Shown: in pieces, positions 1-64,000 of the stretch
Numbering within the stretch: the stretch's first letter is position 1
Layout of the letters: each line of letters starts with the position of its first letter
Assembly: GCF_965641715.1 (NCBI RefSeq)
Contig: NZ_OZ282453.1
Length of the DNA: 64,000 bases
Reading direction: 5' to 3' (one strand)
DNA from: Escherichia coli
GTDB taxonomy: Bacteria > Pseudomonadota > Gammaproteobacteria > Enterobacterales > Enterobacteriaceae
Notes under the pieces: model-generated
Database searches by the model: none
What the model was told of the DNA's origin: nothing
The model's input: only the letters and a program-made list of their open reading frames with translations
Position numbers and translations under genes: made by a program

Positions 1-611
1 ACCAGTTTCTGCGCTGTGCCTGCTTTCATTCGCGAAGAACCGGTAACCACTTCGGCACCTACAATCGGTGTAATGGCAAACTCAGCGGTGGATGAAACGG
101 CGCTCCCCGGATTACAGGAAATTCCCACTGTGCGGCAGCCGAGCTGGTGTGCGTATTCCAGTCCGGCAATTACATACGGCGTGCGACCACTGGCCGCAAT
201 GCCAACCACCACATCCTGCGCGGTTAAGCCGATGTTTTTCAGATCGTTAACACCGCCTTCCCGGCTATCTTCAGCGCCTTCCACCGCGTGCTGAATGGCA
301 TATTCGCCGCCAGCAATTAATCCAACCACCAAACCCGGTTTCACGCCGTAGGTGGGCGGACATTCGCTGGCATCCAGAATCCCCAGACGACCGGATGTTC
401 CCGCACCGAGATAAATCAGACGACCGCCGCCGCTTACCTGGGCGTGGATAACATCGATCGCCGCGGCGATATCCGGCAGTACGCGCTCAACGGCAAGCGG
501 TACGGTTTTATCTTCATCGTTGATAATCCGGCACATTTCCAGCGTTGATACGCGGTCAATTTCAGCCGAGGCGGCGTTCGAGCCTTCGGTAATCATCTTT
601 TCAAGTTGCAT
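1..611 (-). CDS. murQ: N-acetylmuramic acid 6-phosphate etherase, N-terminal part; 3' end lies beyond window start
   Basis: Minus-strand frame open to the window edge; ATG at 611..609 translates [24 protein letters not shown], matching the MurQ N-terminus. Absent from the ORF track because no stop lies in the window. Confidence 0.88.
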
Positions 612-774
612 CGGTGGTGACCTTACTATTTACGATCAAATAATTGCAGATGTATGGAATCATATATCCCGAATTGACAGACTTAAAGGAATCATTGAGT
701 CTACACTCGCAGAGTGTGAAGAGCGTCATAAGAACTTAAGCGGAATTTTTGCTGCCAGCCCAGGAGAGTGGAAG

Positions 775-1632
775 ATGTTGTACCTGACGAAAATACGCAA
801 TGCGGAAAGTGAATTTACCGAGAACGAGCAAAAAATTGCTGACTTTCTGCGGGCCAACGTGAGTGAGCTGAAATCCGTCTCTTCGCGCAAGATGGCGAAA
901 CAGCTCGGCATCAGCCAGTCGAGTATTGTGAAGTTTGCCCAGAAGCTCGGCGCACAAGGATTTACTGAATTGCGTATGGCGTTAATAGGCGAATACAGTG
1001 CCAGCCGGGAGAAAACGAATGCCACGGCGCTGCACCTGCACAGTTCGATTACCAGTGATGATTCGCTGGAAGTGATTGCCCGCAAACTGAATCGCGAAAA
1101 AGAGCTGGCGCTGGAGCAAACCTGCGCGTTGTTCGACTACGCGCGGCTGCAAAAAATCATTGATGTCATCAGTAAAGCGCAATTTATTCAGATAACGGGC
1201 CTGGGCGGATCGGCGCTGGTGGGGCGCGATCTGTCGTTCAAACTGATGAAAATTGGCTATCGCGTGGCCTGCGAAGCCGACACGCACGTACAAGCCACCG
1301 TTTCCCAGGCGTTGAAAAAAGGCGATGTACAAATCGCTATCTCTTACAGCGGCAGTAAAAAAGAGATTGTCTTGTGCGCAGAAGCGGCACGAAAGCAGGG
1401 GGCAACGGTGATTGCCATTACTTCTCTGGCTGACTCTCCGCTGCGGCGGCTGGCGCATTTCACACTCGATACCGTTTCCGGTGAAACCGAATGGCGTAGC
1501 TCGTCGATGTCTACCCGCACGGCGCAAAATTCTGTTACCGATTTACTGTTTGTTGGTCTTGTGCAACTCAATGATGTGGAGTCATTGAAAATGATTCAGC
1601 GCAGCAGTGAGCTAACACAACGCCTGAAATGA
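775..1632 (+). CDS. murR: RpiR/SIS-family transcriptional repressor of murQP (285 aa)
   Basis: Internal ATG at 775 of track ORF 520..1632 gives [14 protein letters not shown]...; HTH plus SIS domain; divergent from murQ. Confidence 0.9.
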
Positions 1633-1760
1633 TGCATAAAGCAGCGACTGGATTGAGATTTTCCTGAATTAGTGAGCTGATCCGCAGCAATATTTTGTTT
1701 ATCCTGTATTTTCAGAGGGAATGGAGTGTAACGCTCTGTATTAACAAGGAGAGCATTAAA

Positions 1761-2552
1761 ATGGGTAAACTCACGGGCAAGACAGCACTGATTACGGGCG
1801 CATTGCAGGGAATTGGCGAAGGAATTGCCAGAACTTTTGCACGTCATGGCGCAAACCTAATCTTGCTGGATATCTCCCCTGAGATCGAAAAGCTGGCGGA
1901 CGAACTGTGTGGTCGTGGTCATCGCTGTACGGCGGTTGTCGCCGATGTGCGTGACCCGGCGTCGGTAGCCGCAGCTATCAAACGCGCGAAGGAAAAAGAA
2001 GGGCGCATTGATATCCTGGTGAATAACGCAGGCGTTTGTCGTCTGGGCAGTTTCCTCGATATGAGCGATGACGATCGCGATTTCCATATTGATATCAATA
2101 TTAAAGGCGTATGGAACGTCACGAAGGCGGTGCTGCCGGAGATGATTGCGCGCAAAGATGGTCGCATTGTGATGATGTCTTCGGTCACTGGCGATATGGT
2201 GGCCGATCCGGGTGAAACGGCGTACGCTTTAACGAAAGCGGCGATTGTTGGCCTGACTAAATCGCTGGCGGTGGAGTACGCGCAGTCGGGGATTCGCGTT
2301 AACGCCATCTGCCCGGGATACGTCCGCACGCCAATGGCGGAAAGCATTGCCCGCCAGTCGAACCCGGAAGATCCAGAGTCGGTGCTGACTGATATGGCAA
2401 AAGCAATCCCGCTGCGTCGCCTCGCCGATCCGCTGGAAGTCGGCGAACTGGCGGCCTTCCTCGCATCGGATGAATCCAGCTATTTAACCGGTACACAGAA
2501 TGTGATTGATGGCGGCAGCACACTGCCGGAGACGGTCAGCGTCGGTATCTGA
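1761..2552 (+). CDS. ucpA: Short-chain dehydrogenase/reductase (263 aa)
   Basis: Internal ATG at 1761 of track ORF 1695..2552 (MGKLTGKTALITGALQGIGEG); Rossmann TGxxxGxG motif; RBS ggaga upstream. Confidence 0.9.
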   Translation: MGKLTGKTALITGALQGIGEGIARTFARHGANLILLDISPEIEKLADELCGRGHRCTAVVADVRDPASVAAAIKRAKEKEGRIDILVNNAGVCRLGSFLDMSDDDRDFHIDINIKGVWNVTKAVLPEMIARKDGRIVMMSSVTGDMVADPGETAYALTKAAIVGLTKSLAVEYAQSGIRVNAICPGYVRTPMAESIARQSNPEDPESVLTDMAKAIPLRRLADPLEVGELAAFLASDESSYLTGTQNVIDGGSTLPETVSVGI

Positions 2553-2709
2553 TTCACCTCTGTTTCCTCCCTGCATGTGTGGGGAGGATTTCGTCTTATT
2601 CCCTTTTCAACTTCCAAATCACCAAACGGTATATAAAACCGTTACTCCTTTCACGTCCGTTATAAATATGATGGCTATTAGAAAGTCATTAAATTTATAA
2701 GGGTGCGCA

Positions 2710-3726
2710 ATGGCCGTTAACTTACTGAAAAAGAACTCACTCGCGCTGGTCGCTTCTCTGCTGCTGGCGGGCCATGTACAGGCAACGGAACTGCTGAACA
2801 GTTCTTATGACGTCTCCCGCGAGCTGTTTGCCGCCCTGAACCCGCCGTTTGAGCAACAATGGGCCAAAGATAACGGCGGCGACAAACTGACGATAAAACA
2901 ATCTCATGCCGGGTCATCAAAACAGGCGCTGGCAATTTTGCAGGGCTTAAAAGCCGACGTTGTCACTTATAACCAGGTGACCGACGTACAAATTCTGCAT
3001 GATAAAGGCAAGCTTATCCCGGCGGACTGGCAGTCGCGCCTGCCGAATAATAGCTCGCCGTTCTACTCCACCATGGGCTTCCTGGTGCGTAAGGGCAACC
3101 CGAAGAATATCCACGACTGGAACGACCTGGTGCGCTCCGACGTGAAACTGATTTTCCCGAACCCGAAAACGTCGGGTAACGCGCGTTATACCTATCTGGC
3201 GGCATGGGGCGCAGCGGATAAAGCTGACGGTGGCGACAAAGCCAAAACCGAACAGTTTATGACCCAGTTCCTGAAAAACGTTGAAGTGTTCGATACTGGC
3301 GGTCGTGGCGCGACCACCACTTTTGCCGAGCGCGGGCTGGGCGATGTGCTGATTAGCTTTGAATCGGAAGTGAACAACATCCGTAAACAGTATGAAGCGC
3401 AGGGCTTTGAAGTGGTGATTCCGAAAACCAACATTCTGGCGGAATTCCCGGTGGCGTGGGTTGATAAAAACGTGCAGGCCAACGGTACGGAAAAAGCAGC
3501 AAAAGCCTACCTGAACTGGCTCTACAGCCCGCAGGCGCAGACCATCATCACCGACTATTACTACCGCGTAAATAACCCGGAAGTCATGGACAAACTGAAA
3601 GATAAATTCCCGCAGACCGAACTGTTCCGCGTGGAAGACAAATTTGGCTCCTGGCCGGAAGTGATGAAAACCCACTTCACCAGCGGCGGCGAGTTAGACA
3701 AGCTGTTAGCGGCGGGGCGTAACTGA
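2710..3726 (+). CDS. cysP: Thiosulfate/sulfate ABC transporter periplasmic binding protein
   Basis: 338-aa ORF with signal peptide ([25 protein letters not shown]); first gene of the cysPUWAM arrangement. Confidence 0.93.
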
Positions 3727-4559
3727 TGTTTGCAGTTTCATCAAGACGCGTGCTGCCGGGCTTTACCTTAAGCCTCGGCACCAGTCTGCTGTTTGTTTGC
3801 CTGATTTTGCTGCTGCCACTCTCCGCGCTGGTGATGCAGCTGGCCCAGATGAGCTGGGCGCAGTACTGGGAGGTGATCACCAACCCGCAGGTGGTCGCAG
3901 CCTACAAAGTGACGCTGCTGTCGGCGTTTGTGGCATCGATTTTTAACGGCGTTTTCGGTCTGCTGATGGCGTGGATCTTAACTCGTTATCGCTTCCCTGG
4001 CCGCACGCTGCTTGATGCGCTGATGGATTTACCCTTTGCGCTGCCAACGGCAGTCGCCGGTTTAACGCTGGCCTCGCTCTTTTCTGTAAACGGTTTTTAC
4101 GGTGAATGGCTGGCGAAGTTTGATATCAAAGTCACCTATACCTGGCTGGGGATTGCGGTGGCGATGGCCTTTACCAGCATTCCGTTTGTGGTACGTACCG
4201 TGCAGCCGGTGCTGGAAGAGTTAGGCCCGGAATATGAAGAAGCGGCGGAAACGCTTGGTGCAACGCGCTGGCAGAGTTTCTGTAAAGTGGTGCTGCCGGA
4301 GCTTTCTCCGGCGCTGGTGGCGGGCGTGGCGCTGTCGTTTACCCGTAGTCTTGGTGAGTTTGGCGCGGTGATATTTATCGCCGGGAACATCGCCTGGAAG
4401 ACGGAAGTGACGTCGCTGATGATTTTTGTGCGCTTGCAGGAGTTTGATTACCCGGCGGCGAGCGCGATTGCTTCGGTGATCCTCGCGGCATCTCTGCTGC
4501 TGCTGTTCTCAATTAACACTCTGCAAAGTCGCTTTGGTCGGCGTGTGGTAGGTCATTAA
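3726..4559 (+). CDS. cysU: Sulfate/thiosulfate ABC transporter permease
   Basis: 277-aa multi-TM ORF; start overlaps the cysP stop by 1 nt. Confidence 0.93.
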   Translation: MFAVSSRRVLPGFTLSLGTSLLFVCLILLLPLSALVMQLAQMSWAQYWEVITNPQVVAAYKVTLLSAFVASIFNGVFGLLMAWILTRYRFPGRTLLDALMDLPFALPTAVAGLTLASLFSVNGFYGEWLAKFDIKVTYTWLGIAVAMAFTSIPFVVRTVQPVLEELGPEYEEAAETLGATRWQSFCKVVLPELSPALVAGVALSFTRSLGEFGAVIFIAGNIAWKTEVTSLMIFVRLQEFDYPAASAIASVILAASLLLLFSINTLQSRFGRRVVGH

Positions 4560-5434
4560 TGGCGGAAGTTACCCAATTGAAGCGTTATGACGCGCGCCCG
4601 ATTAACTGGGGCAAATGGTTTCTGATTGGCATCGGGATGCTGGTTTCGGCGTTCATCCTGCTGGTGCCGATGATTTACATCTTCGTGCAGGCATTCAGCA
4701 AGGGGCTGATGCCGGTTTTACAGAATCTGGCCGATCCGGACATGTTGCACGCGATTTGGCTGACGGTGATGATTGCGCTGATTGCCGTACCGGTGAACCT
4801 GGTGTTCGGCATTCTGCTGGCCTGGCTGGTGACGCGCTTTAACTTCCCCGGACGCCAGTTACTGCTGACGCTACTGGACATTCCGTTTGCCGTATCGCCG
4901 GTGGTTGCCGGTCTGGTGTATCTGCTGTTCTACGGCTCTAACGGCCCGCTGGGCGGCTGGCTGGATGAACATAATCTGCAAATCATGTTCTCCTGGCCGG
5001 GAATGGTGCTGGTCACCATCTTTGTGACGTGTCCGTTTGTGGTGCGCGAGCTGGTGCCGGTGATGTTAAGCCAGGGCAGCCAGGAAGACGAAGCGGCGAT
5101 TTTGCTTGGCGCGTCTGGCTGGCAGATGTTCCGTCGCGTTACATTACCGAATATTCGCTGGGCGCTGCTTTACGGCGTGGTGCTGACCAACGCCCGCGCG
5201 ATTGGCGAGTTTGGCGCGGTGTCGGTGGTTTCCGGCTCGATTCGTGGCGAAACACTTTCGCTGCCGTTACAGATTGAATTGCTGGAGCAGGACTACAACA
5301 CCGTCGGCTCCTTTACCGCCGCCGCGCTGTTGACGCTGATGGCGATTATCACCCTGTTTTTAAAGAGTATGTTGCAGTGGCGTCTGGAGAATCAGGAAAA
5401 ACGCGCGCAGCAGGAGGAGCATCATGAGCATTGA
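4559..5434 (+). CDS. cysW: Sulfate/thiosulfate ABC transporter permease
   Basis: 291-aa multi-TM ORF; start overlaps the cysU stop by 1 nt. Confidence 0.93.
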
Positions 5435-6521
5435 GATTGCCAATATTAAGAAGTCTTTTGGTCGCACCCAGGTGCTGAACGATATCTCACTGGATATTCC
5501 TTCTGGTCAGATGGTCGCGTTGCTGGGGCCCTCCGGCTCCGGGAAAACCACGCTGCTGCGGATTATCGCCGGGCTGGAGCATCAAACCAGCGGGCATATC
5601 CGTTTCCACGGTACCGACGTCAGCCGCCTGCATGCGCGCGACCGTAAAGTCGGTTTCGTGTTCCAGCATTACGCGCTGTTCCGCCATATGACGGTATTCG
5701 ACAATATCGCTTTTGGCCTGACGGTGCTGCCGCGTCGCGAGCGCCCGAATGCCGCGGCGATCAAAGCGAAAGTGACAAAATTGCTGGAAATGGTCCAGCT
5801 TGCCCATCTGGCGGATCGTTATCCGGCGCAGCTTTCCGGCGGCCAGAAACAGCGTGTAGCGCTGGCGCGTGCGCTTGCTGTAGAACCGCAAATTCTGCTG
5901 CTTGATGAACCGTTTGGCGCGTTGGATGCGCAGGTGCGTAAAGAGCTGCGTCGCTGGCTGCGTCAACTCCATGAAGAACTAAAATTCACCAGCGTTTTTG
6001 TGACCCACGATCAGGAAGAAGCGACCGAAGTAGCTGATCGTGTAGTTGTGATGAGCCAGGGCAATATTGAACAGGCTGACGCGCCGGATCAGGTATGGCG
6101 CGAACCGGCGACCCGTTTTGTGCTCGAATTTATGGGCGAAGTGAACCGCCTGCAGGGAACCATTCGCGGCGGGCAGTTCCATGTTGGCGCACATCGCTGG
6201 CCGCTGGGCTACACACCTGCGTATCAGGGGCCGGTGGATCTCTTCCTGCGCCCGTGGGAAGTGGATATCAGCCGCCGTACCAGCCTCGATTCGCCGCTGC
6301 CGGTACAGGTACTGGAAGCCAGCCCGAAAGGTCACTACACCCAATTAGTGGTGCAGCCGCTGGGGTGGTACAACGAACCGCTGACGGTCGTGATGCATGG
6401 CGACGATGCCCCGCAGCGTGGCGAGCGTTTATTCGTTGGTCTGCAACATGCGCGGCTGTATAACGGCGACGAGCGTATCGAAACCCGAGATGAGGAACTT
6501 GCTCTCGCACAAAGCGCCTGA
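5424..6521 (+). CDS. cysA: Sulfate/thiosulfate ABC transporter ATP-binding subunit
   Basis: 365-aa ORF with Walker A (GPSGSGKTT) and ABC signature (LSGGQKQR); overlaps cysW by 11 nt. Confidence 0.95.
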
Positions 6522-6543
6522 TAGGTTGAGTGAATGTTAAACG

Positions 6544-6575
6544 CCCGGAGGCGCTTCCCGCGATCCGGGTTTTTT
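6544..6575 (+). terminator. Putative rho-independent terminator downstream of cysA
   Basis: GC-rich hairpin cccggaggcgc...gcgatccggg followed by tttttt. Confidence 0.55.
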
Positions 6576-6598
6576 AATGGCAAGGTTTGTAACCTGTA

Positions 6599-6632
6599 GG
6601 CCTGATAAGACGCGCAAGCGTCGCATCAGGCG
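6599..6632. repeat. REP (repetitive extragenic palindromic) element
   Basis: gcctgataagacgcgcaagcgtcgcatcaggc, the typical E. coli REP palindrome; lies in the cysA-cysM spacer. Confidence 0.75.
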
Positions 6633-6654
6633 ACACCACGTATGGACAGAGATC

Positions 6655-7566
6655 GTGAGTACATTAGAACAAACAATAGGCAATACGCCTCTGGTGAAGT
6701 TGCAGCGAATGGGGCCGAATAACGGCAGTGAAGTGTGGTTAAAGCTGGAAGGCAATAACCCGGCCGGTTCGGTGAAAGATCGTGCCGCGCTATCGATGAT
6801 TGTTGAGGCGGAAAAGCGCGGGGAAATTAAACCGGGTGATGTGTTAATCGAAGCCACCAGTGGTAACACCGGCATTGCGCTGGCAATGATTGCCGCGCTT
6901 AAAGGCTATCGCATGAAATTGCTGATGCCCGACAACATGAGCCAGGAACGCCGTGCGGCGATGCGTGCTTATGGTGCGGAACTGATTCTTGTCACCAAAG
7001 AGCAGGGCATGGAAGGTGCGCGCGATCTGGCGCTGGAGATGGCGAATCGTGGTGAAGGAAAGCTGCTCGATCAGTTCAATAATCCCGATAACCCTTACGC
7101 CCATTACACCACTACCGGGCCGGAAATCTGGCAGCAAACTGGCGGGCGCATTACCCATTTTGTCTCCAGCATGGGAACAACCGGCACTATCACCGGTGTG
7201 TCACGCTTTATGCGCGAACAATCCAAACCGGTGACCATTGTCGGCCTGCAACCGGAAGAGGGCAGCAGCATTCCCGGCATTCGCCGCTGGCCTACGGAAT
7301 ATCTGCCGGGGATTTTCAACGCTTCGCTGGTGGATGAGGTGCTGGATATTCATCAGCGCGATGCAGAAAACACCATGCGCGAACTGGCAGTGCGGGAAGG
7401 GATTTTCTGTGGCGTCAGTTCCGGCGGCGCGGTTGCTGGAGCACTGCGGGTGGCAAAAGCTAACCCTGGTGCGGTGGTGGTAGCGATCATCTGCGATCGT
7501 GGCGATCGCTACCTTTCCACCGGGGTGTTTGGGGAAGAGCATTTTAGCCAGGGGGCGGGGATTTAA
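6655..7566 (+). CDS. cysM: Cysteine synthase B / O-acetylserine sulfhydrylase B (303 aa, GTG start)
   Basis: GTG at 6655 gives (M)STLEQTIGNTPLVKLQRM...; PLP-dependent cysteine synthase fold; the track ORF from 6577 is an in-frame upstream extension through the REP. Confidence 0.9.
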   Translation: MSTLEQTIGNTPLVKLQRMGPNNGSEVWLKLEGNNPAGSVKDRAALSMIVEAEKRGEIKPGDVLIEATSGNTGIALAMIAALKGYRMKLLMPDNMSQERRAAMRAYGAELILVTKEQGMEGARDLALEMANRGEGKLLDQFNNPDNPYAHYTTTGPEIWQQTGGRITHFVSSMGTTGTITGVSRFMREQSKPVTIVGLQPEEGSSIPGIRRWPTEYLPGIFNASLVDEVLDIHQRDAENTMRELAVREGIFCGVSSGGAVAGALRVAKANPGAVVVAIICDRGDRYLSTGVFGEEHFSQGAGI

Positions 7567-7568
7567 GA

Positions 7569-8028
<460 letters not shown>

Positions 8029-8041
8029 GAGAAAAAATTAA

Positions 8042-8893
8042 ATGAGTAGTTTGTTGTTGTTTAACGATAAGAGCAGGGCACTGCAGGCGGATATCGTCGC
8101 CGTGCAGTCGCAGGTAGTGTACGGCAGCGTAGGCAACAGCATTGCCGTGCCTGCTATCAAACAGAACGGCCTGAATGTCTTTGCCGTGCCGACGGTATTG
8201 CTGAGCAATACGCCGCATTATGACACTTTCTACGGTGGTGCGATTCCGGACGAATGGTTTAGCGGCTATTTGCGTGCGCTTCAGGAGCGTGATGCGCTGC
8301 GCCAACTTCGTGCTGTAACCACGGGCTATATGGGAACGGCATCGCAAATCAAAATCCTTGCCGAGTGGCTGACTGCGCTACGCAAAGACCATCCTGACCT
8401 ATTGATCATGGTCGATCCGGTGATTGGCGATATTGACAGCGGAATTTATGTCAAACCTGACCTTCCCGAAGCGTATCGACAATATTTACTGCCGCTGGCG
8501 CAGGGAATTACCCCCAATATCTTTGAGTTGGAAATCCTGACCGGTAAAAATTGCCGCGATCTCGACAGTGCCATTGCTGCCGCAAAAAGTCTGCTTTCAG
8601 ACACATTAAAATGGGTGGTGATTACCAGCGCCTCCGGTAATGAAGAAAATCAGGAGATGCAGGTTGTGGTGGTCACTGCCGACAGCGTGAATGTCATTTC
8701 CCATTCACGGGTAAAAACCGACCTGAAAGGGACTGGCGACCTGTTTTGTGCTCAGCTCATCAGTGGCTTGCTGAAAGGGAAGGCGTTAACCGATGCAGTG
8801 CACCGAGCGGGGTTGCGCGTACTGGAAGTGATGCGCTACACCCAGCAGCATGAGAGCGATGAATTGATTTTGCCGCCGCTGGCGGAAGCATAA
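8042..8893 (+). CDS. pdxK: Pyridoxal/pyridoxine/pyridoxamine kinase
   Basis: 283-aa [36 protein letters not shown]...; ribokinase-like PdxK family. Confidence 0.9.
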
Positions 8894-8921
8894 AAAAATG
8901 GCGCCGATGGGCGCCATTTTT
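8893..8921. terminator. Bidirectional rho-independent terminator between pdxK and crr
   Basis: Hairpin aaaaatggcgcc-gatg-ggcgccattttt, with A-tract and T-tract on either side, between convergent genes. Confidence 0.65.
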
Positions 8922-8935
8922 CACTGCGGCAAGAA

Positions 8936-9445
8936 TTACTTCTTGATGCGGATAACCGGGGTTTCACCCACGGTTACGCTACCGGACAGTTTGATCAGTT
9001 CTTTGATTTCGTCCATGTTGGAGATAACAACCGGAGTCAGGGTAGACTTGGCTTTCTCTTCCAGCAGCGGCAGATCAAATTCAATGACAGTATCGCCAAC
9101 TTTCACGCGCTGACCTTCTTCAGCAATACGCTTGAAGCCTTCGCCTTTCAGTTCAACGGTGTCGATACCGAAGTGGACGAACAGTTCAACGCCGCTATCA
9201 GATTCGATAGAGAATGCGTGGTTGGTTTCAAAGATTTTACCAATGGTGCCGTCTACAGGCGCGACCATTTTGTTACCCGTTGGTTTGATAGCAATACCAT
9301 CACCAACGATTTTTTCCGCAAAAACGACATCCGGCACGTCTTCGATATTGACGATCTCGCCAGAGAGCGGAGCAATGATCTCAATAGTTCCGGTATCCTT
9401 CTTGTCGTCGGAAACCAGAGATTTCAGTTTATCGAACAAACCCAT
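8936..9445 (-). CDS. crr: PTS glucose-specific EIIA component
   Basis: 169-aa [19 protein letters not shown]...; last gene of ptsH-ptsI-crr. Confidence 0.97.
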
Positions 9446-9485
9446 GATCTTCTCCTAAGCAGTAAATTGGGCCGCATCTCGTGGA

Positions 9486-11213
9486 TTAGCAGATTGTTTT
9501 TTCTTCAATGAACTTGTTAACCAGCGTCATTAACTCGTCCGTTGTCGGTTGAGCAAGAGCCTGCTCTGCTAACACCTTCGCATCTTCGAAGTTCGTGTTA
9601 CGGATAATCTTCTTAATGCGCGGGATAGAAATGGCGCTCATAGAGAATTCGTCCAGACCCATCCCCAGCAACAGAAGTGTAGCACGTTCATCGCCAGCAA
9701 GCTCACCACACATGCCAGTCCATTTGCCTTCAGCATGAGAAGCATCAATAACTTGCTTGATCAAGTTCAGCACGGACGGTGACATTGGCTGGTAAAGGTG
9801 TGAAATCATATCATTACCACGGTCAACTGCCAGAGTGTACTGCGTTAAATCATTGGTGCCGATACTAAAGAAATCAACTTCTTTGGCTAAATGACGTGCA
9901 ATTGTTGCGGCAGCCGGTGTTTCCACCATTACGCCGATTTCAATTGACTCGTCAAACGCTTTACCTTCGTCGCGCAGTTCCTGTTTGTAGATTTCGATCT
10001 CTTTGCGCAGTGCACGCACTTCTTCAACAGAGATGATCATCGGGAACATAATGCGCAATTTACCGAAAGCCGAGGCACGCAGGATAGCGCGGAGCTGATC
10101 GCGCAGGATCTCTTTACGATCCATCGCGATACGGATAGCGCGCCAGCCGAGGAACGGGTTCTCTTCTTTCGGGAAGTTCATGTATGGCAGCTCTTTGTCG
10201 CCGCCGATGTCCATGGTACGAACGATAACCGCCTGCGAGCCACACGCTTCAGCCACTGCTTTGTAAGCAGCAAACTGTTCTTCTTCAGTGGGCAGCGCGT
10301 CGCGGTCCATGAACAGGAACTCAGTACGATACAGACCAACGCCTTCAGCGCCGTTACGCTCTGCACCTTCAACGTCACGAACCGTACCAATGTTAGCGCA
10401 TACTTCTACCTGGTGACCGTCCAGCGTAATAGCTGGCAGATCTTTCAGTTTAGCAAGCTCTGCTTTTTCAGAAGCCACTTGCTCCTGAACAGCGCGCATT
10501 TTATCAATAACTTCGTTGGTTGGATTGACGTAAACCTGATTATTTACGGCATCCAGAATCAGATAGTCGTCATTTTTCACCTGAGAGGTGACGCTACCGG
10601 TACCCACGATAGCAGGCAGTTCCAGAGAACGCGCCATGATAGAGGTGTGGGAAGTACGGCCACCCGCGTCGGTGATGAAACCCAGCACCTTCTTCAGGTT
10701 CAGCTGTGCGGTTTCGGACGGCGTCAGGTCAGCGGCAACCAGAATGACTTCATCCTGAATGGCGCTCAGGTCGATAATCTTCAGGCCCAGGATGTTGCGC
10801 AGCAGGCGCTTACCGATATCACGTACGTCAGCCGCACGTTCTTTCAGGTATTCATCATCCAGCTCTTCCAGGGCAGAAGCCTGACCTTCGATAACTTCAT
10901 GAGCAGCTGCGTCAGCTGTCATGTGTTTATCTTTAATCAGGGCTATGATTTCCTGCTCCAGCTCCTCATCTTCGAGCAGCATAATATGCCCTTCAAAGAT
11001 GGCTTCTTTTTCTTCACCGAACGTTTCACCAGCTTTCGTTTTGATCGTTTCCAGCTGGGCTGATGCCTTGGCACGACCGCTCAGAAAACGTTCAACTTCC
11101 TGATCAACCTGGTCGGCAGAAATTTTTTTCCGGTCAATGACAATTTCGTCTTCTTTCAGAAGCAGAGCTTTACCGAAAGCGATACCCGGGGATGCTAAAA
11201 TGCCTGAAATCAT
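9486..11213 (-). CDS. ptsI: PTS enzyme I (phosphoenolpyruvate-protein phosphotransferase)
   Basis: 575-aa [33 protein letters not shown]... Confidence 0.97.
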
Positions 11214-11257
11214 AACCCTACCTTACTTGTGACTGATTTTTAAAAGAACCCGGGAAA

Positions 11258-11515
11258 TTACTCGAGTTCCGCCATCAGTTTAACCAGATGTTCAACCGCT
11301 TTCTGCTCGTCTTCGCCTTCTGCGGAGATAGTCACAACGGTACCTTGAGTCAGGCCCAGAGTCTGCAGTTTAAACAGGCTTTTCGCGCTGGCGCTTTTGC
11401 CGTTGGAAGTCACAGTAATTTCAGAAGTGAAGCCCTTAGCTTCTTTTACAAACTGGGCAGCAGGGCGGGTGTGCAGACCGTTCGGAGCGGTAATGGTAAC
11501 TTCTTGCTGGAACAT
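11258..11515 (-). CDS. ptsH: PTS phosphocarrier protein HPr
   Basis: 85-aa [32 protein letters not shown]... with the His15 region. Confidence 0.97.
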
Positions 11516-11849
11516 TGTATTTCCCCAACTTATAGGTTTAGTGTTGTGGAACTAAAGTCTAGCCTGGCGGTTCGACTTTAGCCTGTATTGTTAGCGCCAG
11601 TTTTTAACAGACGCGACGCACGAAGAGCGCAATACAGTCCATTGCTGGCGGGTGTTGACCGCTGACGTTTCGTACGTCATTAAACATTATGCCGCTAAAG
11701 GAAGAATTGAACCAAATCATAAAATCGATTCAGCTTTGGCTTTTCCTGTAACGATTAATTTCGCGCATCAAAATAATTAGTCTGGTTAAATACCAGTTCC
11801 GACAGGCTGAATCAATGCCAGGAGGGGCGAAAGTTTGAAGCAGGCCACA

Positions 11850-11877
11850 AAAAAGCACCTAAAAAGGTGCTTTTTTA
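11850..11877 (-). terminator. Putative rho-independent terminator downstream of cysK
   Basis: Hairpin aaaaagcacc-taaaaa-ggtgctttttt just 3' of the cysK stop. Confidence 0.6.
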
Positions 11878-11898
11878 CGCATTTTTAACAAGCTGGCA

Positions 11899-12870
11899 TT
11901 ACTGTTGCAATTCTTTCTCAGTGAAGAGATCGGCAAACAATGCGGTGCTTAAATAACGCTCACCCGATGACGGTAGAATAACCACAATATTCTTGTTGGT
12001 AAAGCTTTCATCTTCTTGTAGTTTCAACGCCGCAGCAACAGCTGCTCCAGAAGAGATACCTGCAAGAATACCTTCTTCTTCCATCAGACGACGCGCGGTA
12101 GAAATCGCTTCTTCATTGGTTATGCCAATGACTTTATCGACCAGCTTGAGATCGAGGTTAGCCGGGATAAAACCAGCGCCAATACCCTGAATTTTATGCG
12201 GGCCAGGTTTAATCTCTTCACCTGCCAGCGCCTGGGCGATAACTGGAGAATCGGTTGGCTCAACGGCGACAGAGATAAGATCGGTCTTGCCTTTGGTGCC
12301 TTTAATGTAGCGGCTGACGCCAGTCAGCGTACCGCCAGTCCCAACGCCAGCAATAAATACATCAACCTGACCGTCGGTATCTTCCCAGATCTCCGGACCG
12401 GTGGTTTTTTCGTGAATTTCAGGGTTTGCCGGATTGCTGAATTGTTGCAGCAGCAGGTATTTCTCTGGATTGCTGGCGACAATTTCTTCTGCTTTTTGGA
12501 TTGCGCCTTTCATGCCTTTAGCACCTTCGGTCAGCACCAGGTTTGCACCTAACGCTTTCAGCAGCTTGCGGCGTTCAATACTCATGGTTTCTGGCATGGT
12601 CAGGGTGAGTTTGTAACCGCGAGCGGCAGCTACATAGGCCAGTGCAATCCCGGTATTACCGCTGGTCGGTTCAACCAGTTCAACGCCTGGTTTCAGCACG
12701 CCGCGCTTTTCGGCATCCCAAATCATGTTGGCACCGATACGGCACTTAACGCTGAAGCTGGGGTTACGAGATTCCACCTTCGCCAGAATGCGTCCGTTAC
12801 CGATGCGATTCAGGCGAACCAGCGGCGTGTGACCGATAGTCAGCGAGTTATCTTCAAAAATCTTACTCAT
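11899..12870 (-). CDS. cysK: Cysteine synthase A / O-acetylserine sulfhydrylase A
   Basis: 323-aa [47 protein letters not shown]... Confidence 0.97.
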
Positions 12871-13054
12871 GGCCTGTCCTTAACTGTATGAAATTGGGAT
12901 ACAACAGGTAGCATACCCGCTCAGAGAATATGCGGAAGTAAGGATTTAGCATATCTATATACAGAAGGGAAATAATGACATGCAAGATGGAATAAGGGGC
13001 GGCATAAGCCACCCCTGTTTCACACAAACGGTTTACAAAATAACCGGTAGATTG

Positions 13055-13816
13055 TTACCGCCACATCGCGTGTTTATCGCGATAGCAATCGACCCACATC
13101 GCCGTCGCGCCACAAACGGCAACGGGCATGATGAACAGATTAAGCAGCGGGATCATCGTAAACAGGCTGGTTAAAGCACCAAACTGCATATTGGTGATTT
13201 TGCGTGTGCGCAGGGCGGTGCGCATCTCTTTAAACGGCACTTTGTGGTTATCGAAGGGGTAATCGCAATACTGGATGGCTAACATCCAGGCGCTAAACAG
13301 GAACCACAGTACCGGCGCGACGGTTTGCCCAATACCAGGGATGAAGTAAAGAATTAGTAATACAATTGCGCGTGGCAGATACCAGGCAAATTTTTGCCAT
13401 TCGCGTTTCATGATTCGCGGCACATCTTTCATGATACCGAAAATCCCGGTATCTGGCGGTGTAGCGCCAGTCAATCGTGCTTCCAGTTGTTCAGCCAATA
13501 AACCGTTGAACGGAGCGGCAATCCAGTTAGCAATCGTTGAGAAGAAATAGCCAAACACTAACAGCACAGAGATGACAGCCAGAGGCCACAACAGATAGCT
13601 CAGCCATTGTAACCAGTCCGGAACATAACTCATGAGAGTCGGGATCCAGACATCGAGTTGCGTAAAGAGCCACCAGAATGCGCCCCCCATCAACAAAATA
13701 TTGACCAGCAGCGGTAAAATAACGAAACGCCGAATCCCAGGTTGCGAGACGAGCTTCCAGCCTTGCGCAAAATAGTAAAAACCGCTGCGTGGGGCAGATG
13801 TGAATGATGAAACCAT
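13055..13816 (-). CDS. cysZ: Sulfate transporter CysZ (inner membrane)
   Basis: 253-aa multi-TM ORF; position between cysK and zipA. Confidence 0.9.
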
Positions 13817-14045
13817 AATCAGGATGAGCTCCTTTTGACCAATCCCAGGAAAATTGTGCGTATTTTACCGGGTAATTGCGCAATGGACAGTTAGGATATG
13901 TTCGAAAAAACAGCAAAAAGCACGATTTCATCTATCTTTGTGCTGTGAAAGTTAATAGTGCACTTGCACTTGAGGTAATCGGCAAATACTCTTAGTGAGT
14001 AAATGTTTGCCGTGGTGGCAAGGTGTTAGAACAACAGAGAATATA

Positions 14046-15044
14046 ATGATGCAGGATTTGCGTCTGATATTAATCATTGTTGGCGCGATCGCCATAATCG
14101 CTTTACTGGTACATGGTTTCTGGACCAGCCGTAAAGAACGATCTTCTATGTTCCGCGATCGGCCATTAAAACGAATGAAGTCAAAACGTGACGACGATTC
14201 TTATGACGAGGATGTCGAAGATGATGAGGGCGTTGGTGAGGTTCGTGTTCACCGCGTGAATCATGCCCCGGCTAACGCCCAGGAGCATGAGGCTGCTCGT
14301 CCGTCGCCGCAACACCAGTACCAACCGCCTTATGCGTCTGCGCAGCCGCGTCAACCGGTCCAGCAGCCGCCTGAAGCGCAGGTACCGCCGCAACATGCTC
14401 CGCGTCCAGCGCAGCCGGTGCAGCAACCCGTGCAGCAGCCTGCCTATCAGCCGCAGCCTGAACAGCCGTTGCAGCAGCCAGTTTCGCCACAGGTCGCGCC
14501 AGCGCCGCAGCCAGTGCATTCAGCACCGCAACCGGCACAACAGGCTTTCCAGCCTGCAGAACCCGTAGCGGCACCACAGCCTGAGCCTGTAGCGGAACCG
14601 GCTCCAGTCATGGATAAACCGAAGCGCAAAGAAGCGGTGATTATCATGAACGTCGCGGCGCATCACGGTAGCGAGCTAAACGGTGAACTGCTTCTTAACA
14701 GCATTCAACAAGCGGGCTTCATTTTTGGCGATATGAATATTTACCATCGTCATCTTAGCCCGGATGGCAGCGGCCCGGCGTTATTCAGCCTGGCGAATAT
14801 GGTGAAACCGGGAACCTTTGATCCTGAAATGAAGGATTTCACTACTCCGGGTGTCACTATCTTTATGCAGGTACCGTCTTACGGTGACGAGCTGCAGAAC
14901 TTCAAGCTGATGCTGCAATCTGCGCAGCATATTGCCGATGAAGTGGGCGGTGTCGTGCTTGACGATCAGCGCCGTATGATGACTCCGCAGAAATTGCGCG
15001 AGTATCAGGACATCATCCGCGAAGTTAAAGACGCCAACGCCTGA
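14046..15044 (+). CDS. zipA: Cell division protein ZipA (332 aa as read here)
   Basis: ATG at 14046 gives [31 protein letters not shown]...; N-terminal TM anchor, long P/Q-rich linker, C-terminal FtsZ-binding domain. Track ORF from 13995 is an upstream extension. Confidence 0.9.
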
Positions 15045-15073
15045 TACACTTAAGGCAAATTAACTCCTCTTCG

Positions 15074-15097
15074 AACCCCCGCTTGTCGGGGGTTTTT
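15074..15097 (+). terminator. Putative rho-independent terminator downstream of zipA
   Basis: Hairpin aacccccg-cttgt-cgggggtt followed by ttttt. Confidence 0.55.
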
Positions 15098-15105
15098 AGC
15101 ATTGA

Positions 15106-17130
<2,025 letters not shown>

Positions 17131-17131
17131 G

Positions 17132-17350
17132 ATGGAAAAAGAGCAGCTGATTGAAATAGCCAATACGATAATGCCGTTTGGCAAATACAAAGGGCGTCGC
17201 TTAATCGACCTGCCGGAGGAGTATCTGCTGTGGTTTGCCCGCAAAGATGAGTTCCCGGCAGGGAAGCTCGGTGAGCTAATGCAAATCACGCTGCTGATTA
17301 AAACCGAGGGGCTGACGCAACTGGTCCAGCCCCTGAAGCGTCCGCTTTAA
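17132..17350 (+). CDS. ypeB: Small conserved protein YpeB (72 aa)
   Basis: ATG at 17132, 1 nt after the ligA stop (MEKEQLIEIANTIMPFGKYKGRRLIDL...); track ORF 17039.. is an extension overlapping ligA. Confidence 0.8.
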   Translation: MEKEQLIEIANTIMPFGKYKGRRLIDLPEEYLLWFARKDEFPAGKLGELMQITLLIKTEGLTQLVQPLKRPL

Positions 17351-18345
17351 GCTTTATCGGTGCTGCTTTCCTGCTGCGCCTGTAACTGTTCGGTCTGGCG
17401 TTTGTATCGACGCGCCAGCACCGCACAGACCATCAATTGGATCTGATGGAAAATCATCAGGGGCAGCACCATCATACCGATCACCGATGTGGGGAACAGA
17501 ATGTTTGCCATCGGGATGCCATTTGCCAGACTCTTTTTCGAACCACAAAAGACGATAGTAATTTCATCTGCCTTATTGAAGCCCAGTCGGCGTGCCATAA
17601 AGACGTTAACTACAATCACGATAGCCAGAAGAACGCAGCTGACCACCACGATAAACAGCAATGATCCCCAGCCAACTTTATGCCAGATACCATTAACGAC
17701 GGCTTCGCTGAACGCTGTATAAACCACCAACAGAATGGACGTCTGGTCAGTTTTCGCAATCCATTTTTTATTGCGCGACACCCAGTCACCAATCCACGGC
17801 CGGGAAAGATGCCCCAACACAAACGGCAGCAGCAGTTGCAGCATAATTTTACCGACCTGCTCAAGGCTGCCCCCTGCACCGTGAACATTCATCACCAGAC
17901 CAACCAGCAATGGTGAAAGGAAAATCCCCAGCAGGCTGGATGCTGACGCAGAACAAACCGCCGCCGCGACGTTACCGCCCGCCATTGACGTGAAGGCGAT
18001 TGCAGACTGCACGGTAGCCGGGAGAATGCACAAGTAGAGAAAACCGGAGTAGAGCATCGGGTCGACATTTACCGGTTTCCACCAGGCAAACAGTACACCC
18101 AGAATCGGAAACAGCACGAAGGTGCTGCACATTACCCACAAATGCAGTCGCCAGTGACCACCGCCAGCAATAATCGCCTCACGCGACAACTTCGCGCCGT
18201 GCATAAAGAACAGCAGGGCAATAGCTGCGGTGGTCAGATTTTCAAAGAAGGGGACGAAATCGCCTCTGGCCGGAAAGAAAGAGGCCAGCAACACCACCGT
18301 GATCAGGGTTAAGGTGAAAGGATCGAGGATACGAAAAAGTTTCAT
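17347..18345 (-). CDS. yfeH: Inner-membrane transporter, bile acid:sodium symporter-like family
   Basis: 332-aa multi-TM ORF; stop overlaps the ypeB stop (convergent, 4-nt overlap). Confidence 0.85.
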   Translation of the reverse strand: MKLFRILDPFTLTLITVVLLASFFPARGDFVPFFENLTTAAIALLFFMHGAKLSREAIIAGGGHWRLHLWVMCSTFVLFPILGVLFAWWKPVNVDPMLYSGFLYLCILPATVQSAIAFTSMAGGNVAAAVCSASASSLLGIFLSPLLVGLVMNVHGAGGSLEQVGKIMLQLLLPFVLGHLSRPWIGDWVSRNKKWIAKTDQTSILLVVYTAFSEAVVNGIWHKVGWGSLLFIVVVSCVLLAIVIVVNVFMARRLGFNKADEITIVFCGSKKSLANGIPMANILFPTSVIGMMVLPLMIFHQIQLMVCAVLARRYKRQTEQLQAQQESSTDKA

Positions 18346-18434
18346 AAAGACTCCAGATGATCGATGGTTCTATTGTGCTTCTTCCAGTTTGAGAAATAAA
18401 ATTGATTTATTGCATCCATTCATGAAGAAAACAG

Positions 18435-19361
18435 ATGAATTATTCTTTAAAACAATTAAAGGTTTTCGTCACAGTAGCGCAGGAGAAAAGTTTTAGTCGT
18501 GCAGGAGAGCGTATCGGCCTGAGCCAGTCGGCAGTAAGTCACAGTGTGAAGGAGCTGGAAAATCATACTGGTGTTCGCCTGCTGGACAGAACCACGCGTG
18601 AAGTGGTGCTTACAGATGCAGGGCAGCAGTTGGCTTTGCGTCTTGAGCGACTGCTGGATGAACTTAACAGCACGTTGCGCGATACCGGGCGTATGGGGCA
18701 ACAACTGAGCGGAAAAGTTCGGGTCGCTGCCAGCCAGACCATTTCCGCGCATCTTATTCCGCAATGCATTGCTGAAAGCCATCGCCGCTATCCAGATATT
18801 CAGTTTGTCCTGCACGATCGTCCGCAGCAGTGGGTGATGGAAAGTATTCGCCAGGGAGATGTCGACTTTGGCATCGTCATCGATCCAGGCCCAGTGGGCG
18901 ATCTGCAATGTGAAGCGATTCTTTCCGAGCCTTTCTTTCTGCTTTGCCATCGCGATAGCGCTTTGGCCGTGGAAGATTATGTACCCTGGCAGGCATTACA
19001 GGGAGCGAAATTGGTGTTGCAGGATTACGCGTCAGGCAGCCGACCGCTGATTGACGCAGCGCTGGCGCGCAATGGTATTCAGGCGAATATTGTGCAGGAG
19101 ATTGGACATCCGGCGACGCTGTTCCCGATGGTAGCCGCAGGCATCGGCATCAGTATTCTTCCCGCACTGGCGCTACCATTGCCTGAAGGTAGCCCACTGG
19201 TGGTAAAGCGCATTACGCCGGTTGTTGAACGCCAGTTGATGCTGGTGCGCAGGAAGAACCGTTCACTTTCCACCGCCGCTGAAGCGTTATGGGACGTGGT
19301 ACGAGACCAGGGCAATGCGCTAATGGCTGGTCGGGAAGGGGATCCGTTGTATCAGATATAG
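18435..19361 (+). CDS. yfeR: LysR-family transcriptional regulator
   Basis: 308-aa ORF with N-terminal HTH ([35 protein letters not shown]) and LysR substrate-binding domain; divergent from yfeH. Confidence 0.85.
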
Positions 19362-19693
19362 ATATCGATATGAGTCGTATTTTCAACAGGATTTAGAAGG
19401 GATACATTCAGAGACAAACGCTGCTCTTTCTCCTGCGCCTTTTCTGCCTGCTGTCTCTGCAACTGCGCCAGTTGTGTTTCCAGTAGGGTGATTTGCTGTT
19501 GAATCAATTCGGCCTGTTTTTGCTTGTCTTCAGCACTGCCGCTAGTGTCTACAATCTCTTTAATTTGTTGAGTGAGTTTGATGATTTGCTGACTTATCCG
19601 CGCGATTTGTGAAGCAACATCGCTACCTTGTGATGCCCTGTTACTACTCTGTGTTTGTATGGAAGGAATTGAAGTTGAAGAGATAGTGGCCAT
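19352..19693 (-). CDS. FlxA-like small Q-rich coiled-coil protein (113 aa)
   Basis: ATG at 19693 with AGGA 7 nt upstream; Gln/Leu-rich heptad region ([35 protein letters not shown]) and C-terminal IDIYI resemble FlxA-family proteins; overlaps the yfeR 3' end by 10 nt. Confidence 0.65.
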
Positions 19694-19721
19694 TGTTCAG
19701 TCCTCGTCACTGTACGAGGTA

Positions 19722-19748
19722 ATATCGGTAGAAGAACAAGGAACTTGA
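19722..19748 (-). promoter_or_regulatory. Candidate sigma28 (FliA) promoter for the FlxA-like ORF
   Basis: Minus strand reads TCAAGTTC-N11-ACCGATAT against consensus TAAAGTTT-N11-GCCGATAA; -10 ends about 28 nt upstream of the ATG. Confidence 0.45.
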
Positions 19749-19781
19749 GAAGAAAAATCAATCTTACAAATCGCAGATAGC

Positions 19782-19808
19782 AAAAAAGCGCCTTTAGGGC
19801 GCTTTTTT
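19782..19808. terminator. Hairpin terminator 3' of lysV (bidirectional shape)
   Basis: aaaaaagcgcc-ttta-gggcgctttttt immediately downstream of the tRNA-Lys 3' end. Confidence 0.65.
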
Positions 19809-19812
19809 ACAT

Positions 19813-19888
19813 TGGTGGGTCGTGCAGGATTCGAACCTGCGACCAATTGATTAAAAGTCAACTGCTCTACCAACTGAGCTAACGACCC
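19813..19888 (-). tRNA. lysV: tRNA-Lys (anticodon UUU)
   Basis: Reverse complement reads GGGTCGTTAGCTCAGTTGGTAGAGCAGTTGACTTTTAATCAATTGGTCGCAGGTTCGAATCCTGCACGACCCACCA. Confidence 0.97.
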
Positions 19889-19892
19889 GAAG

Positions 19893-19968
19893 TGGTGGGT
19901 GATGACGGGATCGAACCGCCGACCCCCTCCTTGTAAGGGAGGTGCTCTCCCAGCTGAGCTAATCACCC
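19893..19968 (-). tRNA. valY: tRNA-Val (anticodon UAC)
   Basis: Reverse complement reads GGGTGATTAGCTCAGCTGGGAGAGCACCTCCCTTACAAGGAGGGGGTCGGCGGTTCGATCCCGTCATCACCCACCA; 4-nt spacer to lysV. Confidence 0.97.
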
Positions 19969-20014
19969 ACTTCGGTACTTCACATTGTTACAAGAAATTT
20001 AGCTGGCGAGAAAG

Positions 20015-20090
20015 TGGTGGGTGATGACGGGATCGAACCGCCGACCCCCTCCTTGTAAGGGAGGTGCTCTCCCAGCTGAGCTAATCACCC
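20015..20090 (-). tRNA. valX: tRNA-Val (anticodon UAC)
   Basis: Identical 76-nt tRNA-Val sequence, second tandem copy. Confidence 0.97.
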
Positions 20091-20134
20091 ACTTCTCAAT
20101 TTCTTGCTACACGGCGGAGACTACATAAAGTAGT

Positions 20135-20210
20135 TGGTGGGTGATGACGGGATCGAACCGCCGACCCCCTCCTTGTAAGGGAGGTGCTCTCCCAGCTGAG
20201 CTAATCACCC
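20135..20210 (-). tRNA. valU: tRNA-Val (anticodon UAC)
   Basis: Identical 76-nt tRNA-Val sequence, promoter-proximal copy. Confidence 0.97.
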
Positions 20211-20227
20211 CCGCTGTGTGGAGTCGC

Positions 20228-20255
20228 ATTATAGGGAGAGTTCAAAATGAGTCAA
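20228..20255 (-). promoter_or_regulatory. Sigma70 promoter of the valU-valX-valY-lysV tRNA operon
   Basis: Minus strand reads TTGACT-N16-TATAAT followed by GC-rich discriminator gcgactcc, about 16 nt before the mature tRNA 5' end. Confidence 0.6.
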
Positions 20256-20468
20256 CGCATTTTCTAAAGAAATTGTTCGTTCGTCGTAAATTTAAGCAAG
20301 ATGATCGCAAAACAGACCGTGTTGCGCAATTTGTCAACGAAAACAATAATGCGTAAGGTAGAAGCCCGAACTACATTGAGGAATCAGGCGGGAGTGATAG
20401 AATATCGCCCACTCAATTTTTCCAGGATTTGCCGGTTGTCGGCATCTTTCTAAACGTAAGGCCATTTC

Positions 20469-21884
20469 ATGAAAATCAAAACTCGCTTCGCGCCAAGCCC
20501 AACAGGCTATCTGCACGTTGGCGGCGCGCGTACTGCTCTTTACTCCTGGCTTTTTGCACGTAACCACGGCGGTGAGTTCGTGCTGCGTATTGAAGACACC
20601 GATCTTGAGCGTTCCACGCCGGAAGCTATCGAAGCCATTATGGATGGCATGAACTGGCTGAGCCTGGAGTGGGATGAAGGTCCGTACTACCAGACCAAAC
20701 GTTTTGATCGCTACAACGCAGTGATCGATCAGATGCTGGAGGAGGGCACTGCTTATAAATGCTATTGCTCTAAAGAGCGCCTGGAAGCGCTGCGCGAAGA
20801 ACAAATGGCGAAAGGTGAGAAGCCGCGTTATGACGGTCGCTGCCGCCACAGTCATGAGCATCACGCTGATGATGAGCCGTGTGTCGTACGTTTTGCTAAC
20901 CCGCAGGAAGGTTCTGTTGTTTTTGACGATCAGATCCGTGGTCCGATCGAGTTCAGCAACCAGGAGCTGGATGATCTGATTATCCGCCGTACCGATGGTT
21001 CCCCAACCTATAACTTCTGTGTGGTTGTCGATGACTGGGATATGGAAATCACCCACGTTATCCGTGGCGAAGACCATATCAACAACACGCCACGCCAGAT
21101 CAACATTCTTAAAGCCCTGAAAGCGCCGGTACCGGTTTACGCGCACGTTTCTATGATCAACGGCGATGACGGCAAAAAACTGTCCAAACGTCACGGGGCA
21201 GTCAGCGTAATGCAGTATCGTGATGACGGTTATTTGCCAGAAGCACTGCTGAACTATCTGGTGCGTCTGGGCTGGTCCCACGGCGATCAGGAAATCTTCA
21301 CTCGTGAAGAGATGATCAAATACTTCACTTTGAATGCCGTCAGCAAATCTGCCAGTGCGTTCAACACCGACAAGCTGCTGTGGCTGAACCATCACTACAT
21401 TAATGCGCTGCCGCCGGAGTATGTTGCTACTCACTTACAGTGGCACATTGAGCAGGAAAATATCGATACCCGTAACGGCCCGCAGCTGGCTGATCTGGTG
21501 AAACTGCTGGGCGAACGCTGCAAGACGCTGAAAGAGATGGCACAGAGCTGCCGTTATTTCTACGAAGATTTTGCTGAGTTCGATGCCGACGCCGCGAAAA
21601 AACATCTGCGTCCGGTAGCGCGTCAGCCGCTGGAAGTGGTTCGTGACAAACTGGCCGCGATTACTGACTGGACCGCTGAAAACGTTCATCACGCTATTCA
21701 GGCGACGGCGGATGAGCTGGAAGTGGGTATGGGTAAAGTTGGTATGCCGCTGCGTGTCGCCGTAACCGGTGCGGGGCAGTCTCCGGCACTGGATGTTACC
21801 GTTCACGCAATCGGTAAGACACGTAGCATTGAGCGTATCAACAAAGCGCTGGCCTTTATTGCTGAACGCGAAAACCAGCAGTAA
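20469..21884 (+). CDS. gltX: Glutamyl-tRNA synthetase
   Basis: 471-aa [33 protein letters not shown]... with HIGH-type and KMSKS-type (KLSKR) motifs. Confidence 0.97.
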
Positions 21885-21903
21885 TTAGCGTGTAAAAAGA
21901 TAA

Positions 21904-21933
21904 ACGGCAGGAGATAATATCCTGCCGTTTTTT
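21904..21933 (+). terminator. Rho-independent terminator downstream of gltX
   Basis: Hairpin acggcagg-agataatat-cctgccgt followed by tttttt. Confidence 0.65.
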
Positions 21934-21935
21934 AT

Positions 21936-22328
21936 TTATGCTGATTCGTCAATATCGAGACGGGCGAGGAAATTGCGAATTCCTTCACGTGACAAAAATT
22001 GCGCGACTTTTTCCTGCTCAATGTCTGTCATATTATCTATCGCGTTGATGATTTGTCGATACGCCGGGGCGCGTGCTCCAGGAGCGTATTCAGCAATTCT
22101 CTCTTCAGCTTCCATCAACATTGGTGTGTTATGGAAGGCTGGCGTGTTCTGAATAAACTCGCAAACTTGCGTATCGACCAGAATAAGTCTGGCACGACCG
22201 CCTTTCACGCCGGGAAATTTTTCCGTTTTCCAGCCTTTTTCTCTGATCCAACGGTTAACAGTTTGTTTAGCCACACCGAGGCATTCAGCCAGTTCTTCGG
22301 TGGTCATTTTATTGCGTAATCTTTTCAT
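21936..22328 (-). CDS. yfeD: Small putative DNA-binding protein, YfeD-like (130 aa)
   Basis: N-terminal HTH-like segment (LAECLGVAKQTVNRWIREKGWKT); paralogous to the adjacent yfeC. Confidence 0.8.
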   Translation of the reverse strand: MKRLRNKMTTEELAECLGVAKQTVNRWIREKGWKTEKFPGVKGGRARLILVDTQVCEFIQNTPAFHNTPMLMEAEERIAEYAPGARAPAYRQIINAIDNMTDIEQEKVAQFLSREGIRNFLARLDIDESA

Positions 22329-22329
22329 A

Positions 22330-22689
22330 TTATTTGCTATCGCGAATCCCTAAGCGTTGTAACAATCCGATAATCCCTTCCCGCAGAAGCAAGGATGTAA
22401 ACTGTTTTTGTTCAACTGGCGTCATCTCTTTCGCCAGTGTCACCAGCAATACTTCAAGCGGCGCATCACCAGAAAGGGCAGGCGCTTCTCCCTGACCTTC
22501 TGGACGTTCAGCATTACGAATATATTCACGAACCTGTTCATTGACGTGAACCAGTCGGGCTTTGCCACCCTGGACGCCTGGTTTTGGTGACGTCGTCCAG
22601 CCTTCCTTGCGTACCCATTTATTAATGGTCTGGCGGCTATAGCCGGTCAGTCTGGCAAGTTCATCTGGCGTCATCCTCTCCTTGAACAT
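22330..22689 (-). CDS. yfeC: Small putative DNA-binding protein, YfeC-like (119 aa)
   Basis: N-terminal HTH-like segment (LARLTGYSRQTINKWVRKEGWTT); tandem paralogue of yfeD, separated by 1 nt. Confidence 0.8.
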   Translation of the reverse strand: MFKERMTPDELARLTGYSRQTINKWVRKEGWTTSPKPGVQGGKARLVHVNEQVREYIRNAERPEGQGEAPALSGDAPLEVLLVTLAKEMTPVEQKQFTSLLLREGIIGLLQRLGIRDSK

Positions 22690-22848
22690 AACAATTCCCT
22701 GAATGTATGTGGGTCTATTAGTAGTTCATTTTATAGCACCACTTTACAGGAAACCGTGACATGAATAACTACTGAATGCGAGCGGTTTTCCAAAATTGTT
22801 CATTTGCCTGATTTTTCAGCGATTGAAACTACACGCTGCAATTTGCCG

Positions 22849-22877
22849 TTGACACATTCGGGCGGAATTCATATGAT
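22849..22877 (+). promoter_or_regulatory. Sigma70 promoter of the tRNA-Ala pair
   Basis: TTGACA-N17-TATGAT followed by GC-rich discriminator gccgccc, about 32 nt upstream of the first tRNA-Ala. Confidence 0.6.
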
Positions 22878-22909
22878 GCCGCCCGTCAACTCGACAAGCT
22901 TTACGTGAC

Positions 22910-22985
<76 letters not shown>

Positions 22986-23024
22986 AATTTTGCACCCAGC
23001 AAATTTGGTACGTAAACGCATCGT

Positions 23025-23100
<76 letters not shown>

Positions 23101-23107
23101 AATTTCC

Positions 23108-23136
23108 AACCCTCGCTGCAAAGCGGGGGTTTTTTG
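23108..23136 (+). terminator. Rho-independent terminator after the tRNA-Ala pair
   Basis: Hairpin ccctcgc-tgcaaa-gcggggg followed by tttttt. Confidence 0.6.
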
Positions 23137-23307
23137 TCTCTGCTTTTTGCCGCTTTTGTAATACAGTCTACGTCCGGGTTAGCGCCGCCTGGTGAAAGCA
23201 TCATTGGATGAAAAATCGGCAACAGGCTGGCCCCTGTTTGCTTCGCGATGCGAATAAACTTATTATTTGTGTGCCTGAAAACCCCGATCAGTGAGAGTAG
23301 TGTACTC

Positions 23308-25497
23308 ATGTTTGTGGAGCATAACCTGATAAAAAATATCAAGATATTCACACTAGCGTTTACGCTCACCGTGGTACTTATTCAGCTATCCCGTTTTATT
23401 TCGCCACTTGCCATTATCCATTCCAGTTATATCTTTCTGGCGTGGATGCCACTGTGCGTAATGCTGTCAATCTTGTTTATCTTTGGCTGGCGCGGTGTCG
23501 TTCCCGTTTTATGCGGGATGTTTTGCACCAATCTGTGGAACTTTCATCTCTCTTTTTTACAGACTGCGGTCATGCTCGGCAGCCAGACATTTGTCGTGTT
23601 GTGTGCCTGCGCAATATTACGCTGGCAGCTGGGGACGCGTTGGCGTTATGGATTGACCAGCCGATATGTCTGGCAACGTCTGTTCTGGCTTGGTTTGGTG
23701 ACGCCGATCGGCATCAAATGCAGCATGTATCTTGTGGGGAGCTTCTTTGATTTCCCGCTAAAGATATCCACCTTTTTCGGCGATGCGGATGCCATTTTCA
23801 CGGTCGTGGATTTACTAAGCCTTTTCACCGCTGTTCTGATTTACAACATGCTTTTCTACTATCTCACTCGCATGATTGTAAGTCCCCACTTTGCGCAGAT
23901 ATTGTGGCGCAGGGATATCGCTCCGTCATTGGGCAAAGAGAAACGCGCATTTACCTTAAGCTGGCTGGCAGCGTTAAGCGTGCTGCTACTTCTGCTGTGC
24001 ACACCTTATGAAAACGACTTTATTGCCGGTTACCTGGTACCCGTTTTCTTCATCATCTTTACCCTCGGGGTCGGTAAGCTTCGCTATCCGTTTTTAAATC
24101 TCACCTGGGCTGTTTCAACGCTTTGCCTGCTGAATTACAACCAGAACTTTTTGCAAGGGGTGGAAACCGAATATTCGCTGGCATTTATTCTCGCGGTGCT
24201 GATTTCCTTTAGCGTTTGCCTGCTCTATATGGTGCGCATTTATCATCGCAGTGAATGGCTTAATCGCCGCTGGCATTTGCAGGCGCTGACCGATCCGTTA
24301 ACGCTCCTGCCCAACTTTCGTGCGTTGGAACAAGCGCCGGAGCAAGAGGCGGGCAAGAGTTTTTGCTGCCTGCGCATTGATAATCTTGAGTTTATGAGTC
24401 GTCATTACGGGTTGATGATGCGCGTTCACTGTATCCGATCAATTTACCGTACGCTGCTGCCATTGATGCAGGAAAACGAAAAGTTGTATCAATTGCCGGG
24501 TAGTGAACTGCTGTTAGTGCTGAGCGGGCCGGAAACGGAAGGGCGACTCCAGCATATGGTTAACATCCTGAATAGTCGGCAAATTCACTGGAACAATACC
24601 GGGCTGGATATGGGCTATGGTGCTGCCTGGGGGCGTTTTGATGGAAATCAGGAAACCTTGCAACCCTTGTTGGGGCAGTTAAGCTGGCTGGCGGAGCAAT
24701 CCTGCGCACATCATCATGTGCTGGCGCTGGATAGCAGAGAGGAGATGGTTTCCGGGCAGACCACTAAACAGGTGCTATTGCTGAATACCATTCGCACGGC
24801 GTTAGATCAGGGTGATTTGCTGCTCTACGCCCAGCCAATTCGCAACAAAGAGGGTGAAGGTTATGATGAGATCCTCGCGCGACTGAAATATGACGGCGGC
24901 ATTATGACCCCGGATAAGTTTCTGCCCCTTATTGCTCAGTTTAACCTTAGCGCGCGTTTTGATTTGCAAGTGCTGGAATCCTTGTTGAAGTGGCTGGCAA
25001 CACACCCTTGCGACAAAAAAGGCCCGCGCTTTTCAGTTAATTTAATGCCGCTCACGCTGCTGCAAAAGAATATTGCCGGGCGGATTATTCGTCTATTTAA
25101 GCGTTATCACATCTCCCCGCAGGCGGTCATTCTTGAGATCACCGAGGAGCAGGCGTTTTCTAACGCAGAAAGCAGCATGTACAACATCGAGCAGCTGCAT
25201 AAGTTTGGTTTCCGGATTGCGATTGATGACTTTGGCACCGGATATGCCAACTACGAACGGTTAAAGCGTTTGCAGGCTGATATCATCAAAATTGATGGCG
25301 TCTTTGTGAAAGATATCGTCACGAATACGCTGGATGCGATGATTGTGAGATCAATTACCGATCTGGCGAAAGCGAAGTCATTGAGTGTGGTTGCGGAGTT
25401 TGTTGAGACGCAACAGCAGCAGGCGCTATTGCATAAGCTCGGAGTGCAATATCTGCAAGGGTATTTGATTGGACGCCCGCAGCCATTAGTTGATTAA
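23308..25497 (+). CDS. pdeA: c-di-GMP phosphodiesterase-type protein: N-terminal multi-TM sensor domain, degenerate GGDEF, EAL domain (729 aa)
   Basis: ATG at 23308 gives MFVEHNLIKNIKIFTLAFT...; about 9 predicted TM segments; GGDEF position reads GSELL; EAL-domain motifs QPI...EIL and DDFGTGYANY. Track ORF 23248.. is an extension. Confidence 0.85.
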   Translation: MFVEHNLIKNIKIFTLAFTLTVVLIQLSRFISPLAIIHSSYIFLAWMPLCVMLSILFIFGWRGVVPVLCGMFCTNLWNFHLSFLQTAVMLGSQTFVVLCACAILRWQLGTRWRYGLTSRYVWQRLFWLGLVTPIGIKCSMYLVGSFFDFPLKISTFFGDADAIFTVVDLLSLFTAVLIYNMLFYYLTRMIVSPHFAQILWRRDIAPSLGKEKRAFTLSWLAALSVLLLLLCTPYENDFIAGYLVPVFFIIFTLGVGKLRYPFLNLTWAVSTLCLLNYNQNFLQGVETEYSLAFILAVLISFSVCLLYMVRIYHRSEWLNRRWHLQALTDPLTLLPNFRALEQAPEQEAGKSFCCLRIDNLEFMSRHYGLMMRVHCIRSIYRTLLPLMQENEKLYQLPGSELLLVLSGPETEGRLQHMVNILNSRQIHWNNTGLDMGYGAAWGRFDGNQETLQPLLGQLSWLAEQSCAHHHVLALDSREEMVSGQTTKQVLLLNTIRTALDQGDLLLYAQPIRNKEGEGYDEILARLKYDGGIMTPDKFLPLIAQFNLSARFDLQVLESLLKWLATHPCDKKGPRFSVNLMPLTLLQKNIAGRIIRLFKRYHISPQAVILEITEEQAFSNAESSMYNIEQLHKFGFRIAIDDFGTGYANYERLKRLQADIIKIDGVFVKDIVTNTLDAMIVRSITDLAKAKSLSVVAEFVETQQQQALLHKLGVQYLQGYLIGRPQPLVD

Positions 25498-25525
25498 CAG
25501 GCGTAAAAAAGCCGGGGAATTATCC

Positions 25526-26864
25526 CATAAGCGCTAACTTAAGGGTTGTGGTATTACGCCTGATATGATTTAACGTGCCGATGAATTACTCTCACGATAA
25601 CTGGTCAGCAATTCTGGCCCATATTGGTAAGCCCGAAGAACTGGATACTTCGGCACGTAATGCCGGGGCTCTAACCCGCCGCCGCGAAATTCGTGATGCT
25701 GCAACTCTGCTACGTCTGGGGCTGGCTTACGGCCCCGGGGGGATGTCATTACGTGAAGTCACTGCATGGGCTCAGCTCCATGACGTTGCAACATTATCTG
25801 ACGTGGCTCTCCTGAAGCGGCTGCGGAATGCCGCCGACTGGTTTGGCATACTTGCCGCACAAACACTTGCTGTACGCGCCGCAGTTACGGGTTGTACAAG
25901 CGGAAAGAGATTGCGTCTTGTCGATGGAACAGCAATCAGTGCGCCCGGGGGCGGCAGCGCTGAATGGCGACTACATATGGGATATGATCCTCATACCTGT
26001 CAGTTCACTGATTTTGAGCTAACCGACAGCAGAGACGCTGAACGGCTGGACCGATTTGCGCAAACGGCAGACGAGATACGCATTGCTGACCGGGGATTCG
26101 GTTCGCGTCCCGAATGTATCCGCTCACTTGCTTTTGGAGAAGCTGATTATATCGTCCGGGTTCACTGGCGAGGATTGCGCTGGTTAACTGCAGAAGGAAT
26201 GCGCTTTGACATGATGGGTTTTCTGCGCGGGCTGGATTGCGGTAAGAACGGTGAAACCACTGTAATGATAGGCAATTCAGGTAATAAAAAAGCCGGAGCT
26301 CCCTTTCCGGCACGTCTCATTGCCGTATCACTTCCTCCCGAAAAAGCATTAATCAGTAAAACCCGACTGCTCAGCGAGAATCGTCGAAAAGGACGAGTAG
26401 TTCAGGCGGAAACGCTGGAAGCAGCGGGCCATGTGCTATTGCTAACATCATTACCGGAAGATGAATATTCAGCAGAGCAAGTGGCTGATTGTTACCGTCT
26501 GCGATGGCAAATTGAACTGGCTTTTAAGCGGCTCAAAAGTTTGCTGCACCTGGATGCTTTGCGTGCAAAGGAACCTGAACTCGCGAAAGCGTGGATATTT
26601 GCTAATCTACTCGCCGCATTTTTAATTGACGACATAATCCAGCCATCGCTGGATTTCCCCCCCAGAAGTGCCGGATCCGAAAAGAAGAACTAACTCGTTG
26701 TGGAGAATAACAAAAATGGTCATCTGGAGCTTACAGGTGGCCATTCGTGGGACAGTATCCCTGACAGCCTACAAAACGCAATTGAAGAACGCGAGGCATC
26801 GTCTTAACGAGGCACCGAGGCGTCGCATTCTTCAGATGGTTCAACCCTTAAGTTAGCGCTTATG
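25526..26864 (+). mobile_element. IS186 insertion sequence (IS4 family), about 1.34 kb
   Basis: Terminal inverted repeats cataagcgctaacttaagggttg (left) and caacccttaagttagcgcttatg (right); flanked by a duplicated ggaattatcc-type target sequence; carries one transposase ORF. Confidence 0.93.
25575..26693 (+). CDS. insL: IS186 transposase (372 aa as read)
   Basis: ORF MNYSHDNWSAILAHIGKPEELDTSARNAGALTRR... inside the IS186 inverted repeats; IS4-family DDE transposase. Confidence 0.93.
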   Translation: MPMNYSHDNWSAILAHIGKPEELDTSARNAGALTRRREIRDAATLLRLGLAYGPGGMSLREVTAWAQLHDVATLSDVALLKRLRNAADWFGILAAQTLAVRAAVTGCTSGKRLRLVDGTAISAPGGGSAEWRLHMGYDPHTCQFTDFELTDSRDAERLDRFAQTADEIRIADRGFGSRPECIRSLAFGEADYIVRVHWRGLRWLTAEGMRFDMMGFLRGLDCGKNGETTVMIGNSGNKKAGAPFPARLIAVSLPPEKALISKTRLLSENRRKGRVVQAETLEAAGHVLLLTSLPEDEYSAEQVADCYRLRWQIELAFKRLKSLLHLDALRAKEPELAKAWIFANLLAAFLIDDIIQPSLDFPPRSAGSEKKN

Positions 26865-26896
26865 GGAATTATCCCCGGCTTTTTTATGTATGGTGC

Positions 26897-28099
26897 TTAC
26901 AGCACCAGTGCTGCGATTGACGCAGACAGCACACTCACCAGGGTAGAGCCGTAAACCAGTTTCAGACCGAAGCGAGAAACCACGTTACCTTGCTCTTCAT
27001 TCAGGCCCTTAACTGCACCTGCGATAATCCCGATTGAAGAGAAGTTAGCGAAGGAAACCAGGAACACAGAGATGATGCCTTCAGCACGCGGAGAGAGCGT
27101 GGAAGCAATTTTCTGCAGATCCATCATCGCAACGAACTCGTTAGAAACCAGTTTGGTCGCCATGATACTGCCCACTTGCAGTGCTTCACTGGAAGGAACA
27201 CCCATCACCCATGCAATCGGATAGAAGATGTAGCCCAGGATGCCCTGGAAGGAGATGCTGTAGCCAAACCAGCCAGTCACGGTAGCAAACAGTGCGTTCA
27301 GCGCGGCGATCAGGGCGATAAAGCCGATCAGCATCGCGGCAACGATAATGGCAACTTTGAAACCTGCCAGAATGTATTCACCCAGCATTTCGAAGAAGCT
27401 CTGACCTTCGTGCAGGTTGGACATCTGAATGTTTTCTTCACTGGCATCAACACGGTAAGGGTTGATCAGCGACAGCACGATAAAGGTGCTGAACATATTC
27501 AGTACCAGTGCTGCAACGACATATTTCGGCTCCAGCATGGTCATGTATGCACCAACGATGGACATCGACACGGTGGACATCGCCGTTGCTGCCATGGTGT
27601 ACATACGGTTACGGGAGATTTTGCCAAGGATATCTTTATAGGCAATAAAGTTTTCAGACTGACCCAGAATCAGGGAGCTGACGGCGTTAAAGGATTCCAG
27701 TTTGCCCATACCGTTGACTTTGGAGAGCAGGAAACCAATTGCGCGGATAATCACCGGCAACACGCGAATGTGCTGGAGAATACCGATCAGTGCAGAGATA
27801 AAGACGATTGGGCACAGTACTTTCAGGAAGAAGAATGCCAGGCCTTGATCATTCATGCTACCAAAGACGAAGTTAGTCCCTTCGTTGGCAAATCCGAGCA
27901 GTTTTTCGAACATTTCGGAGAAGCCTTTCACGAAGCCTAAACCAACGTCGGAGTTCAGGAAGAACCACGCCAGTAACACTTCGATAACAAGCAGTTGAAT
28001 AACATAACGGATACGAATTTTTTTGCGGTCGCTGCTTACCAGCAGTGCGAGAATCGCAACAACGGCAAGTGCCAGTACAAAATGAAGGACGCGGTCCAT
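26897..28099 (-). CDS. nupC: Nucleoside:H+ symporter (CNT family), 400 aa
   Basis: ATG at 28099 gives [27 protein letters not shown]...; track ORF extends 13 codons upstream. Confidence 0.9.
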
Positions 28100-28365
28100 A
28101 TTTGCTCCAAATATGAGGCAGGTTAAATTTCCGTGCACATTCTATGTAACATGGTTAAGGAAAACGAGATCTGACACACACTATAATGACGTCCTGTGAC
28201 AAGCTTCAAAAATAGTGAGCTGTCATACATTTCTGCTATGTTGTGTATGGAAGCTGAAAGTTATGTAAATGTGCTAACATTAAACATAACCATAACATTC
28301 AAGTCATCAATCTTTTCGTAGTCATAATCCTGGTCTATCAGAGAAATCACCACAATCCATTTAAA

Positions 28366-28386
28366 TGAATTTGATAATCATTCTCG
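28366..28386. promoter_or_regulatory. Fur box upstream of mntH
   Basis: aatttgataatcattctcg closely matches the Fur consensus GATAATGATAATCATTATC. Confidence 0.6.
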
Positions 28387-28400
28387 TTTGACATAGCATG

Positions 28401-28422
28401 AAACATAGCAAAGGCTATGTTT
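28401..28422. promoter_or_regulatory. MntR operator upstream of mntH
   Basis: Near-perfect palindrome aaacatagcaaaggctatgttt, 13 nt upstream of the mntH ATG. Confidence 0.7.
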
Positions 28423-28425
28423 TAG

Positions 28426-29673
<1,248 letters not shown>

Positions 29674-29700
29674 TTGAATGAGCGTCGCATCTGGCACTAT

Positions 29701-29735
<35 letters not shown>

Positions 29736-29757
29736 GCGTTAAAGAGCCGGTTTGTAT

Positions 29758-29789
29758 GCCTGATAAGACGCGCTAGCGTCGCATCAGGC
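29758..29789. repeat. REP element (second of a BIME-like pair)
   Basis: gcctgataagacgcgctagcgtcgcatcaggc, near-identical to the REP at 6599..6632. Confidence 0.75.
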
Positions 29790-29813
29790 ATTGTGCTCCA
29801 TTGGCGAATGTGT

Positions 29814-30140
29814 TTAATGGCGGTGTCCATGTCCGCGGCCTTTTCCGCGATGATCGTCACGATCGCGCCAGCCTTCACGATAGCCACGCTCATATGCTTT
29901 ACGCTTATCCCAGCCACGATGGTAGCCATTATCATGACGCCACCAGCGGTTTTTACGCCATTCATAATTGCGATGCCAGTAGTCACGGTCGCGCCAGTGA
30001 CCACCGTCCCAGTAATTACCGTAATGATCGCGATCGCCAATTTGTAATTTGATTGATGGCAGTAGGGTGATTTCGCCTGCGTTTGCCGCAAGCGGGGTAA
30101 ATGCCATCAGGGCGGCCGCCAGAAACAGTGACCTGAACAT
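29814..30140 (-). CDS. ypeC: Small secreted His/Arg/Trp-rich protein (108 aa)
   Basis: Signal peptide [21 protein letters not shown] followed by repeated RD/HR/W-rich low-complexity sequence ending GHGHRH. Confidence 0.8.
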
Positions 30141-30254
30141 TGTTATTCTCCTTCACGATCGAAGCCGTCAGCGGCCTGTTAACGCAATATTACGGGGAGG
30201 TAAAGCCCCGTATCATCGCCATAACTCTTAAATCATAAAGGAGAGCATTTTTTG

Positions 30255-31511
30255 CTAAACGTTATCGTGGGGTGGCTGTTGCTTCGGACGATTGACCATC
30301 ATCATCGGCTTACCTGCTAATAACAGCCATGCCGGAAGCATGACGATACAGAGCAGCGGTAGCAATGTGGTATTGGGTACAACGACTGCCGCCATAAAAA
30401 GACTTAACCAGCCATCGCGTGTTACCACCAGCACGATGCCGAGAATAGCGCAGGAAACGGTTATTGCCGCTGGTACGGCGGGAACGTGCTCATGCAGCAT
30501 CAACCCTAATGCCACGCCGACAAACACTGCCGGGAAGATTCGCCCACCGCGAAAGCCACTGGCGGCAGCAACGACCAGGGCGGCAAGTTTAATTACCGCC
30601 AGCAAAAAGTAATCGCTGGTGCTGAAAGCCTGATTTGCCACCATCTGCTGCATCTCATCCAGCCCTTTAAACAGCGAAACTGGTCCACCAATAACCCCCA
30701 GAATACCGAGAATAAATCCGCCAATACCCAGCACGAGCACCGGATTTTTCATTTGATGCATCATCGCGTGCAACCGTGGTAAGCACCATACGGCGACCAT
30801 CCCTGCTGCGATGGCAATCGCCGCGACAATTGCACCGCTGAGAATATCGGTCATTTCCATCTGTCCGTAATGCGCAATGGGCAGTGAAAAATGGGGATGG
30901 AAAAATAATCCGGTAGTAAGTGCACCAGCTGCTGCCGCCATTAACGGCGCAAAAAGACGATCCCATAGCGGAACTTCACTACTGCCATTTAAGGTTTGCG
31001 AAAATATCAACGCCGCCGCAACAGGTGTACCAAACAGCGCGCCGATGGTTCCGGCAGAGGCTAAAATAGTCCACTCCATTCGGTTGACGCGCGGTAACAG
31101 ACGAGCGCCAATGGCAACCGCAAGGGCGATATTGACGGTCATGATCGGATGTTCCGGCCCCAGGCTGACGCCGCCAGCAAGACCGAGAATTAATGCTACG
31201 ATAAGTCCTGGTAGCGCAGAGGGCGGAACCGGTGCGCCGATCAGCGGTTCACAGGCGGGGTCTGGTCCGGCATGACCCTGGCTGAAACGGATAACCAACC
31301 CCACCGCAATACCCGTTAGCGTTAATACACCGATGATCCAGAGGGGTGAATCCTGGGCTATCCCCAGAGTTCCCGGCAGTCGTTGCCAGAGCAAATTCTG
31401 TAATACCGAGGCGATTTTCATCACCACAATCAGAATAAGACTGGACGCAATCCCAATTGCCACGGCGGGGAGCGATAATAACAACATGGTTCTGGCTCGC
31501 GGATGGAGCAT
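30255..31511 (-). CDS. yfeO: ClC-family voltage-gated chloride channel-like membrane protein
   Basis: 418-aa multi-TM ORF with ClC-like GxGIP/GxFxP-type segments. Confidence 0.85.
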
Positions 31512-31714
31512 GTTCTATTCCTTATGCGGGGTCAGATACTTAGTTTGCCCAGCTTGCAAAAAGGCATCGCTGCAATTGGTGCTGAAACGATAAAGTAATT
31601 GTGTGACCCAGATCGATATTTACAGGGAGCCTGCCTTTCCGGCGTTGTTGTTATGCCCCCAGGTATTTACAGTGTGAGAAAGAATTATTTTGACTTTAGC
31701 GGAGCAGTTGAAGA

Positions 31715-32680
31715 ATGACAAAGTATGCATTAGTCGGTGATGTGGGCGGCACCAACGCACGTCTTGCTCTGTGTGATATTGCCAGTGGTGAAATCTCGCA
31801 GGCTAAGACCTATTCAGGGCTTGATTACCCCAGCCTCGAAGCGGTCATTCGCGTTTATCTTGAAGAACATAAGGTCGAGGTGAAAGACGGCTGTATTGCC
31901 ATCGCTTGCCCAATTACCGGTGACTGGGTGGCAATGACCAACCATACCTGGGCGTTCTCAATTGCCGAAATGAAAAAGAATCTCGGTTTTAGCCATCTGG
32001 AAATTATTAACGATTTTACCGCTGTATCGATGGCGATCCCGATGCTGAAAAAAGAGCATCTGATTCAGTTTGGTGGCGCAGAACCGGTAGAAGGTAAGCC
32101 TATTGCGGTTTACGGTGCCGGAACGGGGCTTGGGGTTGCGCATCTGGTCCATGTCGATAAGCGTTGGGTAAGCTTGCCGGGCGAAGGCGGTCACGTTGAT
32201 TTTGCGCCGAATAGTGAAGAAGAGGCCATTATCCTCGAAATATTGCGTGCGGAAATTGGCCATGTTTCGGCGGAACGCGTGCTTTCTGGCCCTGGGCTGG
32301 TGAATTTGTATCGCGCAATTGTGAAAGCTGACAACCGCCTGCCAGAAAATCTCAAGCCAAAAGATATTACCGAACGCGCGCTGGCTGACAGCTGCACCGA
32401 TTGCCGCCGTGCGTTGTCGCTGTTTTGCGTCATTATGGGCCGTTTTGGCGGCAATCTGGCGCTCAATCTCGGGACATTTGGCGGCGTATTTATTGCGGGC
32501 GGTATCGTGCCGCGCTTCCTTGAGTTCTTCAAAGCCTCTGGTTTTCGTGCCGCATTTGAAGATAAAGGGCGCTTTAAAGAATATGTCCATGATATTCCGG
32601 TGTATCTCATCGTCCATGACAATCCGGGTCTTCTCGGTTCCGGTGCACATTTACGCCAGACCTTAGGGCACATTCTGTAA
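31715..32680 (+). CDS. glk: Glucokinase
   Basis: 321-aa [24 protein letters not shown]... (ROK/glucokinase ATP-binding motif). Confidence 0.96.
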
Positions 32681-32898
32681 ATCCTTCCTGTTATATCGGG
32701 AGGTAACTCTCCCGATAATCTTTTAAATCATACAGTTAATTCAATTTTTCTTTGTGTCCCCTCACAAGGCCGACCTGCGTCACACTTCCGTACAGCGGGA
32801 TTAATTCTCCAGTAAATGCATTATTTGTCTGGTAACGGCGATTTGTTTTGCACGTTCATAATTTCACTCGTCAACTATCACTGAACGAGGAATTAACG

Positions 32899-33225
32899 AT
32901 GAGTAAGAAACTGATTGCCTTATGTGCCTGCCCGATGGGCCTGGCTCACACCTTTATGGCCGCTCAGGCGCTGGAAGAAGCAGCGGTAGAAGCCGGTTAT
33001 GAAGTGAAAATTGAAACCCAGGGCGCGGACGGTATCCAGAATCGCCTGACGGCGCAGGATATCGCCGAAGCGACCATCATCATCCACTCCGTGGCAGTTA
33101 CCCCGGAAGATAACGAACGTTTCGAATCACGCGACGTTTATGAAATCACTTTGCAGGACGCAATTAAAAACGCTGCGGGCATCATCAAAGAAATCGAAGA
33201 GATGATTGCCTCTGAACAACAGTAA
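32899..33225 (+). CDS. fryB: PTS fructose-like EIIB component (108 aa)
   Basis: ATG at 32899 gives MSKKLIALCACPMGLAHTFMAA... with the EIIB phospho-cysteine motif CxxG; track ORF from 32848 is an extension. Confidence 0.85.
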   Translation: MSKKLIALCACPMGLAHTFMAAQALEEAAVEAGYEVKIETQGADGIQNRLTAQDIAEATIIIHSVAVTPEDNERFESRDVYEITLQDAIKNAAGIIKEIEEMIASEQQ

Positions 33226-33246
33226 TATTCGACAGGGATAATTGTT

Positions 33247-34494
33247 ATGGCCATTAAAAAACGCAGTGCAACCGTTGTGCCTGGCGCATCCGGTGCGGCA
33301 GCGGCAGTTAAGAATCCGCAGGCCTCTAAAAGCAGCTTCTGGGGTGAACTCCCGCAGCATGTGATGTCAGGGATTTCACGCATGGTGCCGACCTTAATTA
33401 TGGGCGGTGTGATCCTCGCTTTCAGCCAGCTGATTGCTTATAGCTGGCTTAAAATTCCTGCTGAGATCGGCATCATGGATGCTCTTAATAGCGGGAAATT
33501 CTCCGGTTTCGACCTCTCCTTACTGAAATTTGCCTGGTTGTCGCAGTCCTTCGGCGGCGTGTTGTTTGGTTTTGCCATTCCGATGTTTGCTGCTTTTGTG
33601 GCGAACTCTATCGGTGGCAAACTGGCGTTTCCGGCTGGTTTTATCGGCGGCTTGATGTCTACCCAGCCGACGCAACTGCTGAACTTCGATCCCAGCACTA
33701 TGCAATGGGCGACCTCTTCGCCGGTGCCGTCCACCTTCATTGGTGCGCTGATTATTTCTATCGTTGCCGGTTACCTTGTGAAATGGATGAACCAGAAAAT
33801 CCAGTTACCGGATTTCCTGTTAGCGTTCAAAACCACATTTTTGCTACCGATTCTTTCCGCCATTTTTGTCATGCTGGCGATGTACTACGTCATCACCCCA
33901 TTTGGGGGCTGGATCAACGGCGGTATCCGTACTGTGCTGACTGCCGCAGGTGAGAAGGGCGCGCTGATGTACGCAATGGGGATCGCCGCGGCGACAGCAA
34001 TCGACCTTGGTGGCCCGATCAACAAAGCCGCAGGTTTCGTTGCCTTCAGCTTTACCACTGACCACGTATTACCGGTCACCGCTCGTTCTATCGCTATTGT
34101 TATTCCGCCGATTGGTCTGGGTCTGGCGACCATTATCGACCGCCGTTTAACCGGCAAACGTCTGTTCAGTGCTCAGCTTTATCCGCAGGGTAAAACCGCG
34201 ATGTTCCTGGCGTTTATGGGGATTAGTGAGGGTGCGATTCCGTTTGCACTGGAAAGCCCCATCACCGCCATTCCGTCCTATATGGTTGGCGCGATTGTCG
34301 GCTCAACCGCAGCTGTCTGGCTGGGCGCAGTGCAATGGTTCCCGGAGTCCGCTATCTGGGCATGGCCGCTGGTCACTAACCTGGGCGTCTATATGGCGGG
34401 GATCGCGCTGGGGGCAGTCATTACTGCGCTGATGGTGGTGTTCCTGCGTCTGATGATGTTCCGTAAAGGCAAATTGTTAATCGATAGCCTGTAA
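33247..34494 (+). CDS. fryC: PTS fructose-like EIIC permease component
   Basis: 415-aa multi-TM ORF directly downstream of fryB. Confidence 0.85.
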
Positions 34495-34508
34495 GAAGGA
34501 AAATCCAG

Positions 34509-35594
34509 ATGACATTACTCGCTTCGCTGCGTGACTGGCTTAAGGCGCAACAACTGGATGCGGTGCTTCTCTCCTCACGGCAGAACAAACAGCCGCATCT
34601 GGGGATCTCCACCGGATCAGGCTATGTGCTGATTAGCCGTGAAAGTGCGCACATTCTGGTGGACTCGCGCTATTACGCGGATGTAGAAGCCCGCACGCAA
34701 GGTTACCAGCTGCATTTGCTTGACGCGACGCACACGCTTACAACCATCGCCAGGCAAATCATTGCCGATGAGCAGTTGCAAACGCTCGGTTTTGAAGGCC
34801 AGCAGGTGAGTTGGGAAACCGCGCACCGCTGGCAGTCTGAACTCAATGCGAAACTGGTAAGCGCCACGCCGGATGTGCTGCGGCAAATCAAAACGCCAGA
34901 GGAGGTGGAGAAAATCCGTCTTGCCTGTGGGATTGCCGATCGCGGTGCAGAGCATATTCGCCGCTTTATTCAGGCGGGGATGAGCGAGCGCGAGATAGCC
35001 GCTGAACTGGAGTGGTTTATGCGCCAGCAGGGCGCAGAAAAAACCTCTTTTGACACCATTGTCGCCAGTGGCTGGCGTGGGGCGCTGCCGCACGGCAAAG
35101 CCAGCGACAAGATTGTTGCAGCGGGAGAGTTTGTCACTCTCGATTTCGGTGCGCTGTATCAGGGCTACTGCTCTGATATGACGCGCACCTTGCTGGTGAA
35201 TGGCGAAGGGGTGAGCGCCGAATCTCATCCGCTGTTTAACGTCTATCAGATTGTTTTGCAGGCACAGCTCGCAGCAATCTCTGCAATTCGCCCCGGCGTG
35301 CGCTGCCAGCAGGTTGACGACGCCGCGCGTCGGGTGATTACCGAGGCAGGATTTGGCGACTATTTTGGTCACAACACCGGTCATGCTATCGGCATTGAAG
35401 TTCATGAAGATCCGCGTTTTTCACCGCGGGACACCACGACGCTACAGCCAGGCATGTTACTGACCGTGGAGCCGGGGATTTATTTGCCAGGGCAAGGGGG
35501 CGTGCGCATCGAGGATGTTGTGCTGGTCACCCCGCAAGGCGCAGAAGTGCTCTACGCCATGCCGAAAACAGTGTTGCTCACGGGAGAGGCATAA
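34509..35594 (+). CDS. ypdF: Xaa-Pro aminopeptidase (M24 family)
   Basis: 361-aa ORF with M24 metal-binding signature ([13 protein letters not shown]). Confidence 0.85.
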
Positions 35595-36631
35595 TGGATT
35601 TATCGCTATTGAAAGCGTTGAGCGAGGCAGATGCGATCGCCTCCTCGGAACAGGAAGTGCGGCAGATCCTGCTGGAAGAAGCGGATCGCCTGCAAAAAGA
35701 AGTGCGATTTGATGGGCTGGGATCGGTGCTGATCCGCCTGAATGAATCGACAGGTCCGAAGGTGATGATCTGTGCGCATATGGACGAAGTGGGATTTATG
35801 GTGCGCAGCATCTCCCGCGAAGGGGCGATTGATGTGCTGCCGGTTGGCAATGTACGCATGGCTGCCCGCCAGCTGCAGCCGGTGCGCATCACCACCCGTG
35901 AAGAGTGCAAAATTCCAGGCCTGCTTGACGGCGACCGGCAGGGGAATGACGTCAGCGCCATGCGCGTGGATATTGGCGCGCGCTCGTATGACGAAGTGAT
36001 GCAGGCGGGAATTCGTCCAGGCGATCGCGTCACGTTCGATACCACTTTTCAGGTTCTCCCCCACCAGCGAGTGATGGGGAAAGCCTTTGATGACCGCCTC
36101 GGTTGCTATCTGCTGGTGACGTTACTACGTGAGCTGCACGACGCCGAACTGCCTGCGGAAGTGTGGCTGGTGGCCAGTTCCAGCGAAGAGGTGGGATTAC
36201 GCGGCGGGCAAACTGCCACCCGCGCGGTGTCGCCGGACGTCGCCATTGTCCTTGATACCGCCTGCTGGGCGAAAAACTTTGATTATGGCGCGGCTAACCA
36301 TCGCCAGATTGGTAACGGCCCGATGCTGGTGTTAAGCGACAAGTCACTGATTGCGCCGCCAAAACTCACCGCCTGGATCGAAACCGTGGCGGCAGAAATT
36401 GGCGTGCCGTTACAGGCGGATATGTTCAGTAACGGCGGCACTGACGGTGGAGCGGTGCACTTAACCGGTACCGGCGTACCCACAGTGGTGATGGGGCCTG
36501 CCACCCGCCACGGACATTGCGCCGCGTCGATTGCCGATTGCCGCGACATTTTGCAGATGGAGCAACTTTTATCTGCCCTTATTCAACGTCTTACGCGTGA
36601 GACGGTTGTTCAACTGACGGATTTCAGATGA
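35594..36631 (+). CDS. ypdE: M42-family aminopeptidase
   Basis: 345-aa ORF; start overlaps the ypdF stop by 1 nt. Confidence 0.85.
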
Positions 36632-36655
36632 TCTCCTGATTAACCCGGAGCGGTT

Positions 36656-39151
36656 ATGTTAACGATTCAATTTCTCTGTCCTTTGCCTAACGGTCTACAT
36701 GCTCGTCCGGCGTGGGAACTTAAAGAACAGTGCAGCCAGTGGCAAAGCGAAATCACTTTTATTAACCATCGCCAGAACGCAAAGGCCGATGCCAAAAGCT
36801 CGCTGGCGCTGATTGGCACCGGCACCCTATTTAATGACAGTTGCAGCCTGAACATTAGCGGCAGCGATGAAGAGCAGGCGCGGCGCGTGCTGGAAGAGTA
36901 CATCCAGGTGCGCTTTATCGACAGCGACAGCGTTCAGCCTACGCAGGCAGAACTGACGGCGCATCCGCTGCCGCGTTCATTAAGCCGCCTTAACCCGGAT
37001 TTACTATACGGCAATGTGCTGGCAAGCGGCGTCGGCGTGGGTACGCTGACCCTGTTACAAAGCGACAGCCTCGACAGTTATCGGGCAATCCCCGCCAGTG
37101 CGCAAGATTCCACCCGGCTGGAGCACAGCCTGGCAACGCTTGCCGAGCAACTGAACCAGCAATTGCGTGAGCGTGACGGCGAAAGCAAAACTATCCTCAG
37201 CGCCCATTTGTCGCTGATTCAGGATGATGAATTTGCAGGCAATATCAGTCGCCTGATGACAGAACAGCATCAGGGGCTGGGGGCGGCGATCATCAGCAAT
37301 ATGGAGCAGGTTTGCGCCAAACTTTCTGCTTCTACCAGCGATTATCTGCGCGAACGTGTTAGCGACATTCGCGATATTAGCGAACAGTTGCTGCATATTA
37401 CCTGGCCGGAACTGAAGCCGCGCAACAATCTGGTGCTGGAAAAACCGACTATTCTGGTGGCCGAGGATTTAACCCCAAGCCAGTTTTTAAGCCTGGAGTT
37501 AAAAAATCTTGCGGGCATGATTCTGGAGAAAACCGGGCGCACCTCGCATACCCTGATTCTGGCCCGCGCCTCGGCGATCCCGGTACTGAGCGGCCTGCCG
37601 CTGGATGCGATTGCCCGTTATGCCGGGCAACCTGCAGTGCTTGACGCCCAGTGCGGCGTGCTGGCGATTAACCCGAATGACGCGGTTAGCGGTTATTATC
37701 AGGTCGCGCAGACGCTGGCGGATAAACGCCAAAAACAACAGGCGCAGGCTGCCGCGCAGCTGGCTTATTCCCGTGATAACAAGCGTATTGATATCGCGGC
37801 GAATATTGGCACCGCTCTGGAAGCGCCTGGCGCGTTTGCCAACGGCGCGGAAGGCGTCGGGCTGTTCCGTACCGAAATGCTCTATATGGATCGCGACAGC
37901 GCGCCGGACGAGCAGGAGCAATTTGAAGCCTACCAGCAGGTGCTACTGGCAGCGGGCGACAAGCCGATTATCTTCCGCACAATGGACATCGGAGGCGATA
38001 AAAGCATTCCTTATCTGAATATTCCCCAGGAAGAGAACCCGTTCCTCGGCTATCGCGCGGTACGTATTTACCCGGAATTTGCTGGCCTGTTCCGCACTCA
38101 ACTGCGGGCCATTTTGCGCGCCGCCAGTTTCGGCAACGCCCAGTTGATGATCCCGATGGTTCACAGCCTCGATCAGATCTTATGGGTGAAGGGCGAGATC
38201 CAAAAAGCGATCGTTGAGCTTAAGCGCGATGGCCTGCGTCATGCAGAGACGATTACGCTGGGTATCATGGTGGAAGTGCCGTCGGTGTGCTACATCATCG
38301 ATCACTTCTGCGATGAGGTCGATTTCTTCAGTATCGGCTCCAACGATATGACCCAGTATCTGTATGCGGTCGATCGTAATAACCCGCGCGTATCGCCGCT
38401 ATATAACCCGATTACGCCATCGTTCCTGCGCATGTTGCAGCAAATAGTTACCACTGCGCATCAGCGGGGCAAATGGGTAGGCATTTGCGGTGAACTGGGC
38501 GGTGAAAGTCGTTATCTGCCGCTACTGCTTGGGCTGGGACTGGACGAGTTAAGCATGAGTAGTCCGCGCATTCCGGCGGTGAAAAGCCAGCTTCGTCAAC
38601 TGGATAGCGAGGCGTGTCGGGAACTGGCGCGTCAGGCATGTGAATGCCGCAGCGCGCAGGAAATTGAAGCGTTACTCACCGCCTTTACGCCGGAAGAAGA
38701 CGTTCGCCCATTACTGGCGCTGGAGAATATCTTTGTTGATCAGTCCTTTAGCAATAAAGAGCAGGCGATCCAGTTCCTGTGCGGTAACCTCGGCGTTAAC
38801 GGGCGCACTGAACATCCGTTCGAGCTGGAAGAGGATGTCTGGCAGCGGGAAGAGATTGTCACCACTGGCGTTGGTTTTGGCGTGGCGATCCCGCACACCA
38901 AATCTCAGTGGATCCGTCATTCCAGTATCAGCATTGCCCGGCTGGCGAAACCGGTTGACTGGCAGTCAGAAATGGGCGAAGTCGAACTGGTGATCATGCT
39001 GACGCTGGGTGCTAACGAAGGGATGAATCATGTGAAAGTCTTCTCGCAGCTGGCGCGTAAACTGGTGAATAAAAACTTCCGCCAGTCGTTGTTTGCCGCG
39101 CAAGATGCACAAAGTATCCTGACGCTGCTGGAAACAGAATTAACCTTCTGA
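36656..39151 (+). CDS. fryA: PTS multiphosphoryl transfer protein (HPr-like, EI-like and EIIA-like domains fused)
   Basis: 831-aa ORF; N-terminal HPr-like segment (LPNGLHARPA), central EI homology (GGRTSH, GSNDMTQY), C-terminal EIIA-Fru-like domain. Confidence 0.9.
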   Translation: MLTIQFLCPLPNGLHARPAWELKEQCSQWQSEITFINHRQNAKADAKSSLALIGTGTLFNDSCSLNISGSDEEQARRVLEEYIQVRFIDSDSVQPTQAELTAHPLPRSLSRLNPDLLYGNVLASGVGVGTLTLLQSDSLDSYRAIPASAQDSTRLEHSLATLAEQLNQQLRERDGESKTILSAHLSLIQDDEFAGNISRLMTEQHQGLGAAIISNMEQVCAKLSASTSDYLRERVSDIRDISEQLLHITWPELKPRNNLVLEKPTILVAEDLTPSQFLSLELKNLAGMILEKTGRTSHTLILARASAIPVLSGLPLDAIARYAGQPAVLDAQCGVLAINPNDAVSGYYQVAQTLADKRQKQQAQAAAQLAYSRDNKRIDIAANIGTALEAPGAFANGAEGVGLFRTEMLYMDRDSAPDEQEQFEAYQQVLLAAGDKPIIFRTMDIGGDKSIPYLNIPQEENPFLGYRAVRIYPEFAGLFRTQLRAILRAASFGNAQLMIPMVHSLDQILWVKGEIQKAIVELKRDGLRHAETITLGIMVEVPSVCYIIDHFCDEVDFFSIGSNDMTQYLYAVDRNNPRVSPLYNPITPSFLRMLQQIVTTAHQRGKWVGICGELGGESRYLPLLLGLGLDELSMSSPRIPAVKSQLRQLDSEACRELARQACECRSAQEIEALLTAFTPEEDVRPLLALENIFVDQSFSNKEQAIQFLCGNLGVNGRTEHPFELEEDVWQREEIVTTGVGFGVAIPHTKSQWIRHSSISIARLAKPVDWQSEMGEVELVIMLTLGANEGMNHVKVFSQLARKLVNKNFRQSLFAAQDAQSILTLLETELTF

Positions 39152-39153
39152 CG

Positions 39154-40011
39154 TTAGCCCTGAAAACGGGCGCTGTACTCTCCCGGCGTCAGACCAAACT
39201 GACGCCGGAAAACGCGACAAAAATAGTCGCTATCCGGAAAACCGCAACGCTGTGCCACTTCATGAATTGACAGATGATATTTCTGCAAAATCATCCTCGC
39301 CTTCGCCATTCGCACCCAACGCACATACTCGATAAAACGCATCGTTCCATGCTGAGCAAACAGTTTTGACAGATGATTGGGCGTGATATTAAAAAACTGC
39401 GCCACGCTCTCGCGGGTGAGCGGCTGGGCATAATTATCCTGAACCCAGTTACAAATGCTGTGATAGAGAAAATCGCCGCGCGGCTGCGAATTGCCCGGCG
39501 GCATATTCACCACGTTACGGCAAAGATGCAGCAAACTTAACACCAGCGGCTGAATGATATTTTGCTCCAGCGGCGAACGGCTAAGATGGGTGAGGGCGGT
39601 AAGCATCGCTTCACCTTCACCGCGTTGCAGGCTGGGAAGCTGGATCTGGCGAGCAGGATGCAACAACGACGTGGTGCGGCTATCGTAAAACGATAACCCA
39701 AGCCAGGTCGGAGCGAACACCAGGCTTAACAGCATCACCGGTTTGTTGTTGACCGGTAAATTAGCCGCGCGCGCCGGAATAAACAGCATTTCTCCTTCCA
39801 CCAAACGTTGCTGCTTTGCTTCCAGCAGATTGCCGTATTCGCCGCGCAGCACGATATCCAGACGGGGAAAATCAATACATAAACTGCCCACCGGCAACGA
39901 GGCAGGCTGGCTGGCAAACCAGACGCGCCCCAGTAGTTGCGGGTTAAGCACCAGGCCGCTGAACAGATCGGCGAAAAATTGTTGATCGGCGGGCAAGCCT
40001 GGTGCTTTCAT
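39154..40011 (-). CDS. ypdC: AraC-family transcriptional regulator
   Basis: 285-aa ORF with C-terminal AraC-type HTH; stop 2 nt after the fryA stop (convergent). Confidence 0.85.
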   Translation of the reverse strand: MKAPGLPADQQFFADLFSGLVLNPQLLGRVWFASQPASLPVGSLCIDFPRLDIVLRGEYGNLLEAKQQRLVEGEMLFIPARAANLPVNNKPVMLLSLVFAPTWLGLSFYDSRTTSLLHPARQIQLPSLQRGEGEAMLTALTHLSRSPLEQNIIQPLVLSLLHLCRNVVNMPPGNSQPRGDFLYHSICNWVQDNYAQPLTRESVAQFFNITPNHLSKLFAQHGTMRFIEYVRWVRMAKARMILQKYHLSIHEVAQRCGFPDSDYFCRVFRRQFGLTPGEYSARFQG

Positions 40012-40023
40012 GAAAGTTCCCGA

Positions 40024-40758
40024 TTAAAGATGCATTAACTGGCGAAATTCTTTAACTTTGCTGCGGCTGACCGGCACTTCAAAATCCAGATCTTTCAGCC
40101 GCAGAATGTAGGTGTTATTAAACCACGGTTCGATCTCGCGGATTTTGTTCAGATTGACACAAAATGAGCGATGGCAGCGGAAAAAATGCGACGGCGGCAG
40201 TTTGCTGCAAAATTCGGTAATGTTCATCGGCATTACATAGGATTCACGCCGCGTATAAACAAAGGTCATTTTCTCGTGCGCTTCGGCGTAATAGATATCG
40301 TTAATGGGGGTGACGATTATTCGCTCATCTTTCACCAGATTAATGGTGTCATTCTCACGCGTTACCGTCGCGGCAGGCGTACTGCTGGTCTGCTGTTGCT
40401 GCCAGGCCGCTTCCAGTTTTTGCAGCATCCCGGTAATGCGTGACTCCTGATACGGTTTGAGAATGTAGTCAAACGCCTCAAGTTCAAACGCTTCTACCGC
40501 ATGTTCTTTCCACGCGGTGATAAACACAATAAACGGTTTATGGGCGAACTGGCTGATGTTTTGTGCCAGCAACACACCATCCAGCGACGGAATATTGATA
40601 TCCAGAAAAATGGCGTCGACGCGGTTATGCTGCAAAAACTTCAACACGTCCAGACCGTCGTCAAAGGTGCCGACAATCTCCATCTGGCTGTGCTCTTTAA
40701 TTAGCCAGCTCAGTTCCTGTTGTGCCAGGAATTCGTCTTCAACAATGATGACTTTCAC
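40024..40758 (-). CDS. ypdB: LytTR-family response regulator (244 aa, GTG start)
   Basis: GTG at 40758 gives (M)KVIIVEDEFLAQQELSWLIKEH...; receiver domain plus LytTR DNA-binding domain; track ORF uses a TTG 6 codons upstream. Confidence 0.85.
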   Translation of the reverse strand: MKVIIVEDEFLAQQELSWLIKEHSQMEIVGTFDDGLDVLKFLQHNRVDAIFLDINIPSLDGVLLAQNISQFAHKPFIVFITAWKEHAVEAFELEAFDYILKPYQESRITGMLQKLEAAWQQQQTSSTPAATVTRENDTINLVKDERIIVTPINDIYYAEAHEKMTFVYTRRESYVMPMNITEFCSKLPPSHFFRCHRSFCVNLNKIREIEPWFNNTYILRLKDLDFEVPVSRSKVKEFRQLMHL

Positions 40759-40772
40759 AATATCACTCCAGC

Positions 40773-42470
40773 TCAAAGCAATAACGTAGCCTGTGAGGCG
40801 ACTGGGGTGCGTTGGTTAGGAATGTAAAACGCAATTTCCGTTCCTGGTTCCAGGCGGCGGATATGCAGCCCCTCGCCATACAATAACTTCACGCGATGAT
40901 GGACATTCAGCAGGCCAATTTTATTGCCCGGCATTTCATTCGCTTCGACCCGCTCAATCACCTTTGGATCGATGCCGTGCCCGGTATCCCGCACCGCAAT
41001 GCGTACCCGATTGCCGCACTCTGCAACGCTGATGGTGACAACGCCTTTACCTTTGCAAGGCTGGATACCGTGGACAATGGCATTCTCCACCAACGGCTGG
41101 ATCAGCAGGCTGGGAATGCAGCAATTCACCTCTTCATCAATATCATAGATAACCGTCAGCTTGTCGCCAAAGCGGGCCTGCTCAATGGCAATATAGTCTT
41201 TAATTTGATACAGCTCTTTTTTGATATCGATTTGCTCATCGTCTTTTAATTCAATGTTATAGCGCAGATAACGCGACAGATTAAAGATCAGCTGGCGAGC
41301 GGTATCCGGATTCAGACGGATCGACGATGAAATAGCGTTCAGAGCGTTAAACAGAAAATGGGGATTAATTTTGCTTTGCAGGGCGCGAAGCTCTGCCTTA
41401 TTTGCCATTTCACGTAGCTGCTCGGCGCGTGAAACCTCCAGTTGCGTGGAGATGATTTGCGACAGACCAACCGCCATTTCCTGTAATGACGAGGTTATCT
41501 GATGCGCGTGGCAGTAGTAAATTTTCAGCGTTCCGGTCACAACGCCTTTCTCCCACAATGGGATCACCAGCATGGAATGAATCTCTGGTGTGCGGTGGGC
41601 TTCATCATTGTTTTTAATGATGATTTTTCCGTAATTCATCGCCTGACGGGTAGTCGGGCTAATGAAGTCATCGCCGTTCTGATAGTTATGTTCACCCACG
41701 CCAACATAGGCCAGCACATGATCGGTATTAGTAATCGCCACCGCATCGGCGTGAATGTCATCGCGAATAATTTCACAAACTTTGCGTAATGACTCGCTAT
41801 TGACATGGCGAAACAGCGGCAGCGTTTTGTTGGCGATATCCAGCGCCAACTTGGCCTGCCGCGCGGCGCTGGCCTCTTTTTCGCCCTCAACGCTTTGCAC
41901 CAGAAGCACAATAAAGCCGATACAGACGCTGCCGAGGATCATTGGAATCCCGATTTTAGAGACGATATCGATCCCCAACGCGGTAGTTGGTGCCCAGACA
42001 ATCACCAGAATCATGGTCAACGTTTCACACAACATGCCGCCGAGAATACCGACGCGCCAGCGCTGTGCTTTGGGGATTTTCAGGTTGATCCAGCCCGATA
42101 TACAACCCGCCAGAATGCTGGTGATAAAGCAGGGGATCGCCGTCACGCCGCCGATATCAATTAAATAACGATGAATACCCGCAATCACGCCGGTAATGAT
42201 GCCCACCCACGGGCCAAACAGAATCCCGCCGGACATCACCGCGATAATACGTACGTTCACCAGCGAGCCTTCTACGGGAACGCCGGACCAGGTGCTGAAC
42301 AGAGCGAACAGCGAGAAAATGGCGGTAACGGCGAGCAACTCTCTCGGTGAGTGTGCCGACTTGTGCAACAGTTCGCGAAACAGGCGGATACGGATGAGAA
42401 AGAACAGGCAGATAAGCATTAACGCTGCCCGATCGAAGACCGCCAGCAGCATGTTGAATATTTCGTGCAC
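40773..42470 (-). CDS. ypdA: LytS-type sensor histidine kinase (565 aa, GTG start)
   Basis: N-terminal multi-TM 5TM-Lyt domain, GAF-like region, HisKA_3/HATPase_c (RDTGHGI); immediately upstream of ypdB. Confidence 0.88.
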
Positions 42471-42846
42471 GGGTGACTCTGAATAAGGATTAAACCTCTA
42501 TGATAGGTAACCTGAAGGCTGATGACCAGCAGGCCGTTTTTGAGGAAAAACCACAATTTTAAAAGGGGATTGATAGATAAATGGTGTATTAGCAATGCAT
42601 CTCTTGATAATGCACTTCTGGTTAGTAAATTTATTGAAATTATTATGTTAATAAAATGAGTGGTAATTTTCTTGTTAGCGCAGATAATTTTCCTGTTTTT
42701 AAAGCAGAGTTCCTCATTTAACGTCATTAATAAAAATGTTCTAAAACGCTGGACAGACAGAAATTAATCAGGCTATTTTCAAAACAGCCACCATCGTGGC
42801 AGCGTCGCTCGGACGGTCCGGGCGCTAACGTTAATCTGAGGAAATT

Positions 42847-44085
42847 ATGGCTGACACTCGCCCTGAACGTCGCTTTACGCGCATTGATCGTCTCCCGCCC
42901 TATGTTTTTAACATTACCGCTGAACTGAAAATGGCTGCGCGTCGGCGCGGCGAAGATATTATCGATTTCAGTATGGGTAACCCGGACGGTGCGACTCCGC
43001 CGCATATCGTCGAAAAATTATGTACTGTGGCCCAGCGCCCGGACACGCATGGTTACTCCACTTCACGCGGCATTCCGCGGCTACGTCGCGCCATTTCCCG
43101 TTGGTATCAGGATCGCTACGACGTTGAAATCGACCCGGAATCAGAAGCCATCGTCACTATTGGTTCGAAAGAGGGCCTGGCGCATCTGATGCTGGCGACA
43201 CTGGATCACGGTGACACAGTGCTGGTGCCGAATCCAAGTTACCCCATTCATATTTACGGCGCGGTGATTGCCGGGGCTCAGGTACGCTCAGTGCCGCTGG
43301 TGGAAGGTGTCGATTTCTTCAACGAACTGGAGCGCGCCATTCGTGAAAGTTATCCGAAACCGAAGATGATGATCCTCGGCTTCCCGTCGAACCCAACCGC
43401 GCAATGCGTGGAACTGGAGTTCTTCGAAAAGGTTGTGGCGCTGGCGAAACGCTACGATGTGCTGGTGGTCCACGACCTGGCCTATGCGGACATCGTCTAC
43501 GATGGCTGGAAAGCGCCGTCAATCATGCAGGTGCCAGGTGCACGCGATGTGGCGGTCGAGTTCTTTACGCTGTCGAAAAGCTACAACATGGCGGGCTGGC
43601 GTATCGGCTTTATGGTTGGCAACAAAACGCTGGTCAGTGCGCTGGCACGTATTAAAAGCTATCACGATTACGGCACCTTTACGCCGTTGCAGGTGGCGGC
43701 GATTGCGGCGCTGGAGGGCGATCAACAGTGTGTGCGCGACATTGCCGAACAGTACAAACGCCGCCGTGATGTATTGGTTAAAGGGCTGCATGAAGCGGGC
43801 TGGATGGTCGAAATGCCGAAGGCTTCGATGTATGTCTGGGCGAAAATACCGGAACCGTATGCTGCCATGGGCTCGCTGGAATTTGCCAAGAAATTGCTTA
43901 ACGAAGCGAAGGTCTGTGTCTCTCCGGGGATTGGCTTTGGCGACTATGGTGATACGCATGTGCGCTTTGCACTGATTGAAAACCGCGACCGTATTCGTCA
44001 GGCGATTCGTGGGATTAAAGCGTTGTTCCGTGCCGACGGTTTACTACCCGCCAGCAGCAAACATATTCACGAAAACGCGGAATAA
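42847..44085 (+). CDS. alaC: Glutamate-pyruvate aminotransferase (PLP-dependent)
   Basis: 412-aa [26 protein letters not shown]...; class I aminotransferase with PLP lysine ([10 protein letters not shown]). Confidence 0.93.
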
Positions 44086-44104
44086 ACACCGACCTCAGAA
44101 ATGC

Positions 44105-44132
44105 AAACAGGAGCCTGATGGCTCCTGTTTTT
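44105..44132. terminator. Bidirectional rho-independent terminator between alaC and ypdK
   Basis: Hairpin aaacaggagcc-tgat-ggctcctgttt followed by ttt. Confidence 0.7.
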
Positions 44133-44149
44133 CATTGCACAGTTTGCTT

Positions 44150-44221
44150 TTAGATCATCAGGGCAAAAGTACCGGCCCAAACGATGACCATAAAAGAAAT
44201 GCCCATAAAGAAATATTTCAC
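44150..44221 (-). CDS. ypdK: Very small membrane protein YpdK (23 aa, GTG start)
   Basis: Minus strand reads gtg aaa tat ttc ttt atg ggc att tct ttt atg gtc atc gtt tgg gcc ggt act ttt gcc ctg atg atc taa = (M)KYFFMGISFMVIVWAGTFALMI; below the ORF-track size cut-off. Confidence 0.7.
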   Translation of the reverse strand: MKYFFMGISFMVIVWAGTFALMI

Positions 44222-44576
44222 TTTACATCTCTCCGCGTAATTGCTGTTACGCCTGAATGACTTCATTACACCTGATACAGTGAGTTGACACCGGGCAAAA
44301 CGACCTTAAAAGTCCTGTATTTTACCGTGGGCATCACCCCAGAATTCTGAGCTAAACTGCTCGAGACGGCGCTAATGTACGCCTAAAACTGAAACGAGAC
44401 AAGAGGCATTTTCTTATTTACTTTTAGTAACTTACAGGTGTCTCATATCGGCGACAGTTTAATTTCTGACGGTAATAATTAGAGATTCAGCGAAGGAAAA
44501 AACCTTAAGAAAAAAGCCATAAAAACCATGAGGTTATTATGGCTTATGTGAGGAGGTAAAGAGTCAGAGCAGTTTG

Positions 44577-45497
44577 TTAAATGTATAACGACGATTCTCC
44601 CACCGGGCGCGTTTTAAAGCGACGGTGGATCCAGAGGTACTGCTCCGGTGCGCGCATGATCTCTTTCTCGATAATCTTGTTCATATAGGCAGCGGCTTGA
44701 TTTTCATCTGTCGGGTAGCCTTCCATCTCTGGGGTGATGAACAAACGATATCCGCTGTAATCCGCTTTTCTTACCATCGTTACGGTCAACATGGCTGCGC
44801 CAGAGAGACGGGAGAGAACATAGGTGCCATTGGTTGTGGCGACATTTTCTACCGCAAAGAACGGCGCGAAGGAGCTGCCTTTACGACCATAATCCTGATC
44901 GGGAGCAAACCATACCGCTTCACCTTTCTTCAGTGCACTGACAATGCCGCGCAGATTATTTCTGCCGATCATCGCTTTGTTAGAGCGCATGCGACCACGG
45001 GTCTGCACCCATTCCATCAGCTGATTATTATGTGGACGATAGGTAGCCATCATTGGCTGACAAAGTCCCATCACGCGGCCGCCCAGTTCCAGCGACATAA
45101 AATGGACGCCGACAACCATTACGCCGCGATTTTGCATTTGTGCGCGTTTAAGGTTATCCAGCCCTTCAACATCAAACCATTTACGTACGCGACTGTCGGG
45201 CCAGAACCACGCCATGCCGGTTTCTACCAGCGCCATGCCGAGTGAACGAAAGTTTTCGGCAATCATCTTCTCGCGTTCTTCCGCAGAATGCTGCGGGAAG
45301 CAAAGTTCCAGGTTTTTACGGGCGATAGATTCACGCCGTTTCAGGAATGGTCGCGCCATTGCGCCAATACGCGTGCCGAGAAAGCAGAGAACAGGATAAG
45401 GAAGCTGTACCCAAAGCCAGAGTACACCAAGCCCAAACCATGTGAGCCAGTAGCGAGGATATAGAAACTCGCGGGAAAATTTGCATTGTGGAAACAT
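44577..45497 (-). CDS. lpxP: Lipid A palmitoleoyl-ACP acyltransferase (cold-induced), 306 aa
   Basis: ATG at 45497 gives MFPQCKFSREFLYPRYWLTWFGLGVLWLW...; track ORF extends 22 codons upstream. Confidence 0.9.
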   Translation of the reverse strand: MFPQCKFSREFLYPRYWLTWFGLGVLWLWVQLPYPVLCFLGTRIGAMARPFLKRRESIARKNLELCFPQHSAEEREKMIAENFRSLGMALVETGMAWFWPDSRVRKWFDVEGLDNLKRAQMQNRGVMVVGVHFMSLELGGRVMGLCQPMMATYRPHNNQLMEWVQTRGRMRSNKAMIGRNNLRGIVSALKKGEAVWFAPDQDYGRKGSSFAPFFAVENVATTNGTYVLSRLSGAAMLTVTMVRKADYSGYRLFITPEMEGYPTDENQAAAYMNKIIEKEIMRAPEQYLWIHRRFKTRPVGESSLYI

Positions 45498-45849
45498 AGT
45501 TACCTTCTGTAGATACGAATTGTTGTATCGCAGAAGATTCCATGTCGACAGCGGTACACTCAATTGATTAGGCCATCATGTACGACAATGGTTCCTGTAA
45601 AGAGTGTAAAGACTAGTCAGGACATAACCACGAGGAGCATGAATGCGGTATCTGTACTTTATCACTCGCTGACTGCTTTCAGCTACTGATTATTAATCGT
45701 GCAAAGTAAATATTTTTCCGTACACAACAGTCTTGCATTTAACATGCTGTTTTCATTGATGCTTAGCAAAAATTGCCAGAGATTAAGGATTGTCTTACTA
45801 TTAAAGTGACTGAAGTTACAGGTTTTTTAGCGCGGCAGGAGGTTGAGCT

Positions 45850-46092
45850 ATGATTTATTTATGGATGTTTCTCGCCCTGTGTATTGTCTGCGTAAGCGGA
45901 TACATCGGTCAGGTACTGAACGTGGTATCGGCGGTCTCTTCTTTCTTCGGCATGGTGATCCTCGCTGCACTCATTTATTACTTCACCATGTGGTTAACTG
46001 GCGGTAATGAACTGGTGACGGGGATATTTATGTTTCTTGCCCCGGCTTGTGGCTTGATGATTCGCTTTATGGTGGGGTATGGCAGGCGATAG
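45850..46092 (+). CDS. yfdY: Small inner-membrane protein YfdY (80 aa)
   Basis: Two predicted TM helices (MIYLWMFLALCIVCVSGYIG...). Confidence 0.75.
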   Translation: MIYLWMFLALCIVCVSGYIGQVLNVVSAVSSFFGMVILAALIYYFTMWLTGGNELVTGIFMFLAPACGLMIRFMVGYGRR

Positions 46093-46168
46093 TGGGTCAG
46101 GATGGCTCATTTGGGCAGGTGTTCACATCAGCATCAGACATGATTGTTCACCTGCCAGGTGGCAGACG

Positions 46169-46444
46169 CTATCGCACAGGATGAATAAGATAATTCGCCT
46201 TTGTCGGAAAAGGGGGCGTGGTTTCTTCTGTGAGGTTTAATGGTGGCGCATCTTCTCTCATCTTAAACAAAATTGCCTGTGATGGCTGAATTTTTGTAGA
46301 GTGAGTTGTCGTCATCGCTGATGTTTTTTCCGTCTCTTTATAGCTCCTCTCACTTCCACCACCAGAAATGGAAAATGCAAAAACATTGCATGCCATAATA
46401 GAGACCAATAAAAATAAGCTAAAAAGTATTAAGTTTACTTTCAT
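46169..46444 (-). CDS. ypdI: Small putative lipoprotein YpdI (91 aa)
   Basis: Signal peptide with lipobox-like LVSIMAC (Cys19). Confidence 0.75.
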   Translation of the reverse strand: MKVNLILFSLFLLVSIMACNVFAFSISGGGSERSYKETEKTSAMTTTHSTKIQPSQAILFKMREDAPPLNLTEETTPPFPTKANYLIHPVR

Positions 46445-46739
46445 AGAAAGTTATCCTGAAAATGGTTCACTGAGAATGTACGATGTTATGGCTGTATTTA
46501 CATATAATTAATCAATATTTACATCGATATAATAAATGACATCTCTTTGTGGTACATAAGAATAGTTCTCTGTGACAGGAAGCATATTCCTACAATTGTA
46601 AGACTAAAATACTTCTTGCGATAATAACTACAACTGTAAGATAACCCTTTCAAAATGACCGTTGCTCTCTGATTTCTCATTTCATGCTCACCCAATATGA
46701 TGGCGGCGTTTTCTAAAACTGTTAAAGAATGAGGTAAGT

Positions 46740-47372
46740 ATGAAACGTTTAATTATGGCTACGATGGTCACAGCTATTCTGGCATCTTCAACTGTATGGG
46801 CTGCTGATAATGCACCGGTAGCGGCACAACAGCAAACTCAGCAAGTTCAGCAAACCCAGAAAACGGCAGCAGCAGAGCGTATCTCTGAACAAGGTTTATA
46901 TGCGATGCGTGACGTGCAGGTAGCGCGCCTGGCTCTGTTTCATGGCGATCCGGAAAAGGCAAAAGAACTGACCAATGAAGCTTCCGCTTTGTTGTCAGAT
47001 GACAGTACCGAATGGGCAAAGTTCGCTAAGCCAGGTAAAAAGACCAATCTCAATGATGACCAATATATTGTCATTAATGCATCTGTCGGAATTTCTGAGA
47101 GTTATGTAGCAACACCCGAAAAAGAAGCCGCGATAAAAATTGCCAATGAAAAAATGGCGAAAGGGGATAAAAAGGGCGCAATGGAAGAGCTTCGCCTGGC
47201 CGGTGTTGGTGTAATGGAAAACCAATATCTGATGCCGCTTAAACAGACTCGTAATGCACTTGCTGATGCGCAGAAACTGCTTGATAAAAAGCAATACTAC
47301 GAGGCAAACCTGGCGCTTAAAGGTGCGGAAGATGGAATCATCGTCGATAGCGAAGCACTGTTTGTGAACTAA
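46740..47372 (+). CDS. yfdX: Periplasmic YfdX-family protein
   Basis: 210-aa ORF with signal peptide [21 protein letters not shown]. Confidence 0.85.
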
Positions 47373-47884
47373 TGCTGACAGGCAGTATATTGAGGTAAAG
47401 GATTTAACTCCCTCCAGCCGACAATTTTTTATGACCACAATACGACAGGTTGTGGTCATAAAATTATTTGGCGCTCGCGGTTCTATAAACTCGCATTTTA
47501 TATTCCTCAAAGTAAACCGCAATAATCCCGTGTCATCACAAATCATTTATTATGTTATGTTTTATGGTACGCTTTAAAAAGCGTAATCATACCCTTGCTT
47601 GTAAATCACCGGCGCTTCTTACAGTTGTAAGAATAACATCACAAATGTCGCGGCTCTCTCTGATTACCGCGAGCCAATATTTATCATATTCTTCTTTTCG
47701 TCCTCACTACTTACCATGCGGAAAGGAATTGGAAGTGGCGATGAAATGATTTTCAGCACTTGATACGGGAATTTAAAAATATCGAGTGCCGCTACGACGA
47801 TATTTTGCGGATTATTTATAGAGGGCGTTATGCCTTAAATAAACGCTAAATTAACACATATTTAATTAACTAATAGGTATTGCT

Positions 47885-49135
47885 ATGTCAACTCCACTTC
47901 AAGGAATTAAAGTTCTCGATTTCACCGGTGTGCAATCTGGCCCATCTTGTACTCAAATGCTGGCCTGGTTTGGCGCTGACGTCATTAAAATTGAACGCCC
48001 CGGCGTTGGTGACGTAACGCGTCACCAGCTGCGAGATATTCCTGATATCGATGCGCTTTACTTCACCATGCTTAACAGTAACAAACGTTCTATTGAGTTA
48101 AATACCAAAACAGCGGAAGGCAAAGAGGTAATGGAAAAGCTGATCCGCGAAGCTGATATCTTAGTCGAGAACTTTCATCCAGGGGCCATTGATCACATGG
48201 GTTTCACCTGGGAGCATATTCAAGAAATCAATCCACGTCTGATTTTTGGTTCGATCAAAGGGTTTGATGAGTGTTCGCCTTATGTGAATGTAAAAGCCTA
48301 TGAAAACGTTGCTCAGGCAGCGGGTGGCGCGGCATCCACTACGGGTTTTTGGGACGGTCCGCCGCTGGTAAGCGCTGCAGCGTTAGGAGACAGCAACACC
48401 GGAATGCATTTGCTGATCGGTTTACTTGCTGCTTTGCTGCATCGCGAAAAAACGGGGCGTGGGCAACGAGTCACCATGTCAATGCAGGATGCCGTATTGA
48501 ACCTTTGCCGCGTGAAATTACGCGACCAGCAGCGTCTCGATAAATTGGGTTATCTGGAAGAATACCCGCAGTATCCGAATGGCACATTTGGTGATGCAGT
48601 TCCCCGCGGAGGTAATGCGGGTGGTGGCGGTCAGCCTGGCTGGATCCTGAAATGTAAAGGTTGGGAAACCGATCCTAACGCCTATATTTATTTCACTATT
48701 CAGGAGCAAAACTGGGAAAACACCTGTAAAGCCATCGGCAAACCAGATTGGATTACCGATCCGGCATACAGTACAGCCCATGCCCGACAGCCACATATTT
48801 TCGATATTTTTGCTGAAATCGAAAAATACACTGTCACTATTGATAAACATGAAGCGGTGGCCTATTTGACTCAATTTGATATTCCTTGTGCACCGGTTTT
48901 AAGTATGAAAGAAATTTCACTTGATCCCTCTTTGCGCCAAAGTGGCAGTGTTGTCGAAGTGGAACAACCGTTGCGTGGAAAATATCTGACAGTTGGTTGT
49001 CCAATGAAATTCTCTGCCTTTACGCCAGATATTAAAGCTGCGCCGCTATTAGGTGAACATACCGCTGCTGTATTGCAGGAGCTGGGTTATAGCGACGATG
49101 AAATTGCTGCAATGAAGCAAAACCACGCCATCTGA
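47885..49135 (+). CDS. frc: Formyl-CoA:oxalate CoA-transferase
   Basis: 416-aa class III CoA-transferase [46 protein letters not shown]... Confidence 0.95.
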
Positions 49136-49188
49136 TATTAACGGGGGCTTCTGGCTCCCAATTTATAAAAATTTCGAGGTTATTAATC

Positions 49189-50883
49189 ATGTCAGATCAA
49201 CTTCAAATGACAGATGGTATGCATATCATCGTTGAAGCATTAAAACAGAATAATATTGACACTATTTATGGTGTTGTAGGTATTCCTGTGACGGATATGG
49301 CGCGCCATGCCCAGGCGGAAGGCATTCGTTATATTGGTTTTCGTCATGAGCAGTCGGCAGGCTATGCCGCTGCGGCAAGCGGTTTTCTTACCCAAAAACC
49401 GGGGATCTGCCTGACAGTTTCTGCGCCAGGATTCCTCAATGGTTTGACCGCATTGGCCAACGCAACGGTAAATGGTTTTCCGATGATCATGATTAGCGGC
49501 TCCAGCGACCGCGCGATCGTCGACCTACAGCAAGGTGATTATGAAGAGCTGGACCAAATGAATGCGGCAAAACCGTATGCCAAAGCAGCATTTCGCGTTA
49601 ATCAGCCGCAGGATCTTGGCATTGCATTGGCACGCGCTATCCGGGTCTCCGTATCGGGTCGCCCTGGCGGAGTTTATCTTGATTTGCCAGCAAATGTCCT
49701 GGCCGCGACGATGGAAAAAGACGAAGCGTTAACCACGATTGTAAAAGTTGAAAATCCGTCGCCAGCATTATTGCCATGCCCGAAGTCAGTCACTAGCGCA
49801 ATTTCGCTTTTAGCAAAAGCTGAACGGCCATTAATTATCCTTGGCAAAGGCGCGGCGTATTCACAAGCTGATGAACAGCTTCGTGAATTTATTGAAAGTG
49901 CCCAGTTTCCATTCCTGCCAATGTCTATGGCGAAAGGGATCCTCGAAGATACGCATCCACTTTCTGCGGCAGCTGCGCGTTCGTTTGCCCTGGCAAATGC
50001 TGACGTTGTCATGCTTGTTGGTGCACGACTGAATTGGTTACTGGCACACGGTAAAAAAGGATGGGCGGCAGATACACAGTTTATTCAACTGGATATTGAA
50101 CCGCAGGAAATTGACAGCAACCGCCCCATTGCTGTGCCAGTCGTTGGCGATATTGCATCCAGTATGCAAGGTATGCTGGCAGAACTGAAACAAAACACAT
50201 TTACGACTCCACTGGTATGGCGCGATATTTTAAATATCCACAAGCAGCAAAATGCACAAAAAATGCATGAAAAATTGAGTACAGATACCCAACCATTAAA
50301 TTACTTTAATGCATTAAGTGCTGTGCGCGATGTATTACGCGAGAACCAGGATATTTATTTAGTAAATGAAGGGGCAAATACCCTGGATAATGCACGAAAT
50401 ATTATTGATATGTATAAACCACGTCGTCGTCTGGATTGTGGTACCTGGGGTGTCATGGGCATCGGTATGGGCTATGCCATCGGTGCTAGCGTGACCTCTG
50501 GTTCTCCGGTTGTCGCCATTGAAGGTGATAGTGCTTTTGGTTTCAGTGGGATGGAGATTGAAACGATTTGTCGATATAACCTGCCGGTGACGATCGTTAT
50601 TTTTAATAATGGCGGCATCTACAGAGGAGACGGTGTTGATCTCAGTGGCGCTGGTGCACCATCACCAACAGATCTGTTGCACCATGCAAGGTATGACAAA
50701 TTAATGGATGCGTTTCGTGGCGTTGGCTATAACGTCACCACGACAGATGAACTTCGTCATGCTTTAACCACCGGTATTCAGTCGCGCAAACCGACCATTA
50801 TTAATGTGGTCATCGACCCTGCAGCAGGAACTGAAAGTGGCCATATTACCAAACTTAACCCAAAACAAGTCGCTGGTAATTAA
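49189..50883 (+). CDS. oxc: Oxalyl-CoA decarboxylase (ThDP-dependent)
   Basis: 564-aa ORF with ThDP-binding motif GDSAFGFSGMEIETICRYNLPVTIVIFNNGG. Confidence 0.95.
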   Translation: MSDQLQMTDGMHIIVEALKQNNIDTIYGVVGIPVTDMARHAQAEGIRYIGFRHEQSAGYAAAASGFLTQKPGICLTVSAPGFLNGLTALANATVNGFPMIMISGSSDRAIVDLQQGDYEELDQMNAAKPYAKAAFRVNQPQDLGIALARAIRVSVSGRPGGVYLDLPANVLAATMEKDEALTTIVKVENPSPALLPCPKSVTSAISLLAKAERPLIILGKGAAYSQADEQLREFIESAQFPFLPMSMAKGILEDTHPLSAAAARSFALANADVVMLVGARLNWLLAHGKKGWAADTQFIQLDIEPQEIDSNRPIAVPVVGDIASSMQGMLAELKQNTFTTPLVWRDILNIHKQQNAQKMHEKLSTDTQPLNYFNALSAVRDVLRENQDIYLVNEGANTLDNARNIIDMYKPRRRLDCGTWGVMGIGMGYAIGASVTSGSPVVAIEGDSAFGFSGMEIETICRYNLPVTIVIFNNGGIYRGDGVDLSGAGAPSPTDLLHHARYDKLMDAFRGVGYNVTTTDELRHALTTGIQSRKPTIINVVIDPAAGTESGHITKLNPKQVAGN

Positions 50884-50952
50884 ATACTGACATCGTCTCC
50901 TCTTGCCAACTCATTATGCGATGGTGAGGGGACCCTTATCGGAAATACTATT

Positions 50953-51897
50953 ATGCTAACATTTTTTATTGGCGATTTATTGCCTATTATCGTAATCATG
51001 CTGTTGGGTTATTTTAGCGGCAGACGAGAAACTTTTTCAGAAGATCAAGCCCGGGCATTTAATAAACTGGTTTTAAACTACGCGCTTCCTGCAGCCCTAT
51101 TTGTTTCTATTACCCGGGCAAACAGGGAAATGATTTTTGCGGACACTCGTCTGACCCTTGTATCACTCGTGGTTATTGTCGGATGTTTCTTTTTCTCCTG
51201 GTTTGGTTGCTACAAATTTTTTAAACGTACCCATGCAGAAGCAGCTGTATGTGCATTAATTGCAGGTTCACCTACCATTGGATTCCTGGGGTTTGCAGTT
51301 CTCGATCCTATTTATGGTGATTCCGTATCAACAGGTTTAGTGGTAGCAATTATTTCTATTATTGTTAACGCAATTACTATTCCTATTGGTCTGTATTTGC
51401 TGAATCCTTCCTCAGGAGCGGATGGTAAGAAGAATAGTAATCTGAGCGCATTAATTTCTGCGGCAAAGGAGCCTGTAGTATGGGCACCTGTTCTGGCAAC
51501 GATCCTGGTGCTGGTTGGGGTAAAAATCCCGGCAGCATGGGACCCAACCTTTAATCTGATTGCGAAGGCTAACTCAGGGGTAGCGGTATTCGCTGCGGGG
51601 TTGACTCTGGCTGCACATAAATTCGAGTTCAGTGCCGAAATTGCTTATAACACCTTCCTGAAACTGATTCTGATGCCACTGGCGCTGCTTCTTGTTGGTA
51701 TGGCATGTCATTTGAACAGCGAACATCTGCAGATGATGGTACTGGCAGGCGCATTACCGCCGGCATTCTCCGGAATCATTATTGCCAGCCGGTTTAATGT
51801 CTACACCCGCACTGGTACAGCGTCATTGGCTGTGAGCGTACTGGGTTTTGTCGTCACGGCTCCCTTGTGGATTTATGTCAGTCGACTGGTTTCATAA
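50953..51897 (+). CDS. yfdV: AEC (auxin efflux carrier) family transporter
   Basis: 314-aa multi-TM ORF downstream of oxc. Confidence 0.85.
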
Positions 51898-51970
51898 TTA
51901 ATCATGTTATTGATTTTACATAAATGCCGAAGTGTCTTTTCACCTTCGGCTTTTTTCAAGGCATAAGCAA

Positions 51971-53116
51971 ATGACAAATAATGAAAGCAAAGGGCCGTTT
52001 GAAGGCTTATTAGTTATCGATATGACACATGTCCTTAATGGACCTTTCGGAACTCAACTTCTTTGTAATATGGGCGCAAGGGTAATTAAAGTTGAGCCGC
52101 CGGGTCATGGTGATGATACCCGCACATTTGGTCCCTATGTGGATGGACAGTCACTCTATTACAGTTTTATTAATCATGGTAAAGAGAGTGTGGTTCTTGA
52201 TTTAAAGAATGATCACGATAAAAGTATATTTATAAATATGCTTAAACAAGCTGATGTATTAGCTGAGAATTTTCGCCCAGGTACAATGGAAAAACTGGGG
52301 TTTTCATGGGAAAGGTTACAAGAAATCAACCCGCGCCTCATATATGCTTCATCGTCAGGTTTCGGACATACCGGTCCGCTAAAAGATGCTCCTGCCTACG
52401 ATACCATCATTCAGGCAATGAGCGGGATAATGATGGAAACGGGATACCCTGATGCTCCGCCAGTGCGCGTTGGTACTTCTCTTGCGGATCTATGCGGCGG
52501 TGTCTATTTATTCAGCGGAATAGTGAGTGCACTTTATGGCCGCGAAAAGAGCCAGAGAGGGGCGCATGTCGATATAGCGATGTTTGATGCCACTCTGAGT
52601 TTTCTGGAGCACGGGCTGATGGCATATATCGCGACTGGGAAGTCACCACAACGTTTGGGAAATCGCCACCCCTACATGGCACCTTTTGATGTTTTCGATA
52701 CTCAGGATAAGCCGATTACGATTTGTTGTGGTAATGACAAGCTTTTTTCTGCGTTATGCCAGGCACTGGAGCTTACGGAACTGGTTAATGATCCCCGATT
52801 TAGCAGCAATATTTTACGCGTAAAAAACCAGGCTATTCTTAAACAATATATTGAGCGGACGTTAAAAACGCAGGCAGCTGAAGTTTGGTTAGCCAGAATA
52901 CATGAAGTTGGTGTACCCGTCGCGCCGTTATTAAGTGTGGCTGAGGCCATTAATTTGCCACAAACTCAGGCGAGAAATATGTTGATTGAAGCCGGGGGAA
53001 TAATGATGCCGGGTAATCCGATAAAAATCAGTGGCTGCGCGGACCCGCATGTTATGCCGGGAGCGGCAACGCTCGACCAGCATGGGGAGCAAATTCGCCA
53101 GGAGTTCTCATCATAA
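51971..53116 (+). CDS. yfdE: Acetyl-CoA:oxalate CoA-transferase (class III CoA-transferase), 381 aa
   Basis: ATG at 51971 gives MTNNESKGPFEGLLVIDMTHVLNGPFGTQLL..., paralogous to frc; track ORF extends 13 codons upstream. Confidence 0.88.
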   Translation: MTNNESKGPFEGLLVIDMTHVLNGPFGTQLLCNMGARVIKVEPPGHGDDTRTFGPYVDGQSLYYSFINHGKESVVLDLKNDHDKSIFINMLKQADVLAENFRPGTMEKLGFSWERLQEINPRLIYASSSGFGHTGPLKDAPAYDTIIQAMSGIMMETGYPDAPPVRVGTSLADLCGGVYLFSGIVSALYGREKSQRGAHVDIAMFDATLSFLEHGLMAYIATGKSPQRLGNRHPYMAPFDVFDTQDKPITICCGNDKLFSALCQALELTELVNDPRFSSNILRVKNQAILKQYIERTLKTQAAEVWLARIHEVGVPVAPLLSVAEAINLPQTQARNMLIEAGGIMMPGNPIKISGCADPHVMPGAATLDQHGEQIRQEFSS

Positions 53117-53171
53117 ATGTAAGATGTGCTGGTAAATAGCTCCCACATTTGAACATTGTGGGAGCCGCTAT

Positions 53172-56100
53172 TTAGTCATTTTGCTGACAGAAAACAGCAA
53201 TCTCCTGGTCCAGCTCTGCAATGTGTTCTTTTACAGAGTTCAGCAGCTGAAGAATTTCAGGCTTACTGTCATCTGAAACAGGTGTTATTTCTAACTGATG
53301 GCTAATATTAATCAACTTTTGCAAATTCAGGATGTTAGCCGCACCGTGGATGCGATGAATACACTGATGGAAAGTTCTGTTATCGCCAGCTTGCAGCGCA
53401 TGAAATGCAGCGGGTAGATCTTTATGCGTTTCATGCTGGAAAGTCATGAGAATCTCCTGCATCAGTTGTAGATCGTTCGCCGTATTATTTTTCAGGGCCT
53501 CGATATCAAGGTGGCGATACTGAGGTACAATATGTGCAACCTGGTGTAACTGACTTAAATGTGTTTTCAGTACATCCAGGGTCAACGGTTTGAACAAACA
53601 TAAGTTCATGCCGCAATTTAACCCTTTTTCACGTTCGTTAGCCTGTGCGTTGGCTGTAAGCCCCCAGATGGGTAAGGAAGAATTTTGCTCACGGAGTTTG
53701 CGAGTCAACTCAAAACCATCCATATTCGGCATATTAACGTCAGTAACAAGCAGATCATAATGTTGCATACTGACTTTGTGTAGCGCTTGCACACCATCGG
53801 TGGCTTCATCAACATCATATCCTAATAGATTTAGCTGGCGTTTGAGTAATAGCCTGTTGGTCGGATGATCATCCGCGATTAATATGCTCAACTTTTCAGG
53901 TAGTGTGATAGGTTGTTCTGCTTTTGCCTCGACAGCCGCCACTTGTTGGGTAATTTCTACCGGGATTGTGATCGTAAATGTTGTTCCTATGCCTGGATGA
54001 CTTTCTAATGACAAATCACCCTGCATGTTTTTAATTAATTCTTTGCAGATCATTAAGCCTAAACCAGAACCTGTTTGCTGACGACCTGCACTTGTTTGGC
54101 TATAACGTTTAAACAGTTGTTGTTGTTCTTCCTGTGATAATCCACTTCCAGAATCCATAATCGTCATTTTGATTACAGCGTGGTTGTCATCAATGTGAAC
54201 CAGGGAGGTCGTAATTTTTACTGCCCCCTCGGTGGTAAATTTGAGAGCATTACTCAGTAAATTTGATAAGACCTGCTTAAACGCCTGAGGGTCGATCTTA
54301 ACCAGGTAATGTTCAGGAAACGTACTGCTGCAACTTAATGCGATCGATTTGCTTGCAGCAATCGCACCGAAAGAGTGACAAGTGTTCTGGACTAAAGTAG
54401 GAATATCGACCCATTGTGGTTGAAGTTGATAGTTACCCGATTCAATTTTGTCGACATCAAGGATTTCACCAATTAAGCCGAGGAGTGATTGTCCGGTGGC
54501 GTAGGCAAGTGAAATCGCCTCCACCCGTTGTTCCTTGCTAAGACCAGAACCCGACAGAAGTTCCAGGAAGCCCATAATGGAGCTTATTGGTGTTCTTATT
54601 TCGTGACTCATTGTTGCCAGAAACTGACTTTTTGCGACAGTTGCATTGATCGCTTTATTTCTCTCTACTTCGAGTGCATGAATTAAATCACGCGTCTCGG
54701 TAATATCTTGCCAACCACAAATATAAACAGCATGTTCGCTGGCTGGCAGATTACATAATGTATGCCAGTGATTAATGCATCTTTTCTCGATGCCATTATC
54801 AATTTCAAATACCTGTGTGTATATTGTTCGATTTTCTTTCGTCTCTGCTGTGACTTCATGCGTATTAGAAAAAACATCTTTAAAGGGTGATTCACTGTTT
54901 TCTAATGGCAACATTGCATTTTTGTAGTAATCAGCAGTGAAATAATGTTCAAATGCACTATTGTGACTAATGACATTACCTTGCCAGTTTACAACATAAG
55001 TTGGATTCGGTAAGGAGTCCGAGAGCGCTTTCCGGAATGATATTTGGTTTTCTAAATCACCCTGAATGACTTTACGACGACGAACTGAGCGTAACAGGTA
55101 GAATCCCCATAAAAGGCTACTGCCAACTAATAAAACGGATAATGTCGTAACAATATAAAATTGCTCGCTATAGAGGTCCCATGTGTCAATGGTCACATTG
55201 GGCATTTTAATCCATTTTTCGGTCAGGCGCAGAACTTCGCTTGGGGGGATTGCATTCAGTGCTTTATTAATAATATCCTTAAGTTCCGGTTCTCCGCGAG
55301 GAAAAGCGAACGAAAGCGATGCATTCGGAACGCCGGGAATAAGAAAATGATAAAGTTCATTAGGATAGTAATGGTCGATCATGTAACGTGAATTTAGCTG
55401 TGTCGCGACCAGAGCATCAAGTTCACCTTCCTTGACCTTGTGAAATGCAGCGCTGGCGTTATCGACTTTTATCCACTCTACCTCCGGATACATCTCTTTT
55501 AATTGCGAATGCAGCTCATAATAATATGGAATGGCAACTTTCATTCCTTTTTTTAATGTTTGTTCACTGTCAGGCGCTTTTTGCATGACAAAAACGTAAG
55601 GCGTTGTTATGAAGGCTTCAGCAAATAAAACATTATTTTCTCTATCTTCACTATAAATAGCACCGGGTAATATATCCCATCCGCCGGGATTCAGCTGTGT
55701 TCCAGCATGGATATTGTGTGAAACGGTGATCGGAGAAAAATTTAAACCTGTTTGCAAGGTAATAATATTAAGAATGTCCCCCATAACGCCCCGAACCGAG
55801 CCATTTTCATCCGTCATAGAATAGGGGGGCGAGTAAGGATTTTCCAGCACCTTTAAATCGGGATGCTGCTTAATCCATTGTTTTTCATGTTCAGTGAGTT
55901 CTAATGGTTTGTTCAGAAAGGCCAGGTTTCCTGTATCAAGCCAATTTTGTGATACTTCATAGCGAACTTCATTTGTCAAAGCATCAACAAATCGATTGAG
56001 TACTTCATTAAGAACGACAGATTCTTTTCTGGTCAAGAAAAAATTATATTGACGCGGTGAGTTATAATATTTCACTACATTTAAGGAGTGAGTGAAATAG

Positions 56101-56765
56101 CGGGAAATCATACTGCTGGTAATGATGTTACTACCAATAAAGTAATCATTCTGTCCGGCAGAGACGGATGCTAATGCCTGATATAAATTTGTAAAAGAGA
56201 TAATTGTTGCTTTTGGAAATGATTGATGAATTACCTCGTCAGGGGGATAATTTGCTACTCGAGCAATATTTACTGGTTTTGATGAGGTAAGCGGTCGCAT
56301 TGAATCGTGAAGGGTGGTGACCAGCGCCGGAAAGGTAATTATCAGTGGTTTGGTTGCAGCAATGTCATCATTAAGAGGCGGCGAAGCAACTAAATGTGAT
56401 AACACTATATCGACTTCACCTTCTTCCAGCGCGTCCATTGCTTTTTGATGATCGGCGTATTCCCGGAGTGTTAATTTGATATTTAACGCTCTTTTTAAAA
56501 GATTTAAATAATCAGCATTAATACCACGAACCCGTTGCTGCGAATCGGTATGCAACAACGTAGCCGTTTGGGACTTATGTACTGCAATCACAAGATTTTT
56601 TTTGCTCGCTAACCAACGTAATTCCTTGTTGCTCAGACGTAGTGGATCAAGTGTGACACGGTTGTTACTACTGATGCCACGATATTCGATGTAATCTTCG
56701 TCTGCGAAACTTATGGTCGACCAAAGACCACAACAGAGAAGAAAAATATAGGGTAAAAACTTCAT
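53172..56765 (-). CDS. evgS: Hybrid sensor histidine kinase EvgS
   Basis: 1197-aa ORF: signal peptide, two periplasmic binding-protein-like domains, TM, HisKA (H-box SHEIRTP), HATPase, receiver and HPt domains. Confidence 0.96.
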   Translation of the reverse strand: MKFLPYIFLLCCGLWSTISFADEDYIEYRGISSNNRVTLDPLRLSNKELRWLASKKNLVIAVHKSQTATLLHTDSQQRVRGINADYLNLLKRALNIKLTLREYADHQKAMDALEEGEVDIVLSHLVASPPLNDDIAATKPLIITFPALVTTLHDSMRPLTSSKPVNIARVANYPPDEVIHQSFPKATIISFTNLYQALASVSAGQNDYFIGSNIITSSMISRYFTHSLNVVKYYNSPRQYNFFLTRKESVVLNEVLNRFVDALTNEVRYEVSQNWLDTGNLAFLNKPLELTEHEKQWIKQHPDLKVLENPYSPPYSMTDENGSVRGVMGDILNIITLQTGLNFSPITVSHNIHAGTQLNPGGWDILPGAIYSEDRENNVLFAEAFITTPYVFVMQKAPDSEQTLKKGMKVAIPYYYELHSQLKEMYPEVEWIKVDNASAAFHKVKEGELDALVATQLNSRYMIDHYYPNELYHFLIPGVPNASLSFAFPRGEPELKDIINKALNAIPPSEVLRLTEKWIKMPNVTIDTWDLYSEQFYIVTTLSVLLVGSSLLWGFYLLRSVRRRKVIQGDLENQISFRKALSDSLPNPTYVVNWQGNVISHNSAFEHYFTADYYKNAMLPLENSESPFKDVFSNTHEVTAETKENRTIYTQVFEIDNGIEKRCINHWHTLCNLPASEHAVYICGWQDITETRDLIHALEVERNKAINATVAKSQFLATMSHEIRTPISSIMGFLELLSGSGLSKEQRVEAISLAYATGQSLLGLIGEILDVDKIESGNYQLQPQWVDIPTLVQNTCHSFGAIAASKSIALSCSSTFPEHYLVKIDPQAFKQVLSNLLSNALKFTTEGAVKITTSLVHIDDNHAVIKMTIMDSGSGLSQEEQQQLFKRYSQTSAGRQQTGSGLGLMICKELIKNMQGDLSLESHPGIGTTFTITIPVEITQQVAAVEAKAEQPITLPEKLSILIADDHPTNRLLLKRQLNLLGYDVDEATDGVQALHKVSMQHYDLLVTDVNMPNMDGFELTRKLREQNSSLPIWGLTANAQANEREKGLNCGMNLCLFKPLTLDVLKTHLSQLHQVAHIVPQYRHLDIEALKNNTANDLQLMQEILMTFQHETHKDLPAAFHALQAGDNRTFHQCIHRIHGAANILNLQKLINISHQLEITPVSDDSKPEILQLLNSVKEHIAELDQEIAVFCQQND

Positions 56766-56769
56766 GTGG

Positions 56770-57384
56770 TTAGCCGATTTTGTTACGTTGTGCGAATGTG
56801 TAAAGATCCATCAGTGATTTACATTCTAATTTTTCCATCAGGCGACTTTTATAAGTGCTGACAGTTTTGTTGCTGATGAACATTTTTTCAGCAATGTCAT
56901 TATTATCCTTGCCATCAAGAATATACCGCATGACACTAATTTCTTGTTTCGATAAGGAGTCGAGTTTTTGCTGGTCGGACGTTAAACTTCCAACAAACCG
57001 GTTGAGAGAGAAGGGGAAATAGCAGTAGCCATTTTTTGCAGCTTCAATAGCCGCAATGATATTGTTCATGCCTTCTTTTTTACTCACGAAACCATTAGCG
57101 CCAGCATCAGCACAATGTTTCCCGTAAAAATGGTCATTTTTAGCGGAGACGATAATAATAATTCCGCTATATTGGCGCTTCCTCAGCGTTTCTAACACCT
57201 GGATACCGTTAACTCCGGGGATATCGACATCAATGATGACGATATCAGGCTTAAGTGTTTCCACCCGCTGAACGGCACTTCCGCCTTCAGTCAACTCTGC
57301 TAAGATTTCAATATCGTTTTTGATCAATAAATTACGAATTGCTGCGATAGCAAGAGGATGGTCATCAATAATTATTGCGTTCAT
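56770..57384 (-). CDS. evgA: Response regulator EvgA (NarL/FixJ family)
   Basis: 204-aa ORF MNAIIIDDHPLAIAAIRNLL... with receiver and LuxR-type HTH. Confidence 0.96.
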   Translation of the reverse strand: MNAIIIDDHPLAIAAIRNLLIKNDIEILAELTEGGSAVQRVETLKPDIVIIDVDIPGVNGIQVLETLRKRQYSGIIIIVSAKNDHFYGKHCADAGANGFVSKKEGMNNIIAAIEAAKNGYCYFPFSLNRFVGSLTSDQQKLDSLSKQEISVMRYILDGKDNNDIAEKMFISNKTVSTYKSRLMEKLECKSLMDLYTFAQRNKIG

Positions 57385-57609
57385 AGATTATTCCCTTTGC
57401 AATGAAGCATCTCCCTTCTCCCTGTAGTAATACAGACATAAGGCATCATCTCATTTTCTCAATAAAAATAAGAAAATTTGAGCTTCCTTTAAGATAATTC
57501 GACAAGTATACCATATAAATAGTCGGCATATATGAAATGTCAACAATAAAATCAGGGATTGTACCGATGATTTATAGTTTCACATTAGCACTATAAGTCT
57601 TCTCACTAA

Positions 57610-57626
57610 TCCTACAGGCGTAAGAA
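57610..57626. promoter_or_regulatory. Candidate EvgA-binding inverted repeat in the evgA-emrK divergent region
   Basis: tcctacaggcgtaagaa; on the other strand TTCTTACGCCTGTAGGA resembles the TTCPyTACA / TGTAPuGAA half-site pattern. Confidence 0.35.
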
Positions 57627-57799
57627 TTGTATTGCAAAAGCCACGGTTTAGTCCTCTGTTGTTTTTTTTTCACCTCATTTAAATTAGGCCTCCAACGTTC
57701 CTGGGATAATGTGCAACACATGCACTGTGTTTGATATGAAGAATGAATACTCTTTTCATTCAATTCATAAATTTCATCTATGCGAAATGAGAGATAAAA

Positions 57800-58963
57800 G
57801 TGGAACAGATTAATTCAAATAAAAAACATTCTAACAGAAGAAAATACTTTTCTTTATTGGCGATAGTTTTATTTATTGCGTTTTCAGGTGCTTATGCCTA
57901 TTGGTCAATGGAATTAGAAGACATGATTAGTACAGATGACGCCTATGTCACGGGGAATGCAGATCCAATTTCTGCACAAGTCTCAGGTAGTGTCACTGTA
58001 GTTAATCATAAAGATACGAACTACGTTCGACAGGGTGACATTTTAGTTTCACTGGATAAAACTGATGCCACTATCGCACTCAATAAAGCTAAAAATAATC
58101 TGGCAAATATTGTTCGGCAAACGAATAAACTGTACTTACAGGATAAACAATACAGTGCCGAAGTCGCTTCAGCACGTATTCAGTATCAACAATCTTTAGA
58201 AGATTATAACCGTCGTGTGCCTTTAGCGAAGCAGGGGGTTATTTCAAAAGAAACGCTGGAGCATACCAAAGATACGTTAATAAGTAGCAAAGCGGCATTG
58301 AATGCCGCTATCCAGGCTTATAAAGCGAATAAAGCTTTAGTAATGAACACACCATTAAACCGTCAGCCACAAGTCGTTGAAGCTGCGGATGCAACCAAAG
58401 AAGCCTGGTTGGCGCTTAAACGTACGGATATTAAGAGTCCGGTTACCGGCTATATTGCCCAGCGAAGTGTTCAGGTCGGCGAAACAGTGAGTCCCGGACA
58501 ATCGTTAATGGCTGTCGTACCAGCACGTCAAATGTGGGTTAATGCCAACTTTAAAGAAACACAACTCACGGATGTACGGATTGGTCAATCGGTCAATATT
58601 ATCAGCGATCTTTATGGTGAGAATGTTGTGTTTCATGGCCGGGTGACAGGGATCAATATGGGAACCGGCAATGCGTTCTCCTTATTACCTGCACAAAATG
58701 CGACAGGGAACTGGATCAAAATCGTTCAGCGTGTACCGGTTGAAGTTTCTCTTGATCCAAAAGAACTCATGGAACACCCCTTGCGCATTGGTTTATCGAT
58801 GACTGCAACTATTGATACGAAGAACGAAGACATTACTGAGATGCCTGAGCTGGCTTCAACCGTGACGTCCATGCCGGCTTATACCAGTAAGGCTTTAGTT
58901 ATCGATACCAGTCCGATAGAAAAAGAAATTAGCAACATTATTTCGCATAATGGACAACTTTAA
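57800..58963 (+). CDS. emrK: Multidrug efflux membrane fusion protein (GTG start as read)
   Basis: 387-aa ORF (M)EQINSNKKHSNRRKYFSLLAIVLFIAF..., HlyD-family. Confidence 0.9.
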   Translation: MEQINSNKKHSNRRKYFSLLAIVLFIAFSGAYAYWSMELEDMISTDDAYVTGNADPISAQVSGSVTVVNHKDTNYVRQGDILVSLDKTDATIALNKAKNNLANIVRQTNKLYLQDKQYSAEVASARIQYQQSLEDYNRRVPLAKQGVISKETLEHTKDTLISSKAALNAAIQAYKANKALVMNTPLNRQPQVVEAADATKEAWLALKRTDIKSPVTGYIAQRSVQVGETVSPGQSLMAVVPARQMWVNANFKETQLTDVRIGQSVNIISDLYGENVVFHGRVTGINMGTGNAFSLLPAQNATGNWIKIVQRVPVEVSLDPKELMEHPLRIGLSMTATIDTKNEDITEMPELASTVTSMPAYTSKALVIDTSPIEKEISNIISHNGQL

Positions 58964-60501
58964 TGGCAATCACTAAATCAACTCCGGCACCATTAACCGG
59001 TGGGACGTTATGGTGCGTCACTATTGCATTGTCATTAGCGACGTTTATGCAAATGTTGGATTCCACTATTTCTAACGTCGCAATACCGACAATATCTGGC
59101 TTTCTGGGAGCATCAACAGACGAAGGTACCTGGGTTATCACTTCGTTTGGCGTAGCAAATGCCATTGCGATCCCTGTTACCGGCAGGCTGGCACAAAGAA
59201 TAGGCGAATTAAGGTTATTTTTACTTTCAGTCACTTTTTTTTCGCTGTCTTCCTTAATGTGTAGTTTATCGACCAATCTTGATGTGCTGATATTTTTTAG
59301 AGTCGTTCAGGGGTTAATGGCAGGGCCGTTAATTCCACTGTCACAGAGTTTATTATTAAGGAATTATCCACCAGAAAAAAGAACATTTGCTCTGGCATTA
59401 TGGTCAATGACCGTGATTATCGCTCCGATATGTGGGCCGATATTGGGCGGTTATATTTGTGATAACTTTAGCTGGGGTTGGATATTTTTAATCAATGTCC
59501 CTATGGGGATTATCGTCCTGACATTATGCTTAACCTTACTTAAAGGAAGAGAAACTGAGACTTCACCGGTCAAAATGAATCTACCAGGACTGACCCTGTT
59601 AGTGCTCGGTGTTGGTGGCTTGCAAATTATGCTTGATAAAGGGCGCGATCTGGATTGGTTCAACTCGAGTACAATAATAATATTAACAGTAGTATCAGTT
59701 ATTTCTCTGATCTCTTTAGTCATTTGGGAGTCGACCTCAGAGAACCCGATTCTTGATCTCAGTTTGTTTAAGTCCCGTAATTTCACCATTGGTATAGTGA
59801 GTATCACATGCGCGTATTTATTTTACTCTGGAGCGATCGTCCTTATGCCGCAGTTACTCCAGGAAACGATGGGGTATAATGCGATATGGGCCGGACTTGC
59901 TTATGCGCCCATCGGCATCATGCCACTATTAATTTCACCTTTGATAGGACGTTATGGCAACAAAATAGACATGCGGTTGTTAGTGACATTTAGTTTTTTG
60001 ATGTATGCGGTTTGCTATTACTGGCGTTCTGTGACATTTATGCCAACGATTGATTTTACAGGTATCATTTTGCCGCAGTTTTTTCAGGGATTCGCCGTTG
60101 CCTGTTTCTTTTTACCCTTAACAACGATTTCGTTTTCAGGCTTGCCAGATAATAAATTTGCCAATGCCTCGAGTATGAGTAATTTTTTTCGTACCTTGTC
60201 AGGATCAGTTGGTACGTCGTTGACAATGACGCTGTGGGGACGACGCGAATCGTTACACCATAGTCAGTTAACAGCAACCATCGATCAATTTAACCCCGTG
60301 TTTAATTCATCGTCACAAATTATGGATAAATACTATGGTTCGCTTTCAGGAGTTCTTAATGAAATTAATAATGAAATAACCCAGCAGTCACTTTCTATTT
60401 CTGCAAATGAGATTTTCCGTATGGCGGCTATTGCTTTTATCTTACTTACGGTTTTGGTGTGGTTTGCGAAACCGCCTTTTACAGCGAAAGGCGTTGGGTG
60501 A
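58963..60501 (+). CDS. emrY: Multidrug efflux MFS transporter (14-TM, EmrB-like)
   Basis: 512-aa multi-TM ORF; start overlaps the emrK stop by 1 nt. Confidence 0.93.
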   Translation: MAITKSTPAPLTGGTLWCVTIALSLATFMQMLDSTISNVAIPTISGFLGASTDEGTWVITSFGVANAIAIPVTGRLAQRIGELRLFLLSVTFFSLSSLMCSLSTNLDVLIFFRVVQGLMAGPLIPLSQSLLLRNYPPEKRTFALALWSMTVIIAPICGPILGGYICDNFSWGWIFLINVPMGIIVLTLCLTLLKGRETETSPVKMNLPGLTLLVLGVGGLQIMLDKGRDLDWFNSSTIIILTVVSVISLISLVIWESTSENPILDLSLFKSRNFTIGIVSITCAYLFYSGAIVLMPQLLQETMGYNAIWAGLAYAPIGIMPLLISPLIGRYGNKIDMRLLVTFSFLMYAVCYYWRSVTFMPTIDFTGIILPQFFQGFAVACFFLPLTTISFSGLPDNKFANASSMSNFFRTLSGSVGTSLTMTLWGRRESLHHSQLTATIDQFNPVFNSSSQIMDKYYGSLSGVLNEINNEITQQSLSISANEIFRMAAIAFILLTVLVWFAKPPFTAKGVG

Positions 60502-60608
60502 TGGTAAAAGGAGGGGGTTATAGCGGGTAAGACCGGGGATCTTAAGTCTGCGCCATCGGCAGCATCGCTCACCCAGGGAAAGGATGGCGATGCTGCGTTG
60601 AAACGTTA

Positions 60609-61937
60609 TTAACGGCCTTTTGCCAGATATTGATTCATCTCTTCTTCCGGCACCATTCCACCTCCCGTCGCCCACACCAGATGAGTGGTATTACGCAGTT
60701 GTTCTGCGCTGAAACCGTGCATCTGTTGGTAACTTACTGATGCACACACGCGCTGAGGTCCGGCCATACCCGCCAGTGCCGAAGGTTCAAGACGAATACC
60801 TTCTTCCTGCGCCAGCCAGCCAAGCATGTCATACATGGTTTGATCGCTAAGGGTATAGAAGCCATCCAGCAGACGCTCCATTGCCCGCCCGACAAAGCCT
60901 GATGCGCGACCAACTGCAAGGCCATCCGCTGCGGTAAGGTTGTCGATACCAATATCCTGAACAGAAATCTGATCGTGTAATCCTGTATGGACGCCTAACA
61001 ACATACAAGGGGAGTGCGTTGGTTCGGCAAAAAAGCAGTGAACATGATCGCCAAACGCCAGTTTAAGCCCGAATGCGACGCCACCAGGACCACCGCCAAC
61101 ACCACACGGCAGATAGACAAACAGAGGGTTATCAGCATCGACGATACGGCCTTGCTGGGCAAATTGCGCTTTAAGACGCTGGCCAGCGACGGAATACCCA
61201 AGGAACAACGTGCGGGAATTTTCGTCATCAATAAAGAAACAGTTCGGGTCAGACTGCGCTGCTTTACGTCCTTCCTCGACGGCAACACCATAATCTTGCT
61301 CATATTCCACGACCGTAACGCCATGGCTGCGCAGTTTCGCTTTTTTCCATGCCCGGGCATCAGCAGACATATGCACTGTCACCTTAAAGCCAATGCGGGC
61401 GCTCATTATGCCGATTGACAATCCCAGATTTCCGGTTGAGCCCACAGCAATGCTGTATTGGCTAAAGAACTGTTTAAACTCCTGAGAAAGCAGTTTGCTG
61501 TAGTCATCTTCAAGTGTCAGCAACCCCGCTTCCAGAGCCAGTTTTTCTGCGTGTGCCAGGACTTCATAAATCCCGCCGCGTGCTTTTATGGAGCCGGAAA
61601 TGGGCAAATGGCTATCTTTTTTCAGTAACAGTTGCCCGCTGATCGGTTGTTGATATTCCTTTTCCAGCCGTTTTTGCATAGCCGGAATGGCAACCAGTTC
61701 TGATTCAATAATCCCCCCAGTGGCAGCAGTTTCAGGAAATGCTTTTGCCAGATAGGGTGCAAAACGGGATAAGCGCGCATGGGCGTCCTGAACATCCTGT
61801 TCGGTCAGGCCAACATAAGGTAAACCTTCAGCCAATGAGGTCGTGCCAGGATTAAACCAGGTGGTTTCTTTAAGAGCAACCAGATCCTTTACCAACGGAT
61901 ACTGGGCGATGAGCGAGTTCATTTTAGCGTTTTCCAT
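60609..61937 (-). CDS. dsdA: D-serine dehydratase (PLP-dependent)
   Basis: 442-aa [34 protein letters not shown]... with PLP lysine region (SGSIKARGG). Confidence 0.96.
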
Positions 61938-61954
61938 AGTACGTCTCTTTGCGC

Positions 61955-63292
61955 TTAGATGATAAATGACAGCAGGAATGTGCCCGCCAGAGCGACGACT
62001 GAAGCGATAAATGTCGCTGTCGTATAGTATTTAAATGTTTCATTGAGCGTAGCGCCGCAATATTGCTTCACCAGCCAGAAAAGCGAGTCCGTAACGATCG
62101 TGCAGCCAATTGCGCCTGAACCGATAGCAATCGCAATAATTTCCGGGCTGATGTCGGGATACAGCGGCAGCATGGGTGCAACAATTGCCGTTGCCCCCAT
62201 CATTGCCACGGTAGCGGAGCCCACTGCAGCATGCAGAATAAGAGCCACTAACCAGGCCAGAAGAATCGGGTGCATATGCATATTGGAGAGAATCACTGCC
62301 AGCGTATCAGCGAGACTGCTGCTTTTTAAAATGGCGTTGAATGCGCCTCCTGCCCCGATAATCAGCAAAATATTAGCAATAGAACCGAAGCCATTTTCCG
62401 TATGTGTGAGCATCGTACCCATGCTCATATGCTGGCGTATACCCAACACATAATAGGCGACAAACACGGCGATAAACATGGCAGTGATAGGGTTGCCAAT
62501 AAACTCAAGCAAGATATACAAACCACTCTCACGCGCCATATTCAATTCGGCAATCGTTTTAACCAACATCAGCGCAATGGGTAGCAGTATGGTGAATAAC
62601 GTTGCGCATAATGACGGTAGTGTTTTTTCATCGCGAACTTTGAGATCGGCAAACTCTGTGGGTACAGGTTTAAAGGGCAGTCGTTGACCCAGAAATTTAA
62701 GGAAAAGTGGGCCACCGATCAGTGATGCCATCAGCCCAACCAGCAAACCGTAGACGATCACCGAACCGATATCTGCGCCCAGCTTATTGGCAACATATAA
62801 AGCAGCCGGATGTGGGGGAACCACGCAGTGCACTGCCATCAATGCGGTACACAGCGGAATGGCCAGCTTTAACAATGAGGTATTGGTTTTTTTGGCAATT
62901 GAAAAAGCCAGAGGAATCAATAGCACGACGCCCACTTCAACAAACAGCGTGATGCCGCAAATCAGGCCAACCAGCACCATAATGACATCAGCCGAAAGCC
63001 AGCGGCAGCGTTGAAGTGTCAGACCAATTCTTTCTGCGGCCCCGGATACTTCCATCATTTTTCCCAGTATCGTGCCAAGGCCGATAACCGCAGCAAGGAA
63101 CCCCAGCGTTCCGCCAATTCCACTTTCAATAGCATTTACCATATCCAGTGGCCCCATGCCCATCATCGTTCCCACGAAGAAGCTGGCCAGTAACAGCGCC
63201 AGAAACGGGTGGAATTTGAACTTCACGATGGTCAGTACAATTAACACGATGCTGATAAGCAGCGTGCTCACAACCCAGATTTGAGAGTGCAT
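61955..63292 (-). CDS. dsdX: D-serine transporter (GntP family)
   Basis: 445-aa multi-TM ORF immediately upstream of dsdA. Confidence 0.93.
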
Positions 63293-63509
63293 ATCTCACC
63301 TTCCCCTGTGATTAATCTGATGATATTGGACAAAAAAACAATGCAGGCTGACAAACGATAAAATTTGCCTTTCACATGAGACAAATTGCATCAAGGGAGT
63401 GATTTACATCTAAAAATGAAGTTAAATTGAGATATGGTTCACTTTAGCTCACCTTACAGCTGAAATTTTGCCGCTATTTTTTTACACTTAAGAGAAAAAT
63501 GAGGTGATT

Positions 63510-64000
63510 ATGGAACCCCTTCGTGAAATAAGAAATCGACTGCTTAACGGCTGGCAACTATCAAAACTGCATACTTTTGAAGTGGCTGCCAGGCATCAGT
63601 CCTTCGCCCTGGCGGCAGAGGAATTGTCGCTGAGCCCCAGTGCGGTAAGTCACCGTATCAATCAGCTGGAAGAAGAATTGGGTATTCAGTTGTTTGTTCG
63701 TTCCCATCGCAAAGTGGAATTAACGCACGAGGGGAAACGCGTTTATTGGGCGCTAAAATCGTCGCTGGATACCCTGAACCAGGAAATTCTTGATATCAAA
63801 AATCAGGAGTTATCGGGAACGTTAACTCTGTATTCCCGGCCCTCTATCGCTCAATGCTGGTTGGTGCCCGCATTAGGTGACTTTACACGCCGCTATCCGT
63901 CTATTTCGCTCACCGTGCTCACTGGTAATGACAATGTCAATTTGCAACGTGCCGGAATCGATTTGGCGATCTACTTTGATGATGCGCCGTCAGCGCAACT
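63510..64000 (+). CDS. dsdC: LysR-family activator of dsdXA, N-terminal part; 3' end beyond window end
   Basis: ATG at 63510 gives MEPLREIRNRLLNGWQLSKLHTFEVAARHQSFALAAEELSLSPSAVSHRINQLEE... (LysR HTH); open to the window edge; divergent from dsdX. Confidence 0.88.
   Translation, partial: MEPLREIRNRLLNGWQLSKLHTFEVAARHQSFALAAEELSLSPSAVSHRINQLEEELGIQLFVRSHRKVELTHEGKRVYWALKSSLDTLNQEILDIKNQELSGTLTLYSRPSIAQCWLVPALGDFTRRYPSISLTVLTGNDNVNLQRAGIDLAIYFDDAPSAQ

Follow-up and report, generated by a model that had tools for sequence, protein, structure and literature searches.

YpdC as a probable activator of the adjacent fry PTS operon, next to the pyruvate-sensing pair YpdA/YpdB of Escherichia coli

Among described regulatory systems, those closest to the ypdABC-fry locus of E. 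coli are the AraC-family systems ChbR-chb, RhaS/RhaR-rhaBAD and AraC-araBAD on the one hand, and the LytS/LytTR pyruvate systems BtsS/BtsR and YpdA/YpdB on the other. ChbR serves a single PTS transport and catabolic operon, chbBCARFG, which is silent without inducer. YpdC and fry may be likened to this pair, as an AraC-family regulator dedicated to a PTS operon, but chbR lies inside its operon and the chb PTS, a member of the Lac/cellobiose family, relies on the general EI and HPr, whereas fry encodes its own fused HPr-EI-EIIA plus two peptidases. Similar to RhaS/RhaR and AraC, YpdC appears to combine a cupin-like sensor with a C-terminal double HTH, and as at rhaBAD and araBAD, the fryB promoter region (PfryB) contains two direct-repeat half-sites about two helical turns apart, the proximal one abutting or overlapping a missing -35, together with a good -10 and a CRP-like box around -92.5. 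Unlike these systems, the repeat period at PfryB is 20 nt instead of the usual 21, the CRP half-site is weak, the operator for YpdC is a predicted one, and ypdC converges on the last structural gene and directly adjoins it, instead of lying divergently or in an operon of its own.

YpdA/YpdB (PyrSR) is a pyruvate-responsive LytS/LytTR system that targets yhjX via a GGCATTTCAT direct repeat (PMC5552118, PMC4847170, PMC7660256); activation proceeds through GGCATTTCAT-N11-GGCATTTCAT, with extracellular pyruvate as the signal (PMC5552118, PMC4847170). The ypdAB genes of the window, i.e. the whole 64-kb stretch of E. coli DNA analyzed here, encode YpdA/YpdB itself with a complete domain set; yhjX lies outside the window. 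YpdC is still counted among the uncharacterized regulators (PMC4797297) and goes unmentioned by Behr et al. (2017). We infer, with a probability of roughly 0.6 for the joint reading, that YpdC is a dedicated AraC/RhaS-type activator of fry, that ypdAB is an unrelated neighbor co-transcribing ypdC in E. coli, and that the two are functionally separate regulatory units, adjacent only in the Escherichia/Citrobacter lineage.

Gene content of the ypdABC-fry locus

The minus-strand genes ypdC, ypdB and ypdA lie exactly where a preliminary description of this DNA had placed them (Table 1), and the identities, strand and convergence with fryA that it reported were borne out by open reading frames, annotation and domain matches; what it said of pyruvate sensing by YpdA/YpdB and of the distant target yhjX likewise agrees with the published work (PMC5552118, PMC4847170, PMC7660256). 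The 3.3-kb ypdABC stretch is present in 5,422 of 5,426 complete E. coli genomes (top identity 99.4%), an occurrence well above chance, and is a core, annotated E. coli locus. RefSeq labels the homologous stretch ypdC, ypdB and ypdA and places it between fryB-fryC-ypdF-ypdE-fryA and alaC; fryA carries the label 'ptsP' in that annotation. This is a textbook E. coli locus with an already characterized two-component system, so that the observation as first made is ordinary.

Table 1. Features of the ypdABC-fry locus, with positions in the 64-kb window.
Feature	Position	Strand	Description	Basis
glk	31715..32680	+	backbone gene, right-hand boundary of the inserted ypdC/fry block	ORF and annotation
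terminator-like hairpin past glk	32694..32717	+	TATCGGGAGG-TAAC-TCTCCCGATA, then T-rich tail	
upstream box TCACACTT	32780-32787 within 32766..32787	+	preceded by conserved GA at 32772-32773	
direct repeat 1	32798..32815	+	GGATTAATTCTCCAGTAA, 18 nt; promoter-distal half of the proposed YpdC operator	
direct repeat 2	32818..32835	+	GCATTATTTGTCTGGTAA, 18 nt; promoter-proximal half of the proposed YpdC operator	
fryB -10 hexamer	32857..32862	+	CATAAT; essentially invariant in 18 species	
fryB	32899..33225	+	108 aa, PTS IIB, Fru family	PF02302, NCBIfam 'PTS fructose-like IIB', TIGR00829
fryC	33247..34494	+	415 aa, PTS IIC	PF02378, TIGR01427
ypdF	34509..35594	+	361 aa, M24 aminopeptidase	PF00557/PF01321, NF007310 equivalog 815 bits
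ypdE	35594..36631	+	345 aa, M42 aminopeptidase	PF05343, NF007421 equivalog 681 bits
fryA	36656..39151	+	831 aa, fused HPr-EI-EIIA(Fru) phosphotransferase	PF00381, PF05524, PF00391, PF02896, PF00359
fryA/ypdC tail-to-tail junction	39152..39153		2 nt between stops; terminator absent	
ypdC	39154..40011	-	285 aa, AraC/RhaS-type regulator	Pfam HTH_18/HTH_AraC, E 1e-20
ypdB-ypdC spacer	40012..40023	-	12 nt, without promoter or terminator	alignment
ypdB (pyrR)	40024..40758	-	244 aa, GTG start	Response_reg + LytTR, E 1e-34
ypdA (pyrS)	40773..42470	-	565 aa, GTG start	5TM-5TMR_LYT + GAF + His_kinase + HATPase_c, E 3e-42
ypdA promoter-like site	42500..42528	-	TGGTCA-17-TATCAT	
alaC	42847..44085	+	backbone gene divergent from ypdA; left-hand anchor of the alaC, ypdAB, glk backbone	

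All four YpdA domains, the kinase domain being PF06580, were detected with E-values of 3e-42 to 6e-7, and ypdB, encoding a PF00072 plus PF04397 protein, follows the kinase gene after 14 nt. The YpdB of the window matches the common E. coli YpdB at 100% identity; its mechanical open reading frame runs further, to a TTG at 40776. The promoter-like site ahead of ypdA is kept in Escherichia, Citrobacter, Kluyvera, Superficieibacter and Enterobacter, with only the -35 alignable in Kosakonia. A 13-nt direct repeat also found in the alaC-ypdA intergenic region is poorly conserved outside Escherichia and Citrobacter. A scan of the minus strand from 40012 to 41140 revealed no promoter-like sites. As ypdC starts 12 nt past ypdB, there is no room for a promoter of its own in E. 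coli, and YpdC supply therefore depends on ypdAB transcription; with neither promoter nor terminator in the spacer, ypdC is thus fused into the ypdAB transcription unit.

The domain content of fry is that of a Fru-family PTS, with IIB, IIC and a phosphoryl donor chain of EI, HPr and IIA (EIIA_2). The convergent stop codons of fryA (39149-39151) and ypdC (39154-39156) are 2 nt apart without a terminator, so that the fry and ypdC transcripts must overlap. At the other end, the hairpin past glk would shield fry from glk read-through; in the fryB upstream alignment its sequence is confined to Escherichia. No RNA family was matched in an Rfam search of positions 31000-45000.

Residues 204-281 of YpdC match PF12833 (E 1e-20) and PF00165 and form the C-terminal double HTH, while a Pfam search of residues 1-200 gave no match. 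Sequence matches in the PDB were the DNA-binding domains of AraC, MarA, SoxS, GadX and Rns, and Foldseek returned TM values of up to 0.9 for the DNA-binding domain. In the AF2 model (pLDDT 84) an N-terminal part of 7-8 strands is followed by long helices; Foldseek found the RhaR regulatory domain (probability 0.97, but low TM) as well as full-length Rns, CsvR and ToxT. The modeled fold of YpdC resembles RhaR, ToxT and Rns, with a putative cupin-like N-terminal domain plus the double HTH. YpdC is not an orthologue of RhaR or RhaS, since the NCBIfam RhaR-like match (residues 47-281) reaches 56 bits, far under the RhaR and RhaS equivalog cut-offs (525 bits).

Synteny of ypdC with the fry block

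We inspected the 10-kb flanks of YpdC orthologue genes in 29 species loci. fryA was found within this distance in 28 of the 29 loci and ypdAB in 15, leaving 14 with ypdC but without ypdAB. Between fryA and ypdC, nearly all Escherichia, Pseudocitrobacter and rnk-rna-context loci have 1-4 nt, and one has 13 nt. Salmonella bongori and S. enterica subsp. arizonae and diarizonae have the order alaC, ypdC >< fry, glk; ypdAB is absent, with a degenerate 3' remnant of ypdB of about 130 nt as a scar, and ypdC shows dN/dS values of 0.06-0.07. Judged by these sequences, Salmonella has deleted ypdAB, and its ypdC and fry stay under purifying selection. Conversely, alaC, ypdAB and glk are contiguous in Superficieibacter, E. 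asburiae and Kosakonia, with the ypdB stop 0-42 nt from glk and no ypdC/fry in between. The six-gene ypdC/fry block occupies other chromosomal sites in other genera: it adjoins rnk in 12 Enterobacter, Pluralibacter, Superficieibacter and Lelliottia loci (ten of them have rna at the opposite end), and a YpdC-like protein of 47% identity marks a third chromosomal context. Compared with E. coli, the rnk-rna-group genera have YpdB proteins of 89-92% identity and YpdC proteins of 63-75% identity. By synteny, then, ypdC completes a portable six-gene block, ypdC >< fryA-ypdE-ypdF-fryC-fryB, here inserted between ypdB and glk. A flavin reductase gene, which ends 1 nt before ypdC in E. hormaechei, was considered as a seventh gene of the block and rejected, as it is present in only some Enterobacter and Lelliottia loci.

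The same comparison bears on the idea that ypdA-ypdB-ypdC is a genuine three-gene cassette, in which YpdC takes part in the pyruvate response alongside YpdAB or downstream of it, and fry is adjacent by accident. The genes are separated by tight spacers of 14 and 12 nt without an internal promoter and are listed as an operon (PMC2731931), the three are deleted together in practice (published "YpdAB-null" strains are delta-ypdABC), and C. amalonaticus retains ypdABC intact and under constraint, with unrelated genes past ypdC and no adjoining fry. However, Superficieibacter, Enterobacter and Kosakonia have ypdAB but no ypdC between alaC and glk. In Salmonella and 12 further species loci it is ypdAB that is missing beside ypdC, with fry always adjacent, and selection on Salmonella ypdC has persisted after the loss of ypdAB. 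ypdC thus falls outside the conserved gene set of LytS/LytTR pyruvate systems, in which ypdAB stands alone in several genera, and cross-genus synteny does not reveal it as a conserved third component of YpdA/YpdB. We regard the cassette as improbable. The C. amalonaticus arrangement and the position of ypdC within the ypdAB transcription unit in E. coli and Citrobacter are nevertheless counterpoints to YpdC as the fry activator.

Decay of the E. coli ypdC/fry block to an effectively silent remnant, which would render its regulators practically irrelevant, is likewise unlikely. Its six genes are all intact in the window, dN/dS across genera is 0.06-0.15 and the promoter footprint described below is strongly conserved. 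A one-base deletion that removes the YpdC HTH is present in 208 of the 5,426 complete genomes, as against 4,416 with the intact 32-mer at this site; in Shigella flexneri, ypdC has a nonsense mutation, ypdA is truncated and ypdF is split. While fry has no assigned substrate or function, an in-frame deletion of fryA altered fitness in LB (PMC5364489).

A conserved footprint and candidate operator upstream of fryB

We aligned 21 fryB upstream regions and judged conservation in 18 non-redundant species. An ungapped conserved footprint of about 95 nt lies 5' of fryB and moves with the ypdC/fry block across all contexts. No -35 match was found at a spacing of 16-18 nt from the -10 hexamer, where the sequence reads AACGGC, and a consensus promoter scan of 32681-32898 did not return a sigma-70 site. 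Transcription is predicted to start near 32869, and all promoter-relative positions are therefore predicted as well. A sigma-54 promoter was rejected by inspection, with a GG-to-GC spacing of 18 nt instead of 11 and an unconserved TTGCA. In the upstream box, TCACA(Y)TT is near-invariant among the 18 species, and the left CRP half, TGTGA, is matched at just 2-3 of 5 positions; because of this weak left half-site, we treat the TCACACTT box (center 32776.5, about -92.5 from the predicted start) as a candidate weak CRP site.

The two direct repeats have a period of 20 nt and are mutually identical at 10-15 of 18 positions within every species. Repeat 2 ends 21 nt ahead of the -10 hexamer and thus abuts the -35 position. 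This layout of a putative operator, with two half-sites about two helical turns apart and the proximal one at -35, is conserved in 18 species and three contexts. Within a single genome the repeat is modestly unusual, as a 13/18 match at offset 20 occurs 3 times in 64 kb; the case for direct repeats rests on their in-register conservation across species. The block can also be read as a palindrome, with a AATGCATT core and CCAG...CTGG arms; E. coli has these elements but other species do not conserve them, and the direct repeats, which hold in every species, were preferred. A tandem-site PWM scored 49.4 bits at the candidate operator and 8.7 bits at the runner-up in the window, a uniqueness test that is partly circular since the matrix was trained on these sites. 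Its best match lay 5' of fryB in all 10 loci having a fryB upstream region (13 loci scanned), with a single such tandem site per locus, as in the window, and it gave no autoregulatory copy upstream of ypdC (Salmonella, Enterobacter), ypdA or alaC.

The repeats might also be the site of another regulator, global or encoded elsewhere, with YpdC regulating something else or nothing. ChIP-exo of tagged YpdC in K-12 did not yield a single peak under the conditions used (PMC8464067), which fits such a regulator and is a counterpoint to YpdC acting on fry. The missing autoregulatory copy upstream of ypdC points the same way, and the operator is assigned to YpdC by synteny and family habit only. Set against this, site and ypdC co-move through three chromosomal contexts, and at the locus encoding the YpdC-like protein of just 47% identity, both repeats diverge in their 5' halves but retain their spacing. 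Direct repeats about two helical turns apart and abutting the -35 are, moreover, a hallmark of AraC/XylS activators, and the palindromic alternative is not conserved. A different regulator at these repeats is therefore rather doubtful.

As to YpdB, single copies of its motif in the window numbered 10 versus 7.8 expected, which is chance level, and the tandem GGCATTTCAT-N11-GGCATTTCAT was not found anywhere in the window at up to 3 mismatches. In a relaxed tandem search the best match at PfryB had 8 of 20 mismatches, which is background (260 such places in the window), and no YpdB-type tandem site was found in the alaC-ypdA intergenic region. YpdB was thus rejected as a direct local regulator. 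Control of fry by phospho-YpdB in response to pyruvate could be suspected from the closeness of the genes in E. coli, from the 'GCATT' core that the fry repeats have in common with GGCATTTCAT and from the similar periods (20 vs 21). However, a 2013 microarray study reportedly found yhjX to be the sole strong YpdB target. The PfryB footprint is, furthermore, conserved in Salmonella, where the locus lacks ypdAB and no YpdA-type kinase was found in the genus by Behr et al. Pyruvate-dependent control of fry through YpdB is accordingly very improbable.

The preliminary description had presented ypdA-ypdB-ypdC as a single regulatory cassette and named YpdB and YpdC as possible regulators of fry. The former view gives way to the co-occurrence of ypdC with fry across genera and of ypdAB alone between alaC and glk; of the two regulators YpdC is favored, and YpdB is disfavored because PfryB has no YpdB-type tandem and Salmonella keeps the footprint without ypdAB.

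Proposed mechanism and its implications

With YpdC as fry activator, its cupin-like N-terminal domain would bind an effector, probably the Fry PTS substrate or a product of it, and its double HTH would contact the two 18-nt repeats of the fryB promoter, which span roughly -71 to -34. Bound YpdC would recruit RNA polymerase to this promoter with its conserved -10 and no -35, possibly assisted by CRP around -92.5 in the manner of rhaBAD and araBAD. YpdA-YpdB would form a separate unit; it is the known low-affinity pyruvate sensor PyrSR, belongs to the alaC, ypdAB, glk backbone and, according to the literature, acts at the distant yhjX.

Insertion of the block after ypdB in Escherichia/Citrobacter may have created a new coupling of pyruvate sensing to FryA by operon capture and convergent interference, a conjecture that we hold to be rather unlikely. 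If true, the amount of fry activator would track the ypdAB promoter, ypdC having no transcript other than that of the pyruvate-sensor operon, where it stands third. Induced fry transcription would in turn run antisense through ypdC, ypdB and ypdA, since the 2-nt gap between fryA and ypdC has no terminator, and would damp both regulators. Such a coupling to FryA, an alternative PEP-consuming EI/HPr, would need no common DNA site, and other genera would be without it.

The proposal offers a concrete function for YpdC, among the last AraC-family regulators of E. coli without an assignment, and gives a first entry point to the regulation of the Fry PTS. The bounds of the predicted operator are set to single-base precision (32798-32835), and the inducer, and hence the substrate of the fry operon, could be sought with a PfryB reporter in cells given YpdC in trans. 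The delta-ypdABC strains would lack the probable fry activator as well, so that pyruvate-sensing phenotypes could be confounded. Natural ypdAB deletions are available in S. bongori and S. enterica subsp. arizonae and diarizonae, and Superficieibacter and Enterobacter provide a natural separation, holding ypdAB and ypdC/fry at distinct sites.

Organization of the ypdABC/fry locus

The preliminary description had placed ypdA, ypdB and ypdC on the minus strand between 39154 and 42470, and open reading frames for all three were found exactly there (see the table of features). For ypdB, the mechanical ORF extends past the GTG to a TTG at 40776. According to the annotation, the neighbours on the plus strand are glk, fryB, fryC, ypdF, ypdE and fryA (labelled ptsP); beyond fryA come ypdC, ypdB and ypdA in minus orientation, followed by plus-strand alaC. 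All five ORFs of the fry operon are full length with the expected domains, and the stop codons of fryA and ypdC are 2 nt apart. By Megablast, the 3.3-kb ypdABC stretch was present, annotated as ypdA, ypdB and ypdC, in 5,422 of 5,426 complete E. coli genomes; ypdABC/fry is a core and already annotated E. coli locus. The best identity of the stretch 39154-42470 to these 5,426 genomes was 99.4% (most: 95-99%), indicating that the window stems from an E. coli lineage without an exact counterpart among the RefSeq complete genomes.

Coordinates of genes and regulatory elements in the window
Feature	Position	Strand	Description	Basis or remark
ypdC	39154-40011	-	285 aa; AraC-family	HTH_18/HTH_AraC domains
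ypdB	40024-40758	-	244 aa; receiver + LytTR response regulator	GTG start
ypdA	40773-42470	-	565-aa kinase	5TM-5TMR_LYT, GAF, His_kinase, HATPase_c domains
Promoter-like site of ypdA, TGGTCA-17-TATCAT	42528-42500			conserved across most genera examined
Box TCACACTT	32780-32787		conserved GA ahead of box	alignment of 21 fryB upstream regions
Direct repeat 1, GGATTAATTCTCCAGTAA	32798-32815		18 nt	alignment of 21 fryB upstream regions
Direct repeat 2, GCATTATTTGTCTGGTAA	32818-32835		18 nt	alignment of 21 fryB upstream regions
CATAAT (-10)	32857-32862		essentially invariant	followed by Shine-Dalgarno and ATG at 32899

In the literature the locus is treated as two operons, ypdA-ypdB-ypdC and fryBC-ypdF-ypdE-fryA (PMC2731931), and the function and substrate of Fry are unassigned (PMC5364489). 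A spacer of 12 nt separates ypdB from ypdC in E. coli, and no promoter-like site was found between the two genes, which ties ypdC expression in this species to the ypdA promoter. This coupling and the terminator-less convergence of ypdC with fryA are lineage-specific features, and regulatory consequences of either are possible but unsupported.

Synteny of ypdC with fry and of ypdAB with alaC and glk

We surveyed ypdC in one genome per species with 10 kb of flank and scored the 29 orthologous loci by tblastn using the window proteins. The fryA gene lay within the flank at 28 of 29 loci. The ypdAB pair was adjacent to ypdC at 15 (Escherichia, Citrobacter, Pseudocitrobacter, Kluyvera) and absent from 14, i.e. 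two from Salmonella and 12 from Enterobacter, Pluralibacter, Superficieibacter and Lelliottia. At all of these 12 loci rnk adjoins the block formed by ypdC and fry, with rna on the opposite side in 10. E. hormaechei carries ypdC and a complete fry operon at another chromosomal site, without ypdAB. Conversely, Superficieibacter, E. asburiae and Kosakonia have ypdA-ypdB immediately between alaC and glk, with a ypdB-glk gap of 0-42 nt; at one Superficieibacter locus (L034) the ypdC/fry block is also located at rnk-rna. YpdC orthologues are present in Salmonella, where Behr et al. did not find YpdA: S. bongori and S. enterica display the order alaC, ypdC, convergent fryA-ypdE-ypdF-fryC-fryB, glk, and lack ypdA and ypdB there. 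A second search, seeded with FryC instead of YpdC, yielded two further loci. In a third context, on an enterobacterial contig, a DUF2058 gene is followed by fryB through fryA and a convergent AraC gene, whose 282-aa product shares 47% identity with YpdC; a Buttiauxella contig carries rna, fryB and fryC before it ends.

The occurrence of ypdC with fry in the absence of ypdAB, and of ypdAB without ypdC between alaC and glk, indicates that the conserved unit is a six-gene block of ypdC and the fry operon, and that alaC, ypdAB and glk form a separate backbone. To describe ypdA-ypdB-ypdC as a single regulatory cassette, as was done initially, is therefore misleading. Counter-evidence comes from C. 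amalonaticus, in which ypdABC is intact and constrained and unrelated genes come next in all four contigs seen.

Salmonella also indicates the order of events. The 130 nt upstream of its ypdC correspond to a degenerate ypdB 3' end, and it retains a 30-50-nt patch of the sequence that precedes the ypdA promoter in E. coli; Salmonella thus lost ypdAB by deletion from an arrangement like that of E. coli and retained ypdC and fry. The dN/dS of Salmonella ypdC is 0.06-0.07, indicating that YpdC is still constrained without YpdAB; comparisons of E. coli ypdC with that of Salmonella, Citrobacter or Enterobacter gave 0.09-0.15. In the rnk-rna group of genera, identity to the E. coli protein is 89-92% for YpdB and 63-75% for YpdC; the ypdAB and ypdC parts evolve at different rates.

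At their tail-to-tail junction, ypdC and fryA are separated by 1-4 nt in almost every Escherichia, Pseudocitrobacter and rnk-rna locus (one has 13 nt) and by 29 nt in the third context. Insertions have widened this gap to approximately 100 nt in Salmonella (L002/L003) and to 282-1134 nt in Citrobacter, with inserts of 1134 nt (L012/L014) or 282-368 nt (L016-L019); the largest gaps were 8.2 kb in one Kluyvera (L021) and 6.8 kb in one Citrobacter (L032), the latter insert including a 1016-aa ORF. The junction is a repeated insertion site in Citrobacter, Salmonella and Kluyvera.

Two further observations concern neighbouring genes. Across genera, alaC and glk invariably border the pyruvate sensor genes (L039, L040, L041; window 31715-44085); alaC encodes a glutamate-pyruvate aminotransferase, so that the conserved neighbourhood brings a sensor of pyruvate together with an enzyme that uses it. 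In E. hormaechei, E. soli and Lelliottia, a gene for a 206-aa flavin reductase (PF01613; L005 9379-9999, L026, L030, L035) ends 1 nt before ypdC; it is missing from the other rnk-rna loci and is thus a lineage-specific addition to the block.

Conserved sequences upstream of fryB and ypdA

For 21 loci, we aligned the 280 nt that precede fryB. The sequence adjoining glk or rna could not be aligned, while an ungapped block beginning at window position 32768 was conserved in all 21 regions. It contains two direct repeats with a start-to-start distance of 20 nt (consensus GCATyAwTTnTCyrGTAA), which agree with each other at 10-15 of 18 positions within every species; 21 nt of variable sequence separate repeat 2 from CATAAT. 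No -35-like hexamer was found at 16-18 nt from this -10 element, and a consensus scan revealed no sigma-70 promoter in the glk-fryB intergenic region. If transcription starts near the predicted position 32869, the repeats would span about -71 to -34 and the centre of the TCACA box would lie at about -92.5. In the third context, where YpdC identity is 47%, the repeats retain their spacing and their 3' halves (TCCAGCAA, TCCTGTAA) and differ in their 5' halves.

Using a half-site position matrix, a test of uniqueness that is partly circular, the tandem site was found once in the 64-kb window, scoring 49.4 bits against 8.7 for the next best place. Of 13 loci scanned, 10 contain a fryB upstream region; in each of these the site likewise occurred once, always upstream of fryB and never upstream of ypdC, ypdA or alaC. 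In the single E. coli sequence, 64 kb contain three places with a 13-of-18 match at an offset of 20; the weight of the repeat argument thus lies in conservation in register. The rhaBAD and araBAD promoters are activator-dependent, with two AraC-type half-sites, the proximal one against the -35, and CRP bound just upstream. By analogy, the layout of the fryB promoter region (two repeats, no -35, an upstream TCACA box) appears to be the same as theirs.

Direct control of fry by YpdB was considered as an alternative. In line with the preliminary description, YpdA/YpdB (now named PyrS/PyrR) form a LytS/LytTR system that responds to pyruvate and targets yhjX, where binding occurs at directly repeated GGCATTTCAT copies spaced by 11 nt (PMC5552118, PMC4847170, PMC7660256). 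The YpdB half-site occurs in the window at chance frequency (10 copies vs 7.8 expected), and a tandem site with up to 3 mismatches is found nowhere in it. Within the fryB promoter region, the closest tandem match deviates at 8 of 20 positions, a level shared by 260 other places in the window; in the alaC-ypdA intergenic region, the closest deviates at 7 of 20. The fryB footprint is intact in Salmonella, which lacks ypdAB at the fry/ypdC locus and for which Behr et al. reported no YpdA-type kinase. Taken together, these sequence comparisons make direct YpdB control of fry unlikely.

The alaC-ypdA intergenic region contains a 13-nt direct repeat, TAATTTTCTTGTT (42664-42676) and TAATTTTCCTGTT (42685-42697), with 21-nt spacing; beyond Escherichia and Citrobacter its conservation is partial, and it does not match the YpdB consensus. 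A block just upstream of the ypdA -35, GAGGAAAAACCACAATTTTAAAAGGGGATT (42542-42571), is conserved in all eight aligned genera; the 30-50-nt patch of it is kept in Salmonella although ypdAB and its promoter are gone, and the block may serve alaC or another regulator. The approximately 100 nt immediately upstream of alaC (42749-42846) are almost invariant from Escherichia to Kosakonia and likely represent an alaC leader or control region; they include a hairpin, GCCAC-N4-GTGGC (42787-42803), with the scan score of a minus-strand terminator.

YpdC as a candidate activator of fry

Residues 1-200 of YpdC gave no Pfam match, and the NCBIfam RhaR model aligns to residues 47-281 with a score far under its cut-off. 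An AlphaFold model built with 32 orthologues as input (mean pLDDT 84) displays an N-terminal domain rich in beta-strands, long helices and a C-terminal domain of seven helices. Foldseek searches with this model returned full-length Rns, CsvR and ToxT among the matches, the RhaR regulatory domain with a probability of 0.97 but a low TM-score, and many AraC-family DNA-binding domains with TM-scores of up to 0.9. The domain matches, the model and the structural matches indicate that YpdC is probably an ordinary two-domain AraC/XylS protein of the ligand-sensing class.

In the literature, YpdC is counted among uncharacterised AraC-family factors (PMC4797297), and a ChIP-exo survey of 40 candidate factors detected no YpdC binding sites under the conditions used, its authors suggesting that YpdC needs an activating condition (PMC8464067). 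Based on the synteny, the footprint and the fold, YpdC is most likely an AraC-type activator of the fry operon, with the negative ChIP-exo result as counter-evidence. We infer that effector-bound YpdC would occupy the two repeats upstream of fryB and activate an otherwise silent promoter, perhaps assisted by CRP, while ypdAB, according to the literature, acts as a pyruvate sensor on yhjX elsewhere. The fry operon would then contribute FryA as its own HPr-EI-EIIA chain, together with the IIB and IIC components and a pair of aminopeptidases. The locus itself is known; what is added is a specific, testable assignment of YpdC to fry, with a candidate operator defined to the base. Pyruvate-sensing studies employ delta-ypdABC strains, and the strains used as YpdAB-null are hence also devoid of ypdC, the probable fry regulator (PMC10653868).

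Several ypdC alleles were observed. A one-base deletion in a GGG run (codon ~189; run at window 39444-39446; compare L044 8001-8860 and L045) yields a frameshifted product of 239 aa that has lost the HTH. Of 5,426 complete E. coli genomes, 208 have this allele and 4,416 carry the intact 32-mer. The fry genes are all intact in the frameshift lineage. The ypdC of the window is intact and otherwise one base apart from the frameshifted allele, placing the window in or near that lineage. In Shigella flexneri, ypdC carries a CAG-to-TAG nonsense mutation at codon 191, ypdA is truncated and ypdF is split. Finally, YpdB-YpdC fusion proteins with lengths of 317 or 373 aa (P0122, P0123, P0003) are encoded in a few E. 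coli assemblies; they arise by internal deletions joining both genes and make the closeness of the two reading frames evident.

Follow-up and report, generated by a model that had tools for sequence, protein, structure and literature searches.

The locus between alaC and lpxP of Escherichia coli raises the question of whether a minus-strand reading frame of only 23 codons is a gene and, if so, how it is expressed and what its product might do. We analysed a 64,000-nucleotide (64-kb) stretch of E. coli DNA (the window, to which all positions refer unless noted) and observed, on the minus strand at 44221-44150, a GTG-initiated ORF of 23 codons that closes with TAA at 44152-44150 and has the product MKYFFMGISFMVIVWAGTFALMI. 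Its codons read GTG (44221-44219) AAA TAT TTC TTT ATG GGC ATT TCT TTT ATG GTC ATC GTT TGG GCC GGT ACT TTT GCC CTG ATG ATC TAA. A preliminary description of the locus had claimed a hydrophobic, GTG-initiated 23-codon ORF on this strand, and both its start codon and its peptide, (M)KYFFMGISFMVIVWAGTFALMI, proved to be exactly as claimed. The two facing genes are:

44150..44221, minus strand: ypdK coding sequence, GTG plus 22 sense codons plus TAA, resting on sequence, RefSeq, NF033437 and conservation.
42847..44085, plus strand: alaC (alanine transaminase), the convergent neighbour of ypdK, with a hairpin in common.

RefSeq/PGAP names the ORF 'membrane protein YpdK' (WP_010723117.1), and its feature table places the locus as that of K-12 ypdK, between alaC and lpxP and convergent with alaC. 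The NCBIfam equivalog NF033437 'YpdK', a curated model of 23 positions with a cutoff of 30 bits, matched at 57.5 bits (E = 9.4e-16), with residues 1-23 on model positions 1-23 and the alignment beginning at the GTG codon. YpdK is E. coli b4680. Secondary citations credit Hemm et al. 2008 with having seen tagged YpdK on an immunoblot. PMC3009722 counts ypdK among the 18 small membrane proteins that this study presented, and Table S1 of PMC10470546 gives the exact YpdK sequence, classed as a small membrane protein of 23 aa for which a transmembrane segment is predicted. The name ypdK used in the preliminary description therefore agrees with annotation, family model and literature alike. No Pfam family matched the YpdK peptide, and neither did any PDB chain. 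A 601-nt query around ypdK matched 5,422 of 5,426 complete E. coli genomes, where the features beneath it were alaC, ypdK and lpxP, and the 72-nt ORF alone was found at 100% identity in 4,771 records. Plasmid records matching ypdK were few (14 of 72,556), 13 of the 14 were typed non-mobilizable, and the matches shown include megabase-sized records consistent with mislabelled chromosomes; ypdK is thus apparently not mobile. The ORF had also been called easily missed, which holds historically but not now, since current annotation pipelines call ypdK routinely. The ORF is ypdK, a known gene annotated since 2008, and as a gene it adds nothing new. What is new is the regulatory anatomy around it, which is absent from Rfam 15, from the annotation consulted and from the literature searched.

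Conservation had been proposed as a check on the ORF, and we ran it on loci anchored on alaC, chosen in place of ypdK to avoid bias. The comparison covered 80 species-representative loci from Enterobacteriaceae, Erwiniaceae, Yersiniaceae and Pectobacteriaceae, one of which ends 50 nt past alaC and is uninformative. A full-length ypdK homolog was present in 75 of the 79 informative loci, every time convergent with alaC; together with the RefSeq E. coli locus (L001), this gave an analysed set of 76 loci with ypdK among 81 examined. By this comparison, ypdK is conserved across Enterobacteriaceae, Erwiniaceae and Serratia. The stop-to-stop gap between alaC and ypdK is mostly 36-88 nt, with exceptions of ~150 nt, 211 nt, ~700 nt and 1.6 kb. 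The ORF has 23 codons in 56 loci and 24 in the other 20, the added C-terminal residue being E, K or A.

Variation among the homologs follows the reading frame. Across 69 distinct ypdK coding sequences, mean column entropy at codon positions 1, 2 and 3 was 0.58, 0.19 and 1.13 bits. No substitution was seen at Y3, M6, G7, S9, G17, T18 or F19 and hardly any at K2, W15, L21 or M22, yet the codons for G7, S9, G17 and T18 vary freely in their third base (1.4-1.8 bits). By the Nei-Gojobori method, pN/pS was 0.276 in the ypdK frame. The two remaining sense frames gave 1.14 and 2.22, a pair of antisense frames gave 1.73 and 2.23, and the codon-mirrored antisense frame gave 0.46. Synonymous variation inconsistent with coding selection had been named as a sign against the ORF, and the ratio observed instead favours coding. 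These data show that the ypdK ORF is under frame-specific purifying selection.

The same block could be conserved as a small non-coding RNA or a 3' UTR element in which an untranslated ORF is incidental, since a transcript of ~265 nt has the size of an sRNA, its 5' part is long and structured, it carries a terminator hairpin and the ORF is tiny. However, the variation has a three-base periodicity, pN/pS is low in the ypdK frame only, and the GTG, the spacing of the GGAG and the 23-24-codon length are invariant. In addition, RNAalifold gave no consensus structure over the 5' part of the ORF, and ypdK is catalogued in the literature as a validated small protein (PMC3009722; Table S1 of PMC10470546). 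We consider a purely non-coding role extremely improbable, and ypdK almost certainly a real coding gene with the anatomy described here.

Two elements just upstream bear on where translation begins:

44231..44234, minus strand: Shine-Dalgarno GGAG, 9 nt 5' of the GTG, with GGAG or GAGG at a fixed distance in all species.
44223..44228, minus strand: out-of-frame ATG-TAA 'start-stop', 1 nt ahead of the GTG, its ATG kept in most Enterobacteriaceae.

All 76 ypdK loci start with GTG. Because GGAG lies only 2 nt from the out-of-frame ATG, it serves the GTG. Outside E. coli, in other genera, the out-of-frame ATG opens a 26-codon frame-shifted ORF; coding in the frame opened by this conserved ATG was considered and rejected, the ratios in frames +1 and +2 being above 1, with no purifying selection. 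Synonymous sites are nearly saturated (pS 0.61) and a single G-to-A change would give ATG, so the universal GTG suggests that selection keeps the weak start codon itself. The true product might instead be a 38-aa protein from the in-frame ATG at 44266, beginning MKSFRRNSNYAERCKVKYFF..., as the ORF lister reports this longer ATG-initiated frame and ATG is the commoner start codon. Yet the ATG at -15 codons is confined to Escherichia, most other genera carry a stop 1-2 codons 5' of the GTG, and the NF033437 alignment begins at the GTG. The extension would, moreover, fall within the leader, including the covariation-supported helix P5 described below. We rejected the extended form as not conserved and give it next to no credence; the 23-residue product from GTG is the one we carry forward.

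Upstream of the ORF, ypdK appears to have a promoter of its own, separated from lpxP by a terminator:

44374..44402, minus strand: predicted sigma-70 promoter of ypdK, with -35 TTGTCT (44402-44397), a 17-nt spacer, -10 TACATT (44379-44374) and discriminator AGCGCC.
44510..44545, minus strand: lpxP intrinsic terminator, AAGCCATAA...TTATGGC followed by TTTTTT, from the fold of 44590-44403, upstream of the ypdK promoter.

The promoter is shared by 67 of the 76 species, irrespective of which gene lies upstream, and sits ~150 nt ahead of the GTG. Its consensus comprises an A/T-rich tract, cTTGTC/TTGTAA, a 17-18-nt spacer, TACATT/TAAATT and AGCGCC. G+C-rich discriminators go with growth-rate or stringent control, and the AGCGCC discriminator hints at such control of ypdK. 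Transcription is predicted to start near 44367, giving a leader of ~146 nt. A published UV tiling array (PMC3009722 File S3) reports a same-strand transcript at 2494795-2494997, compared with 2494943-2495014 for ypdK; its start, a low-resolution boundary, thus lies 148 nt upstream of the ypdK GTG. The same file gives an increase of log2 1.06 for this ypdK-strand transcript after UV. We also considered a proximal promoter, GTGTCA-16-TGTAAT, ~50 nt upstream of the GTG, and rejected it: GTGTCA is the 3' strand of the covarying leader helix P2, and the published transcript start lies further upstream (PMC3009722).

Expression of ypdK mainly by read-through from lpxP would make it a cold-inducible member of an lpxP operon, and in Escherichia, Citrobacter, Salmonella and Enterobacter-type genomes lpxP is indeed the adjacent upstream gene, read from the same strand. 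However, lpxP has a strong terminator of its own, so ypdK is not simply lpxP read-through. The arrangement is also limited to these genomes: elsewhere the upstream gene varies by genus, and most genera have no lpxP there, although the promoter, leader and upstream region of ypdK remain conserved. Finally, the published transcript boundary falls at the predicted promoter and not further upstream (PMC3009722). We regard lpxP read-through as very unlikely to be the main source of ypdK expression. The conserved promoter, the transcript boundary and the lpxP terminator together mark ypdK as an independent transcription unit of ~265 nt, self-contained from its sigma-70 promoter and predicted start through leader and ORF to the hairpin that it shares with alaC.

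This hairpin occupies the gap between the two convergent stops:

44105..44130, both strands: shared predicted bidirectional terminator hairpin, an 11-bp perfect stem with a 4-nt loop.

The hairpin, AAACAGGAGCC-TGAT-GGCTCCTGTTT at 44105/6-44130, folds at -21 kcal/mol on the plus strand (alaC) and at -22.5 kcal/mol on the minus strand (ypdK), with z = -3.75 each. It sits midway, the ypdK stop being 19 nt from the 11-bp stem and 22 nt from its G+C core, and the alaC stop (TAA ending at 44085, plus strand) equally far on the other side. The 18 nt given in the preliminary description thus agrees with the distance to the stem within the definition of the stem edge. Past the core, the tails are TTTTTCAT on the alaC strand (6 of 8 T) and TTTGCATT on the ypdK strand (5 of 8 T). 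A simple terminator scanner did not report the hairpin. We attribute this to A-U pairs at the stem base, which absorb the U-tract, and read it as a scanner artefact rather than as counter-evidence.

Among the alaC-anchored loci, a strong hairpin was present in every short alaC-ypdK gap. Its stems differ by clade (CAGGAGCC, CAGGCGCC, AAAGCGCC, AACGACAGG, GGGGCGAC and GGGTCAGG), a pattern expected if the structure and not the sequence is maintained. At least 4 T in 8 on both sides of the hairpin were found in 44 of 73 species; in several of the others, the hairpin picker drew A/T tracts into a longer stem. Enterobacteriaceae hairpins usually have T-tracts on both strands. Erwiniaceae keep a G+C-rich hairpin without a U-tract on either side, so that the reading as an intrinsic terminator does not extend to all ypdK loci; in Erwiniaceae the hairpin may be a 3' stabiliser or a non-canonical terminator. 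The Term-seq supplements searched contained no entry for ypdK or alaC. For E. coli and most Enterobacteriaceae, the sequence and its comparison between species support a hairpin with the shape of a two-way intrinsic terminator, and with it the earlier suggestion that alaC and ypdK share one.

Ahead of the ORF lies the ypdK leader, in which we modelled four helices:

44222..44367, minus strand: predicted ypdK 5' leader, ~146 nt, with helices P1, P2, P3 and P5.
44362-44349, minus strand: P1, a hairpin in most species with varying register, 60-67% paired.
44340-44331 with 44291-44282, minus strand: P2, a long-range helix, 94.5% paired, 6 pairs changed on both sides.
~44326-44294, minus strand: P3, an inner hairpin in most species with varying register, 60-67% paired.
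44252-44235, minus strand: P5, a hairpin ending directly before the GGAG, 91.3% paired, 5 pairs changed on both sides.

The four-helix model was tested on 31 Enterobacteriaceae leaders aligned with MAFFT, which is blind to structure. Paired cells amounted to 79%, compared with 30-47% when the partners were slid, and the covariation score was 0.353 compared with 0.06-0.15 for the slid controls; none of 500 shuffles reached the observed values. Realignment of 55 sequences with a covariance model agreed with the structure-blind alignment. Across 55 sources, the covariance model found one match per locus, always directly upstream of ypdK, and in the window it gave a single match, at 44210-44373 with 129.9 bits. 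Natural deletions in three loci (L002, L008 and L011) drop P3 and retain P2, and the whole E. coli ypdK transcript folds at -89.8 kcal/mol (z = -4.56). P2 and P5 are maintained by compensatory changes, above the slid and shuffled controls. A search of 43900-44700 on both strands against Rfam 15 returned only chance-level matches, all far below the gathering scores.

The leader of Erwiniaceae and Serratia differs. Its 5' hairpin covaries, 5 pairs having changed on both sides, and its invariant 5' CGAUCCU could pair either with an internal GGGAUCG or, through UCCU, with the Shine-Dalgarno AGGA; because all three segments are invariant, covariation cannot choose between these pairings.

Several further structures were considered around the start of translation and rejected. 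A helix of UUCAUU (5' of P5) with GAUGAA (between the Shine-Dalgarno and the GUG) would have bulged out the Shine-Dalgarno and accounted for the conserved ATG. Its pairing reached 66.4% compared with 65.0% in shuffles and did not exceed that of the slid controls. Pairing of GAGAUG near the Shine-Dalgarno with codons 7-9 gave a covariation of 0.108 compared with 0.106 in shuffles, and RNAalifold found no consensus structure around the ypdK start codon. A conserved leader peptide or attenuator was likewise set aside, as uORFs in the leader vary from genus to genus in presence, length and sequence; the uORF of E. coli (44337-44266) is lineage-specific.

Dual-function RNAs such as SgrS/SgrT, Spot 42/SpfP and AzuCR both encode a small protein and act as RNA, and the ypdK transcript might do likewise, its leader also base-pairing with mRNAs or titrating an RNA-binding protein. 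The leader is twice the length of the ORF; some 50 Enterobacteriaceae conserve it, including unpaired stretches such as CUCUAUAAUCAG; its different counterpart in Erwiniaceae and Serratia is structured too; and no Rfam family matches it. On the other hand, the literature searched does not name ypdK as an sRNA or give it a target or binding protein, and the conserved structure could equally serve RNA stability or translational control in cis. We therefore hold a dual function to be unlikely.

The conserved DNA continues beyond the promoter:

44403..44480, minus strand: conserved upstream region, with an A/T-rich tract at 44420-44410, palindromes GTAAGTTAC at 44435-44427 and TGTCGCCGATATGAGACA at 44456-44439, and ATTATTACCG.

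About 110 bp upstream of the -35 are conserved in ~45 Enterobacteriaceae with differing upstream genes. The palindrome TGTCG-N8-CGACA (44456-44439) is centred at about -80 and GTAAGTTAC (44435-44427) at about -64. This DNA is conserved in sequence and does not covary, which points to protein-binding DNA, and the palindromes are probably binding sites for a regulator protein, to be treated as candidates. The ~2-fold UV induction had suggested a LexA box or a CRP site; on inspection of the alignment, the spacing and half-sites misfit both, and no familiar regulator was recognised there.

Seen as a whole, the 23-codon gene may be embedded in an undescribed regulatory unit of ~430 bp, made up of the promoter with its conserved upstream DNA and of the leader RNA. 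Taken with the alternative pairings in Erwiniaceae and Serratia and the GTG kept in 76 of 76 loci, this would place YpdK under tight, possibly switch-like post-transcriptional control or give its RNA a second, non-coding function. We find this plausible, if appreciably short of an even chance. Were it true, the ypdK leader would represent a new class of cis-regulatory or dual-function RNA.

The peptide itself has the features of a small membrane protein. Its Kyte-Doolittle mean over residues 4-23 is 2.15, and K2 carries its only charged side chain; at 23 aa, it falls within the 50-aa limit for single-pass small membrane proteins and has one predicted hydrophobic segment of bilayer length. Small membrane proteins as a class often modulate larger transporters or kinases, as the preliminary description had also remarked. 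Table S1 of PMC10470546 gives a TMHMM transmembrane segment at 4-21 with N-out/C-in topology, leaves its 'experimentally examined' column blank for this protein, and lists YpdK among the proteins screened as substrates of the RseP protease, with cleavage not detected. A lone Lys at position 2 would favour the N-in orientation, opposite to the TMHMM prediction. No partner of YpdK is named in the literature searched.

We propose that YpdK would form a single transmembrane helix, with Y3 and W15, both aromatic, at the membrane interfaces, and that G7, S9, G17 and T18, its invariant small residues, would pack against a larger protein of the inner membrane. Its synthesis may be held low or regulated by the GTG start, the structured leader, the upstream palindromes and the G+C-rich discriminator. 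YpdK would then be a single-helix accessory subunit or modulator of that larger protein, a role that we put forward tentatively as our best guess at a mechanism and consider somewhat doubtful. The argument from a packing face is weak, because the conserved residues, by inspection of the conservation list, do not fall on one helical face.

A rival proposal concerns the neighbouring pyruvate-sensing histidine kinase YpdA, of which YpdK could be a dedicated modulator as MgrB is for PhoQ. The LytS-type kinase gene ypdA stands divergent beside alaC in 63 of the 76 ypdK loci, all four informative loci without ypdK likewise have no ypdA nearby, and small membrane proteins are described, at the level of the class, as regulators of sensor kinases (PMC11429745). 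However, ypdA is missing within 3 kb in 13 species that carry ypdK, Salmonella enterica subsp. arizonae among them. The association is also confounded by common ancestry, and the shared terminator ties ypdK to alaC and not to ypdA. An obligate partnership was rejected on this incomplete synteny, and the co-occurrence is suggestive at most; we judge a dedicated role in YpdA signalling improbable.

In conclusion, the locus is very likely best explained as a real gene, translated into an inner-membrane protein of 23 residues and one helix, with its own transcription unit. Its importance is modest: few E. coli microproteins lacking an assigned function are conserved as deeply as ypdK. The residues G7, S9, W15, G17, T18 and F19 offer handles for further work, as do the independent promoter with its candidate regulator sites and the structured leader, and the universal GTG start suggests that dosage matters. 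If the leader proves regulatory, it would be a new RNA element widespread in enteric bacteria.

Compared with the YpdK family NF033437, the ORF described here is identical in sequence, length, GTG start and position between alaC and lpxP, and is the type member. Among the characterised single-helix small membrane proteins, AcrZ acts with AcrB, MgrB with PhoQ, MgtS with MgtA and PitA, KdpF with KdpABC and CydX with cytochrome bd, and YohP causes membrane depolarisation. YpdK likewise has no more than 50 aa and one hydrophobic helix and was missed by classical annotation; it differs in being shorter, with no similarity to them in sequence and no partner found in the literature searched. Table S1 of PMC10470546 places YpdK in one list with characterised proteins of this kind, several of which are cleaved by RseP, whereas YpdK is not. 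As a transcript, ypdK resembles mgtS, azuCR, sgrS/sgrT and spf/spfP, being likewise a short stand-alone RNA that carries a microprotein ORF and is mostly untranslated. Its leader differs from theirs in having no Rfam match and no regulator, ligand, sRNA partner or target named in the literature searched, while its structure is conserved, as in small mRNAs with long regulatory leaders. Lastly, bidirectional terminators are prevalent between convergent E. coli genes (Ju et al. 2019, cited in bioRxiv 10.1101/2022.10.23.513370), and here too, one stem-loop that can form in both transcripts lies midway between convergent stops. Members of that class are described in the citing preprint (bioRxiv 10.1101/2022.10.23.513370) as mostly unlike intrinsic terminators; in contrast, the alaC-ypdK hairpin resembles a classical intrinsic terminator on both strands.

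We observed that ypdK begins with GTG (window 44219-44221) in 76 of the 76 loci that carry it, spanning three families, and that its synonymous sites are close to saturation across these loci. Since GTG has been kept throughout at this level of synonymous change, the comparison implies that the weak start codon is itself under selection. One match to the 72-nt ypdK query, in E. coli O157:H7 SS17 (NZ_CP008805.1 3281173-3281243; match H22), covers 71 nt and has a 1-nt indel within the ORF, and is nonetheless annotated as ypdK; a frameshift allele and a sequencing error are the two readings of this indel.

An ATG codon lies just before the GTG:

44223-44228, minus strand: out-of-frame ATG, a start-stop in E. 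coli, 4 nt 5' of the ypdK GTG

This ATG is conserved in most Enterobacteriaceae. With a stop codon directly after it, it reads ATG-TAA or ATG-TGA (a start-stop) in E. coli, Buttiauxella, Cedecea and others; in other genera it begins a frame-shifted ORF of 26 codons. A 1-nt deletion brings it in frame in five species (L019, L023, L024, L032 and L042), giving MNVKYFF.... Two structural explanations for its conservation, a Shine-Dalgarno-bracketing helix and pairing with codons 7-9, were tested and rejected.

The predicted ypdK leader RNA is ~30 nt shorter in three loci, namely L002 (4363-4493), from the GTDB representative that bears the label E. coli SCPM-O-B-8794, and L008 and L011, from two Pseudocitrobacter genomes. 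In these leaders the inner hairpin P3 is absent and the enclosing long-range helix P2 is retained. The E. coli leader also contains a small reading frame, whose presence, length and sequence are all unconserved in other genera:

44266-44337, minus strand: upstream ORF (M)MPTVKYRTFKVVLPGVNSLYQV, 22-23 codons, inside the E. coli leader

A different leader type is found in Erwiniaceae and Serratia, and in Erwiniaceae it has fixed segments:

Alignment A4, near positions 7-13, 109-115 and 133-139: three invariant segments in the leaders of the Erwiniaceae loci L055-L074

Here the invariant 5' CGAUCCU could pair either with the invariant internal GGGAUCG or, via UCCU, with the Shine-Dalgarno AGGA. 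Because all three segments are invariant, covariation is unable to choose between these pairings, and the alternatives are suggestive of a possible two-state switch in Erwiniaceae.

At the 3' end of ypdK, each stem arm of the terminator shared with alaC (window 44105-44130) reads CAGGAGCC, 5' to 3' on its own strand, so each transcript has a Shine-Dalgarno-like AGGAG within the hairpin. The stem sequence is common to most Enterobacteriaceae genera, an unusually high conservation for a terminator. Several records in the PLSDB plasmid collection (H24-H27 and H29) are 1.4-5.4 Mb in size and bear the chromosomal alaC-ypdK region, and are therefore probably chromosomes or chimeric assemblies filed among plasmids. 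Locus L078, on a contig that bears the label Pseudomonas resinovorans DSM 21078 (NZ_AUIE01000007.1), is without ypdK and ypdA, and its AlaC shares 91% identity with that of E. coli over the best segment. This seemingly high value for Pseudomonas may reflect the restriction to the best segment, horizontal acquisition of the gene, or a contig that is mislabelled or a contaminant.

On the other side of ypdK, lpxP has its own terminator:

44510-44545, minus strand: strong lpxP intrinsic terminator, AAGCCATAA...TTATGGC then TTTTTT, ~30 nt past the lpxP stop codon

The ~110 bp 5' of the ypdK -35 (window 44403-44480, minus strand) are kept in ~45 Enterobacteriaceae, independent of the upstream gene. 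This conserved region holds two palindromes:

44456-44439, minus strand: palindrome TGTCG-N8-CGACA
44435-44427, minus strand: palindrome GTAAGTTAC

Both palindromes are probable transcription-factor sites.

Follow-up and report, generated by a model that had tools for sequence, protein, structure and literature searches.

Why is the DNA that carries the evgAS genes of Escherichia coli poorer in G+C than the DNA around it? We addressed this question for a 64,000-nucleotide stretch of E. coli DNA (contig NZ_OZ282453.1), referred to here as the window. Gene names were taken from the annotation of the nearest complete genome, ETEC6335 (99.2% identity; the best among 5426), with which the gene identities in a first-pass annotation of the window agree. 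That annotation had described an AT-rich, horizontally acquired and EvgA-controlled block between positions 45500 and 60600. Our analysis indicates that, very probably, a 14.5-kb segment was gained horizontally between yfdY and dsdA, that its core is a self-contained EvgS/EvgA regulon cassette and that its low GC content is a legacy.

A sharply bounded block of low GC content

The GC content is 0.428 for positions 45500-60600, 0.517 for 1-45499 and 0.488 for 60601-64000. An exhaustive one-block-versus-rest search of the 64-kb window placed the optimal single low-GC block at 45460-60460 (GC 0.427); its log-likelihood ratio was 180, whereas shuffling 200-bp chunks 200 times gave ratios that averaged 19 and never exceeded 31.5. 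On the left side, all 127 windows of block size had a GC content of 0.501-0.530. Thus, the profile departs clearly from the rest of the window (0.428 versus 0.517 upstream), as had been noted at first sight. The block is real and sharply bounded; its biology is already known.

Coding DNA has a GC content of 0.434 in the block and 0.525 elsewhere in the window. The four long AT-rich spacers picked out by the first-pass annotation are where it placed them (GC 0.398, 0.329, 0.375 and 0.335), but spacers of this kind also occur outside the block, those of the core in the window ranging from 0.35 to 0.49, with examples at nupC-mntH (0.352) and ypdA-alaC (0.372). The departure sits in coding DNA. 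GC at third codon positions (GC3) is 0.36-0.43 across the ten contiguous genes from ypdI to emrY and 0.42-0.73 in the remaining 42 genes (Mann-Whitney p = 1.3e-6). The means are 0.40 and 0.57, a gap of about 0.17. By dinucleotide signature, the block (delta* 49) falls within the range for core segments of the same size (mean 32, maximum 49). Thus, only base composition is atypical, and not signature. Promoter-like sites number 31 in the block and 13 in an equal length of core DNA; each count matches its shuffle expectation.

Limits of the block

In E. albertii-type genomes the order is alaC-ypdK-lpxP-yfdY-(342 bp)-dsdA-dsdX-dsdC. Their alignment to the window ends at 46082 and restarts at 60587, with 342 bp of unrelated DNA between. 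This leaves an E. coli-specific low-GC segment at 46083-60586 (14,504 bp, GC 0.428, against 0.516 to its left). The true left edge is therefore at about 46083 and not at 45500, a start that takes in the divergent lpxP-yfdY spacer (45498-45849) and yfdY (45850-46092, plus strand). The spacer has a GC content of 0.398, comparable to that of core spacers, can be aligned in part with Salmonella arizonae and Citrobacter, and lies within an 89.6% alignment to an E. albertii-type locus (L096). No H-NS site was flagged in it by genomic SELEX (PMC3946193). In Citrobacter, Salmonella arizonae and E. albertii-type genomes, lpxP is likewise followed by an orthologue of yfdY (80 aa). The spacer and yfdY are ancestral DNA outside the acquired block.

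At the right junction, emrY and dsdA converge on a spacer (60502-60608) with a GC content of 0.55. Its dsdA-proximal hairpin, GCAGCATCGC...GCGATGCTGC, is part of the ancestral dsdA flank and has an E. albertii-type counterpart. The dsdA and dsdX genes (60609-63292, minus strand; GC3 0.48 and 0.54) are outside the block, and share 93% nucleotide identity and synteny with E. albertii-type genomes. The genes bordering the block show normal GC3 (yfdY 0.60, lpxP 0.55, dsdX 0.54). Within the window, neither an integrase or IS element nor an att-like direct repeat or tRNA gene marks the block borders. The argW gene lies past the window end.

Genes of the block

All ten genes are intact. The first, ypdI (46169-46444, minus strand; 91 aa, GC3 0.36), matched no NCBIfam family. 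It is missing from the Yersinia and Rahnella-like copies described below and, among the copies compared, is found in E. coli only. It is just 74% identical between the window and another E. coli locus (L003), against 96-99% for the flanks. On this evidence ypdI would be an AT-rich add-on outside the transferable array, and only ypdI and the spacer DNA at 46083-46562 look like a separate addition.

The conserved transferable module, defined by colinearity with Yersinia, occupies 46563-60490 and comprises yfdX, frc-oxc-yfdV-yfdE, evgS-evgA, emrK-emrY and their spacers. The ypdI-yfdX spacer (46445-46739; GC 0.329) precedes yfdX (46740-47372, plus strand; GC3 0.40), annotated as a periplasmic YfdX-family protein and 84% identical to the Yersinia copy. 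Directly 3' of yfdX, in the yfdX-frc spacer (47373-47884; GC 0.375), a terminator-like hairpin with a 15-bp stem (47427-47463, plus strand) divides yfdX from the frc operon. All on the plus strand, the annotated frc (47885-49135), oxc (49189-50883), yfdV (50953-51897) and yfdE (51971-53116) have GC3 values of 0.41-0.43 and products 89-96% identical to the Yersinia copies; they function in oxalate-CoA metabolism and include a transporter (PMC3720670). On the minus strand are evgS (53172-56765; GC3 0.38), annotated as a hybrid sensor kinase, and evgA (56770-57384), annotated as a NarL-type response regulator and 94% identical to the Yersinia copy. Homologues of evgS contain the Pfam domains SBP_bac_3, HisKA, HATPase_c, Response_reg and Hpt. 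Beyond the divergent evgA-emrK spacer (57385-57799; GC 0.335), the annotated emrK (57800-58963) and emrY (58963-60501), both on the plus strand, encode an MFS tripartite efflux pump and have GC3 values of 0.37-0.41.

The block is missing from the site in relatives

The block is a species-wide core feature and not a strain-variable island. It is held by 5380 of 5426 complete E. coli genomes (about 99%), where presence means that at least 80% of the query is covered. The first-pass annotation had proposed a check of phylogenetic distribution; among 80 Enterobacterales species scanned through AlaC, E. coli alone has the block after yfdY. At the syntenic site it is absent from E. albertii-type genomes, in which yfdY is joined to dsdA, from Citrobacter, which has pgtP/pgtB/pgtA in its place, and from Salmonella arizonae. 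It is also absent from Enterobacter and Lelliottia, where lpxP and one ORF are followed by tRNA-Arg(CCT), yfdC and mlaA, the tRNA-Arg(CCT)-yfdC-mlaA group being ~1.5 kb from lpxP. The 342-bp filler of E. albertii-type genomes matched no other locus.

Could the block have been ancestral to Enterobacteriaceae at this site and lost repeatedly, from E. albertii, Citrobacter, Salmonella, Enterobacter and others? Weak expression or relaxed codon selection, or local mutation bias, would then account for its AT-richness in place of a foreign origin. Such a history would suit the fixation of the block in E. coli, the lack of mobility genes at its borders in the window and its undistinctive dinucleotide signature; furthermore, the E. 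albertii filler cannot be polarised. However, many independent and precise losses would be required across the 80 species scanned, and the array also occurs at non-homologous sites in Yersinia and Rahnella-like genomes, and on IS-bracketed plasmid segments. The normal GC3 of the neighbours on both sides argues against regional mutation bias. Similarly, the window's other weakly expressed genes do not show GC3 values of 0.36-0.43. We consider repeated loss very improbable. On parsimony across the outgroups only, gain in E. coli is preferred over loss in E. albertii, and the gain would date to the E. coli stem, after the E. albertii split.

The same array at other sites

Positions 46563-60490 match a Yersinia locus (L083, frederiksenii group) in a single 14,019-bp blastn alignment, 79.0% identical and spacers included; the flanks differ. 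The Yersinia copy is bordered by arsCBR and tRNA-Gly at one end and by the remnant of an IS3 transposase at the other; in Rahnella/Ewingella-like genomes the array adjoins smpB-ssrA and a D5-type primase gene. The nine-gene order also occurs in L084-L086 and L090. In a conjugative IncFIB plasmid of K. variicola, the genes from evgA to yfdX, including frc-oxc-yfdV-yfdE, lie between IS6 and IS5/IS3/IS1 elements; emrKY is missing and EvgS is 55% identical to that of the window. Together with the absence from the site in relatives, the copies at other sites and on plasmids support the horizontal acquisition that had been suggested.

Some of these arrangements raise the possibility that the oxalate operon, evgAS, emrKY and ypdI were gained separately and that the block was built up piece by piece within the E. 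coli lineage. The oxalate sub-module stands alone in Providencia, as fdoGHI-frc-oxc-yfdV plus a CoA-transferase, without evgAS, emrKY or yfdX. As well as the Klebsiella plasmid that lacks emrKY, there are E. coli IncFIB plasmids with evgAS alone, flanked by IS1, and a locus (L091) with evgAS alone beside TraC/TraU/TraG genes. Moreover, ypdI is missing from all copies outside E. coli, and GC is unequal between yfdX to yfdE (0.454) and evgS to emrY (0.408). Against this, the Yersinia alignment runs uninterrupted for 14 kb through all spacers, Yersinia, Rahnella-like genomes and L090 have the nine genes in identical order and orientation, and divergence is similar over all nine. The GC gradient is also repeated in the Yersinia and Rahnella-like copies, and so reflects the proteins rather than separate origins. 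Taken together, these observations argue that the array was assembled before its arrival in E. coli, and make piecemeal gain quite unlikely.

Between E. coli and Yersinia, third-position identity of the block genes is 0.54-0.63, and dN is 0.107 for EvgS and 0.034 for EvgA. Similar identities (0.50-0.62) are found for flank genes between E. coli and Citrobacter, Salmonella or Enterobacter. Flank genes of Serratia are more distant from those of E. coli (0.45-0.53; dN 0.17-0.19 for YpdA and 0.19 for YpdB). Synonymous divergence is close to saturation (dS 0.9-1.8), so that these values give only crude timing and identify no donor.

EvgA-box-like sites, H-NS and the low GC content

The EvgA regulon was reportedly described by Masuda and Church (2002/2003) and Kato (2000). 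We scanned the window with an assumed 18-bp palindrome consensus for the EvgA box. There are four EvgA-box-like sites in the 64 kb, a number that was not reached in any of 100 shuffles, and all of them lie within the three long spacers of the block. Upstream of yfdX are TTCCTACAATTGTAAGAC (46587-46604; one mismatch) and a second, weaker site (46625-46642; three mismatches). A perfect palindrome, TTCTTACAGTTGTAAGAA, lies upstream of frc (47616-47633), and ATCCTACAGGCGTAAGAA (57609-57626; two mismatches) is in the evgA-emrK spacer. The Yersinia copy has EvgA-box-like sites in the same three spacers, including counterparts upstream of yfdX and in the frc/yfdX spacer.

Every EvgA and H-NS experiment cited here was done with K-12, a different strain. 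EvgA-bound inverted repeats are marked upstream of yfdX (PMC3720670), and occur upstream of yfdX, frc and emrK (PMC3720670; PMC9496106). EvgA binding to the emrKY promoter is credited to Kato 2000 in PMC9496106 and PMC8174306. The EvgA co-regulated module of the first-pass annotation is thus supported, both by this literature and by operator-like palindromes conserved in Yersinia. For H-NS, documented binding in the K-12 block is limited to four places. Gel shift showed it at the evgA promoter (PMC2984483) and genomic SELEX in the emrK/evgA and yfdX/frc spacers (PMC3946193); the fourth is a ChIP-seq region within evgS (PMC10294691, citing Kahramanoglou 2011). A further source on H-NS is PMC7827196. 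H-NS may cover the whole block, and EvgA may act by counter-silencing.

If H-NS binding and EvgA counter-silencing need AT-rich DNA, the low GC content could be kept by selection, amelioration being resisted. The block is old enough for fixation, yet retains its gap in GC3; H-NS binding is documented at several places; and the nearest relative, the Yersinia copy, is likewise AT-rich versus its own flanks (0.31-0.42 versus 0.38-0.57). Conversely, the cassette has a GC3 of 0.42-0.64, near that of its flanks, in Rahnella-like genomes, L089, L090 and the Klebsiella plasmid; in such hosts the genes keep their order, and at least the operator between emrK and evgA is retained. Thus, function does not need low GC, and low GC is not intrinsic to the cassette. 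Furthermore, the density of promoter-like sites is exactly that predicted by composition. We regard maintenance by selection as rather unlikely, and favour a legacy of the source; the donor would have had a lower GC content.

Discussion

The window block is the K-12 ypdI-yfdX-frc(yfdW)-oxc(yfdU)-yfdV-yfdE-evgS-evgA-emrK-emrY locus, which we take to be b2376-b2367, in another E. coli strain. The two agree in gene content, order and orientation and in their spacers; the strain differs, and no functional difference was detected. The first-pass annotation was right to call this described biology, for a known K-12 locus present in nearly all complete E. coli genomes.

The concept of xenogeneic AT-rich islands is said to come from Navarre, Lucchini and Oshima (2006) and Kahramanoglou (2011). 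With H-NS-silenced islands of enterobacteria, as cited in PMC10294691 and PMC3946193, the evg block shares low GC, absence from close relatives, documented H-NS binding and a surplus of promoter-like sequences. Unlike them, it has no integrase, att sites or IS at its borders, is fixed in E. coli as a species, and supplies an activator and operators of its own rather than relying on a host regulator.

The E. coli acid fitness island (slp-dctR-yhiD-hdeBA-hdeD-gadE-mdtEF-gadWX-gadA, adjoining arsRBC) is another acid-resistance cluster in which a regulator is joined by periplasmic protection and an efflux pump; it is wired to EvgA via YdeO and GadE. It is nevertheless a separate locus with other genes, about 1.2 Mb from the evg block. 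Homologues of slp and/or hdeD-hdeB flank the evg block in Rahnella-like genomes and L090, and the Yersinia block abuts arsC, the K-12 position of the acid fitness island. A common origin of the two is a conjecture. In some strains of Klebsiella pneumoniae, the EvgAS-type phosphorelays kvgAS and kvhAS are clustered with yfdX and hdeDB; as described, these clusters lack emrKY and the oxalate operon (PMC6394985). Bordetella BvgAS shares with EvgS two periplasmic solute-binding-type domains, PAS, histidine kinase, receiver and Hpt domains, and a NarL-type regulator (PMC9496106). The two are distant homologues, with different regulons, signals and genomic contexts.

The low GC content would be explained by a foreign descent of this cassette, which unites acid, oxalate and drug-efflux genes with their own regulator. 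Segment 46083-60586 would have been acquired horizontally in the E. coli lineage, between yfdY and dsdA, in a variable interval that ends at the tRNA-Arg(CCT) gene argW in related genera. The cassette core would consist of the EvgS/EvgA acid-sensing phosphorelay, three target units (yfdX; frc-oxc-yfdV-yfdE; emrKY) and their 18-bp operators. Low G+C, clearest at third codon positions, would be the leftover, not yet erased, of a lower-GC enterobacterial host. From the K-12 literature, H-NS on the AT-rich DNA would hold basal expression down; it probably also quiets the ~2.4-fold excess of promoter-like sequences arising from composition. At mildly acidic pH, again by analogy with K-12, EvgS would phosphorylate EvgA, which would then bind the palindromes and switch on the efflux pump, YfdX and the pathway of oxalyl-CoA decarboxylation.

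Gene content and conservation of the block

The window corresponds to the murQ-to-dsdX stretch of E. coli chromosomes. Among the 5,426 complete genomes searched, ETEC6335 was the best match, with 99.2% identity over positions 44000-62000. The ETEC6335 annotation agrees with the gene names given in the first-pass annotation (lpxP, yfdY, ypdI, yfdX, frc, oxc, yfdV, yfdE, evgS, evgA, emrK and emrY) and places dsdA, then dsdX, after emrY. All 52 mapped window genes are intact. At least 80% of the 44000-62000 query was covered at one place in 5380 of the 5426 complete E. coli genomes, and EvgS/EvgA have been found in virtually every E. coli (PMC5706723). The block is a species-wide feature, not a strain-variable accessory island.

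Identity across 44000-62000 reached at least 99% in only 25 of 5,450 matching records, the best being 99.2%. Hence, no complete RefSeq E. coli genome is closely related to the source strain, which may come from a group not covered there, such as Shigella. The cysP-cysT-cysW-cysA stretch (2710-6521) is 96.3-98.0% identical to ETEC6335, most neighbours being 99-100% identical, and is probably a recombination patch. The pdeA/nupC interval carries an insertion of ~1.35 kb (25498-26896) that is absent from ETEC6335. Inverted arms of 45 nt are present (25504-25548 and 26842-26886), GGGAATTATCCC is repeated at each end, and the insertion encodes a 372-aa IS4-family transposase (133 bits vs a cut-off of 115). 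We take its terminal sequence, CATAAGCGCTAACTTAAGGGTTG, to be IS186-like. IS186 occupies this same pdeA/nupC spot in K-12, although the window is not K-12.

The block is compositionally distinct

The region 45500-60600 had been described as visibly AT-rich. Its GC content is 0.428, compared to 0.517 for 1-45499 and 0.488 for 60601-64000. An exhaustive scan on raw GC for a single block differing from the remaining sequence gave a maximum-likelihood block that is nearly the same (45460-60460, GC 0.427). Its log-likelihood ratio was 180; 200 shuffles of 200-bp chunks averaged 19 and peaked at 31.5. All 127 windows of the same size to the left of the block have a GC content of 0.501-0.530. The four long AT-rich spacers lie where they had been placed (45500-45850, 46445-46740, 47373-47884 and 57385-57799; GC 0.398, 0.329, 0.375 and 0.335). 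Core spacers in the window have a GC content of 0.35-0.49, so the block is not unusual in having AT-rich spacers. Rather, the source of the departure is coding DNA, with a GC content of 0.434 in the block and 0.525 in the core. The departure is greatest at third codon positions: GC3 is 0.36-0.43 in the ten contiguous genes from ypdI to emrY and 0.42-0.73 in the other 42 (Mann-Whitney p = 1.3e-6). The GC3 of yfdY is 0.60, which places this gene outside the block.

Within the block, GC content falls from 0.454 (yfdX-yfdE) to 0.408 (evgS-emrY). The same gradient is present in the Yersinia and Rahnella-like copies described below and hence reflects the encoded proteins. The dinucleotide signature is not atypical (block delta* 49; core segments, mean 32 and maximum 49). 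We therefore dropped this signature as evidence of foreignness; it fits a donor within the Enterobacterales.

Limits of the block and the empty site

We next compared the window with E. albertii-type genomes, defined as those encoding the same AlaC protein as E. albertii NBRC 107761. One of these, GCA_000155105.1, is presumably E. albertii TW07627. The gene order is alaC-ypdK-lpxP-yfdY, 342 bp of other DNA, then dsdA-dsdX-dsdC. These genomes align to window positions 32842-46082 (89.6% identity) and 60587-64000 (93.0%); the alignment contains no counterpart to 46083-60586. The gap defines an E. coli-specific segment of 14,504 bp with a GC content of 0.428, against 0.516 to the left. Hence, the limits are 46083-60586 and not 45500-60600 as proposed from the sequence; the start lies at ~46083, after yfdY, and not at 45500. 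Neither border (46083 or 60586) has an integrase gene, IS element, direct repeat or tRNA gene; IS elements or remnants of them adjoin only the Yersinia and plasmid copies described below. The closest tRNA hotspot is argW, which lies past dsdCXA and outside the window. Two E. albertii-type loci, L095 and L097, carry IS1 in the ypdF region and a gene for an IS200/IS605-type (Y1) transposase between alaC and ypdK (1160-1857 and 11271-11889). These insertions are probably why the contig of the E. albertii type strain (L004) ends 53 bp past alaC.

The E. albertii-type arrangement could reflect gain of the block by E. coli or its loss from E. albertii. The 342-bp filler has no homologue in any other locus fetched and so cannot polarise the change; gain versus loss is decided by outgroups. 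We covered 80 Enterobacterales species in an AlaC scan limited to 80 loci, the genus Escherichia being represented by E. coli and E. albertii, and searched these with the window proteins. Among the 80 species listed, yfdX-frc-oxc-yfdV-yfdE follows alaC-lpxP-yfdY in E. coli only. Citrobacter species and Salmonella arizonae have kept lpxP and yfdY and the block is missing. In Enterobacter/Lelliottia, a single small ORF, tRNA-Arg(CCT), yfdC and mlaA come after lpxP, and the Enterobacter argW is ~1.5 kb from lpxP. The phylogenetic distribution thus places the block's absence at this site in E. albertii-type genomes, Citrobacter, Salmonella arizonae and Enterobacter alike.

The E. coli interval between yfdY and argW contains the block and dsdCXA, plus csc genes in ETEC6335. 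In Citrobacter (L005, L011 and others; ~13400-20300), the block position is taken by pgtP, a pgtC-like gene, pgtB and pgtA. PgtP, PgtB and PgtA are NCBIfam equivalogs above cut-off, and the genes specify phosphoglycerate transport and its two-component system. Hence, the same chromosomal spot holds a different two-component-regulated cassette. The differing contents among outgroups make the interval from yfdY, or lpxP, to argW a variable spot.

Colinear copies in other chromosomes

The distribution of EvgS homologues is patchy. The cluster at 98% identity has 33,752 members, and every named member sampled is from E. coli. Further clusters are found at 82%, 64% and 54-58%, and a 44% group occurs in Yersinia, Rahnella and Serratia. 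The 82% proteins are from the Yersinia frederiksenii, alsatica, canariae and vastinensis group. A Yersinia contig (L083; Logan SRR14250202) contains emrY-emrK-evgA-evgS-yfdE-yfdV-oxc-frc-yfdX in the order and orientation of the block. It matches window positions 46563-60490 in a single alignment of 14,019 bp, spacers included, at 79.0% identity. This is level with the adjacent core, since alaC-lpxP is 79.1% identical to Salmonella arizonae. Amino acid identities are 96% for Frc, 94% for EvgA, 93% for YfdV, 91.5% for Oxc, 91% for EmrY, 89% for YfdE, 84% for YfdX, 83.5% for EmrK and 82% for EvgS. Third-position identity between the E. coli and Yersinia blocks is 0.54-0.63 and dS is 0.9-1.8, near saturation and thus a rough clock only. 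This divergence resembles that of flank genes between E. coli and Citrobacter, Salmonella or Enterobacter. The block copies are also closer than the flanks of E. coli and Serratia, a member of the same family as Yersinia (dN 0.107 for EvgS vs 0.17-0.19 for YpdA; 0.034 for EvgA vs 0.19 for YpdB).

The emrY end of the Yersinia copy adjoins what is left of a truncated IS3-family transposase (E = 1.8e-4), and its yfdX end adjoins arsC-arsB-arsR and tRNA-Gly(CCC) (5945-6300 and 20259-22990). In K-12, arsRBC adjoins the slp-gadA acid fitness island. Three Rahnella/Ewingella-like copies, on soil or other metagenome contigs (L084-L086, 58% EvgS; 1289-20308), have the nine-gene array between slp and hdeD-like/hdeB genes. 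Directly before the array are smpB, the tmRNA gene ssrA (1821-2183) and a gene for a D5-type primase. A search of 23 kb at the Rahnella-like locus detected no att-type repeat of the ssrA 3' end.

L090 (54% EvgS) also has the array. In it, frc, oxc and yfdE are fragmented (13761-15792), and emrYK, evgAS, yfdX and hdeD/hdeA-like genes are intact, suggesting that the oxalate part is dispensable. At a further locus (L091), evgAS adjoins genes for TraC, TraU and TraG. Providencia has frc-oxc-yfdV alone, beside formate dehydrogenase genes. None of the copies compared outside E. coli carries ypdI. Its product is 74% identical between the window (46169-46444) and another E. coli locus (L003), and the neighbouring proteins are 96-99% identical. 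The exact window protein is missing from a collection of 15 billion sequences and matches no NCBIfam family. Hence, ypdI looks like a separate addition.

Plasmid-borne copies

Copies of block genes are also found on plasmids. The 378-kb conjugative IncFIB plasmid of Klebsiella variicola (NZ_CP103421.1, L088) carries evgA, an evgS-like gene (55%), yfdE, yfdV, oxc, frc and yfdX, without emrKY. IS6 borders the array (9950-25114) at one end and IS5/IS3/IS1 at the other, an arrangement resembling a composite transposon. A full evgA-evgS copy, with EvgS 97% identical, is carried by E. coli IncFIB plasmids ranging from 57 to 123 kb: p89_MLI23-1 (L087, NZ_CP116911.1) and about 20 like it. In p89_MLI23-1, the one examined, evgAS (12308-17591) is flanked or preceded by IS1 and is beside an ariR/ymgB-like gene; qnrS1, blaCTX-M-15 and blaTEM-1 are a few kb away. 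Taken together, the base composition, the empty syntenic site in relatives, and homologous blocks in unrelated contexts and mobile elements support the proposal that the block was horizontally acquired.

Origin of the low GC content and of the block

Cassette GC3 depends on the host. Values are 0.31-0.42 in Yersinia, 0.36-0.43 in the window, 0.44-0.57 in the Rahnella-like copies, 0.42-0.57 in L090, 0.51-0.59 in L089 (a further locus with block genes) and 0.47-0.64 on the Klebsiella plasmid. Compared to the flanking DNA, GC3 is similar in the Rahnella-like contigs, lower in other comparable copies and never clearly higher. Hence, low GC belongs to the E. coli/Yersinia lineage of the cassette and not to the cassette as such.

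Two donors were considered. Providencia was rejected, since it has only frc-oxc-yfdV and a different CoA-transferase, and is less similar (Frc 87%, Oxc 73%) than the Yersinia copy. Yersinia itself, which has the complete colinear array, is unlikely to be the direct donor if E. coli gained the block after its split from E. albertii: a dS of ~0.9-1.8 is far above the post-split expectation, the flanks of these two species being 90-93% identical at the nucleotide level.

Regulation by EvgA and H-NS

The block had been proposed to be a module co-regulated by EvgA. We scanned the 64-kb window with the 18-bp EvgA palindrome, allowing up to 3 mismatches. We took the palindrome to be TTCYTACANNTGTARGAA, a consensus attributed to Masuda and Church (2003) and Itou (2009). 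Four matches to this assumed consensus were found: at 46587 and 46625 upstream of yfdX, at 47616 (perfect) upstream of frc and at 57609 in the evgA-emrK spacer. None of 100 shuffles reached four. In the Yersinia copy, EvgA-box-like sites lie in these three spacers too, and a site upstream of evgA is present in both the Rahnella-like and the Klebsiella copies. EvgA binds upstream of yfdX and yfdW, and the site positions agree with published data (Fig. 2 of PMC3720670). Binding at the emrKY promoter is attributed to Kato (2000) in later accounts (PMC9496106, PMC8174306). Induction dependent on EvgA has been described for yfdXWUVE (PMC3720670) and emrKY (PMC9496106, PMC8174306). The position of operator-like sites upstream of the transcription units, their conservation in Yersinia and their match to published binding are consistent with a co-regulated module. 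A strong hairpin is predicted 3' of yfdX (47427-47463), which would fit yfdX and frc-yfdE being separate units. A scan of 44000-61000 with Rfam detected no RNA family.

Nishino and Yamaguchi (2004) reportedly found emrKY de-repressed in an hns mutant. Promoter-like sites number 31 in the block and 13 in an equal core stretch (2.4-fold), each as expected from shuffles. The density of matches to the H-NS 10-mer motif (up to 2 mismatches) is 2.2 per kb in the block and 1.2 per kb in the core, as composition predicts. Hence, both were discarded as independent signals, being explained by AT content. Because promoter-like counts match composition, AT-richness itself creates a load of spurious promoters. 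H-NS is thought to suppress such a load. In K-12 gel shifts, H-NS bound the evgA promoter preferentially, and EvgA is among the H-NS-modulated regulators (PMC2984483). In genomic SELEX with K-12, the emrK/evgA and yfdX/frc spacers contained H-NS sites, and the yfdY/lpxP and oxc/yfdV spacers did not (PMC3946193). A K-12 site inside evgS is tabulated as lying within an H-NS ChIP-seq region (Table 1 of PMC10294691, citing Kahramanoglou 2011). Expression of evgS increases when T4 MotB perturbs H-NS (PMC7827196).

Discussion

The interpretation offered in the first-pass annotation is supported with two corrections: the block starts at ~46083, and it is species-wide rather than a variable island. 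It had been presented as described biology, and rightly so; EvgAS, its targets, H-NS control and absence from Salmonella are already known. Our literature search found nothing on how the block arose in evolution or on its Yersinia copy, and nothing on the exact empty site, the 14-kb Yersinia colinearity or the IS-flanked plasmid copies. These last three are useful detail and no surprise. What is gained is the exact limits (46083-60586), a true empty site between yfdY and dsdA in E. albertii-type genomes, evidence of a nine-gene array travelling as a unit, and evgAS on IS-flanked segments of multidrug-resistance plasmids.

In Klebsiella, yfdX and hde genes are clustered with EvgAS-type systems (PMC6394985). 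We tentatively suggest, as a reading that may well be wrong, that the block represents one branch of a mobile ~14-kb 'plug-and-play' regulon cassette, and that both E. coli acid-resistance islands derive from one contiguous island. Such a cassette would comprise a sensor kinase, a regulator, their own operators and three target operons. It would have passed in one piece between Enterobacteriaceae and Yersiniaceae, and would also have reached conjugative plasmids. The ancestral island might have been slp-emrYK-evgAS-yfdEVUWX-hdeD-hdeB, a form still seen in Rahnella-like genomes. Its descendants would be the argW-proximal block and, adjoining arsRBC, the slp-gadA acid fitness island. The slp/hde flanks in Rahnella-like genomes, and the arsC-adjacent position in Yersinia, which mirrors K-12 arsRBC-slp, hint at a common island, though this is conjecture. 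If true, a common island would explain why EvgA is still atop the network that governs the acid fitness island.

These findings leave the accepted picture of EvgAS, H-NS and acid resistance standing. A second evgAS, encoding an acid-sensing and efflux-activating phosphorelay, could affect host phenotype when carried on resistance plasmids. The locus is a clean example of a stress-response circuit acquired together with its regulator and operator sites, and base composition still marks the acquisition after species-wide fixation.

Follow-up and report, generated by a model that had tools for sequence, protein, structure and literature searches.

The spacer between the yfdX and frc genes of Escherichia coli contains a conserved inverted repeat that is slightly favoured, at a probability of roughly 0.55, to be a stem-loop in the 3' untranslated region (3' UTR) of yfdX, where it forms and/or protects the 3' terminus of the message. 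The repeat is located within a 64,000-nucleotide stretch of E. coli DNA (contig NZ_OZ282453.1), referred to here as the window. In the proposed mechanism, the repeat would be transcribed within the yfdX mRNA and would fold into a 14–15-bp stem-loop in the 3' UTR, which would then form and/or protect the end of the message. In E. coli, the hairpin with its UUAUUU tail would probably serve as an intrinsic terminator of a weak, non-canonical type, and in all lineages the hairpin would block 3'-to-5' exonucleases once transcription had stopped at or beyond it. Rho may bring about this stop in Yersinia, and a separate terminator may do so in the most divergent lineage, the orphan contig L028. The predicted outcome is a stable monocistronic yfdX message that is insulated from the frc-oxc-yfdVE unit, which would be expressed from its own EvgA-dependent promoter approximately 150–250 bp further on.

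If this reading is correct, yfdX is a unit of its own that ends at the hairpin and frc-oxc-yfdVE starts at a separate EvgA promoter, which would fix the architecture of the textbook "operon". This matters for the use of yfdX or frc as EvgS/EvgA reporters and for reading their differing expression levels.

Position and structure of the hairpin

The hairpin begins 55 nt past the yfdX stop codon in a spacer of 512 bp with 62% A+T, as expected from the preliminary description, which had reported a perfect 10-bp repeat (atgaccacaa-tacgacagg-ttgtggtcat) at 47431–47459 in the long AT-rich yfdX-frc intergenic region. The sequence and coordinates of this repeat are exactly as reported and the repeat is real, but a 10-bp stem is too short, as perfect complementarity runs four pairs further on each side. 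The perfect stem is composed of 14 pairs with 9 nt between the arms (Table 1), and in the + strand RNA a U47441·G47449 pair becomes the fifteenth and leaves a 7-nt loop. The predicted folding energy is -19.6 kcal/mol for the + strand hairpin (z = -6.5) and -16.4 kcal/mol for the - strand (z = -4.1). In MG1655, the hairpin is found at 2493676–2493712 on the minus strand. RefSeq annotation of identical or near-identical loci gives the gene order yfdX, frc, oxc and has no entry at the hairpin.

Seven perfect inverted repeats with arms of 10 bp or more and loops of 3–12 nt are found in the window, where 0.6 are expected, and no perfect repeat of 14 bp or more occurred in 100 dinucleotide shuffles of the window. 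The inverted repeat is far beyond chance.

Table 1. Features of the yfdX-frc region and related elements in the window (positions are those of the window)
Feature	Position	Strand	Remarks
Perfect repeat	8894–8921		A-run 5', G+C-rich stem, T-run directly 3'
Perfect repeat	11849–11876		A-run 5', G+C-rich stem, T-run directly 3'
Perfect repeat	19782–19808		A-run 5', G+C-rich stem, T-run directly 3'
Perfect repeat	21902–21930		A-run 5', G+C-rich stem, T-run directly 3'
Perfect repeat	39183–39208		CCGGCGTCAG...CTGACGCCGG; G+C-rich, no T-run on either strand
Perfect repeat	44105–44130		A-run 5', G+C-rich stem, T-run directly 3'
EvgA-box-like	46587–46604		1 mismatch; upstream of yfdX
EvgA-box-like	46625–46642		3 mismatches; upstream of yfdX
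yfdX CDS	46740–47372	+	RefSeq annotation of identical or near-identical loci; hairpin in its 3' UTR
5' arm	47427–47440	+	TTTTATGACCACAA; invariant in Yersinia A; sole varying position A47434, which always changes together with 47456; the 10-nt arm first reported is 47431–47440
Loop	47441–47449	+	TACGACAGG; closable to 7 nt via U47441·G47449
3' arm	47450–47463	+	TTGTGGTCATAAAA; pairs with the 5' arm
T-rich tail	47464–47471	+	TTATTTGG; candidate weak U-tract, E. coli only
Small ORF	47431–47577		48 aa; ATG at 47431
Second hairpin	47477–47494		GCGGTTCTATAAACTCGC; weak, 6 bp, bulged; tail ATTTTATATT at 47495–47504
EvgA box	47616–47633		TTCTTACAGTTGTAAGAA; perfect palindrome (0 mismatches) of the frc promoter, 153 bp past the hairpin; marks where the next transcription unit starts; kept in all lineages along with the neighbouring block
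Conserved block	47634–47670		AACATCACAAAT...CTCTCTGATTAC
Conserved block	47688–47715		TTCGTCCTCAC...
Conserved block	47824–47884		Region before the frc start
frc CDS	47885–49135	+	Formyl-CoA transferase, next gene; RefSeq annotation
EvgA-box-like	57609–57626		2 mismatches; evgA-emrK spacer

Conservation in other lineages

Protein look-ups showed that the close YfdX family is narrow, consisting of E. coli, two Yersinia-type lineages and one orphan contig (L028); further candidate lineages were rejected as poor assemblies or chimeras. The order yfdX, long spacer, frc, oxc is kept in both Yersinia-type lineages and in L028, and a homologous hairpin is found 50–65 nt past the yfdX stop in all three. 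In Yersinia alsatica/vastinensis (Yersinia A), which encodes a YfdX 84% identical to that of E. coli, the arms are identical at 28 of 28 positions, the loop is TATGATTGT and the tail is CTCTCTG. The second Yersinia-type lineage (L026/27, YfdX 83% identical) carries ATGGCCACAA with TTGTGGTCAT, which gives a G·U pair on the + strand and a C×A mismatch on the - strand. The hairpin of L028 (YfdX 68% identical) reads GGCCACAACC-ACGGAAC-GGTTGTGGCC, a G-C variant with two extra inner C-G pairs. Its spacing from CCACAA to TTGTGG is 11, versus 9 in E. coli and Yersinia, with the two added bases per side forming the C-G pairs, and it has neither the T/A extension nor the T-rich tail. The loop sequence varies freely among lineages (TATGATTGT, CATGATTGT, CCACGGAACGG).

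The synonymous divergence (dS) from E. coli is 1.1–1.4 for Yersinia and about 2.7 for L028, with four-fold site identity to E. coli of 38–49% overall (43–49% for Yersinia A), and the aligned spacer is 39–47% identical outside of four conserved blocks. The hairpin is one of these four blocks and ranks with the EvgA-box/promoter block as the best conserved. The 28/28 identity of the arms despite saturated synonymous sites indicates that the arms are under functional constraint.

The yfdX-frc-oxc cluster is present in few Yersinia species (L012 and L020–L026, belonging to Yersinia vastinensis/alsatica and a related lineage), and several of the contigs carry IS1 or IS3 transposase genes just upstream of yfdX. 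The Yersinia Frc is 97% identical to that of E. coli, yet dS is approximately 1.2. This pattern suggests that the island was transferred horizontally long ago. A 241-bp scaffold labelled Limosilactobacillus vaginalis DSM 5837 (NZ_GG693475.1) contains the 3' end of E. coli yfdX (100% protein identity) and the first half of the hairpin; its DNA is nearly identical to that of E. coli, and the scaffold is almost certainly E. coli contamination in the assembly.

More distant yfdX genes are found in other arrangements. In four loci (L033 713–838, L043 2633–2755 and L044/L045 2627–2749), hdeA and hdeD (leftward) are followed by yfdX, frc and oxc, and the gap between yfdX and frc, at only about 121–125 nt, is too short to hold an EvgA promoter. 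These loci have another hairpin, located approximately 60 nt past the yfdX stop and approximately 25 nt before the frc ribosome-binding site. These hairpins were considered as homologues, but they share only the common words ACAA/TTGT, GCCAT/ATGGC and GTCAT, a covariance model built from the E. coli-type hairpin misses all of them, and homology is unproven. In Klebsiella-type loci (L029–L032), yfdX is followed not by frc but by a convergent gene for an evgS-like hybrid sensor kinase, with a G+C-rich hairpin lacking a T-run between the two genes. An evgS-like gene beside Klebsiella-type yfdX means that the link between yfdX and an EvgS-type system persists although the genes are arranged differently. 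The more distant yfdX genes (Klebsiella, Buttiauxella and the short-spacer lineages) are followed by strong hairpins that are unrelated and have no T-run, and by analogy this suggests a recurrent functional need for a hairpin after yfdX.

Covariation and strand of the pairing

Of 5,426 complete E. coli genomes, 5,410 contain the yfdX-frc spacer and about 5,400 the hairpin region, which around 20 genomes lack. A census of the 50-mer around the hairpin in approximately 5,404 E. coli genomes identified the exact reference sequence in 4,653. The change G47449A, which converts the loop-closing U·G pair to U-A, was found in 396 genomes, and the compensated double change A47434G + T47456C, which converts A-U to G-C, in 257. 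At most five genomes are compatible with an uncompensated single change at pair 47434/47456; the remaining variants, individually uncounted, amount to approximately 98 genomes. The E. coli-type loci among the metagenome matches listed comprise 34 with the reference sequence, two with the compensated change and none with an uncompensated change. A metagenome scan for copies outside of E. coli, which used the tail base as a filter, yielded at least about 40 E. coli loci and at least about 80 unrelated chance matches, with no new lineage among the matches listed; the filter could not exclude E. coli, as the palindrome also matches the - strand. With 257 compensated genomes against at most five intermediates, the hairpin is a clean natural example of population-scale compensatory evolution in a 3' UTR hairpin.

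Pair counting over eight distinct sequences from four lineages identified 16 pairs with 95.8% of cells paired, compared to 35–50% for slid controls. Three pairs are changed on both sides and 11 of the 16 are invariant, with few independent lineages contributing to these counts. The pair 47434/47456 is found as A-U, G·U and G-C, and the pair 47441/47449 as U·G, U-A and C-G. Compensatory changes of this kind on one defined strand are the mark of a structured RNA. The G·U pairs, at 47434/47456 in L026 and at the loop-closing U·G of E. coli, exist only in the + sense, and both are C×A on the - strand. This pattern points to an element that functions as base-paired RNA on the yfdX-sense strand. Because the two arms change together and in a complementary way, G·U pairs are confined to the + sense, the spacing shifts from 9 to 11 and the loop is free to vary, a base-paired RNA is favoured over an operator in duplex DNA.

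A further helix outside the hairpin (GCCGA/UUGGC in E. coli and CUGCA/UGYAG in Yersinia) was also considered and displays apparent covariation. It was rejected since the native flanks fold no better than shuffled ones, with 0.18–0.41 of flank shuffles at least as good.

The putative yfdX 3' end and the frc promoter

Palindromes resembling the EvgA box (TTCYTACA-N2-TGTARGAA) with no more than three mismatches occur four times in the window, versus 0.44 expected, two of them upstream of yfdX and the perfect one upstream of frc (Table 1). EvgA-binding inverted repeats have been described to induce yfdX and yfdWUVE separately (PMC3720670). With the perfect EvgA box downstream of the hairpin and separate EvgA sites for the two units, the hairpin is assigned to the yfdX 3' UTR, ahead of the frc promoter. 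In addition to the hairpin and the EvgA box, the spacer has three more blocks that are conserved among E. coli, Yersinia and L028, and these three presumably contain the frc core promoter and the 5' UTR with its ribosome-binding site.

The suggestion that the repeat could be an RNA processing or stability element for the frc-oxc transcript was half right. A role in RNA stability or processing is favoured by the covariation, the + strand G·U pairs and the tolerance of spacing; however, the element is part of the yfdX 3' UTR, with the EvgA box and frc promoter block downstream of it.

No 3' end of the yfdX mRNA was found in the Term-seq supplements searched, and yfdX is poorly expressed in standard media. 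The literature searched contained nothing usable on 3' ends, transcription start sites, Hfq or small RNAs (sRNAs) for yfdX. One RNA end (5' or 3') classed as "internal" to yfdX is reported at MG1655 2494302 on the minus strand, approximately 100 nt after the yfdX start (Adams et al. 2021, PMC7815308).

Two other hairpins near the conserved one bear on the same question. The weak second hairpin downstream of the T-rich tail, followed by ATTTTATATT, was considered as the "real" terminator and rejected, as it exhibits uncompensated changes among E. coli strains (K-12, O157, fEC.1, WB61); selection on this structure is improbable. L028 has a canonical terminator-like hairpin (TCCGCCAGGAGCTGCGGG then TTTTATTATG, L028 2036–2053) approximately 20 nt downstream of the conserved hairpin. 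Since this terminator-like hairpin is present, the conserved hairpin is not the sole 3'-end candidate in L028. The downstream hairpin could protect the 3' end by itself, which leaves the retention of the upstream one unaccounted for.

Alternative functions

A purely structural role leaves a further observation unaccounted for, namely that eight of the ten core pairs are frozen at dS 1.1–2.8 and one pair has changed at least three times. A less likely alternative, compatible with the 3'-end role, is that a trans-acting factor reads the stem by its sequence, which would make the hairpin an RNA recognition element of the yfdX 3' UTR. Candidates for this factor or function include an RNA-binding protein (ProQ, Hfq), a ribonuclease or service as the 3' module of a 3'-UTR-derived small RNA. 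The primary sequence is kept beyond what pairing requires, with 11 of 16 pairs invariant in the eight sequences from four lineages at that divergence and the covariation concentrated in the one pair, and L028 keeps the hairpin despite the canonical terminator-like hairpin 20 nt later. The Hfq-binding modules of sRNAs reportedly consist of a U-run, a hairpin and a U-rich tail, an arrangement that the yfdX element resembles. This reading is weakened by the lack of a conserved single-stranded seed, as the loop and both flanks diverge freely, by the lack of an Rfam match and by the lack of any link of yfdX to Hfq, ProQ or sRNAs in the literature searched. There are also only four independent lineages, in which the frozen stems may simply mean that an A/U-rich helix of marginal stability is slow to acquire compensatory changes. 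The stricter proposal of a dedicated recognition hairpin, read by sequence by an RNA-binding protein or ribonuclease, or of a structural module of a 3'-UTR-derived regulatory RNA, is rather more doubtful. If true, it would tie the EvgA acid-response island to post-transcriptional control and would explain why, at saturated synonymous divergence, the eight core pairs are the same in Escherichia, Yersinia and a third lineage of enterobacteria, whereas one pair that the factor would not contact has flipped repeatedly.

It is improbable that the repeat is instead a double-stranded DNA operator, with ATGACCACAA-N9-TTGTGGTCAT as the binding site of a dimeric transcription factor that would control frc and/or yfdX. 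As a long perfect palindrome whose arms are conserved and whose centre varies, the repeat has the look of a classical operator, and it is located in a regulatory spacer 153 bp upstream of an EvgA box. However, a homodimer on independent half-sites would not require the arm changes to be coupled and complementary, as they are in 257 genomes against at most five, and the asymmetric L026 variant is accounted for as a G·U pair in RNA. The distance between the arms is also not fixed, being 9 in E. coli and Yersinia and 11 in L028. The preliminary description had proposed a protein-binding site, with EvgA as one candidate, and EvgA in particular is disfavoured on the same grounds and by the lack of any similarity to the EvgA box at the hairpin with up to three mismatches. 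No second copy of the hairpin was found in the window at up to three mismatches or in E. coli genomes.

A functionless relic, a chance palindrome, a dispersed repeat (REP/BIME, ERIC and the like) or the end of a mobile element is very improbable. The genome search for other copies that had been proposed found the hairpin to be single-copy, with a median of one place per E. coli genome for the 50-mer even at E = 10, where REP/BIME, ERIC/IRU, box C and MITE families have many copies per genome. The covariance model identified no other copy in the window, and Rfam provided no family match, only chance matches to eukaryotic miRNA precursors below threshold (27 bits versus a gathering score of 92). 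None of the phages searched contain the hairpin, and the matches among the plasmids searched were only mislabelled chromosomes or chromosomal segments, with no true plasmid; identity as a repeat family or mobile element was rejected on these results. The hairpin thus neither belongs to a known repeat family nor lacks conservation in related strains. In favour of a relic, the hairpin can be lost. An IS903B element (IS5-like) is inserted in the 5' arm/loop in E. coli O19:H7 strain 730V1 (NZ_CP061764.1 1496920–1497069), where only TACGACAGGTTGTGGTCAT... is left, and this insertion is a natural knock-out. Together with the approximately 20 genomes without the region, it indicates that the hairpin is dispensable for viability. 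The single copy and the conservation of the arms at saturated synonymous divergence, along with the rarity of such repeats in shuffled sequence, largely refute this reading.

The last alternative, a small protein gene to which the repeat is incidental, draws on a mechanical ORF that starts exactly at the 5' arm as first reported, and it can be set aside as next to impossible, since the frame stops after five codons in a divergent Escherichia locus (L011), after four in each of the Yersinia lineages and also too early in E. coli WB61, the ATG is replaced by ACG in L028, and no Shine-Dalgarno sequence precedes the ATG (CGACAATTTTTT).

Comparison with known systems

The hairpin resembles canonical intrinsic terminators in that it lies past a gene on the sense strand, has a T-rich tail in E. 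coli and is marked as terminator-like on the + strand by a loose consensus scan. The absence of a downstream T-run on either strand, as described earlier, holds for the 10-bp stem but not for the 14-bp stem, after which the + strand continues directly into TTATTTGG with five T in eight positions; the - strand tail is AATTGTCG, with no U-tract. The T-rich tail is invariant in nine E. coli strains and is replaced by CTCTCTG in Yersinia and by GTCCTGT in L028. Of the six other perfect repeats in the window with arms of 10 bp or more, five have the classic bidirectional-terminator shape of an A-run, a G+C-rich stem and a T-run, and the polarity of the yfdX hairpin is opposite to these five, with a T-run 5' and an A-run 3' of the hairpin. 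Only four of its 14 pairs are G-C, the stem base consists of six A/U pairs and the loop is 7–9 nt. Its stability is -18 to -19.6 kcal/mol, or -0.49 kcal/mol per nt versus -0.50 to -0.76 for the other window repeats. A conserved, uninterrupted U-tract directly 3' of the stem is not present, and the tail is interrupted in E. coli and unconserved outside of it. The earlier judgement that this is not a canonical intrinsic terminator is thus fair given the stem composition, the reversed A/T polarity and the absence of the T-rich tail from Yersinia and L028; as a terminator, the hairpin is predicted to be weak, with an interrupted U-tract.

The EvgA box is comparable in being a perfect palindrome in the same spacer that is conserved across the same lineages. 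It differs in its architecture, as the 18-bp box has 8-bp arms and a 2-bp centre and the hairpin has 14-bp arms and a 9-nt centre, with no sequence similarity between the two. The hairpin also exhibits pairing covariation, which is not needed by a duplex operator.

Another likeness is provided by the protective 3' stem-loops of Rho-dependent transcripts, which end just after stable stem-loops without U-tracts and have a rut site just downstream (Dar & Sorek 2018, PMC6061677). The yfdX hairpin is similarly stable, is located shortly past a stop codon and lacks a proper U-tract, with no U-rich tail in two lineages and a broken one in E. coli. Over the 80 nt past the hairpin, the C/G ratio is 4–4.75 in Yersinia, where the sequence is strongly C-rich and G-poor, 1.7–2.1 in E. 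coli and 1.0 in L028. The L028 sequence is not C-rich, and a canonical terminator-like hairpin follows there. The yfdX stem sequence is also conserved more strongly than such a role requires.

Hairpins can act as intercistronic stabilisers, as does the REP element in malE-malF. The yfdX hairpin comes after the leading gene of the yfdXWUVE operon, as this was historically defined, and before the other genes, and could shield the upstream part from 3' exonucleases, in keeping with the principle that such hairpins set differential expression within operons (Dar & Sorek 2018, PMC5927463). Unlike the REP elements, it is single-copy, and differential polycistronic decay is not required in E. coli, where the downstream genes have a separate EvgA-dependent promoter. 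Compared with these systems, the hairpin is most likely an ordinary kind of element, a 3' UTR terminator or stabiliser, that is unusual only in its strict sequence conservation, and this conservation is the sole feature that could lead to something new.

Follow-up and report, generated by a model that had tools for sequence, protein, structure and literature searches.

The roles of the three proteins encoded by the dsd locus of E. coli, DsdC, DsdX and DsdA, have been described (PMC4366372; PMC9659370; PMC4569052). Transcription of dsdXA is D-serine-inducible and DsdC-dependent in K-12 and in NMEC, and in both the region between dsdX and dsdC contains the DsdC operator and the dsdXA and dsdC promoters; DsdC footprinting and a ChIP peak have been reported for this region, and the DsdC footprint covers 47 bp (PMC9659370). 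A second route for D-serine import is provided by CycA, which is encoded elsewhere (PMC4366372, PMC9659370, PMC4569052). CFT073 can use D-serine as its only carbon source, an ability that is lost when dsdA is deleted (PMC4569052). The dsdCXA genes are ancestral and about 98% of strains still have dsdA, while at argW, a recombination hotspot, dsdC and most of dsdX have been exchanged for a sucrose locus, chiefly in LEE-positive strains (PMC4366372; PMC9659370). The state of dsdCXA is a recognised marker of niche and pathotype in E. coli: intact genes are frequent in urinary and meningitis isolates, and LEE-positive intestinal pathogens typically have the csc replacement (PMC4366372).

The end of the stretch of DNA analysed here (64,000 nucleotides, referred to as the window) carries dsdA, dsdX and the 5' part of dsdC. 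This is very probably the chromosomal dsdC-dsdXA locus for D-serine tolerance and utilisation in its complete ancestral-type state, not replaced by csc genes. It lies beside emrKY-evgAS with dsdC divergent from dsdX-dsdA, and coordinates and synteny are identical to those in K-12, XJ34 and CFT073. Gene order and orientation are shared with dsdC-dsdXA of K-12 MG1655 (b2364-b2366), as are the gaps of 217 bp and 17 bp and the convergent placement of emrY and dsdA; the K-12 dsd proteins are 99% identical to those of the window, and the control region is 11 substitutions apart. The coding sequence in view is intact throughout and nearly identical to that of characterised orthologues, so that chance resemblance is not an issue.

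By analogy with K-12, CFT073 and NMEC, the divergently transcribed, LysR-type DsdC would bind its operator in the 217-bp intergenic region and, in the presence of D-serine, would activate the dsdXA operon. As in K-12 and CFT073, DsdX, a permease of the GntP family, would import D-serine and DsdA would convert it to pyruvate and ammonia, a breakdown expected both to remove a bacteriostatic compound and to yield carbon and nitrogen. On the same analogy, we infer that the genes are expressed and that the strain can grow on D-serine or tolerate it.

The dsdX and dsdA genes

The dsdA gene (60609..61937, minus strand) appears in the list of open reading frames as a full-length gene for a PLP-dependent D-serine ammonia-lyase of 442 amino acids. 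The preliminary description had set the start of the locus at 60609, which is exactly the end of the dsdA stop codon, and had regarded both dsdA and dsdX as intact, as is borne out by their full-length frames, their near-identity to K-12 and their scores above the equivalog cut-offs. In BLASTP comparison, DsdA is identical to the K-12 MG1655 protein at 440 of 442 residues, with no gaps, and the two changes from K-12 to the window are D143E and P152Q. It scores 814.6 bits against the TIGR02035 equivalog (cut-off 368.25) and 776.8 bits against NF002823 (cut-off 246), and it has a Pfam PALP match of 161 bits. The crystallised E. coli D-serine dehydratase (PDB 3SS7) aligns with DsdA over residues 1-442, and the segment SGSIKARG is the same in both. 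Within this segment lies Lys118, the PLP-binding lysine of E. coli DsdA. The exact DsdA sequence of the window is already public on 170 contigs, and a dsdA match of some kind was found in 5,397 of the 5,426 complete E. coli genomes that served as the comparison set throughout.

A perfect 10-bp inverted repeat with an 18-nt loop (60559..60596, minus strand) is located 13 bp past the dsdA stop codon, in the convergent gap between dsdA and emrY. It might conceivably form a structure at the transcript end; it is followed by no T-run and was not among the output of the terminator scan of 60400-64000, which gave no convincing terminator in that region. An Rfam scan of 57000-64000 revealed no known RNA element, its sole match being a chance snoRNA hit (E = 0.58).

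Upstream of dsdA, a spacer of 17 bp (61938..61954, minus strand), equal in length to that of K-12, separates it from dsdX, and because of this short spacing the two genes are taken to form one operon. The dsdX gene (61955..63292, minus strand) is likewise a full-length open reading frame and encodes the D-serine transporter, a GntP-family permease of 445 amino acids. Over residues 1-445 DsdX matches the K-12 protein at 442 positions by BLASTP, with no gaps and with the replacements V101A, G229C and V262L. The Pfam GntP_permease domain spans residues 7-444. The NF007395 equivalog gives 937 bits (cut-off 618), and the gluconate transporter equivalogs give 249-298 bits, under their own cut-offs.

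Relative to other strains, most codon changes are synonymous, which points to purifying selection on both genes: compared with K-12, dsdX has 17 synonymous and 3 non-synonymous changes, and dsdA has 8 and 2, respectively. The G229C replacement in DsdX is non-conservative relative to K-12, yet it is a common allele in public data. The exact DsdX protein of the window is found on 209 public contigs, and genes with the C229 codon (TGC) turn up in several genomic backgrounds, separated from the window by synonymous changes only. C229 is a standing allele, neither an error nor a recent lesion.

The dsdC gene within and beyond the window

The dsdC gene, for a LysR-type activator, begins with an ATG at 63510 and is cut by the end of the window, so that codons 1-163 of 315 are visible (63510..64000, plus strand). 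The preliminary description had called the gene partial, and the visible half is indeed sound: its 163 complete codons are stop-free to the window end, and the encoded sequence is identical to K-12 at 162 of 163 residues (BLASTP, no gaps), the one change being M20L. Pfam finds a complete HTH_1 domain at residues 18-76 and the beginning of LysR_substrate. Cut by the window end, the 163-codon product scores 314.1 bits with NF007491 (cut-off 316) and 312.2 bits with TIGR02036 (cut-off 352.4).

The remaining 152 codons (164-315) lie past the window end and are known just from assemblies that are identical to the window over the overlap. Loci extending beyond the window were located in a large assembly collection by means of the exact 1,197-aa EvgS protein and then of the DsdC so obtained. 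Three independent assemblies match the final 10.5-17.8 kb of the window with 100% identity: GCA_050371815.1 shows 0 mismatches over 17,782 bases compared, and both Logan ERR8574369 (locus L023) and GCA_021646925.1 show 0 over 10,491 bases. GCA_053637755.1 has 1 mismatch over 10,491 bases, and a further locus (L015), on the same Logan ERR8574369 contig as L023, has 2 over 20,829 bases. In all five loci dsdC is an unbroken open reading frame of 315 codons. The full-length protein from the window-identical assemblies scores 595.9 bits with NF007491 and 592.7 bits with TIGR02036, above both cut-offs. The DsdC of GCA_050371815.1 carries a private A245V replacement.

The C-terminal end of DsdC differs between the known forms. 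K-12 and XJ34 have a 311-aa protein ending in KTTS, whereas the 315-aa protein of the window's lineage has the eight residues SQYECYTL in place of these four. This tail is of the CFT073 type, and the DNA departs from the K-12/XJ34 form right after AGAACAGGTAA, where it turns AT-rich. With the tail included, DsdC of the lineage is identical to that of CFT073 at 311 of 315 residues. Ala165 and Phe200 differ from K-12, XJ34 and A30; the CFT073-type protein shares Ala165 and differs at position 200.

Past dsdC, the window-identical assemblies carry ipuB, ipuA, a gene for a GerE-type regulator (ipuR) and upaE, whose product is a giant autotransporter with a length of 2,639 aa or more; in K-12, by contrast, dsdC is followed by the end of the CPS-53 prophage (torI, pawZ). 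The annotations of A30, of an O18:H1 strain and of CFT073 show the same junction and the same order, dsdC-ipuB-ipuA-HTH regulator-UpaE-OmpH-argW. The lineage thus shares with the argW-dsdCXA island of CFT073 (dsdCXA-ipuB-ipuA-ipuR-upaE-argW) the junction at the 3' end of dsdC, the tail of the 315-aa protein and the downstream gene order, although the island itself is outside the window and is known for this lineage from the window-identical assemblies only. The backbone of the window is not CFT073-like, as its dsdA is 68 nucleotides away from that of the O18:H1 strain, whose DsdA has the same accession as that of CFT073. Neither dsdC nor dsdX is under the control of the ipuS switch (PMC6458436).

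A break in dsdC just past the window end would leave the system without its essential activator. The window ends after codon 163, the 3' end of dsdC adjoins the recombination hotspot (PMC4366372), and in this lineage the last four codons were replaced at the island junction. Against this, the gene is stop-free over 315 codons in the three loci with no mismatch to the window and in the one with a single mismatch, its product passes both DsdC equivalog models, and CFT073, with a working locus, has the identical tail. The identical assemblies show no frameshift or early stop beyond the window, the finding that the preliminary description had named as one that would overturn it, and such a disruption is very unlikely, as judged from these sister assemblies and not from the source record.

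The control region between dsdX and dsdC

The divergent control region between the two genes (63293..63509, 217 bp) is equal in length to that of K-12. It differs from that of K-12 at 11 positions, from that of CFT073 at 6 and from that of XJ34 at 1. XJ34 is the closest relative in this region among complete genomes, and the lone difference is at 63422, where the window has T for G, a position 130 bp upstream of the start codon of dsdX and 88 bp upstream of that of dsdC. Each of the other seven strains in the comparison carries G here. The 41-mer around the T was found in 1 of the 5,426 complete genomes, strain N3. Strain N3 was considered as a relative of the window and rejected, with an identity of 97.9%, so the shared T at 63422 reflects either chance or a small patch of recombination. 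The dsdA gene of strain N3 is frameshifted.

A simple promoter scan found no sigma-70 consensus in 60400-64000, compared with 4.7 expected in shuffled sequences. The missing consensus fits an activator-dependent promoter, though the scan is uninformative for promoters of this type. A search of the control region for CRP-like and LysR T-N11-A dyads gave weak matches only, at 7-8 of 10 positions, and no sites were assigned.

We considered whether the locus of this lineage could be complete yet silent or wrongly regulated, owing to the G-to-T change at 63422, to G229C in DsdX or to Ala165 and Phe200 in DsdC. The rarity of the T, the G in the seven other strains, the non-conservative nature of G229C and the two DsdC residues set apart from K-12, XJ34 and A30 (with Phe200 alone set apart from the CFT073-type protein) could all be read in this way. 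However, 63422 is one base in a region of 217 bp that tolerates 4-11 differences among functional strains (K-12, CFT073), the exact DsdX protein with C229 occurs on more than 200 contigs and in several backgrounds with synonymous changes only, as expected of a maintained functional allele, and non-synonymous changes are not in excess in the lineage. A silent or misregulated locus is therefore unlikely. Since K-12 and CFT073 are functional despite their 11 and 6 differences in the control region, the T at 63422 is treated as probably neutral. That it changes D-serine inducibility, rendering dsdXA constitutive or uninducible, for instance, or that the island-derived eight-residue tail of DsdC alters the regulator, seems still less likely.

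Distribution of the locus and its replacement by sucrose genes

Megablast of 58000-64000 against the 5,426 complete genomes recovered emrK, emrY, dsdA, dsdX and dsdC with their order kept. The preliminary description had held that the locus is strain-variable in E. coli, that sucrose-utilisation genes replace it in some lineages and that its state can serve as a lineage marker, and the genome counts uphold the first two points. Positions 60609-64000 are covered to at least 80% in 2,733 of the 5,426 genomes. In an evenly spaced sample along the ranking of matches, about half of the genomes cease to match at query base 1564, corresponding to position 62172 of the window, within dsdX. All shortened matches end at this same base, and this population breakpoint (62172..62173) is unbroken in the window. 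A query spanning the junction of truncated dsdX and cscR detected it in 2,659 of 5,426 genomes (about 49%), in agreement with the published account (PMC4366372). The counts over the 5,426 genomes thus reproduce the published dsdCXA/csc picture.

The alternative state is illustrated by O157:H7, in which the same chromosomal site is occupied and dsdA is kept, but sucrose genes stand in place of dsdC and of about 373 codons at the start of dsdX; its annotation shows a dsdX remnant of 219 bp (72 codons), followed by cscR, cscA, cscK and cscB. The prevalence of this state (about 49% of the complete genomes) might suggest that the region analysed here is also an EHEC-type remnant with dsdA and a dsdX stub only. 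In the window, however, dsdX is full-length with 445 codons, the homology continues across 62172 into the control region and dsdC, colinear with intact loci, and no csc genes are present within the window; the sequence itself refutes a csc-substituted remnant.

The strain is therefore among the approximately 50% of E. coli in which the ancestral D-serine system is preserved, and, from the identical assemblies, also among the approximately 4% with the CFT073-type ipuBA-upaE island, the dsdC/ipuB junction being present in 236 of 5,426 complete genomes. The type of junction downstream of dsdC is a finer lineage marker than the presence or absence of the locus, and in this respect the use proposed in the preliminary description can be refined. 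The locus itself is ordinary, already known and explained, and it opens no new question.

Complete RefSeq genomes reach at most 99.0-99.6% identity to any part of the window. For this reason Shigella or a cryptic clade was considered as the origin, an assumption made unnecessary by the draft E. coli assemblies that match the window exactly. Some complete genomes have two or three matching places for 60609-64000, and NMEC with two dsdCXA copies, alike in genes and regulation, has been described (PMC9659370); the window shows one dsdCXA copy in its 64 kb.

The D-serine locus and its control region

The D-serine locus lies at the end of the window, with dsdA (60609-61937) and dsdX (61955-63292) on the minus strand and dsdC running from 63510 on the plus strand. 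In DsdX, codon 229 (62606-62608) was found to be TGC and so to encode Cys, whereas K-12, XJ34, A30, 100416 and the uropathogenic strain CFT073 all have Gly at this residue, encoded by GGC or GGA. The exact Cys229 form of the protein found in the window was present in at least 209 public contigs from several backgrounds. A G-to-T substitution was also observed at 63422 in the 217-bp control region between the divergent dsdX and dsdC genes (63293-63509). The window and the assemblies identical to it carry T at this position, whereas G was found in all seven of the other strains compared. The exact 41-mer surrounding this base (63402-63442) was present in only one of the 5,426 complete E. coli genomes, that of the unrelated strain N3.

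The dsdC 3' end and the adjoining island

The 3' end of dsdC and the island beyond it lie past the window end and were followed in assemblies identical to the window (GCA_050371815.1, 1-2335, and a contig of the Logan run ERR8574369, 10925-20948). Where dsdC meets an AT-rich island in these assemblies, its terminal four codons are replaced by eight others. This island carries genes for two tyrosine invertases (IpuB and IpuA), a regulator of the GerE type and an autotransporter resembling UpaE, which is at least 2,639 aa long. CFT073 showed the same replacement of the dsdC end and the same island gene content, and the junction was common to 236 of the 5,426 complete genomes.

Nearest genomes and uneven divergence

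No part of the window was matched by a complete RefSeq E. coli genome at an identity above 99.0-99.6%. Sequence identical to the window was confined to draft and third-party assemblies and one Logan run, and the lineage therefore seems to have no complete RefSeq genome in the collection searched. The level of divergence from K-12 varied across 53172-57384: evgS had 102 nucleotide differences over 3.6 kb (2.8%), and the adjoining evgA had none. The nearest strain also varied by gene, being XJ34 for dsdA and L009 for dsdX. This gene-by-gene shift, together with the uneven divergence from K-12, suggests a recombination mosaic.

Gene content and insertion elements elsewhere in the window

The xapR-xapB-xapA-yfeN block, which in K-12 sits between lysV and yfeR, is missing from the window (19355-19812), and its place is occupied by a FlxA-like ORF of 113 aa on the minus strand (19355-19693), as in strain 100416. 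The gap between pdeA and nupC holds an IS186/IS421-type transposase gene (25581-26690), at the position that IS186C occupies in K-12; this gene accounts for the numerous plasmid matches to 25001-50000. The IS200/IS605 tnpA'-insQ element was not present in the gltX-yfeD gap (21882-21938), whereas strain 100416, otherwise colinear with the window, has an insertion of ~1.7 kb between these genes. The fryA (ptsP-like) ORF (36656-39148) is intact, whereas the annotation of 100416 lists fryA as a pseudogene interrupted by an internal stop. The emrY gene of the window is likewise intact (512 aa). In GCA_025432695.1, a sister assembly from the window's lineage, a 1-bp indel is located near aligned window position ~60167 and emrY was not called near it, which could reflect either an assembly error or a genuine pseudogene.
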